A DNA stretch of 29,778 nt from an uncultured bacterium (GCA_964619725.1 CAZUFC010000105.1:1-29778), one strand, 5' to 3'; positions 1 through 29,778 are shown, numbered from the stretch's first letter. Notes: a model not told the origin generated them from the sequence alone. A program made the numbers and translations.

Positions 1-2
1 CA

Positions 3-194
3 CCCACAATGACCCCGACGCCGACAAATACCCTGTCGCCAACCATGACGCCCACTTCACCCACGCCCACAATCACACCCACACCCACCACGCCGCCCAT
101 ACCCGCTATGAATACGACCGGTTTGCTCTTCCTCATCTCCCTCCTGGGCTTCATCATTATGACTAAACTTTATACCGTAAAAACAAAGAGGTGA
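3..194 (+). CDS. 3' end of a surface protein (5'-truncated by the window): Thr/Pro-rich linker plus IPTL-CTERM-like C-terminal sorting tail
   Basis: The frame is open from the window edge. It reads TPTPT repeats, then PIPAMNTTG, a hydrophobic helix (LLFLISLLGFIIM) and a basic tail (KTKR) before the stop. Confidence 0.85.
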   Translation, partial: PTMTPTPTNTLSPTMTPTSPTPTITPTPTTPPIPAMNTTGLLFLISLLGFIIMTKLYTVKTKR

Positions 195-390
195 AATACC
201 TTACGTATTGATTTGAAATGAATATGAACCGGCGCCTGACTAAGCGTGAAAAAATACAAAGACAATACATGGACAGGCGCCGGCTTGTTCACGAAGAATG
301 ATGGAAGCAGGCGCCGGGAAGCTGGAAACCCTAATCCGGCATCCAAAGCGTATCGCTGTCTTAATTTTAAGCGGCGGTTCACCAGCAGAT

Positions 391-581
391 TCACTGATAA
401 TTTTGTACCCGTACCCGTCCAGGTTGTTTCAGCCTTAGTTCCGACAAAATCGTGATCTCCTGCCGGTAAGACCACGACGGATTAAACCACGCCGCGTCAG
501 CGCCGACCCCTTATAAAAGAAATAAAGTAAGAGCCCGGAAATGTAATAAATGAAATTGCCTGTCCGTAAGTCTTGATTCAT
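391..581 (-). pseudogene. Frameshifted, truncated remnant of a secreted DUF2341-type protein
   Basis: GGAGGGGG RBS precedes an ATG at 581. A signal-peptide-like MNQDLRTGNFIYYISGLLLYFFYK continues, after one missing base in the G4 run (507-510), as GVGADA-AWFNPSWSYRQEITI. That is the typical WxNxSWxYRxxITI start of DUF2341 proteins. A stop follows at 391-393. Confidence 0.6.
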
Positions 582-969
582 CCAATATCCCCCTCCTGGC
601 TTCAGCCGTGATTCCTTGAAAAAACGCTGTTGTTTTTAATCAGGCCAGGTTGTTTAACTGGATGACGTTAAAACCTCATAAACTCTTTCAGTTCCCTGTT
701 TAAAGCCAAAACAGTAAAAATTTCATCCTCACGGAAAACACCTTCAATTCCTGCAGTTGCTGATTAAGCTGAAGAATGCTTTTATCGGCTACATTCGTTA
801 ATGACATCTCCTTTCCGAATTATACGCCACAAGGAGTTGTCTAAAAACGCGCTTTAGAAAATGAAAGCGAGGATTGTTGATTTCTGCTGAGCTCTGGTCA
901 TTTCTTTACTCCAAATTCATCGAGATGTGGTCAGAGCCCTTGGCAGAATGCGGATAATGATTGACGTCT

Positions 970-3900
970 TTATCGCCAACCGAAGCTCACGACATCCATC
1001 TCGCTGAGGATAGTTGCCGTTTGGGCATCCAGCAGTGCAGCCAAGCAGCGCAGCCCGTCGTTAGGCTCCGGGACATCCGGCCATACAAAGTTCAAAATAT
1101 TGTATGATACGGCCCCTGTTTCAATGTCGATGGGAACAGCGTCAAAGCTCCGCTGCCAATTCGGAAACCAGTAATAAACGCCGAAAGCATCCAGCATGAT
1201 CGCCAGGTGTTTTCCATACAGGTTTTGATTTCCGTAATTGACGACTGCTGCCGAAAGAGTGAACAGGTCGCCTTTCTGGAAGAGCTCGCCGGATAAGCTT
1301 AGATCGACTCCCAATTTATCTTTCGGCGGCTGTGGGTAATGGAATCCGATATCCGCTGTCCCAATGTCAGTCACCATGTCCCAGCGCGTGGAAGCGCCGG
1401 CTAGGGAAATTTGACCTTCCGGCGTACTATAACGGCAATCAGCCGCCGATTGGTTGCCTGCGTCCATGCAGGGACTGGTCGCTCCATCGCCTGCGTTCTT
1501 CTGACTCAGGCAATAGCGCCCGAACAATCCTGATCTGAACAGTGGGTCTTGATTTATGTTGCCGGGTCCTGAAAAATCTTCAGTGCCTACATCTGAATAT
1601 GCAATCATCGGCTCGCAAAAAGCTGCGTGAAAGTCATGATCCCTGTTTCCCCAGACGATGGAGTTCAGCAAATAAAAATTACATTTATAATTGTGAATTC
1701 CGCCGAACAACCAATCCGATTCATTATCCGTAACAGTGCAGTTTATCATTATGACGGAATCATCCGATATTCCTCCCCAAATATGCAGGCCGCCGCCGTC
1801 GCTGATGGAGTAATTTTCAGTCACTAAACAGTTAGTAAAAGTATTTGTCGATTCAAATAATGATTCATTGTTATTATCGGAATTTCTGATGAGTATGCCG
1901 CCGCCCTTATCGTCAGCGGCATTTCCTCTTACAATGCAATCGGTAACCGCCACGCTGGTATTGACCAATAGAAGTCCCCCGCCCTGATCAACCCTGTGAA
2001 TCGTATAAAATCTCGACATAACCTCATAACCGGCGTATCCTCCAGTGATGGTCAATCCGTGCAACCTGCATCCCTTTACATCGTAACCAATGACGGTCGG
2101 AGCGGTGTATTCGGCATTTAAAATCGTACCGACAGGATTGGAACTCATCAGGGTTACATGATCGATTAACGGAATGGGAAACGTTTCTCCCGTAGCGCTG
2201 GGTGAATATAGTCCCGGCGCTAATTGAACGACACCTGGAGAATCCTCCGAAGCCCTGATCCTTCTCATCGCTTCACGGATGGTTCGTACAGGCGTCTCAG
2301 GCGTCAAGCCGTCATTTTCATCATGACCTGCAGGATCGACATACTGCAGTGATGTTGAATTCTGCTGCGAACTATTATTTTCCAGTAAAAAGGTTTGCTG
2401 GGGCGCTATGAAATAACTCGATTCAGGTGACCCGTCAAAAAGGTTATTCTTAACTGTTACAAGGTCTTCTGAATACATCAGATGGCAGAGGTCCATCCCA
2501 TAATAGGCCCGATTGCCCGAAAAGACGTTGCTGCAATCGCCGTCGCCTCCGATGACGACGGAATAATTGTTGTATGCGAAATACACGCCGCCGCCCCACA
2601 CGGCTTCATTATCCGATATATCGCTGCCGGTCAGCTCCAGTTCAGCATAAGAGCTCATGTAAATGCCGCCCCCCGAGTGTTTGGCTGCGTTAGCGAAAAT
2701 ATCGCATTGGTCGATTTCATATATTCCATTGAATAGATAGATGCCGCCGCCGTCTTCCTGAGCGGCGTTAGAGGCAATAGTGCAATATTGAATATAACAG
2801 GGAGGCGAGTCCAGGGAAGTCATAAGTTCAATCCCTCCGCCATTCGATGCCTGGTTGTCGAATATTTCGCAATTCGTTATAACAGGTTTATCTCCGCAGA
2901 CCGATATGCCGCCGCCTGAAACGGCTGAATTATCGTATATTCTGCAGTTGTGCAGCGCCGGAATCAAATTGCTGCCCTCCATGTAGATGCCGCCCCCGAT
3001 GGAGGCGACGTTAGCGCAAATATCGCAGCGGCTGATGACAGGACAGGAATTGATACAGCATATGCCGCCGCCCCATGCGCCGAAACCGTTTTTAACGGTG
3101 AATCCGGAAAAATGAGAATTCATCGTGATGCCTTCGTGGAACGATACCGTCGTTTCTATTCCTCCTCCATCAATAATCGTTGCAGCGACGACTTCAGGAT
3201 CGGATGGATCGCTGCTTGATACCCGGACATTGTTGATATGGAAATCCAGATTCTCCTGATAAACTCCTTCTTTAACCACTATATCGTTCACAGATGCCAG
3301 ATTGAGCATGTTCAAAGCGTCCTGGATCAGTCTGTACGGCTCGGTTTCAATGCCCGTCCACGGTCCTTCTTCATTGTCGATATCCACGTGCGCCGGTTGA
3401 TTCGGCTTCAACAGAGGGTGCGTCTTCAATTCAAACTCGATACGATTGGAGAATCCGTCCAGGTCCGTATCGGCATCAGCATCGCTGGGATCGCCGGGAT
3501 TCATGCCGAAAATCGTTTCCCACTGGTCAGGAATCAGGTCCCCGTCAGCGTCTTTCATCTGAATTTTTAAGCTTAATTCCGGATCGCCCAGCAGATTTAT
3601 TCCATAAGCGCTATATCGAAAATTCAGGTCATAGGGAAACATAGCGAAAGTATCTTCACGCGCGTCCTGATGAGCAGCGCCCAGTCGGAGTTTCGGCGAG
3701 AATGCCCCGCAGTCGCGGTCGCCGACCAGTGCATCAACGAATTGCCGGTCCAGAGTTTGCGACGGAGAGAATGTGGATGCCAGTTTACCCAGACCCAACC
3801 TCGAATTGGCTATAACTGCAAAAGCGCCGTGTTCATAAGTGCAGTAAGCTTCCGCAATGCTGTCATTTGTGATGAAACCGCCTTCAAACGTATCATTATC

Positions 3901-5484
3901 GAACGCGCCGGCAAAGCAGCCCTGGGAATAGATCAGGCAGTAGTCGGTGTTGTTTAAAGTATCTACATCCGATCCCGTTGTTTTCATTACCGTTTCCGTA
4001 TTGGCGTGGCCCAGGTGATTGATGAAATGAACGCCGGCATTAATCTCAGCGATGATTGACTGTTTCGACCAGTCCTCTGCAGGATCCGTACGATCATATA
4101 GCCTGTTGACTGTTTCAAAGTGATAAATACAGCCCTGCGTGGACAATCCATGGGCCGTAGAACCGTAATAGGTTTCATTCTTGAGATTGCCGCCCCAATT
4201 GCTGATCCCGTTATGTCCAAGATACTCACCTGCCAGAACAGCGCGGCCCAGATAAGGACTGCCGGATGCCTCATACGCCAGCGTTTTCCTGACGAAATTT
4301 TGCATTTCCTCCACTGAATCTACCGGCGCACGACCCACAAATACTTCGGCGAACATATCCACTTCGCCTCCGCCAGGACCGTCAGGCGGTTCACCGTACA
4401 GCCCATTTGCATTTTCATCAAAAGAACCGTCCAGACATGCGTAATACATGTCGGAGGGAATGTTCGTAGTGTATGTTTCACCTGGAATACCCGCGGTAAA
4501 TCCACGAACCGGCGCTATGTTTTCACCCGTTTCACCGCCGTCTGCATCCCCGCCCAATAAGATGTATTCTGCGCCCCAGCTGCTGTATGCGTCAATTATA
4601 AAATTCCTGATGCGCGTACAATTGTCCTCCTCACCGTCAGGACGTTCGCCAGGATAATTCTCGTATATCCATTCTGTCGATACTACCGTCGAGGGAATCC
4701 CTCCGGCGATCTTTGCATCACATAGCCCCTGAAAACTAAAGGTCCCCGGCGACGACTTCAGCGCTTCACTCGTGATTATAATATATTGATAATTCTCCCT
4801 GGACTGCCGTTGCCGCCAAATATTTTCCAGTTGATCATACCAGTTGAGGTTTTGAGGATTATCAACGCAGTCGTGCACGCGTAAACGGTCTGACAGCTTA
4901 CCGCGGAATACCCTTACACTTTCGGCTCCTTCAAAATCGACAACGTTCGTCGTTACGATGACGCGAAGAACAGCGTAATACCAGTACTCCTTTTGCGCCG
5001 GAATGAATCTCACAGGATGCAAATTGAGAGTTAAAACACGGCAGCCGCATAAATTCTGAATGGAAACCGCACTGTAAAGGGCTGAGGGATATGGAGAAAA
5101 GGATGAGTAAATCGCCTCGGATGGCGAATCCGCCTCATGATCGCTGACCTGGTTTAATGGAATGGATCGCTGACCATAAGCCAAGCGCGTGATGCCCTCC
5201 AGGAAATTCTTTTCACCTGTTTCAACCCTTATTTTCGTTACAGTCGAATTAGGCGGCAATAATATCCTGGCAGCCTTCACCGGCAGTTCCGGCTTGCCTG
5301 CAGCGCCCAGCGTAAAGCAACCGGGAATCTCTATCTTTTGAAAGCCCGGCATTGATGATGAGGAAATCCCTGGTTTCTCAAACGCATATTCCTGGACGAT
5401 CGACTCGCCGGTGACGGTTGTTGACGTAATGAAGAGCGATACAATGACGGCAATAAAAATAATGCCCGTAAATACTTTATTCAT
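970..5484 (-). CDS. Secreted multidomain C25 (gingipain-like) cysteine peptidase: propeptide, catalytic domain, Ca-binding repeat, parallel beta-helix/DUF1565 region, FGW-type C-terminal domain
   Basis: Start placed at ATG 5484, with RBS AGGGAG and signal peptide MNKVFTGIIFIAV. Motifs include propeptide GKPELPV, YILLGGD, PSDMYYA, VGRAP, and the catalytic His (NHLGHA) and Cys (YSQGCFAG). Also seen are DADGDLIPDQWE, many GGGI beta-helix repeats and the DUF1565-like YVDPAGHDENDG..TPETPVRTI..LAPGLYS..GETFPI. Confidence 0.9.
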   Translation of the reverse strand: MNKVFTGIIFIAVIVSLFITSTTVTGESIVQEYAFEKPGISSSSMPGFQKIEIPGCFTLGAAGKPELPVKAARILLPPNSTVTKIRVETGEKNFLEGITRLAYGQRSIPLNQVSDHEADSPSEAIYSSFSPYPSALYSAVSIQNLCGCRVLTLNLHPVRFIPAQKEYWYYAVLRVIVTTNVVDFEGAESVRVFRGKLSDRLRVHDCVDNPQNLNWYDQLENIWRQRQSRENYQYIIITSEALKSSPGTFSFQGLCDAKIAGGIPSTVVSTEWIYENYPGERPDGEEDNCTRIRNFIIDAYSSWGAEYILLGGDADGGETGENIAPVRGFTAGIPGETYTTNIPSDMYYACLDGSFDENANGLYGEPPDGPGGGEVDMFAEVFVGRAPVDSVEEMQNFVRKTLAYEASGSPYLGRAVLAGEYLGHNGISNWGGNLKNETYYGSTAHGLSTQGCIYHFETVNRLYDRTDPAEDWSKQSIIAEINAGVHFINHLGHANTETVMKTTGSDVDTLNNTDYCLIYSQGCFAGAFDNDTFEGGFITNDSIAEAYCTYEHGAFAVIANSRLGLGKLASTFSPSQTLDRQFVDALVGDRDCGAFSPKLRLGAAHQDAREDTFAMFPYDLNFRYSAYGINLLGDPELSLKIQMKDADGDLIPDQWETIFGMNPGDPSDADADTDLDGFSNRIEFELKTHPLLKPNQPAHVDIDNEEGPWTGIETEPYRLIQDALNMLNLASVNDIVVKEGVYQENLDFHINNVRVSSSDPSDPEVVAATIIDGGGIETTVSFHEGITMNSHFSGFTVKNGFGAWGGGICCINSCPVISRCDICANVASIGGGIYMEGSNLIPALHNCRIYDNSAVSGGGISVCGDKPVITNCEIFDNQASNGGGIELMTSLDSPPCYIQYCTIASNAAQEDGGGIYLFNGIYEIDQCDIFANAAKHSGGGIYMSSYAELELTGSDISDNEAVWGGGVYFAYNNYSVVIGGDGDCSNVFSGNRAYYGMDLCHLMYSEDLVTVKNNLFDGSPESSYFIAPQQTFLLENNSSQQNSTSLQYVDPAGHDENDGLTPETPVRTIREAMRRIRASEDSPGVVQLAPGLYSPSATGETFPIPLIDHVTLMSSNPVGTILNAEYTAPTVIGYDVKGCRLHGLTITGGYAGYEVMSRFYTIHRVDQGGGLLLVNTSVAVTDCIVRGNAADDKGGGILIRNSDNNNESLFESTNTFTNCLVTENYSISDGGGLHIWGGISDDSVIMINCTVTDNESDWLFGGIHNYKCNFYLLNSIVWGNRDHDFHAAFCEPMIAYSDVGTEDFSGPGNINQDPLFRSGLFGRYCLSQKNAGDGATSPCMDAGNQSAADCRYSTPEGQISLAGASTRWDMVTDIGTADIGFHYPQPPKDKLGVDLSLSGELFQKGDLFTLSAAVVNYGNQNLYGKHLAIMLDAFGVYYWFPNWQRSFDAVPIDIETGAVSYNILNFVWPDVPEPNDGLRCLAALLDAQTATILSEMDVVSFGWR

Positions 5485-5518
5485 CTGTTTCTCCCTAGAA
5501 ATATCCAACCCAAAATTT

Positions 5519-5547
5519 ATACTACTAATAAAATCGTCATAAAGCAA
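5519..5547 (-). promoter_or_regulatory. Sigma70-type promoter for the C25 gene
   Basis: TTGCTT (5547-5542), 17-bp spacer, TAGTAT (5524-5519). This supports the 5484 start rather than the ORF-track TTG at 5547. Confidence 0.5.
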
Positions 5548-5786
5548 GAAAAATCGAAATGATTAAATACCCGTCATCGACAGGCCGAGATTACGCATGG
5601 ATGTCTGGGTCGAACAGGATTATTACTCATTCAAGTTCAGAACTCCTGAAACCAGGAGGTGAAATAACGAGGAATTGATTTGATACGAATTCGCATCAGC
5701 ACCCAATTTTCATACCTTTGCACCGGAAATCCGTTGATGAAAAGATGAAGTTCTTGCAATGGTTTTTCAGGAGAACATCCGGCTCT

Positions 5787-7511
5787 TCACTCAACCCCAT
5801 CCGATCCCGGTCCTTTAAATATCGACCACAGATCGTCGCTTCCCGCATACTGCAGTAAAATTGTATCACGATATTCCATAAGACGGGATTCGGCCTTCAA
5901 GCCCATGACAAATTCATTTATAAAAGGTGGAGTCATTAATATCAGAAAAAAAATGATCAGCGCTTTTGCCCGTAAAGATTCTTTCCGTATTCCCTGCTGA
6001 ACGACAGCAGAACAATACGATATCAATATCAGAAGGGCCGGAACGGTCGCCCTCATCGCCAGATCGTTGTTTTTTCCAAATTGAAAGGCGGTTGTCGCGG
6101 CGATCAGTACAAGACATATCCAGACTATCGTCGGAATCGAGAATTTAAGAAATCGACACGACAGCAGTATCAGAAAAACAGGAATCAACTCTATGCAAAG
6201 GAAAAACAGATATCTCATCACTCCTTCTTTCAGCACGAGCAGGTTGAACGGAACATGAGTTTTTTTGCCTGCATAAAAGAGAATAATCGTCGCTGTCAGT
6301 AATGCCGTCGCCATTAATTCCCATTTCTTCTTCTTAAAAAAGCGCAACCAGGCAATGCGTCGATTTTGACCGGTTTCTGAATACGCATATTTTAACACAA
6401 AAAAAAGAAATAAAGGCGCCGTTCCGATCCAGCAGAACAGAGAACTCGACAGCAGGAAAACGGACCAGATGCAGATTGGGAAAAGGAGCATTCTGTTTTT
6501 AAATATAAAAAGCACGGCCATTGTGATCAAACCTGATGCGAGATGCTGAGGCGCCCATTGCCACAGGGATATGAATGAGCTTATCTGAGCGAAATACGGC
6601 GTCCACCACTCAGCATGTTCTCCCCAGGCGAAAGGAGAAGGGAACATCCTGAATTTCTGGCCGGTATGAAATATTGAACGCCATGCCGTCAGCCATTTTT
6701 CAGATATACTATGCAGAAGGGAAGGCGTGTCTGCTGATGCCGAAAAAGACAGCAGTTCGTGAAATATGCCCGTCCAGAAATTCAAACCTGAAAAGACTAA
6801 AATAACCGGAAAAAAGTATGACCATGTTTTTAAATTGAAATTTTCGCCGAACAGCCTGACGCAGGCAACGGGAAGAAGCAGCAAACCCAGCGCCATTCCC
6901 GCTGTAAGCCACAAAAGAAAATTGAAAGACAACGCCCAACTGACCGCAGATAAAGGACCCGGTTCAATTAGTTTAAAGAGGATTACAGACAGATAGGTCC
7001 CCGGCAGATATAGAGAATAGTAATATACGAGACGGGAATCCACGAACGGAGAAGAGTATTTTTCCAGGTTGACGATTTGAGGATTCAGAGGATTGGAAAA
7101 CAGGGAATAAAGTATGCTTCTATGCTTCAACCAATCGCCGGTTCCTCCTCGACCCCAGAAAACGCCGGCGTAAGCAGCCGCAAGCAGTCCGAAAAACAGC
7201 AGGAACCAGTCTAATCTTAACCAGTATTCATCATTGCTGTCGAAAATGTCTGATTTAGAAATTTCCCTTAAGGACTTGAGCAAATAATATGTCAGAATCA
7301 AGGCGGCGAGCGTTCTGAACAGTATTCCCGCGGGCAGGGAAATAATAAAAAGAACAGCCGTCAGTCCCAGATAAACAATGGCGCACCGGAGAATGGATTT
7401 TAATTCTGATGCGCCGATGAAAACACTTTTCCCGTAAGTGATTCCAAAAAGCAGAAATATGCTTGAAAAAAGATAGAAAAGAAATATCTTGTAGGCAGCC
7501 GGCAGCATCAT
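5787..7511 (-). CDS. Polytopic membrane protein, probable GT-C-fold glycosyltransferase
   Basis: More than 10 hydrophobic segments. Loop motifs are GDWLKH..IL, LVYYY.LYLPG, QWAPQH and FGKNNDLAMR. ATG 7511 has GAGG upstream; the alternative start is GTG 7550. Confidence 0.7.
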   Translation of the reverse strand: MMLPAAYKIFLFYLFSSIFLLFGITYGKSVFIGASELKSILRCAIVYLGLTAVLFIISLPAGILFRTLAALILTYYLLKSLREISKSDIFDSNDEYWLRLDWFLLFFGLLAAAYAGVFWGRGGTGDWLKHRSILYSLFSNPLNPQIVNLEKYSSPFVDSRLVYYYSLYLPGTYLSVILFKLIEPGPLSAVSWALSFNFLLWLTAGMALGLLLLPVACVRLFGENFNLKTWSYFFPVILVFSGLNFWTGIFHELLSFSASADTPSLLHSISEKWLTAWRSIFHTGQKFRMFPSPFAWGEHAEWWTPYFAQISSFISLWQWAPQHLASGLITMAVLFIFKNRMLLFPICIWSVFLLSSSLFCWIGTAPLFLFFVLKYAYSETGQNRRIAWLRFFKKKKWELMATALLTATIILFYAGKKTHVPFNLLVLKEGVMRYLFFLCIELIPVFLILLSCRFLKFSIPTIVWICLVLIAATTAFQFGKNNDLAMRATVPALLILISYCSAVVQQGIRKESLRAKALIIFFLILMTPPFINEFVMGLKAESRLMEYRDTILLQYAGSDDLWSIFKGPGSDGVE

Positions 7512-7721
7512 TGTTTCGTCAACCTCAATATTGCATTTTATTGAATCCACGGCACAGAGGCATTAATGCCGCGGCAAGGTTCACCGGTTAAATGTACTGA
7601 GCGGCAGGGACATGTGTCAATCGAATCTTTGCTGCCGCTACCTCCGATGCAGGCTAAGATCAGCCGCTCAGGGAAATGCTCATAAGCCTTATTATCGGGG
7701 TTGAAGAAATCGAGGATATGC

Positions 7722-9305
7722 TCAGGGCAATTCAAAAATGTGTCCTGAATCATCCGCTCCATAAACTCGAACATCAAATGTATCTTTCAGATCATAGAAT
7801 TCTTCAGATTGGCGCTTATAACGAAAATTAGTTCCTATGACCGATATTTTTTTTAACTCATCTGGATCAGAGCGTCGGAGGATGTCGATAACGCAATCCA
7901 GCTTATAGCAGACAACCGGGTCCTCAGATTGAATTCTTCTTTTCCAGAAGGCGGCCTCACGACCGAACGGCGTAAAGATGATGGGCATCAAGCCTGTTTT
8001 TTCCTGCCGGTTAGCTGCTTCAGCAGCATAGGCCGCTTTGGCGTCCACAGTGAAATACCAGTGTGTATCGTATAATTTCGACAACCGCTCGGATAAATAT
8101 GACCAATCGTGAGCCGCCAGAGCCAGGATTATTAAAACCGGCAAGGCCGTTGCGAATTTTCCGGGCAGCCGTCGAACGACTCGATACGTGCCGTAGCCGA
8201 ATAGGATAACGGCTGAAGGCCAGAAAACATAAAAGTATTTCAGGTTCGGTCCCGTCAGGGCAAAAAACGCGGAACCGATCAATCCGATAAAAGCGCTCCG
8301 ACTTACAACCGCAGGACAACGTTTTGTAAATGTCGCAGCCAGACCGAGCAGCCAGAACGGCGCCGCAAAAACAGGCAACGGAGCTTTGCCGTACATCAAA
8401 TGAGTCGCTTCGACGAAAAAGTCATTCCTGTATAAATAGAGTATCGGCCATATCAGGGAACATCCCATAAATTCAAAGAAATCCTTAAAGTTCAAATCAA
8501 TGTAATGAGCTCTCCAGAAAAACTGATTAATATCCAACGACGAAACGGTCAAACTGAGGATAAAAATAAAAAGAAAAACTGCGGAGGAACCCACAGGCAG
8601 AAGGAGCTCATAGATGATTCGAGAGCGTTCGTTATGTCCGAAGGAGCGATACAGGCGCTCGATGAACCATACCGTATAGAAAGAAGCGACCGCCGCCCGA
8701 AACGACGAATAAGTAAAAGTTCCGGCAAGCAAAGTCAGAGGTATAACCGTCAAAGCTGTAATGCGTCGTTTCTTCACTGTGATCTCGTCATGTTCCGCTT
8801 TGCACAACCAGTATAATGCCGTAACCAGGAACAGCGGCGTCGCTGCGTTTCGGGTAAGTATCTGATTAAAACAAACGCCGTATCCGGAAACAGCGTAACA
8901 GCCGGCTGTGATCAACGCCGAACGCCAATTATGGAAATGGTTCACGAGCAGAAATAATGCGAGCGCAGTCATAGCAAATATTAAGGCATGGAAAAAGCGC
9001 ACGGGGTTCTCGCTGATGCCGAAAATTCTGAAAAGCGCCAGATTGCAGTAAGGCATCAGAGATTCGATCCCATCCACTTCCCAGGCATCCGTAAAAGAAG
9101 GCGCCAGAAGATAGAATCCGTCCAGAGGCATATTCGCAGCCTGCAGTAATTCCAGGCTTTCATCATTGATGAGTTCGCGATCCGGCAGAAAATGAAAGCC
9201 CAGAGCAATGACGAACGCAAGAAGAAAAATCAATGCAGGCAAAATTGGGCGCCTTTTTGAATCGCATGAATTGAAAGTATTCAATGTGCCGGCGCGGGGA
9301 CTCAA
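7722..9305 (-). CDS. ArnT/PMT-like (GT83/GT39, GT-C) membrane glycosyltransferase
   Basis: An N-terminal TM helix is followed by an acidic NDE motif, then LFRIFGISE.PVRF.HAL, about 11 TM helices and a soluble C-terminal domain. The TTG start is uncertain. Confidence 0.78.
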   Translation of the reverse strand: MSPRAGTLNTFNSCDSKRRPILPALIFLLAFVIALGFHFLPDRELINDESLELLQAANMPLDGFYLLAPSFTDAWEVDGIESLMPYCNLALFRIFGISENPVRFFHALIFAMTALALFLLVNHFHNWRSALITAGCYAVSGYGVCFNQILTRNAATPLFLVTALYWLCKAEHDEITVKKRRITALTVIPLTLLAGTFTYSSFRAAVASFYTVWFIERLYRSFGHNERSRIIYELLLPVGSSAVFLFIFILSLTVSSLDINQFFWRAHYIDLNFKDFFEFMGCSLIWPILYLYRNDFFVEATHLMYGKAPLPVFAAPFWLLGLAATFTKRCPAVVSRSAFIGLIGSAFFALTGPNLKYFYVFWPSAVILFGYGTYRVVRRLPGKFATALPVLIILALAAHDWSYLSERLSKLYDTHWYFTVDAKAAYAAEAANRQEKTGLMPIIFTPFGREAAFWKRRIQSEDPVVCYKLDCVIDILRRSDPDELKKISVIGTNFRYKRQSEEFYDLKDTFDVRVYGADDSGHIFELP

Positions 9306-9471
9306 TTATTCACCCAAGTCAATATCAGATAACTTTTTCAAAAAATGTCTGCAGGAACTGATAATTGTTCATCAATATCTCAGACGGTTCGTTGTTTTTA
9401 TGTGCTGTTCAATTTGCACAGCATACCTTTTCCAGATTCACAGAAAATCCCTCCTCAAAAATCGAGGAGGT

Positions 9472-9500
9472 AATATAACAATGGCGTATTGCGAAGTCAA
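9472..9500 (-). promoter_or_regulatory. Sigma70-type promoter upstream of the glycosyltransferase pair
   Basis: TTGACT (9500-9495), 17-bp spacer, TATATT (9477-9472). Confidence 0.55.
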
Positions 9501-9823
9501 AGAAATGGCTGTTTTTCAAATTGCGGTCGGATACGATTAACGAATGTCGATAACTTGTGTACATCAAAGAGGCGTCAGAGTCCTATTGGGACTGACCAAA
9601 TGACGGTTACAATTTTTGCGTATCTGTTCTCTTCTTATCCGTGATGATACGTGTTGTCCGCTGTTGCCGGAGACCCAGGAATCGTTTCCGCGAACCTGTT
9701 GTATAGTGAAGTTATTTTTGGATGAAGCCTAAGGACGAGAGCGTCGGAATGGTCGGGCAGGAAATGCTGACGCCCCACTGTATTTCCGAATAGAAATCAC
9801 CTTAAACCTGTCTTGATTGCACT

Positions 9824-11413
9824 TTAGCGGAAAAGTTCTCGCCGGCGGAACGTTGTATGCAGCAGAAATCCGCCAAAGCAGATCAGCAGAAAAACAATTC
9901 CGCAGGTATCGGAAGACGGTATCGGCGCCGTCGTCGGCGTCACGGTTACTGTGGGCGTCAACGACGGCGACGGCGTATCTGTCGGTGTAAATGTCGGTGT
10001 TTCGGTGGGCGTCAGTGTGGGTGTATTCGTCGGTGTGCTTGTAGGATAGAAGCTGCATGCTATGGCTTGACCGGGCTCATAAGAATTGTTGAATACCGGG
10101 TCGGCAGTGACGGAGAAACTGACGGCGGATGATGCTGTTTCCGGGGCGGCATACCAGAAGGAAGGATATGAAATCGCCGGCGAGCAAACATTTACGTACG
10201 GGCAACCGGAAATATCGCCGGAAGCATCCGTTTGCATCAGAAAAGCATCATTGCTGCCGAAACCGAATGAATCAGTCGTTCCCGCGATTACTATGGCATC
10301 ATCCGGTCGCACGGTCAGTCCGTTGGGATATTCGTTTCCCCCGCCGCCGCAGGTTCTGGCCCATATGAAGTTACCGGCGCCATCGAGTTTCACGGTCATT
10401 ATATCGGCATTTCCCATACCATAACTGAAGGTTGTCCCCGTCGCAACTACACCGGAATCCGATGTGACGTCCAGGCTGTACAATGACTCTCCGGAAGAAC
10501 CGCTTACAAGGCGTGACCATAACAGATTGCCGGCCGGATCGATTTTACAGATCATATACGCACCATAGGTAAATCCCAGGGACTTCGTGGTGCCGCCGAC
10601 ATAGAAAGAACCATCCGGGGCTTCAGCGACTGATCGTCCATAATCGTCGGCAGCGCCGTCCACAACCCGTGACCATGTGATATTCCCGGAGTCGTCGACT
10701 TTGATGATCAACATGGCCAGGTTACCATAAGACTGCCCGAACGACCGGCTTTGACCGGTCACCAGGCATCCGCCGTCGCTGACGGCCGTAGCCGTGCAAC
10801 CAAATTCCATGTTCGTTCCGCCGTATGTTCGTGTCCAGAGCGGCGTACCCTCGGAGTCGCATTTCATTAATAAAAAATCAGAACTGCCTGCACCATAAGC
10901 GGTAGTGACGGCGCAGATGATCAATCCCCCGTCAACCGTCTCCTCCACTGAATACACCCGTTCGCCGGTCGTTCCGCCATACCTTTTATACCACAGCAGC
11001 GTACCGTTATCATCGATCTTGTACAGCGACATACTCTGGTATGTTGAAAACGATTGACTGGTTCCGGAACAGACGAATGCACTGTCGGAAGTAACTGTAA
11101 TATATTCCGAGTAATCGTTGTTGGCGCCTCCAAGCAGCCGACCCCAGACGATCTTTCCCTGATCATCATGACGAACAAGAAAATAATCCATGTATGATCC
11201 GGACTGGTACAGTCCTGTTGAAATACAACCGCCGTCTCCGGTTATACAGGAACGGTAAAAAATTTCATAGGATGACGATCCATATATGCCGAACCAGGCG
11301 TTACCCGCATGGCAAACAGTGCTTAAAAAAGGCAGTAAGACCAGAACAAAAGAGATGGCTGGGATCAGAAAGATAATCGTTCGTATTCGCAGAGACCATT
11401 TAACTATCTGCAT
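9824..11413 (-). CDS. Secreted seven-repeat beta-propeller surface protein with Thr/Pro linker and IPTL-CTERM-like tail
   Basis: RBS GAGGAG and a signal peptide ending VCHA. Seven repeats of about 52 aa follow the pattern W.R..GG...(D/E)...V..T.DGG....G.T.S.G....D....K.D..G. A TPT linker leads to PIPSSDTCG, a TM helix and RRRELFR. Confidence 0.88.
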   Translation of the reverse strand: MQIVKWSLRIRTIIFLIPAISFVLVLLPFLSTVCHAGNAWFGIYGSSSYEIFYRSCITGDGGCISTGLYQSGSYMDYFLVRHDDQGKIVWGRLLGGANNDYSEYITVTSDSAFVCSGTSQSFSTYQSMSLYKIDDNGTLLWYKRYGGTTGERVYSVEETVDGGLIICAVTTAYGAGSSDFLLMKCDSEGTPLWTRTYGGTNMEFGCTATAVSDGGCLVTGQSRSFGQSYGNLAMLIIKVDDSGNITWSRVVDGAADDYGRSVAEAPDGSFYVGGTTKSLGFTYGAYMICKIDPAGNLLWSRLVSGSSGESLYSLDVTSDSGVVATGTTFSYGMGNADIMTVKLDGAGNFIWARTCGGGGNEYPNGLTVRPDDAIVIAGTTDSFGFGSNDAFLMQTDASGDISGCPYVNVCSPAISYPSFWYAAPETASSAVSFSVTADPVFNNSYEPGQAIACSFYPTSTPTNTPTLTPTETPTFTPTDTPSPSLTPTVTVTPTTAPIPSSDTCGIVFLLICFGGFLLHTTFRRRELFR

Positions 11414-11522
11414 AAAATTCTCCTCAGTGATGATAAATTCAATTTCATGCCCGACATACTCTCACTTTTTATTTGATGTCAAAAGAGTTAAAGAGTGGAT
11501 AAAATTCCTCTATCCTCGTCTA

Positions 11523-11584
11523 CAAGTGAAAAATTTTTCACTTGCCGACAAGGATAAATATAAGAAAAAAGAAAAACAAGTCAA
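11523..11584 (-). promoter_or_regulatory. Promoter plus perfect 22-bp palindromic operator
   Basis: TTGACT (11584-11579), 16-bp spacer, TATATT (11562-11557). CAAGTGAAAAATTTTTCACTTG at 11523-11544 is a perfect palindrome just downstream. Confidence 0.5.
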
Positions 11585-11702
11585 AGTGAGAGAATTAACG
11601 GAAAAACAACAATTTCACATCTCCTGACATTCGCCAATAAAAAATTGTGAAATTTTTGACGAAAAAGCTGTAGACGTTCGAATAAATTCTTGTAAAACAA
11701 AG

Positions 11703-11734
11703 TCCCCCCGCCTGTGGGGGGATATAGGGGGGGC
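11703..11734. repeat. GC-rich REP-like palindromic element
   Basis: TCCCCCCGCCTGTGGGGGGA hairpin followed by TATAGGGGGGGC. A split inverted relative lies at 21407-21420 plus 21643-21658. Confidence 0.6.
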
Positions 11735-11820
11735 TAAAAACTGTCTATGTCTATGCCGAAACTCAGTGTAAAAAAATCAATTGATTTCAATATGTTAGGT
11801 TGTCCTTATCAGGAGTTTTG

Positions 11821-11919
11821 AATTTAAAATTCATTTCGCACGGTATTCCGACAACGACAATGATTCATCAGCTAATATATTAAAAAGTAATTAAGTAGAG
11901 CTTATCCTAATTCGTATTC
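11821..11919. repeat. Dispersed repeat family 1 (MITE-like), inverted partial copy of 21421-21512
   Basis: Manual alignment gives 77 of 91 aligned positions identical to the reverse complement, with one 6-nt indel in the CGACAA hexamers. Confidence 0.85.
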
Positions 11920-11973
11920 CATTTCAGAAAGTTCCAATTTAATTTAACGGATTCCAACAACTGAAAGTATGTT

Positions 11974-14900
11974 CTACTCCCATCCGAACGTCCAGGAATC
12001 ATAAAGACCAATAATTTCATTCATTTCCTGATTCGTCATAGCGGACCAGAACACGATATCCTGTGCCGAACCGGCTCCTTCAGGCCAGATGAATTCCTCG
12101 ATTGCCAATAATTCAGAGGGTCCATGCGGAACGAACCGTGTGTAGCAGCCGGGAATTGAAGTCCATTCGGGTGCGAAGATCAGCAACCCATTCACATCCA
12201 GTATCAGGAAAAGGGGCGTCGTCATGAGGGCATCGCCGGGGTTGTAGATATGGATTTTCAGGTAACAGGAATCGCCGGCCTGGTACAAGTGAGACGGCAT
12301 TTCAATGGAGACGCCGAGTTGTTCTGTTACGGTGGGAGTAACGGTTATAAAAGGAGTCATATCGGGCGTTTCAGTCGGAAAGATTACTGTGCCTGTGCGG
12401 GTCGGCGGAGGCGTCTGGTAAGGAGTATTCGTGGGAGTGGCTGTGGGAGTGAAGGTCGGCGGCGTTGAGGATGTGGGCGTATATGTCGGCGGAATTACGG
12501 TCGGAGTTGACGTCGGCGTGTAGGTATGCCAGAAAGTCGGCGTTGATGTGGGACTGAAGGTCGGCGTTTTGGTGGGCGTATGCGTTGGAGGAGGCGGTGT
12601 TGGGGTGGCGGGCTCTTCGCACTGTCTTACGTATGAGACCATGACGTCGTCGATGTTCCATCCGCAGAACGTCCAGCCCTGGTCCGTATCGCCCATGACC
12701 CACCGGATATATACGCTGTTTTCGCCGTCCGCATATTCTGAAATGTCATATTCCGCCAGGGTCCAAACTTCATCGGAAAATTGAGTGGAAGGGTTCTCCC
12801 AGATATTGTTCCAGTTTGAACCGTCCGTGCTGACTCTTATGTAAGCGTGATCGTAAATGTTCCGTTCCACGCCGAGCCACCTCCAGAAGGAGAGCGTGAC
12901 GCCTTCGCAGCCCGTGCAATCGATGGCGGGCGTCGTCAGATACCTTTCAGGCATATAATTAGTGTAATCGCCGTTGAGATTGTATCCGTAGACGTTCGGG
13001 CCGGTGTAACCTGAACTGGGGTCGGGATTCCCGTGCTCGCCTCCGTTACCGTTGGGTTGGCCCCATTCCCATTGTCCGCCTGAAATGGACCATCCCGGAT
13101 TCGAAGACATATCTTCTGCCATCAATAGGACCCGCTCGTAGGTCGTCTGCAGATAGTTGTATCCTCCGTTGTCGTCCATCCCGGTATTGCCGGCTTCATC
13201 CGTCGATTCCACGTAAAAGACATAAGCCGTGCACTCTTCCAACCCCGTCAGTTCCACATAATGGTCCGTGGTCAATTCTGTTGCTTCGCTGGTCTGATCG
13301 GGCGTTCCTTCGCCGTAAACGACTCTGCTCGATGACTCTTCATCCGTCGTCCAGTGAATCGTCATACCGCTCTCCGTTATATCCGTCGCTGAAACCGATG
13401 AAATCGCCGGGGCAAGCGCATCGACCGGGACTGTCGCCGTCTTGGATATGTTGAAGCCGCCGTGTCCGTCGTCTTCATCAATATAGCACGCTATTACCGC
13501 ATCTGAATGAACTATTTCCAGTACCCCGTTACCGGTCACCGGCGAACCTTCAACCAGTCCGATGCCGCCTTCAAATATGCACGTCGAAAAACCCGTTTCC
13601 GTTAAAACGACCGTCTCTTCATCGCCCACGAACGTTGAAAACGTTATCTCAACCGTGTCAGGAGCCCCTCCGTTCTCATTCAAATCCAGGTCTCTCACCG
13701 TCGCCGTCGCCTCGCTTCCCGGCGCATACACCGGTTTGTCCAGCGCGATAGCCCCGTCGCTGGACATTACGGACGACATGCCTAAATTCGGATTCCCCCA
13801 GATGGTCCACTCCGCTATCTCGTATTTGTTGTAACTCCAGCCGCCGATCTGATACACCGTACTCAACCCGTGCTGCATGGCTGCTCCCTGCGAATAATCG
13901 CCCGAGGTCGTCGCCGTCGTAAAATAATAATCCAGAGATTGACTCGATCCGTCATTGGGATGATTCCATCCCGGACATCCCAGCGCCACCTTGGTCGCTC
14001 CCACGAAACCGACCGCTCCATTCTTCAGCATCCGCGCTCCTATGTTCGTATAATCCGTGTCGGAATTGCTGCATGCATCGGCAAATATTATTGCAGGATA
14101 GTCGTCATTCAGATTGGGACAATCCGTGGACTCAATAAACGCAGGCTGGCCCAGACCAAGAATATAGCATCCGTGGTAAGAACCATGCCCGGCCCAGTTT
14201 ACGAACGCATAAGTATTATACGGCCAGTTCGCCATCACGTTGCTGTGAACAAGCTCATAATCGCAGGGATAGGACGAATAATAACTCCCATTCTTTTCAT
14301 ACATCCTCGTAAAGGTCCAATCGGACATCCACGGTTGATCTATCTTCTCCTCCATCAAAACCGCATTGTCCGTGTCAGCCCAGAAATAAGCTCCCAACAG
14401 CAGCATGTTCTTCTTAAAAGAGGGATCATCGTTCATCTCGTAATCGACCGATTTCTCACAGATACTCTGGATAGTACCGAAGTCGCTCCAGGGTATCCGT
14501 CCCACGTTGACTTCCGCATAAAAATCGAAATCGTCGTTGTTCTCCCCGTAACGGCCGTCGCCGTCCTCATCCCAGGACTGATTATCAGGATATGACAACT
14601 CCGCAAAATAAAAATCCGTCAGCGGCTCGCCATATCCCAAATCCTGCCACACTTCCCTCATCGGAACATCCGAATGATGCCCTACTAAAAAGACATCCTC
14701 TATTCCCCATTCCGATCCGGGATACTTGTCTCGTAAAAAATTCCGCATTTTCTGAGCCGTATCAACGCCGGAATAATTGGAATTGATCCAGGAAATCGTC
14801 ACCACTTCCACATTGCGGCCCTTGATCGTCTCCCAGTTAACCAGAGACGAAACCGCAGAGACGTATGATGAAGTCGTTATGATGACATAATCATGCAGAC

Positions 14901-15588
14901 CGCGGCCTGACGGCGTATCGGGATACCATTCCTGCGCCTGCTCATAATTCAGTATCAGTTCCCTGGCGCGCTTCTCCATACGAGGCTGATTGTCGATCAT
15001 CACCGCAGAGTCATCCAAAACTTCAGACATGGAATAGTATATCTCAACAGTCAGGGCTGAATGGTGGAGAAGCTTTTTAGTCTGCGGATTATACTGAATT
15101 GGAGTTATCCTCACATCAACCAGGTTATATTTTCGAAACCGGGCTGTTCTGACAAATTCGCCGATTGATGCAGGAAAGTAAGCCGACGACCCGTAAACAG
15201 ACTCCTTCATACTCCTGTATTCTTCAACCGATCCACCATACTCGATCGAATCCTCTTTACCGATAAACCGGGACAACTCACGGGGTCCTATTTCAAAATC
15301 GCCTTCTATGACTGTCTGCTCGCCGGACAATATCGTGAGCGATTCGTATCGCGCTCCCGGAGGCAACGCTATCGCGTAAATACGAGAAGGCAGGGCCGGC
15401 GCTCCTGGAAGCGGATAAAGCCCGTATTCCTCCATCGTTAATTTATGATTTCCGTTCCGAACCGTTATATCATAATCATTACCCGGCAGCTCGACTTGAA
15501 GCCTGGCGGCATGAGAGGGTCCCGCCGTAAAAATGACCAGTAACGTTATACTTACTGAAAAAAGCAACATTCGAAATTTTGTTTCCAT
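11974..15588 (-). CDS. Secreted C25 (gingipain-like) cysteine peptidase with Ig-like, FN3-like and jelly-roll domains, Thr/Pro linker and FGW-type C-terminal domain
   Basis: Start at ATG 15588 (METKFR.., RBS AAGGA, signal peptide ending PSHA). Motifs include PGAPALP propeptide, YVIIT, TDFYFA, VGRIP, catalytic His (NWAGHGS), Cys (FADACSN) and WGNP. Downstream are WTTDE..S.V.YG (FN3-like) and LTTPAID..LSFWRW..GWNIDDV (jelly-roll). Confidence 0.9.
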   Translation of the reverse strand: METKFRMLLFSVSITLLVIFTAGPSHAARLQVELPGNDYDITVRNGNHKLTMEEYGLYPLPGAPALPSRIYAIALPPGARYESLTILSGEQTVIEGDFEIGPRELSRFIGKEDSIEYGGSVEEYRSMKESVYGSSAYFPASIGEFVRTARFRKYNLVDVRITPIQYNPQTKKLLHHSALTVEIYYSMSEVLDDSAVMIDNQPRMEKRARELILNYEQAQEWYPDTPSGRGLHDYVIITTSSYVSAVSSLVNWETIKGRNVEVVTISWINSNYSGVDTAQKMRNFLRDKYPGSEWGIEDVFLVGHHSDVPMREVWQDLGYGEPLTDFYFAELSYPDNQSWDEDGDGRYGENNDDFDFYAEVNVGRIPWSDFGTIQSICEKSVDYEMNDDPSFKKNMLLLGAYFWADTDNAVLMEEKIDQPWMSDWTFTRMYEKNGSYYSSYPCDYELVHSNVMANWPYNTYAFVNWAGHGSYHGCYILGLGQPAFIESTDCPNLNDDYPAIIFADACSNSDTDYTNIGARMLKNGAVGFVGATKVALGCPGWNHPNDGSSQSLDYYFTTATTSGDYSQGAAMQHGLSTVYQIGGWSYNKYEIAEWTIWGNPNLGMSSVMSSDGAIALDKPVYAPGSEATATVRDLDLNENGGAPDTVEITFSTFVGDEETVVLTETGFSTCIFEGGIGLVEGSPVTGNGVLEIVHSDAVIACYIDEDDGHGGFNISKTATVPVDALAPAISSVSATDITESGMTIHWTTDEESSSRVVYGEGTPDQTSEATELTTDHYVELTGLEECTAYVFYVESTDEAGNTGMDDNGGYNYLQTTYERVLLMAEDMSSNPGWSISGGQWEWGQPNGNGGEHGNPDPSSGYTGPNVYGYNLNGDYTNYMPERYLTTPAIDCTGCEGVTLSFWRWLGVERNIYDHAYIRVSTDGSNWNNIWENPSTQFSDEVWTLAEYDISEYADGENSVYIRWVMGDTDQGWTFCGWNIDDVMVSYVRQCEEPATPTPPPPTHTPTKTPTFSPTSTPTFWHTYTPTSTPTVIPPTYTPTSSTPPTFTPTATPTNTPYQTPPPTRTGTVIFPTETPDMTPFITVTPTVTEQLGVSIEMPSHLYQAGDSCYLKIHIYNPGDALMTTPLFLILDVNGLLIFAPEWTSIPGCYTRFVPHGPSELLAIEEFIWPEGAGSAQDIVFWSAMTNQEMNEIIGLYDSWTFGWE

Positions 15589-15801
15589 TTTTTTGTCCTT
15601 TGCATTAAAAAAAATCAACACCCATGGACGTTTTCTTAAAAATCTTCTCTTCTGAATACCGTGAAAAAACTGTTCTCCAGGCAGAGTCATTACACCCCGA
15701 AATCTTTACATTTTTTCTTTTCGCAAATTCATTTCCCTACCGTCTCGATCAAGTCGTTAAACTTGAGTCACCTCTGACTATATTCATTCGAAAATTTAAA
15801 A

Positions 15802-16740
15802 TCAAGTTTCCTTCATTATCTCGTCAATCGAACGGTATTCCGATTCCTGCTGCGTCCAGTAATCCCGGATGGGACCGTCGACGGGAATGATGAAGGCTTC
15901 ATTATATCGATTGTCCGGAGACTGAAACCTCAGCATCATATCTCCCCCGTTGAAAGCCCAGTGACGACCGTCGGGATAAATATGCTGTATTTTGACGCCT
16001 TGTCGGGTTTTAATGTGGTGTTGATCGTACGGTTTGTCCCAGGAATTGTCGATGATGAACTGTATCCACTGCACGTAATTCCCGGAAGGTAGTATGCCCT
16101 GGTTGAGCGCCAGTCCGGAATCGTTGGGCAGCCCGAATACCTGACAGAACCCGAACTTGCGAGCGGCCTGCATGAGCGAACCCTCCCGGCCGTGCTCGAA
16201 ATGCGAAAATGCGATTATATTTCGACAAAGCCCGAAGCCGAAATGATCGGGGACCTCGAAGTCTATTCCAGAAGACAGAAACTGGCATAACTGATCGACT
16301 CCCGCCGAGAATCCTACGTTTAACAACCCCTTCTCCTGTCGATTGTGCAGCGCATTTTCAAACCAGTCCCTGTCATTGTAGAACCAGCTTCCCAAATCCT
16401 TGTAACGCCTTAATCCAGTCGTAGGATTGCCGCCTCCCAGCATCACCACCTCGCAGCAATCAAGCGAATGAGACAGAAGATCGACATCCTCCTTCCGCAA
16501 GGAACTGTTCCAATAAAACGGATAGGCATTCAATCCGTACTGCTTATAACAGTCGAAAAACCAGGCGAAATTACTCCAACTGTAAACCTGCTTCTGATAC
16601 TCGTCCCCATCGACTTCCCCTTCGGAAAGAGTCAGGAAAAGTATCTGCCCGTCGCCTTTCAGCGCCCTCTGTACGATCCAGTCATTATGAATGTAATTGC
16701 ATCGATTATGAGAACTGTATATTAACGCCGTTGGTTCCAT
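15802..16740 (-). CDS. Peptidase S51 family (cyanophycinase/dipeptidase E-like, class I glutamine amidotransferase fold)
   Basis: VVMLGGGN, nucleophile elbow GFSAG (Ser145) and FSHF (His180). RBS AAGGAGG. Confidence 0.8.
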   Translation of the reverse strand: MEPTALIYSSHNRCNYIHNDWIVQRALKGDGQILFLTLSEGEVDGDEYQKQVYSWSNFAWFFDCYKQYGLNAYPFYWNSSLRKEDVDLLSHSLDCCEVVMLGGGNPTTGLRRYKDLGSWFYNDRDWFENALHNRQEKGLLNVGFSAGVDQLCQFLSSGIDFEVPDHFGFGLCRNIIAFSHFEHGREGSLMQAARKFGFCQVFGLPNDSGLALNQGILPSGNYVQWIQFIIDNSWDKPYDQHHIKTRQGVKIQHIYPDGRHWAFNGGDMMLRFQSPDNRYNEAFIIPVDGPIRDYWTQQESEYRSIDEIMKET

Positions 16741-16796
16741 AACGAATTCCTCCTTCGTTTGCCTGTCCGAAACCCCGCCTGCTCCTTCTACTCATT

Positions 16797-16857
16797 AATT
16801 TAAGAATTTACAAGAAAAAAGCAATCTCTTGACTGAAGCTTCAGAGAGCGTTAAATT
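16797..16857. promoter_or_regulatory. Back-to-back divergent promoters with a central 12-bp palindrome
   Basis: Plus strand: TTGACT (16829-34), 17 bp, TAAATT (16852-57). Minus strand: TTGCTT (16824-19), 16 bp, TAAATT (16802-797). The palindrome CTGAAGCTTCAG spans 16833-16844. Confidence 0.5.
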
Positions 16858-16904
16858 GAGTGATTCGATTTGGGAGTTATGTTTTTGAAAGGCGAGAATG
16901 AGAT

Positions 16905-18110
16905 ATGAAAGAGCTATACGAAAAATTGAAACAAGAGGGGGAGGCATATTTACAGGAATTAACGGCCGAGGAATCCAGCCCGGTGATCAGGGGGAGGGAA
17001 GCGCTGTTTATATATCACGAGGAGGGAACGGGGAGACGGATAAAAAGCGTCAGGCTGGTGCATCATGTGGTGAGTCTGGACCGGGTGGTCGAATTTGAGC
17101 GTATCGGGGGCGGCAATTTATTCGTTTTACACATGATTCTGCCCGAAAAAACCCGCCTGGAATACACTTTCGGCATAGTATACGACAACGGACAATCGGA
17201 AATTAAAACGGACCCCTTCAACAAGGAACTGGCATGGTGTCCGTTCGGACCCACAAGCGTAGTGACGACCAGTCAATACCGGAGACCGACATGGAGCCTT
17301 CACCGTTCGAACGTGCCGCGAGGAAAAATCGAAAATCATGCTTTACGGTCGCAGGCGTCAGGAGATACAAGATATTTCGGGGTTTATCTTCCGCACAGCA
17401 TGGATGCTTACTCCAGGCATCCGCTTTTGATCGTTCACGACGGGCCTGATTATTTGAATTATTCCTCCTTCAAGGATATCCTGGACAATCTGATTGCAGA
17501 AGGCACAATCGAACCGCTGATTGCTGTTCTCTCCAAACCGACGAACAGAAACTATGAATACAGTTGCACCCCGGAACATTCTGTTTTCATAGCGCAAGAA
17601 CTGTTGCCCTGGATGAAAAAGAACTATCCCGTTCATGAATCACGCATGAAAACAGGCTTGATGGGCGCATCCTTCGGCGCCGTCGCTTCTGTTTATACGG
17701 GTTACAAGTTTGCCGAAAAATTCGGGCTTCTGCTTCTGCAATCCGGCTCCTTCCGGTTTCAATACGTAGTCAGGACCATGGGACTTGCCGGGCCCGTGGA
17801 TGAATTTGATCGCATTACCGTTTTTCTGGAAAATGAATTCTTCCCCGAAGGTCCCTCGCAAAAAATGAGAATATTCCTCTCCTGCGGCACATTCGAACCC
17901 TTGCTGTCATATAATCGACGATTCGCTGCTGAAATGGAAAAATTAAAACATCAGATCATTTACAAGGAAAGCAACGACGGTCATAACTGGGGCTCCTGGC
18001 GCGATCAGCTCGGTTACGGTCTTATGCACCTGTTTCCGCCGGAAAAGAAGACGCTCCAGCCGGCGAAAAGTAAAGCCCGGAAGTCGCCCTTTGAACCGCT
18101 TTACCTCTGA
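16905..18110 (+). CDS. Enterochelin-esterase (Fes)-like alpha/beta hydrolase with N-terminal Ig/CBM48-like domain
   Basis: RLEYTF..DPFN N-domain, VYLP, PLLIVHDG, nucleophile GASFG, LLQSGSF, CGTFE and DGHNW..WR. Confidence 0.88.
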   Translation: MKELYEKLKQEGEAYLQELTAEESSPVIRGREALFIYHEEGTGRRIKSVRLVHHVVSLDRVVEFERIGGGNLFVLHMILPEKTRLEYTFGIVYDNGQSEIKTDPFNKELAWCPFGPTSVVTTSQYRRPTWSLHRSNVPRGKIENHALRSQASGDTRYFGVYLPHSMDAYSRHPLLIVHDGPDYLNYSSFKDILDNLIAEGTIEPLIAVLSKPTNRNYEYSCTPEHSVFIAQELLPWMKKNYPVHESRMKTGLMGASFGAVASVYTGYKFAEKFGLLLLQSGSFRFQYVVRTMGLAGPVDEFDRITVFLENEFFPEGPSQKMRIFLSCGTFEPLLSYNRRFAAEMEKLKHQIIYKESNDGHNWGSWRDQLGYGLMHLFPPEKKTLQPAKSKARKSPFEPLYL

Positions 18111-18185
18111 AAGGAAAAAATAAGCAGCATAAATTTATAAACTTCAAATAATCAAAGGCTGTCCCGTAAACAAGGAGGAAATTTT

Positions 18186-19619
18186 ATGGGTGTTCCGCAC
18201 GTTAAAAAAATAGCCTTGATGGCTTCTCATGACTGGACGCTTCGCATGGCGATGGCCGAATTCCTGGACTATCTTCAACCGGTCATCAAATGGAAAAACA
18301 AGGAATACACTCTCGAACTGACACGCGTCATCGCCTGTCCATTACTCGCCGGCTCGGACCTCACCAAAACCGCTGACCTTATCGTCGACCGGACGACTCA
18401 TTGGAACACCTACTATCGCGCCTGGGGTCACCAGGCCGCAAACTCGCTCGCCCGCACCGTCAACCACCCCTACACATTCTTCGTTTTCGACAAACATTCC
18501 ACTTACGATCTGATGGCACGCGCCATTCATCCTCAAGATGAATTCCCCAAAACAGTCCTCTTGCCCCAGTTCCATCCCTGGAGCGAAGACCAGAAAAAAC
18601 AGGCCTGGTGGAAATATGAACAGGAATTGATCCTCGAAAATACGGAATTCGGTTTCGACGAAGCCAGGAAAAATACTGACTGGGAGACCGTTCACAAGGA
18701 ACTCCAAGAAGCCAAAAGATACGATCGTCGCTCCCAGATCGTGAGGGAACACTTCTACGATCCCGGAGACTACCTTCGCGAAACAGTCGAAAACGTCTTT
18801 GACGGAAAATTCCCCCTCTACCTCAAAAAAGCTTACGGCGGAGGCGGTTCAAATGTATACAGAATAAACAACCTCCAGGAACTTTACAGCCAATACGACA
18901 GAACAGGAGATGAAACCTTTCACCTCCAGGAAGCCGTCGAACCCTACGATATCTTCTATCGCGCCATGGGAATCGGTCCCATAAATTTCCCCATGTTTTT
19001 TCAACCCGATAAATCCTTCCATGAACATTACAGCCCCGAAAAACCTCTCATGAATAAAAACATATTCTACAGACTGGAAAGCTACGCCATGTTCATCAAC
19101 TCATACCACCGCTGGACTTACAACTCCTTTGAAGCCGTTACCAAAAACGGTAAACTCCATCCCATAGACTTCGCCAACGCATGCCCCGACAGCCAGTTCA
19201 TCTCCCTTCACGTTCACTTCCCCCTCCTCGTTTGCTCCCTGCTCAAATGGCTCGCCTTCTGCGCCGTCACTGAAAAAGACATGAAAATCGACCTCGAACT
19301 GACTAGATACCTCAGTGTCCTCAACAATCCCGACGTTACGCAACAGGAAAAATTCGATTTCTGCCGCAAATTATCAGAAGTTTACTTCGAAACAGAAAAA
19401 TTCAATGAATTCTGCGAACTCAATTTTAAAACGCTTGACGAACAAATGATCGATTTTTACGACGTCAAATTCGATGAAATTATAGATTTTTCAATAGAAT
19501 TCAGCAACTTCCCGGAACACGAACACGATAAATTCTGCAACCAATACAAAAACCTGATGAACGACGTTTGGAAACCCAATGCCGAAAAATACCTGGAACC
19601 CGTAATTTTCGATGCATGA
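18186..19619 (+). CDS. ATP-grasp (RimK/glutathione synthetase-like) carboxylate-amine ligase
   Basis: DK motif, PKTVLLP, FPLYLKKAYGGGGSNVY, LQEAV and NSFEA...G..HPIDFANACPD. RBS AAGGAGG. Confidence 0.85.
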   Translation: MGVPHVKKIALMASHDWTLRMAMAEFLDYLQPVIKWKNKEYTLELTRVIACPLLAGSDLTKTADLIVDRTTHWNTYYRAWGHQAANSLARTVNHPYTFFVFDKHSTYDLMARAIHPQDEFPKTVLLPQFHPWSEDQKKQAWWKYEQELILENTEFGFDEARKNTDWETVHKELQEAKRYDRRSQIVREHFYDPGDYLRETVENVFDGKFPLYLKKAYGGGGSNVYRINNLQELYSQYDRTGDETFHLQEAVEPYDIFYRAMGIGPINFPMFFQPDKSFHEHYSPEKPLMNKNIFYRLESYAMFINSYHRWTYNSFEAVTKNGKLHPIDFANACPDSQFISLHVHFPLLVCSLLKWLAFCAVTEKDMKIDLELTRYLSVLNNPDVTQQEKFDFCRKLSEVYFETEKFNEFCELNFKTLDEQMIDFYDVKFDEIIDFSIEFSNFPEHEHDKFCNQYKNLMNDVWKPNAEKYLEPVIFDA

Positions 19620-19689
19620 TTGAATCGATTCGACTGCACTTGTCACGTTTGAACGAAAGAGTGAACGCCTGATAATATCCCAAACGAAA

Positions 19690-19727
19690 ACCGCCTCAGA
19701 CAGGCCTGCCCGTCTGAGCGAAAGGTT
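19690..19727 (+). terminator. Hairpin downstream of the ATP-grasp gene, possible terminator
   Basis: CTCAGAC/GTCTGAG stem with outer AACC/GGTT pairing. It has no U-tract, so the evidence is weak. Confidence 0.3.
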
Positions 19728-19803
19728 GACGGCTGGAGTTCCCTGTGCTTTCAGCTTCAACTTGCGAAGGCTGCAGCTCCGACAATGTTAAATTCCTCGA
19801 ATA

Positions 19804-20075
19804 TTTTATTGATTGAAGTTTCCATTAAGAAACTAACCCTGACCCAAAATTATCTGCCTGACGAACTCACCGCTGTTTTTCATCGAGGGCCGTTTGTTTC
19901 GTTATCGGGGTAGGTATCGGTATCGCTGTCGCAATCGGAATAAATAATTACGAGGAAATATGTCTTGTTTTTATCAGATTTTTAGGGACTGATCAAACCG
20001 GGGTAACAATTTTTCAAAACTTTTGACAGCTTGTTTCAGTAATCGGGGTCGGTATCGCAATCGCAATCGAAACTA
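19804..20075. repeat. Dispersed repeat family 2, left copy (segments A-B-A'), with ATCGGT/ATCGCA hexamer runs
   Basis: 19804-19987 matches the reverse complement of 25625-25790 at about 80% by manual alignment. 19987-20020 matches the reverse complement of 25792-25826. 20031-20075 partly repeats 19894-19940. Confidence 0.85.
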
Positions 20076-20222
20076 AATGAGGAAATTCGGAATAATTGTA
20101 ACCTCAAAATATCCATTTTTGATCAATGCCGATTTTTATGGCTTCTCGATTGTTCAAGGCTGCGAAAATTGTAACAGCCAAACAGGGATTTTTGCTCAAC
20201 GCCTTTATTTGTTCAGCGTTTT

Positions 20223-20618
20223 TCAACCGTTAAACAAAACGGAATATTCGTCGGACGACTTTAACCGTTTGTCGGCGGTGACCAGAACCAGTTCATACAC
20301 TTGGGCCGTTGCTGCTATAAATCTGTCTGCGGGATCGTTATGGACAAGCTTGATCTTCCGGCTTTGTACAGCAGTCTCAAGGTTCAACGGCGCCTCTTTC
20401 ACGGCTGCTTTTCTCAAAGCTTTCCTGATCCAGTCCGCCGGATCGCTTTTTAACTCTATTCGACCCTTCTCAGACAAAAGTATCGTTTCCCATACGCTGA
20501 TCGGCGAATACCATAACTCATTCGAAGGTCTTTCAAGCTCATCCCTGACCGCCGGCGTCAACGATTCAGGTTCAAGAAACCCCCATATTAAAATATGAGT
20601 ATCTAGCAGAAGTTTCAT
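20223..20618 (-). CDS. vapC: Type II TA toxin, VapC/PIN-domain ribonuclease
   Basis: Acidic PIN residues are present in LLLDTHIL, SPISVWE, HNDPADRFI and LVTAD. ATGA overlap with the antitoxin. Confidence 0.93.
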   Translation of the reverse strand: MKLLLDTHILIWGFLEPESLTPAVRDELERPSNELWYSPISVWETILLSEKGRIELKSDPADWIRKALRKAAVKEAPLNLETAVQSRKIKLVHNDPADRFIAATAQVYELVLVTADKRLKSSDEYSVLFNG

Positions 20619-20857
20619 TCAGACATAGTCTCCCATTCTTCTTCATTCACCGCCGGTGAAATGATGTCGCCGATGATTTTACCCTCGTCACGAAATGAAC
20701 CTAACCAGGATTCGCTCCTTTCCGGCAAAGAAGGCGGCACCACTTCAGCAATGGGTTCGCCTCTCTTGAGGATTAAAATAGGCCGGCCGGTCCGTTTAAC
20801 TTTTTCTAATAATGCCAGGCAAGTGGCCTTAAAAGTAGATATGTTGACCGTTTCCAT
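20615..20857 (-). CDS. Type II TA antitoxin, Phd/YefM family
   Basis: METVNISTFKATCLALLEKV..TGRPILILKRGEPIAEVVP. RBS AGGAGG; lies upstream of the PIN toxin. Confidence 0.93.
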   Translation of the reverse strand: METVNISTFKATCLALLEKVKRTGRPILILKRGEPIAEVVPPSLPERSESWLGSFRDEGKIIGDIISPAVNEEEWETMSE

Positions 20858-20889
20858 TAATCAGCCTCCTTCTCGATGTCCCACTTAAA

Positions 20890-20918
20890 ATATTACTATA
20901 GACAATGTTCATAGTCAA
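20890..20918 (-). promoter_or_regulatory. TA operon promoter with overlapping inverted-repeat operator
   Basis: TTGACT (20918-13), 17 bp, TAATAT (20895-90). The imperfect palindrome ACTATagACAaTGTtcATAGT (20895-20915) covers the spacer. Confidence 0.6.
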
Positions 20919-21406
20919 AGAATTAATAAAACCGCAACCCGGCAGCGTTTACGATCAAACAGTGTCGCCTCCCATAAATTTTGCTGATGAAAACGGCGAT
21001 TTGAATCACAGAATAAATAACCCGGGGATGCTGAATGTTTTGCCGCTGGATGAATTTTATCCCGGAAATAGGGAATGCTGAATATTGTGGGCTTTTGCCC
21101 GATGTTGGACTCCTCGCGCTTCAATTTCACCTGCAGATTGCAGACTTTGTGATTCTCTTATTCGTGCGATTCATGACGAATGAACGCCGTAATTCTTGAA
21201 TAAGAAAGAGTCATTCGTATACCGCCAGGCAATTATTTATGATTCCGCTTTCGAAACCGGCTTTGTTGAATTTCTCCGTTTCCGCTTCATGTTCAGAAAT
21301 CGTAAAGGTTACGTACGATCAAAAAAGTCGACATATTAATTATTTGAATATGAATGAAATAAACCTGATGAAAAATCGGGAATATAAATTGGACATTCGC
21401 CGACTT

Positions 21407-21658
21407 GCCCCCCTAAATCCGAATACGTGTCAGGATAAGCTTTACATAATTACTTCTCAATATGTCAGCTGATGAATCGTTGTCGGAGTATCGTGCGCAA
21501 TAACTTTTAAAACCAATTTCACCTGAATGGTCTTCAAGTTTAGATTCGACAACGAGAACTATCACGATCACGACAACGAATTCATTTTTAACCTCTTTTG
21601 CTTTAAAAACGATGATTGGTTCCTGTTATCCTAATTCCAAAGCCCCTCGCGGGGGGAA
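21407..21658. repeat. Repeat family 1 (about 220 bp, MITE-like) nested in a split REP-like element
   Basis: 21421-21512 is the inverted match to 11821-11919. The right end TTATCCTAATTC (21626-37) is also found at 11902-11913. The flanks GCCCCCCTAAATCC and CCCCTCGCGGGGGGAA join to resemble the reverse complement of 11703-11734. Confidence 0.65.
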
Positions 21659-21777
21659 ACAGGCTGGCCTTATAATGAAAAACGTTGCGATTGGCGTCTA
21701 TATCTTTAAAGAATAATCTGAGTGAAGCTAACGATCCCTGATGTTACCTCTGTATCCCGGCTCTGCCTCAGAAAACT

Positions 21778-21806
21778 TTGCTTTAACGCTTTCATTTTTC
21801 TAATAT
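21778..21806 (+). promoter_or_regulatory. Sigma70-type promoter for thiI
   Basis: TTGCTT, 17 bp, TAATAT. Confidence 0.5.
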
Positions 21807-21863
21807 GCATAAGAGCGCTCTCACGATAAGTCTTCAGCGCCGCATCATCAGGGAGTAAAAAAG

Positions 21864-23312
21864 ATGGAATTGATCTTACGTTTCGGAGAATTGATATTAA
21901 AAAGCCATAAAGTTCGTCGCCGTTTTATTCATGAACTCATGAACAACTGTCGTGAGGCTCTGGCGCATGCCGGAGAAGACGATCCCTGGTTTGAAAATCA
22001 CTGGTCGCATTTTGAAGTGGAATTGGCTGAGTCTTCGGGGATGGAGGCTTTGAAGCGGGTATTCGGCATATCCACCCTTTCGGTTGTCGAATCCTTTGAA
22101 TTCAACGACATGTCCGGTTTTGTCGAGCAAGCGGCTGAACGGCTCAAGCAAAAAATGACCGGAAAAAAATATGCTGTAAGAGCGAAACGGGTCGGCCGTC
22201 ATCCCTTCGGGTCTATGGATGTGGAAAGAGAATTGGGATCAGCCTTGAATCCTTATGGTAAGGTCGATCTGACGAATCCGGAGATTACTTTGTATGTTCG
22301 GATCAAAGATCAGAGGGCCTCTGTGTTTACCGAACGGATCAGCGGCGCCGGCGGTCTGCCCCTGGGCACTGAGGATGAAATCATGGTCCTGTTTTCCGGC
22401 GGATTCGATTCGACCATCGCTGCCTGGAACATGCTGAAGCGCGGCTGCCCGGTTCATTACGTTTTCTGTTCTCTGGGCGGCGAATTGCAGGAAATCGAAG
22501 CGATACGGATCGCCAAATACCTGGCAGATAACTGGAGTTACGGTTATTCCCCTCAGTTTCATATCCTGGATTTTCGTCCCGTGATCGATGAAATGAATGA
22601 AAAAATTACGCCTGAATATAAAAATATTATCCTGAAAAGACTCTTCTACCGCGCCGCCCAGGGCATTGCCCGATACGAAGATGCGGGAGTTTTCGCCACC
22701 GGAGAATCCATCGGTCAGGTTTCTTCCCAAACTTTAAGCAATTTGATAAGCGCCTCGGCTCCGATTGACATGCCAATCTTCAGACCTCTGATCGGACTCG
22801 ATAAAACGGACATTATGAATATTTCCATGCGAATAGGCGTCTATGAACTCTGCAGTAAAGTCAAGGAATACTGCAACGTCGTTCCGAAACACCCCAAAAC
22901 ACGGTCCAGAATTGAAAAAGTGGACGAACTGGAAGATCGAATGGACCCGGGTATTCTGGATCAGTGTATTGACGGCGCCAGGGTCGTCGATCTGAAAACA
23001 TACAAACAAGAGCAAAACCGCATCTGGCATGACGTCGAATCGGACGATATCCCGGATAACGCCCTGTTCATTGACGTGAGAGAGGCCGAAGAATTTGAAA
23101 AAAAACATGTGGCCGGCGCTCTGAACATGAGGGGGCATGAGCTGGAAGTAAAAATGGAAAAAGTATCTTCTGAAACGCCCGTCATTTTGTACTGCGAAAT
23201 AGGAGTCGTCAGCCGGGACATGGCTGTTTTCCTCAGAGAAGAAGGATTCCAAAACGTTTACAGCATGAAAAACGGCATCCGGCAGTTGAAAAAACTGGGT
23301 TTGTGGGATTGA
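21864..23312 (+). CDS. thiI: tRNA 4-thiouridine(8) synthase ThiI with THUMP, PP-loop and C-terminal rhodanese domains
   Basis: RFGELILKS, THUMP (AVRAKRVG), GGLPLGT, SGGFDS, TGESIGQVSSQT, RPLIG.DK and EYC. Rhodanese motifs IDVRE and LYCEIG..S. Confidence 0.96.
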   Translation: MELILRFGELILKSHKVRRRFIHELMNNCREALAHAGEDDPWFENHWSHFEVELAESSGMEALKRVFGISTLSVVESFEFNDMSGFVEQAAERLKQKMTGKKYAVRAKRVGRHPFGSMDVERELGSALNPYGKVDLTNPEITLYVRIKDQRASVFTERISGAGGLPLGTEDEIMVLFSGGFDSTIAAWNMLKRGCPVHYVFCSLGGELQEIEAIRIAKYLADNWSYGYSPQFHILDFRPVIDEMNEKITPEYKNIILKRLFYRAAQGIARYEDAGVFATGESIGQVSSQTLSNLISASAPIDMPIFRPLIGLDKTDIMNISMRIGVYELCSKVKEYCNVVPKHPKTRSRIEKVDELEDRMDPGILDQCIDGARVVDLKTYKQEQNRIWHDVESDDIPDNALFIDVREAEEFEKKHVAGALNMRGHELEVKMEKVSSETPVILYCEIGVVSRDMAVFLREEGFQNVYSMKNGIRQLKKLGLWD

Positions 23313-23382
23313 TCAATAACCTTCCTCCTTTTCCATTCAATCCTCCGCACAAACTTCGGCACAGCTTTCAAAAAAAGAAAAC

Positions 23383-23411
23383 TTGCAATATTTAGAAAAG
23401 CATCGGATAAT
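23383..23411 (+). promoter_or_regulatory. Possible promoter for fbp
   Basis: TTGCAA, 17 bp, GATAAT. Confidence 0.4.
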
Positions 23412-23417
23412 AAATAA

Positions 23418-23451
23418 AAAAAGGAGAAAAGGCGTCTCCTTTTTGTATTTT
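23418..23451 (+). terminator. Intrinsic-terminator-like hairpin between thiI and fbp
   Basis: AAAAAGGAGA/TCTCCTTTTT stem followed by GTATTTT. Confidence 0.5.
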
Positions 23452-23471
23452 TGAACCGAATGGAGGCCAAA

Positions 23472-24530
23472 ATGACCGAAGAAGAAATAAACAATCAGCT
23501 CAGCGAATTTTTTACGTTGGAAGATTTCATTATTAAAGAACAGCATCTGCATCCCCGGAGCCGGGGCGTTTTTTCGACCATACTGAGGCGCATAGGGCTG
23601 GTGGCGAAGCTGATCGATTCGAAAGTGAAGCGGGCCGGGCTGGTGGACGTATTGGGCAAGGGAAGAAAAGTGAACGTTCAGGGCGAACGGCAGATGAAGC
23701 TGGATGTGCTGGCTCATGAAACCATGATGTCGACGCTGAGGACATTGCCCTATGTCGTAGGATTGGCATCGGAAGAGAAGGAAGAAGCCGTCATTCTGAC
23801 GAAACAGCCTAGAGACATGCAGTCATACTGTATATTATTCGATCCGCTGGACGGTTCGTCGAACATTGATGCCAATGTGTCGATAGGGACGATTTTTTCC
23901 ATACACAGGATTCGTTCGGCTGAACGGGGCTGCAGGCTGGATGATTTTTTACAGTTGGGCAATGAGCAGGTTGCGGCAGGTTACGTCATATACGGTTCCA
24001 GTACGATGTTCGTCTACACAGCGGGCGAGGGAGTCCACGGATTCACGTTGGACCCTGAAGTAGGCGAATTTTTACTTTCACACCCGGACATACGCATTCC
24101 GGACCGCTGCAAATGTTTTTCCGCCAATGATGCCAATTACGATACGTGGTCAGAACCGGCACAGGAATTCGCCGATCTGGTCAGGTACGGAGACAGCGAA
24201 AGATATCGAAAAACATCCAGCCGTTACATCGGATCGCTCGTATCGGATTTTCACAGAAACCTTCTTTACGGCGGCATTTTTATGTACCCGGAAAACAGAA
24301 ATACGGGCAGAGGAAAACTGAGGTTATTATACGAATGCGCTCCTTTATCCTTCGTAGCCGAAAAAGCGGGAGGAGGTTCAACCACGGGACGACAGAGGAT
24401 GCTCGACGTGAAACCCGAAGAATTGCACCAGAGAGTTCCCATCGTTATTGGAAATCTGGAGGAAGTGAAGTTATATGAAAAAATGGTGGCTGATCATATC
24501 GCAGGAAAAGACGAACAAAAGGATCAATAA
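23472..24530 (+). CDS. fbp: Class I fructose-1,6-bisphosphatase
   Basis: NVQGE.Q.KLD, ASEE, FDPLDGSSN, RYIGS.V.DFHR.LLYGGIF.YP and GKLRLLYE. ATG 23472 follows GGAGG. Confidence 0.97.
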   Translation: MTEEEINNQLSEFFTLEDFIIKEQHLHPRSRGVFSTILRRIGLVAKLIDSKVKRAGLVDVLGKGRKVNVQGERQMKLDVLAHETMMSTLRTLPYVVGLASEEKEEAVILTKQPRDMQSYCILFDPLDGSSNIDANVSIGTIFSIHRIRSAERGCRLDDFLQLGNEQVAAGYVIYGSSTMFVYTAGEGVHGFTLDPEVGEFLLSHPDIRIPDRCKCFSANDANYDTWSEPAQEFADLVRYGDSERYRKTSSRYIGSLVSDFHRNLLYGGIFMYPENRNTGRGKLRLLYECAPLSFVAEKAGGGSTTGRQRMLDVKPEELHQRVPIVIGNLEEVKLYEKMVADHIAGKDEQKDQ

Positions 24531-24533
24531 AAT

Positions 24534-25484
24534 ATGAACGACAAAATTACGCTGGGGATCAGCACATGCCTGATCGGACACAATGTCCGGTTCGACGGGC
24601 AGCACAAGCTGGACCGTTTTCTCCGGGACACCCTGGGATATTACGTGGAATATAAACCGGTATGCCCCGAAGTGGAATGCGGAATGCCGATACCCAGAGA
24701 ATCCCTCCGCCTGGTAGGCGATCACGAAAACCCCAGACTGATCGGAAATAAAACCAAACACGACTATACCGGTCAGATGACCCAATGGGCCGAAAAAAGG
24801 CTGAAAGAACTGGAAAAAGATAACCTCTGCGGTTTCATATTCAAAAGCGGTTCACCCTCCAGCGGCATGGAACGCGTCCGCGTCTACAACGAAAAAGGCA
24901 TGCCCGAAAAAAAAGGAACAGGCATTTTCGCCCGCCTTTTCATGAACCATTTCCCCCTCCTTCCCGTCGAAGAAGAAGGAAGACTCCACGACCCCAAATT
25001 GAGAGAAAACTTCATTGAAAGAATCTTCGTCATGAAACGGTGGAGAGACGACGTAGAAAAAGACAAAAAAATGGGAAACCTGGTCAGGTTCCACACAAGA
25101 CATAAATTGATGATCATGGCTCACAGCCCAAAAATTTACCGCGAGATGGGAAAACTGACCGCAGAAGGAAAAAAACTGAAACCGGAACGACTCTACCGCC
25201 AATACTTGGAACTGCTCATGCAAGCCCTCAAATTAAAATCAACCCAGAAGAAAAACATCAACGTCCTCCACCACCTCATGGGATACTTCAAAAAACAACT
25301 CACAAAAGACGAAAAACAGGAACTCCTCGAAATCATAAAAGACTACAGAAACGAATCCATTCCGCTGATTGTCCCCGTTACCCTCATCAACCACTACGTC
25401 AGAAAATACGACCAACCCTACCTCAAAGATCAGTTCTACCTTAATCCCCATCCCCTGGAACTGAAATTGAGAACTCATGTTTGA
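24534..25484 (+). CDS. DUF523-DUF1722 fusion (TudS/RudS, YbgA family; thiouracil/tRNA thiouridine desulfidase-like)
   Basis: GISTCLIG..VRFDG.HK, VCPEVE.G..PRE, K..SPSSG and PVEEEGRL.D..LRENF. DUF1722 motifs are FH...K..MAHS, N.L.H..GYFK and YL.PHP. Confidence 0.92.
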   Translation: MNDKITLGISTCLIGHNVRFDGQHKLDRFLRDTLGYYVEYKPVCPEVECGMPIPRESLRLVGDHENPRLIGNKTKHDYTGQMTQWAEKRLKELEKDNLCGFIFKSGSPSSGMERVRVYNEKGMPEKKGTGIFARLFMNHFPLLPVEEEGRLHDPKLRENFIERIFVMKRWRDDVEKDKKMGNLVRFHTRHKLMIMAHSPKIYREMGKLTAEGKKLKPERLYRQYLELLMQALKLKSTQKKNINVLHHLMGYFKKQLTKDEKQELLEIIKDYRNESIPLIVPVTLINHYVRKYDQPYLKDQFYLNPHPLELKLRTHV

Positions 25485-25624
25485 TTTTTTTTGGGTCTGA
25501 TCTGATGGGAAAAACAAATTGCACCTACTCGTTCGCACAAAGCGATATTTTTTTCTAAAAACTTGCCATTGATCAAAACTCCTTTTTTCAAGGTTACTCT
25601 TCGCAGCCTCGAATAATTGAGAAG

Positions 25625-25826
25625 CTCTGAAAATCTGATAAAGACAAAACGAATTTCCTTGTAATTATTTATTCCGATTGCGATATCGATACCGAAAAGA
25701 AAGCCCTCAATGAAAAAACAGCAGTGGGTTCGTCAAACAGATATTTGTGGATCAGGATCAGTTTATTAACAGAGACTTCAATCAATCAGATGTTTTAAAA
25801 AAAGAGTAATCCCGGTTTGATCAGTC
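25625..25826. repeat. Dispersed repeat family 2, right copy (inverted; segment order B-A)
   Basis: Reverse complement of 19804-20020 with the segments permuted. Confidence 0.85.
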
Positions 25827-25846
25827 AAAAAAAATCCTTTTTTTTC

Positions 25847-25875
25847 TTGACATTGCGAAATCCTTTTTTTATTTT
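25847..25875 (+). promoter_or_regulatory. Sigma70-type promoter upstream of the KaiC-like gene
   Basis: TTGACA, 17 bp, TATTTT. Confidence 0.5.
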
Positions 25876-26035
25876 ATTGTTGTTAACACTTTGAGATTTC
25901 TGAGGATGACGGTTTTGTTTTCGAGAGGAATCAGGATGAACTGACTTTTAATAAGGTTATTGTTCCTTTAAGCGTTTAGCGTGAATTAATGTTTTCTTCT
26001 GAATTCACTTTTAGATTGATTCACGGGAGATTAAA

Positions 26036-29000
26036 ATGAATCAGAAAAGCGAAAAAAACGGAAAAAAGAAAAAATATGAATGCAAATTAAAATTTAGCTA
26101 CTGGCGTAAAGAAGATGAACGAAAACTCGAAGAAGATCGGAAAAAAGGTATTGAAAAGGGAAAAAAAGATAAAGCAGAGAAGAAATTAATTGAAAAAATC
26201 AATGAAAAAGATAACACGAGAGACCAGATCAATCACACGAAAGGTGAAGCCAGAGAACTTTTCAATAAAGCGCTGACGTTCTTGAGAATTCATTTTAATT
26301 ACTATCTTACTGGCTCCTGGATGCTTCCGGAAGGTTTCTGTTTTTCCAAGAAAGATGATAATTCTAAGGACAATCCGGAAAAAAAATACAAAATCACCGG
26401 TCCGCAAAATGAAAAAGATGCTTTCAGAATAGATTTTGAGAATTGGAATGAAGAAGAAGCGCCTCATATTTTATTTGAGCTGATTGAATTTCTTAAATGT
26501 ACACGGTTTGTGCATGAAATTCCATACTGGTACTGCGAGAATATAAAGCAGGAAATTTTAAGTAACCTTGATTCATCAGGTGATGATGGAAAATCTGAAG
26601 ATACCGACAAATTAAATGACTTATTGAAGAAAGAATTCATAGGCTCCGAATTAAACAAAATAATCGATAAAATAAGAACCAAAGAAAATAAAATAGAATC
26701 CAATGATTTATTGAAAGTGGAAATGCTCTACAATCTCGGAATTATCGGGAATATTTCTAATGAAATTGAAAATGATAAAATACAATCTGATGAGAAAAAC
26801 GGTGAAAACAAGAAATTGCTGAGAACAAAAATAGACCTTGCCGAAGGTAAAGACGAACTTTTGAAAAAAGACAGCCCTTCACTTCTAAAAGAACTTGAGT
26901 TTCAGAATTTTTTCGGCTTTTTAGATGGACTGGTTATTTATCGTCGGGAAAACGAGAAATTAATAGATGACGAAACGGTAACTCAAGATATCAATAATAT
27001 GAATCAAGTGGACTTTCTGAAGTTTTTTGATTTTTGCATTGATTTTTTGAGAAAGGTTTTCTGGAAGAAAATATTCTGTAATGAATCCGGAGTTCTGGAA
27101 GGCTTTTCTGGAATGTCTTATTATGAAAGTGATTTATTTAATGGAAATTTGAAACTCAGGTTTTTCGGGCCTCATCTCCCTAAAATACATTTTGATCTGA
27201 CGAGTCTTTTTAAATCATCGGAGCGAAGGAACAAGGATATTTCATATTGGTATTACAAGAATATTCACATTCACTACAATTTAAAATTGGGCGCTGCATT
27301 TCAAAATAAATTACGAAAATATGTGGAATCATTATATCAGGTTACGTCGCAGGACATTGAAAAAAGAACATCTGAGAGGGAAAATTCAGACAATATCGTA
27401 CAACTGACGGAATGGAAAGAGGCGTTAATCGGTAAAGGATTTGAATTGAGCGAGGAATTTCCGCCATTCGACGAATTCTGGAAGAAAACAAATGAGGATA
27501 CTTGCTTTACAATAATGGAAGAAAAGCGCTTACTAAACCTAACTGACCAGGAAAACGATGATCTTTTTATACTTGGACTTACAGAGTTAACTTATCAAAT
27601 GGGCATGTTGCATTTCGGGAACTCTTTTTTGGGAGAAGAAGAGCCGAAGACGGTCATAACGGTTTTCGATATACCGGACCCGAATGTTTTGAGTTCAAAG
27701 CTTTTTGGTCTTAAGACTTCTATTCCTGGATTCGATGATCTGGTTGGCGGCGGTTTGATATTGAATCCTCCTGCAGAAGGAGAATCAAAACCAGGACTTC
27801 TGGGAGTAATAAGAGGTCAGTTTGCCGGAGGAAAATCTACTTTCGCCACTCAATTAGCGCTTGAGATGGTGCGAAAAGGAGGAGCAGGTGTTTTGCTTGT
27901 TTTGGAACAGTCGATTCATGAGGTCATGGCGCAGATTCAACATTTCGGGTGGTCCAAAGGAGAGTGCAAGTTGTTTACCGTCGTGAAAATAAAGGAAGAT
28001 GAACCTGATTACAGAGGAATAATTAAAAACAAAATGGTCGACTCCCTGAAAGCAAGTAAAGGATTTTTATGTATATACAGATTAAGCGATTATTCCTTGG
28101 ACATGTTTCAGGACACTTTACAGGACTTGGCAGACATGTTTGATGATATATATAAAGACCTTCTAAAAAAGGGACACTTCAAAGACAAGGAATTCAATCC
28201 GCGTTTTATCGTCGTAGACCCTATTGATGCCGTTCATTTAATAAGAAAAAAAGAGGCTGAAGACCCTTATTTATTAAGAAACAAAACACAGGAAGAACTT
28301 GAAATCGTAACCAAAGAAAAAGGCATAATGCTCTGGTTAACGACAAGTGTTGTTGAAGATGATCCCCGCAAGTCGCCCTATTATTTTTTGCCGAATATTG
28401 GAGATGTTGTCGTTAATCTTTCATTGACGCCTTCAGAATCGAACATATCGACGAGAGAAGAGATTAATGTTCCGCCGATGCGTTTATTTGAATTCGAAAA
28501 AGTGCGGACTCAACGTTTTGCCAAAGGCGTGCATCCTTTTGAAATTAACAGTCGTAAGGGAATACATATCTATCCGGCAGGCGATGCTATAACGAAATTC
28601 GTAACATGGTTCAACAGGGAAAATAAGATTGAGGAGATTGAAGCGCCGGTATCACTGGGACATGAATCGTTGAACCTCGCATTAGGAACGAAAGGCGTTC
28701 GTCGATGCTCAGTGACAACTCTTATGGGGCCGACCGGTTGCGCTAAAACTGAGCTGGCGCTTCTTTACTTGCTCGGAAATTGGAAAGAACGAAAGATGAA
28801 AAATGAGCGGTCGTTGTTTGTCGGCTTTCGCGACACATGGGAAAGCGTGGAGGAAATTCTTAAAGGTCCTGTAGGCACTCAACTGGATTGCAGAACCAAA
28901 GAAGAAGCTCAAGAAATAATGACGCTATTGGAACTCGATGTCGGAAGCAACACCAGCGCCTGGATTTTTCAAAAAATAAAGGATGAATTCAAGAGATTAA

Positions 29001-29746
29001 GATTGCCGAAACGATATACGCGAGTGGTCGTTGACAACGTAGCCTATATGGACTTGACGGCTCCGAGGGTGCGTAATGATGAACTTTTTGTTCCCAATTT
29101 GCTCACATTGATTCGCCGGGAAGGTTTGACGCCTTTGTTCATTACCAGCTTGATCGAAGGTCCAGGAGTCAAAGAAAGTCGTTTGCAGGCACAGATAAGG
29201 GATGCATCACACAATCTTTTCGCTTTAAAAAGAAACAGCATAGAAAGCCATCATTTCATCGCCATGCAGATTAAAAAAAGCCAGAAACTGGTACATTATT
29301 CTCAACCATTTCAATTAGCCGTTAAAGAAAACGTTCCTCCTTTTTCAGGAGATGCAGCTTCAAAGCATATAATAAACTTTATTTTTTGCGCTCAACATCT
29401 CATATTTTTGGAAAAACTGGAAAAACTGATTGAAAAACCGGATGAATTAAATAACACAAGTCGATCTTCAGAAGATAACAATTATCAGGATTGTGAACAG
29501 GATAAAGAATATCCTGGCTGGATGGATGAATACTTTATGCTGATGAAGGATTTCTTTTGCCCGAAGGATTATGCATCGTGTAAAAATGTGAAAACTTTAA
29601 TCGAACAAAAGTTGAAGCCTTTAAAAAGTGATAAAGAATTGAATAAATGGTCAAAAGAGACGCTTAAAGAGGTAATTAAGAAATGCAACGAAAAATGGGG
29701 ATTCGTTACTTATGTTTTAAATACAGAGATCGTTAAAAAGGGGTGA
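26036..29746 (+). CDS. Large tandem KaiC/RAD55-family (RecA superfamily) ATPase with about 550-aa unknown N-terminal region
   Basis: Domain 1: KTSIPGFDDLVGGGL, Walker A GQFAGGKST, LEQ, Walker B IVVD, and RLFEFEKVR...KGVHPFEI..GIHIYP. Domain 2: VSLG..SL..ALG, GPTGCAKT, RVVVDNV and MQIKK. RBS GGGAGA. Confidence 0.85.
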   Translation: MNQKSEKNGKKKKYECKLKFSYWRKEDERKLEEDRKKGIEKGKKDKAEKKLIEKINEKDNTRDQINHTKGEARELFNKALTFLRIHFNYYLTGSWMLPEGFCFSKKDDNSKDNPEKKYKITGPQNEKDAFRIDFENWNEEEAPHILFELIEFLKCTRFVHEIPYWYCENIKQEILSNLDSSGDDGKSEDTDKLNDLLKKEFIGSELNKIIDKIRTKENKIESNDLLKVEMLYNLGIIGNISNEIENDKIQSDEKNGENKKLLRTKIDLAEGKDELLKKDSPSLLKELEFQNFFGFLDGLVIYRRENEKLIDDETVTQDINNMNQVDFLKFFDFCIDFLRKVFWKKIFCNESGVLEGFSGMSYYESDLFNGNLKLRFFGPHLPKIHFDLTSLFKSSERRNKDISYWYYKNIHIHYNLKLGAAFQNKLRKYVESLYQVTSQDIEKRTSERENSDNIVQLTEWKEALIGKGFELSEEFPPFDEFWKKTNEDTCFTIMEEKRLLNLTDQENDDLFILGLTELTYQMGMLHFGNSFLGEEEPKTVITVFDIPDPNVLSSKLFGLKTSIPGFDDLVGGGLILNPPAEGESKPGLLGVIRGQFAGGKSTFATQLALEMVRKGGAGVLLVLEQSIHEVMAQIQHFGWSKGECKLFTVVKIKEDEPDYRGIIKNKMVDSLKASKGFLCIYRLSDYSLDMFQDTLQDLADMFDDIYKDLLKKGHFKDKEFNPRFIVVDPIDAVHLIRKKEAEDPYLLRNKTQEELEIVTKEKGIMLWLTTSVVEDDPRKSPYYFLPNIGDVVVNLSLTPSESNISTREEINVPPMRLFEFEKVRTQRFAKGVHPFEINSRKGIHIYPAGDAITKFVTWFNRENKIEEIEAPVSLGHESLNLALGTKGVRRCSVTTLMGPTGCAKTELALLYLLGNWKERKMKNERSLFVGFRDTWESVEEILKGPVGTQLDCRTKEEAQEIMTLLELDVGSNTSAWIFQKIKDEFKRLRLPKRYTRVVVDNVAYMDLTAPRVRNDELFVPNLLTLIRREGLTPLFITSLIEGPGVKESRLQAQIRDASHNLFALKRNSIESHHFIAMQIKKSQKLVHYSQPFQLAVKENVPPFSGDAASKHIINFIFCAQHLIFLEKLEKLIEKPDELNNTSRSSEDNNYQDCEQDKEYPGWMDEYFMLMKDFFCPKDYASCKNVKTLIEQKLKPLKSDKELNKWSKETLKEVIKKCNEKWGFVTYVLNTEIVKKG

Positions 29747-29778
29747 AAAAACAGTGGATTTTTTGGACAATGGGTCAT

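Follow-up and report, generated by a model that had tools for sequence, protein, structure and literature searches.

A C-terminal Ig-like domain carried by many exported proteins of an uncultured bacterium, and its possible role in surface docking

The window analyzed here, the whole stretch of 29,778 nucleotides from the genome of an uncultured bacterium (G000, 9.2 Mb, 90.9% complete), encodes two predicted C25 (gingipain-like) peptidases, which the original prediction described as having different middle parts and ending in one unnamed domain. The locus raises the question of whether this domain, referred to below as the tag, serves as a cargo signal for an undescribed export pathway or as a surface attachment domain. 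The relevant features of the window are as follows.

970..5547, minus strand: ORF encoding the C25 peptidase P0001, 1525 aa when counted from its TTG start
5484, minus strand: likely ATG start of P0001 judged from the translation, followed by a signal-peptide-like stretch (5404-5484)
4951-5346, minus strand: Propeptide_C25 domain of P0001, E 6e-08
3568..4785, minus strand: Peptidase_C25 catalytic domain of P0001, residues 255-660, E 8.3e-55
973..1314, minus strand: copy 1 of the tag (P0001), 114 aa, from BLASTP, profile matches and an AF2 model
9824..11413, minus strand: exported β-propeller protein of 529 aa with a membrane-helix tail, NF047494 SBBP repeat, 58 bits
9827-10051, minus strand: tail of the β-propeller protein, with a Pro/Thr linker, the motif ...APIPSS..., a membrane helix and a basic cluster
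11974..15690, minus strand: ORF of the C25 peptidase P0002, 1238 aa
15588, minus strand: likely ATG start of P0002 judged from the translation, with a signal peptide (15508-15588) ending in ...SHA
14938-15441, minus strand: Propeptide_C25 domain of P0002
13783..14889, minus strand: Peptidase_C25 domain of P0002, residues 268-636, E 2e-37
13186-13407, minus strand: fn3 domain of P0002
12319..12618, minus strand: Pro/Thr-rich linker of P0002 leading from the body to the tag, 100 residues
11977..12318, minus strand: copy 2 of the tag (P0002), 114 aa, 131.5 bits against the profile of 120 copies

Both proteins are predicted peptidases, assigned to family C25 by matches to domain models; P0001 and P0002 scored 187 and 129.6 bits with Peptidase_C25 (cut-off 23) and 32.5 and 33.3 bits with Propeptide_C25 (cut-off 22), respectively. 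The middle part of P0001 was a DUF1565/β-helix region, whereas that of P0002 consisted of the fn3 domain and the 100-aa Pro/Thr linker. In P0001, the tag was joined to the β-helix part through a short linker (...DIGFHYPQPPKDK) that was not rich in Pro or Thr. The tail coordinates given originally (970-1314 and 11974-12318) contained 114 codons each, but their first three nucleotides were the stop codons TAA (970-972) and TAG (11974-11976), and the last 114 codons were located at 973-1314 and 11977-12318. The two tails aligned end to end with 27/115 identical residues (BLASTP E 2e-8), which bore out the shared ending. Judged from the sequences, their homology is far beyond chance. An HMM of these two tails alone matched about 200 more ORFs in the same genome at E<1e-5.

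The profile built from both tails revealed 226 copies of the tag in 225 ORFs of G000, consistent with the many paralogs that had been anticipated. The exact length of 114 aa was found in both tails of the window, but the family varied from roughly 105 to 123 aa. From the longer list of residues proposed to be conserved, only N26, L41, W53, F76, W78, and P79 (residue numbers refer to the first tail) were present in at least 90% of 120 copies. The terminal FGW, described as invariant, was present in exact form in only 33/200 C-terminal copies; 167/200 had a more relaxed aromatic-x-aromatic motif among their final 8 residues, with 0-5 residues after it. A stretch of 30 residues with at least 50% Pro, Thr, or Ser preceded the tag in 129/200 C-terminal copies, compared with 37/995 background windows.

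The position of the tag was nearly, but not always, C-terminal. In G000, 210 of the 226 copies (93%) ended at most 5 residues from the stop codon, and the same was true of 144/150 public copies, the best 150 of 2700 matches obtained in a search of 1.84 billion representative proteins. The exceptions were few, about 5/225 in G000 and about 4/150 in the public proteins, and could be exaptations. In the apparently intact protein C153, a signal peptide was followed by the tag, a TIG domain and an FGE-sulfatase domain, and this architecture was kept in orthologs from two other genomes and in P0081. The apparently intact protein C40 consisted of a signal peptide, the tag and a 5'-nucleotidase. Internal copies were found in C179 and C104, two copies in C112, and multiple copies in the public proteins P0004 and P0121. 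The apparently intact N-terminal, internal, and two-copy proteins indicate that a free C-terminus of the tag is not required. The proposal of a recognized free terminal β-strand was likewise weakened, because the end motif varied, N-terminal, internal, and tandem copies existed, and the N-terminal form was conserved. The nearest tag was on a related protein body in only 58/197 cases (chance expectation 8.6), and the tag appears to be a module moving between protein bodies.

Signal-peptide-like starts were found in 174/208 full-length carriers of the tag and in 552/1500 control ORFs, by a crude heuristic that 37% of the control ORFs pass. Only 9 of these 174 carriers had a lipobox. A scan of 124 of the 225 ORFs, with clustered loci taken first, assigned a Pfam family at E<=1e-6 to 73 of them. 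C25 peptidases accounted for only 9/124, and the carriers spanned dozens of unrelated families, in agreement with the predicted association with signal-peptide proteins of unrelated function. The families included S8, M14, M6, S15, C11, C13, C25, neprosin, PAD_porph, α-amylase, GH57, GH114, 5'-nucleotidase, AhpC/TSA, β-helix, FG-GAP, PKD, and Kelch. The tag was present in 11/14 genomes of the phylum, apparently CSSED10-310, with 61 to at least 148 copies per genome in ten relatives of G000, and in 0/187 genomes outside the phylum at E<=1e-30. A literature search found no description of the domain, and it is not mentioned in the available portion of the main text of a paper on the phylum (PMC8248873).

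As judged from the sequence catalogs searched, the tag is a domain without a name or an entry in Pfam, NCBIfam, or the PDB sequences, as originally supposed. For 120 copies, no Pfam family was found beyond single stray matches (E 0.011 or weaker), and no NCBIfam family matched; a profile search of the PDB gave chance matches to LRP propellers only, and a search of the ESM Atlas gave clusters without names. The AF2 model of copy 1 (pLDDT 95.7) was an eight-strand Ig/CARDB-like sandwich. The matches listed by Foldseek (ranks to 50) and VIA (50 entries) were generic Ig-like domains, among them glycan- or matrix-binding examples (Z: RbmA 9.3, CARDB 9.2, Wzt carbohydrate-binding domain 7.7); such generic matches indicate the fold class and do not reveal a function. 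CARDB (PF07705; PDB 3IDU) was the nearest small-domain match among those listed (Foldseek TM 0.60, E 2.5e-4; VIA Z 9.2, rmsd 2.7 over 95 residues), and it has in common with the tag a first hairpin of the type "...GD...L.....N.G". However, 0/120 copies matched PF07705 at E<=1, and hhalign of the tag against one CARDB domain of G000 gave a probability of 0.6%. CARDB is not known to favor either terminus or to act as an address. Sequence and model together suggest that the tag shares only the fold class with CARDB.

The C-terminal domains (CTDs) of type IX secretion (T9SS) cargo in Bacteroidota and the FCB group (type A, TIGR04183/PF18962; type B, TIGR04131/PF13585) resemble the tag in several respects. 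They are folded Ig-like C-terminal sandwiches on Sec-exported proteins of unrelated functions, with tens to hundreds per genome; like type A CTDs, the tag mostly lies at the extreme C-terminus of proteins with signal-peptide-like starts. The T9SS cargo of Porphyromonas parallels the list of tag carriers, with C25, PAD_porph, M14, and β-helix adhesins in both. The T9SS CTD has been described, in the part of the source available, as an Ig-like sandwich of seven strands that displays the surface motifs B, D, and E and terminal lysines, and some CTDs stay on the protein as anchors (PMC10202324). The tag, of about 115 aa, appears to differ, with eight strands in the model and an aromatic instead of a lysine-rich end motif; a long Pro/Thr linker usually precedes it, and it also occurs in N-terminal, internal, and tandem positions. 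As had been predicted, the tails did not match the T9SS CTD: 0/120 copies matched TIGR04183, TIGR04131, or PF18962 at E<=1, no match to a type B model (TIGR04131/PF13585) was found in the 120 copies, and a comparison by hhalign between the profile of 120 copies and 11 genuine CTDs gave a probability of 0.6%. TIGR04183 found no CTD in G000 but gave 10 hits in G013 and 1 in G012; the model works, since it found CTDs in these two other bins.

The machinery of the T9SS was also not found. No G000 protein matched the models for SprA, PorV, GldL, and GldM (TIGR04189, PF14349, NF033710, TIGR03517, and TIGR03513) in a genome that is 90.9% complete, although the controls were silent as well except for PorV. 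The GldK model gave 73 and 156 bits (cut-off 350) with two FGE-sulfatase proteins, the only two scanned. G000 contained two TraF_2 barrels, C68 and C97, for 225 carriers, with weak PorP/SprF-like matches (PF11751 22.2 bits, TIGR03519 23.7 bits), one of them 19 bp downstream of a carrier gene. These barrels were rejected as readers of the tag because they were found in 13/14 and 14/14 genomes of the phylum, including three tag-negative ones; a complex prediction of the C97 barrel with the tag, run without controls, scored 0.00, which gives no support but speaks neither for nor against the pairing. The best PorU-like C25 proteins (C69 and C70) matched NF033707 partially (230 bits, cut-off 420). 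They were likewise rejected: orthologs above 600 bits were found only in G003, G007, G008, and G011 and were missing from the tag-positive genomes G005, G006, G009, and G010, each at least 90% complete. C153 was considered as a hub and discarded, as its middle part had orthologs in only two other genomes.

Among the 822 ORFs neighboring the 225 carriers in G000, no gene family was enriched except TonB-dependent receptors (4/6 family members) and large repeat-linked clusters. For the undescribed export pathway suggested originally, no translocon or sortase tracking the tag was found among three candidate readers and the carrier neighborhoods. Two giant proteins with a membrane anchor (12092 and 8482 aa), whose repeats consisted of CARDB/Wzt_C/CarboxypepD_reg domains and β-helix, were considered as cohesin-like scaffolds for the tag.

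A second type of tail, consisting of a linker, the motif [IVL]P[AVTS], a membrane helix and a basic tail, ended 163 other ORFs of G000, among them the β-propeller protein of the window. No overlap was found between these 163 ORFs and the carriers; the two tails are mutually exclusive and take the same position. Of 21 places occupied by C25 peptidases, 13 had the tag and 5 the membrane tail, and in a genome of the phylum lacking the tag, the membrane tail was present on both of the C25 proteins inspected at the C-terminus. Like SLH modules and PEP-CTERM/exosortase signals, the tag is usually the last element, after a Ser/Thr/Pro-rich spacer, of putative surface proteins; unlike them, it is predicted to be soluble and folded, with no membrane helix or basic cluster, and no SLH or PEP-CTERM model matched any of the 120 copies. 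Dockerins were another parallel in arrangement. They reach up to hundreds per genome, and their carriers include proteases and inhibitors. They are calcium-binding helical modules, whereas the tag is an all-β sandwich in the model; dockerin was among the Pfam families searched with the 120 copies, which gave only the stray matches mentioned above, and no cohesin-like partner was found. The accessible text of one source describes dockerins as small non-catalytic modules, mostly C-terminal but functional N-terminally, that are linked to varied enzymes (PMC12484212), similar to the tag in size, flexible linker, diversity of enzymes, and use of either end. A further difference from the cellulosome is that the host of the tag is predicted to be Gram-negative in the portion available of the paper on the phylum (PMC8248873).

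The sequences establish the family, the position and carriers of the tag, its range among taxa, its exclusion of the membrane-helix tail and, with the model, its fold class. Our preferred explanation, to which we give a probability of about 45%, is that the tag, an independently folding unit, is a non-covalent docking or anchoring module, which would hold exported proteins on a component of the cell envelope or matrix. Carriers would leave the cytoplasm through Sec, with ordinary signal peptides that are not of the lipoprotein type, and would cross the outer membrane by some route, for which seven secretins are available in the genome; the tag would then hold the enzyme or adhesin through a flexible Pro/Thr-rich leash, following the same logic as dockerins, SLH modules, and those T9SS CTDs that are retained. 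The carriers are probably tethered at the surface, for which we infer binding, a target, a surface location, and retention rather than cleavage. Between the two options proposed originally, the weight shifts from cargo tag to surface attachment. Docking is favored over a strictly terminal signal because the FGW end is variable, linkers precede the tag, rare N-terminal, internal, and tandem copies exist, the second tail is exclusive, and the candidate readers did not track the tag. The unrelated carriers with signal-peptide-like starts, the modularity of the tag and its fold, with glycan- or matrix-binding examples among the matches, also point to docking. Against docking, no binding partner or ligand came to light, the carriers parallel the T9SS cargo of Porphyromonas, and a pure binding module would need neither the C-terminal bias nor the aromatic end motif, both of which suit a signal that is recognized at the terminus.

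A true secretion or sorting signal is possible, though doubtful: the folded C-terminal tag would be recognized in the periplasm by an outer-membrane translocon, possibly with a sortase-like protease, and then removed or retained. In addition to the bias and the end motif, the unrelated non-lipoprotein carriers, the load across the phylum, and the many C25 paralogs of G000, two with partial PorU-like matches, argue for this explanation. The displaced copies with their conserved N-terminal form, the T9SS parts missing from G000, the distribution of the PorU-like proteins and barrels, and the enrichment of only TonB-dependent receptors beside the carriers argue against it. It is equally doubtful that the tag marks cargo for an outer-membrane sorting pathway of CSSED10-310 not seen before, independent of T9SS and exosortase, whose translocon or attachment machinery would lie among the unannotated genes of the phylum.

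Improbable in our judgment is that the tag binds a substrate or matrix in the manner of carbohydrate-binding modules (CBMs), holding enzymes on an external polymer or the bacterium's own biofilm matrix instead of the envelope. Its fold is similar to those of CARDB, RbmA, the Wzt carbohydrate-binding domain, and sandwiches that accompany glycosidases, the position is flexible with tandem copies, and Pro/Thr linkers such as those before the tag are typical of enzyme-CBM junctions. However, the Pfam families without a convincing match included those of CBMs, and one common external substrate is unlikely because the carriers include proteases, nucleotidases, redoxins, FGE-sulfatase-like proteins, and adhesin-like β-helices. 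Still harder to credit is that the tag caps its protein or helps it to fold and has no address function, for example as an intramolecular chaperone or by blocking proteolysis. Similar sandwich domains end some secreted proteases, and the conserved L41, W53, F76, and W78 are hydrophobic or aromatic residues that would usually fill a sandwich core; but long disordered linkers are awkward for a folding aid, and the tag sits on about 225 unrelated proteins, moves between protein bodies, and is mutually exclusive with the membrane-anchor tail at the same position. A very divergent T9SS CTD with a divergent T9SS is already close to refuted, as the similar logic and the weak barrel beside a carrier gene are outweighed by the failed CTD comparisons, the CTDs that TIGR04183 found in other bins only, the lack of any core T9SS part found in G000, and the end motif that is not lysine-rich.

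The tag determines how almost the entire predicted exoproteome of this bacterium is laid out, including proteases, glycosidases, nucleotidases, and adhesins. The identity of its reader would reveal either a new Gram-negative surface docking system or a new outer-membrane sorting route, and would help annotators to spot secreted or surface proteins of an uncultured lineage in which only the label "hypothetical protein" is so far given. Such a compact domain, confidently folding in the model, could serve in surface display.

The contig that was the source of the window, C105, belonged to a genome bin of 9.17 Mb in 344 contigs (G000; completeness 90.9%, contamination 6.5%). The two C25 peptidase genes and the genes between them were arranged as follows:

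970-5547, minus strand: C25 peptidase ORF P0001, 1525 aa
5787-7550 and 7722-9305, minus strand: two multi-pass membrane proteins
9824-11413, minus strand: ORF with a membrane-helix tail (tail 9827-10051)
11974-15690, minus strand: C25 peptidase ORF P0002, 1238 aa

Both proteases contained Propeptide_C25 and Peptidase_C25, differed in their middle parts, and had signal-peptide-like N-termini downstream of likely internal starts, as read from the translations. The last 114 residues of the two proteins (973-1314 and 11977-12318) aligned end to end with 27 of 115 positions identical (BLASTP E 2e-8), which confirmed the original prediction of a shared tail, here called the tag, on proteases with different middles. 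The tag was preceded by a 100-residue Pro/Thr-rich linker in P0002 and by a short linker that was not Pro/Thr-rich in P0001. For one of the multi-pass proteins, with about 10 hydrophobic segments, no family was found (an Atlas search led to unnamed clusters, weakly DUF2298/DUF6077), and the other matched PMT_2 (glycosyltransferase-like, E 2.7e-6); speculatively, the two proteins might glycosylate their neighbours' Pro/Thr linkers. Elsewhere in the window, a 1236-aa protein (26036-29746, plus strand) was rich in lysine in its N-terminal part and matched KaiC-type ATPases in three stretches (E 7e-23). The G+C content around this gene was 35.5%, compared with about 47% for the remainder of the window, and the stretch may be an acquired island.

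An HMM built from the two tails matched about 200 further stop-to-stop ORFs in G000, and one iteration later 226 significant copies were found on 225 ORFs. The copy ended within 5 residues of the stop in 210 cases, at 6-20 residues in seven and farther away in nine. A crude signal-peptide test was passed by 174 of the 208 full-length carriers, compared with 552 of 1500 control ORFs, and just nine of these 174 had a lipobox. Pfam scanning took in 124 of the 225 carriers, clustered loci first, and 73 of them had one or more families at E<=1e-6. The set comprised subtilases, M14, M6, S15, C11, C13, C25, neprosin, PAD_porph, alpha-amylase, GH57, GH114, 5'-nucleotidases, AhpC/TSA and FGE-sulfatase, together with beta-helix/PMP, FG-GAP, PKD, Kelch and BNR proteins. 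The tag was not restricted to C25 peptidases, which made up just 9 of the 124, and the expectation of many C-terminal paralogs on signal-peptide proteins of differing function was borne out.

The terminal aromatic-Gly-Trp, first described as invariant, proved to be loose: among 200 copies, 33 had the exact FGW and 167 an aromatic-x-aromatic motif. Conserved positions within the domain included N26, W53 and F76-x-W78-P79. A Pro/Thr/Ser-rich stretch preceded 129 of the 200 copies, compared with 37 of 995 background windows. Among intact proteins, the tag was located directly after the signal peptide in two (C153 and C40) and internally in two (C179 and C104), and C112 had two copies. Orthologs in two other genomes, as well as the public protein P0081, kept the layout of C153, and the public proteins P0004 and P0121 each contained several copies. 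Tags also switched protein bodies; the bodies of nearest tags were related in 58 of 197 cases.

A second tail type, consisting of a Pro/Thr linker, [IVL]P[AVTS], one membrane helix and a basic cluster, ended 163 ORFs of G000, none of which carried the tag. No NCBIfam model at E<=0.1 recognised the last 78 residues of the copy in the window, and one exosortase-family match was found in G000 (PF09721, 35.5 bits, C134:13003-13455); this tail may be an unnamed PEP-CTERM-like signal. Two giant plus-strand ORFs ended in this tail, one of 12092 aa (C34:1691-37966) with six ~895-aa repeats (CARDB, Wzt_C, CarboxypepD_reg) and one of 8482 aa (C39:32530-57975) with six ~1310-aa repeats (beta-helix/NosD). 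At 21 C25 places of G000 (about 20 paralogs), the C-terminus was the tag in 13, the membrane tail in five and another end in three (PorU-like), and in a tag-negative genome of the phylum (G001) both C25 proteins with C-termini read ended in the membrane tail. The PorU-like proteins C69:23976-27275 and C70:1674-4955 were about 1100 aa long, scored 230 bits against the PorU model (below cut-off), and each adjoined an SdrD_B-domain protein in divergent orientation.

Taken together, the loose end motif, the linkers, the placement exceptions, the second tail and the mobility of the tag fit leash-mounted docking or anchoring better than a signal read through a free C-terminal strand. The tag would then be a position-tolerant docking or anchoring module mounted on a leash, a tentative reading with a probability of about 0.45. 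A true sorting signal whose machinery was not found is less probable; it is kept alive by the overwhelmingly terminal position and the end motif, but the N-terminal, internal and double copies suit a free terminal strand less well. Between the cargo tag and the surface-attachment domain originally proposed, attachment was thus favoured.

Three candidate readers of the tag were considered and rejected. PorU-like proteins were absent from four good tag-positive genomes, the hub-like protein with an N-terminal tag (C153) was present in two other genomes alone, and TraF_2/PorP-like barrels occurred phylum-wide, tag-negative genomes included. Two such barrels were located in G000:

C97:22127-23338, plus strand: TraF_2-family outer-membrane barrel, borderline PorP/SprF match
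C68:14723-15949, minus strand: TraF_2-family outer-membrane barrel, borderline PorP/SprF match

The C97 barrel began 19 bp downstream of the stop codon of a GH57 protein that carried the tag. In the neighbourhoods of carrier genes, no family was enriched except TonB-dependent receptors. In G000, secretin-family ORFs numbered seven, at seven loci, which is unusually many T2SS or type IV pilus-like outer-membrane channels for one genome. The co-occurrence test of tag with reader had little power because it drew on 14 related genomes and the tag probably had a single origin.

AF2 modelled the first tail confidently (pLDDT 95.7, pTM 0.85) as an eight-strand beta-sandwich. Fold searches with this model gave Ig-like sandwiches of a generic kind. 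Among the matches listed, a CARDB domain was the closest compact one (TM 0.60; Z 9.2), and glycosidase accessory domains, RbmA and the Wzt carbohydrate-binding domain scored similarly. Such matches indicate the fold class and not the function. Binding of an external polymer is unlikely as the role of the tag, and a folding cap is more doubtful still.

A divergent T9SS CTD is the least credible explanation. Profile searches of G000 found no SprA (two models), PorV, GldM, GldL or type A CTD, although control genomes were likewise without a match for most models. The type A CTD model did match 11 genuine CTDs, located on small contigs in two other bins, and hhalign between the tag and the profile of those 11 showed no similarity (probability 0.6%), in agreement with the earlier view that the tails are unlike this domain. 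The eleven canonical type A CTDs (…NYPNPFN…) were found in G013 and G012 alone, on very small contigs of 2.7-6.4 kb (loci L116-L118 and L122-L132). Both are incomplete bins of the phylum, and the CTDs may have entered them from an FCB-group organism as contamination during binning.

Neither tail had a match in Pfam-A or NCBIfam at E<=1, the 120 aligned copies gave single stray unrelated matches (best E 0.004), and searching PDB sequences with a profile yielded chance matches alone. Public copies were labelled "hypothetical protein". In a profile search of 31 genomes, the tag was present in 10 of the 13 other phylum genomes, with 61 to at least 148 copies each, and had no match in G001, G002 and G004; outside the phylum, one of 17 genomes matched weakly (E 5e-5). 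The smallest genome with the tag measured about 2.6 Mb. At E<=1e-30, it was found in 11 of 14 phylum genomes, compared with 0 of 187 outside. Among 1.84 billion representative proteins, there were 2700 matches at E<=1e-3 and 2317 when the threshold was lowered to E<=1e-10, and each of the 44 related loci with a named record was titled candidate division CSSED10-310 or came from an unnamed bin. According to predictions, members of this phylum are Gram-negative heterotrophs (PMC8248873), and the main text of that paper, the sole one on the phylum, does not mention the domain. The tag is a real, unnamed and phylum-restricted domain family, belonging to an already known kind, the modular C-terminal surface-targeting domains.
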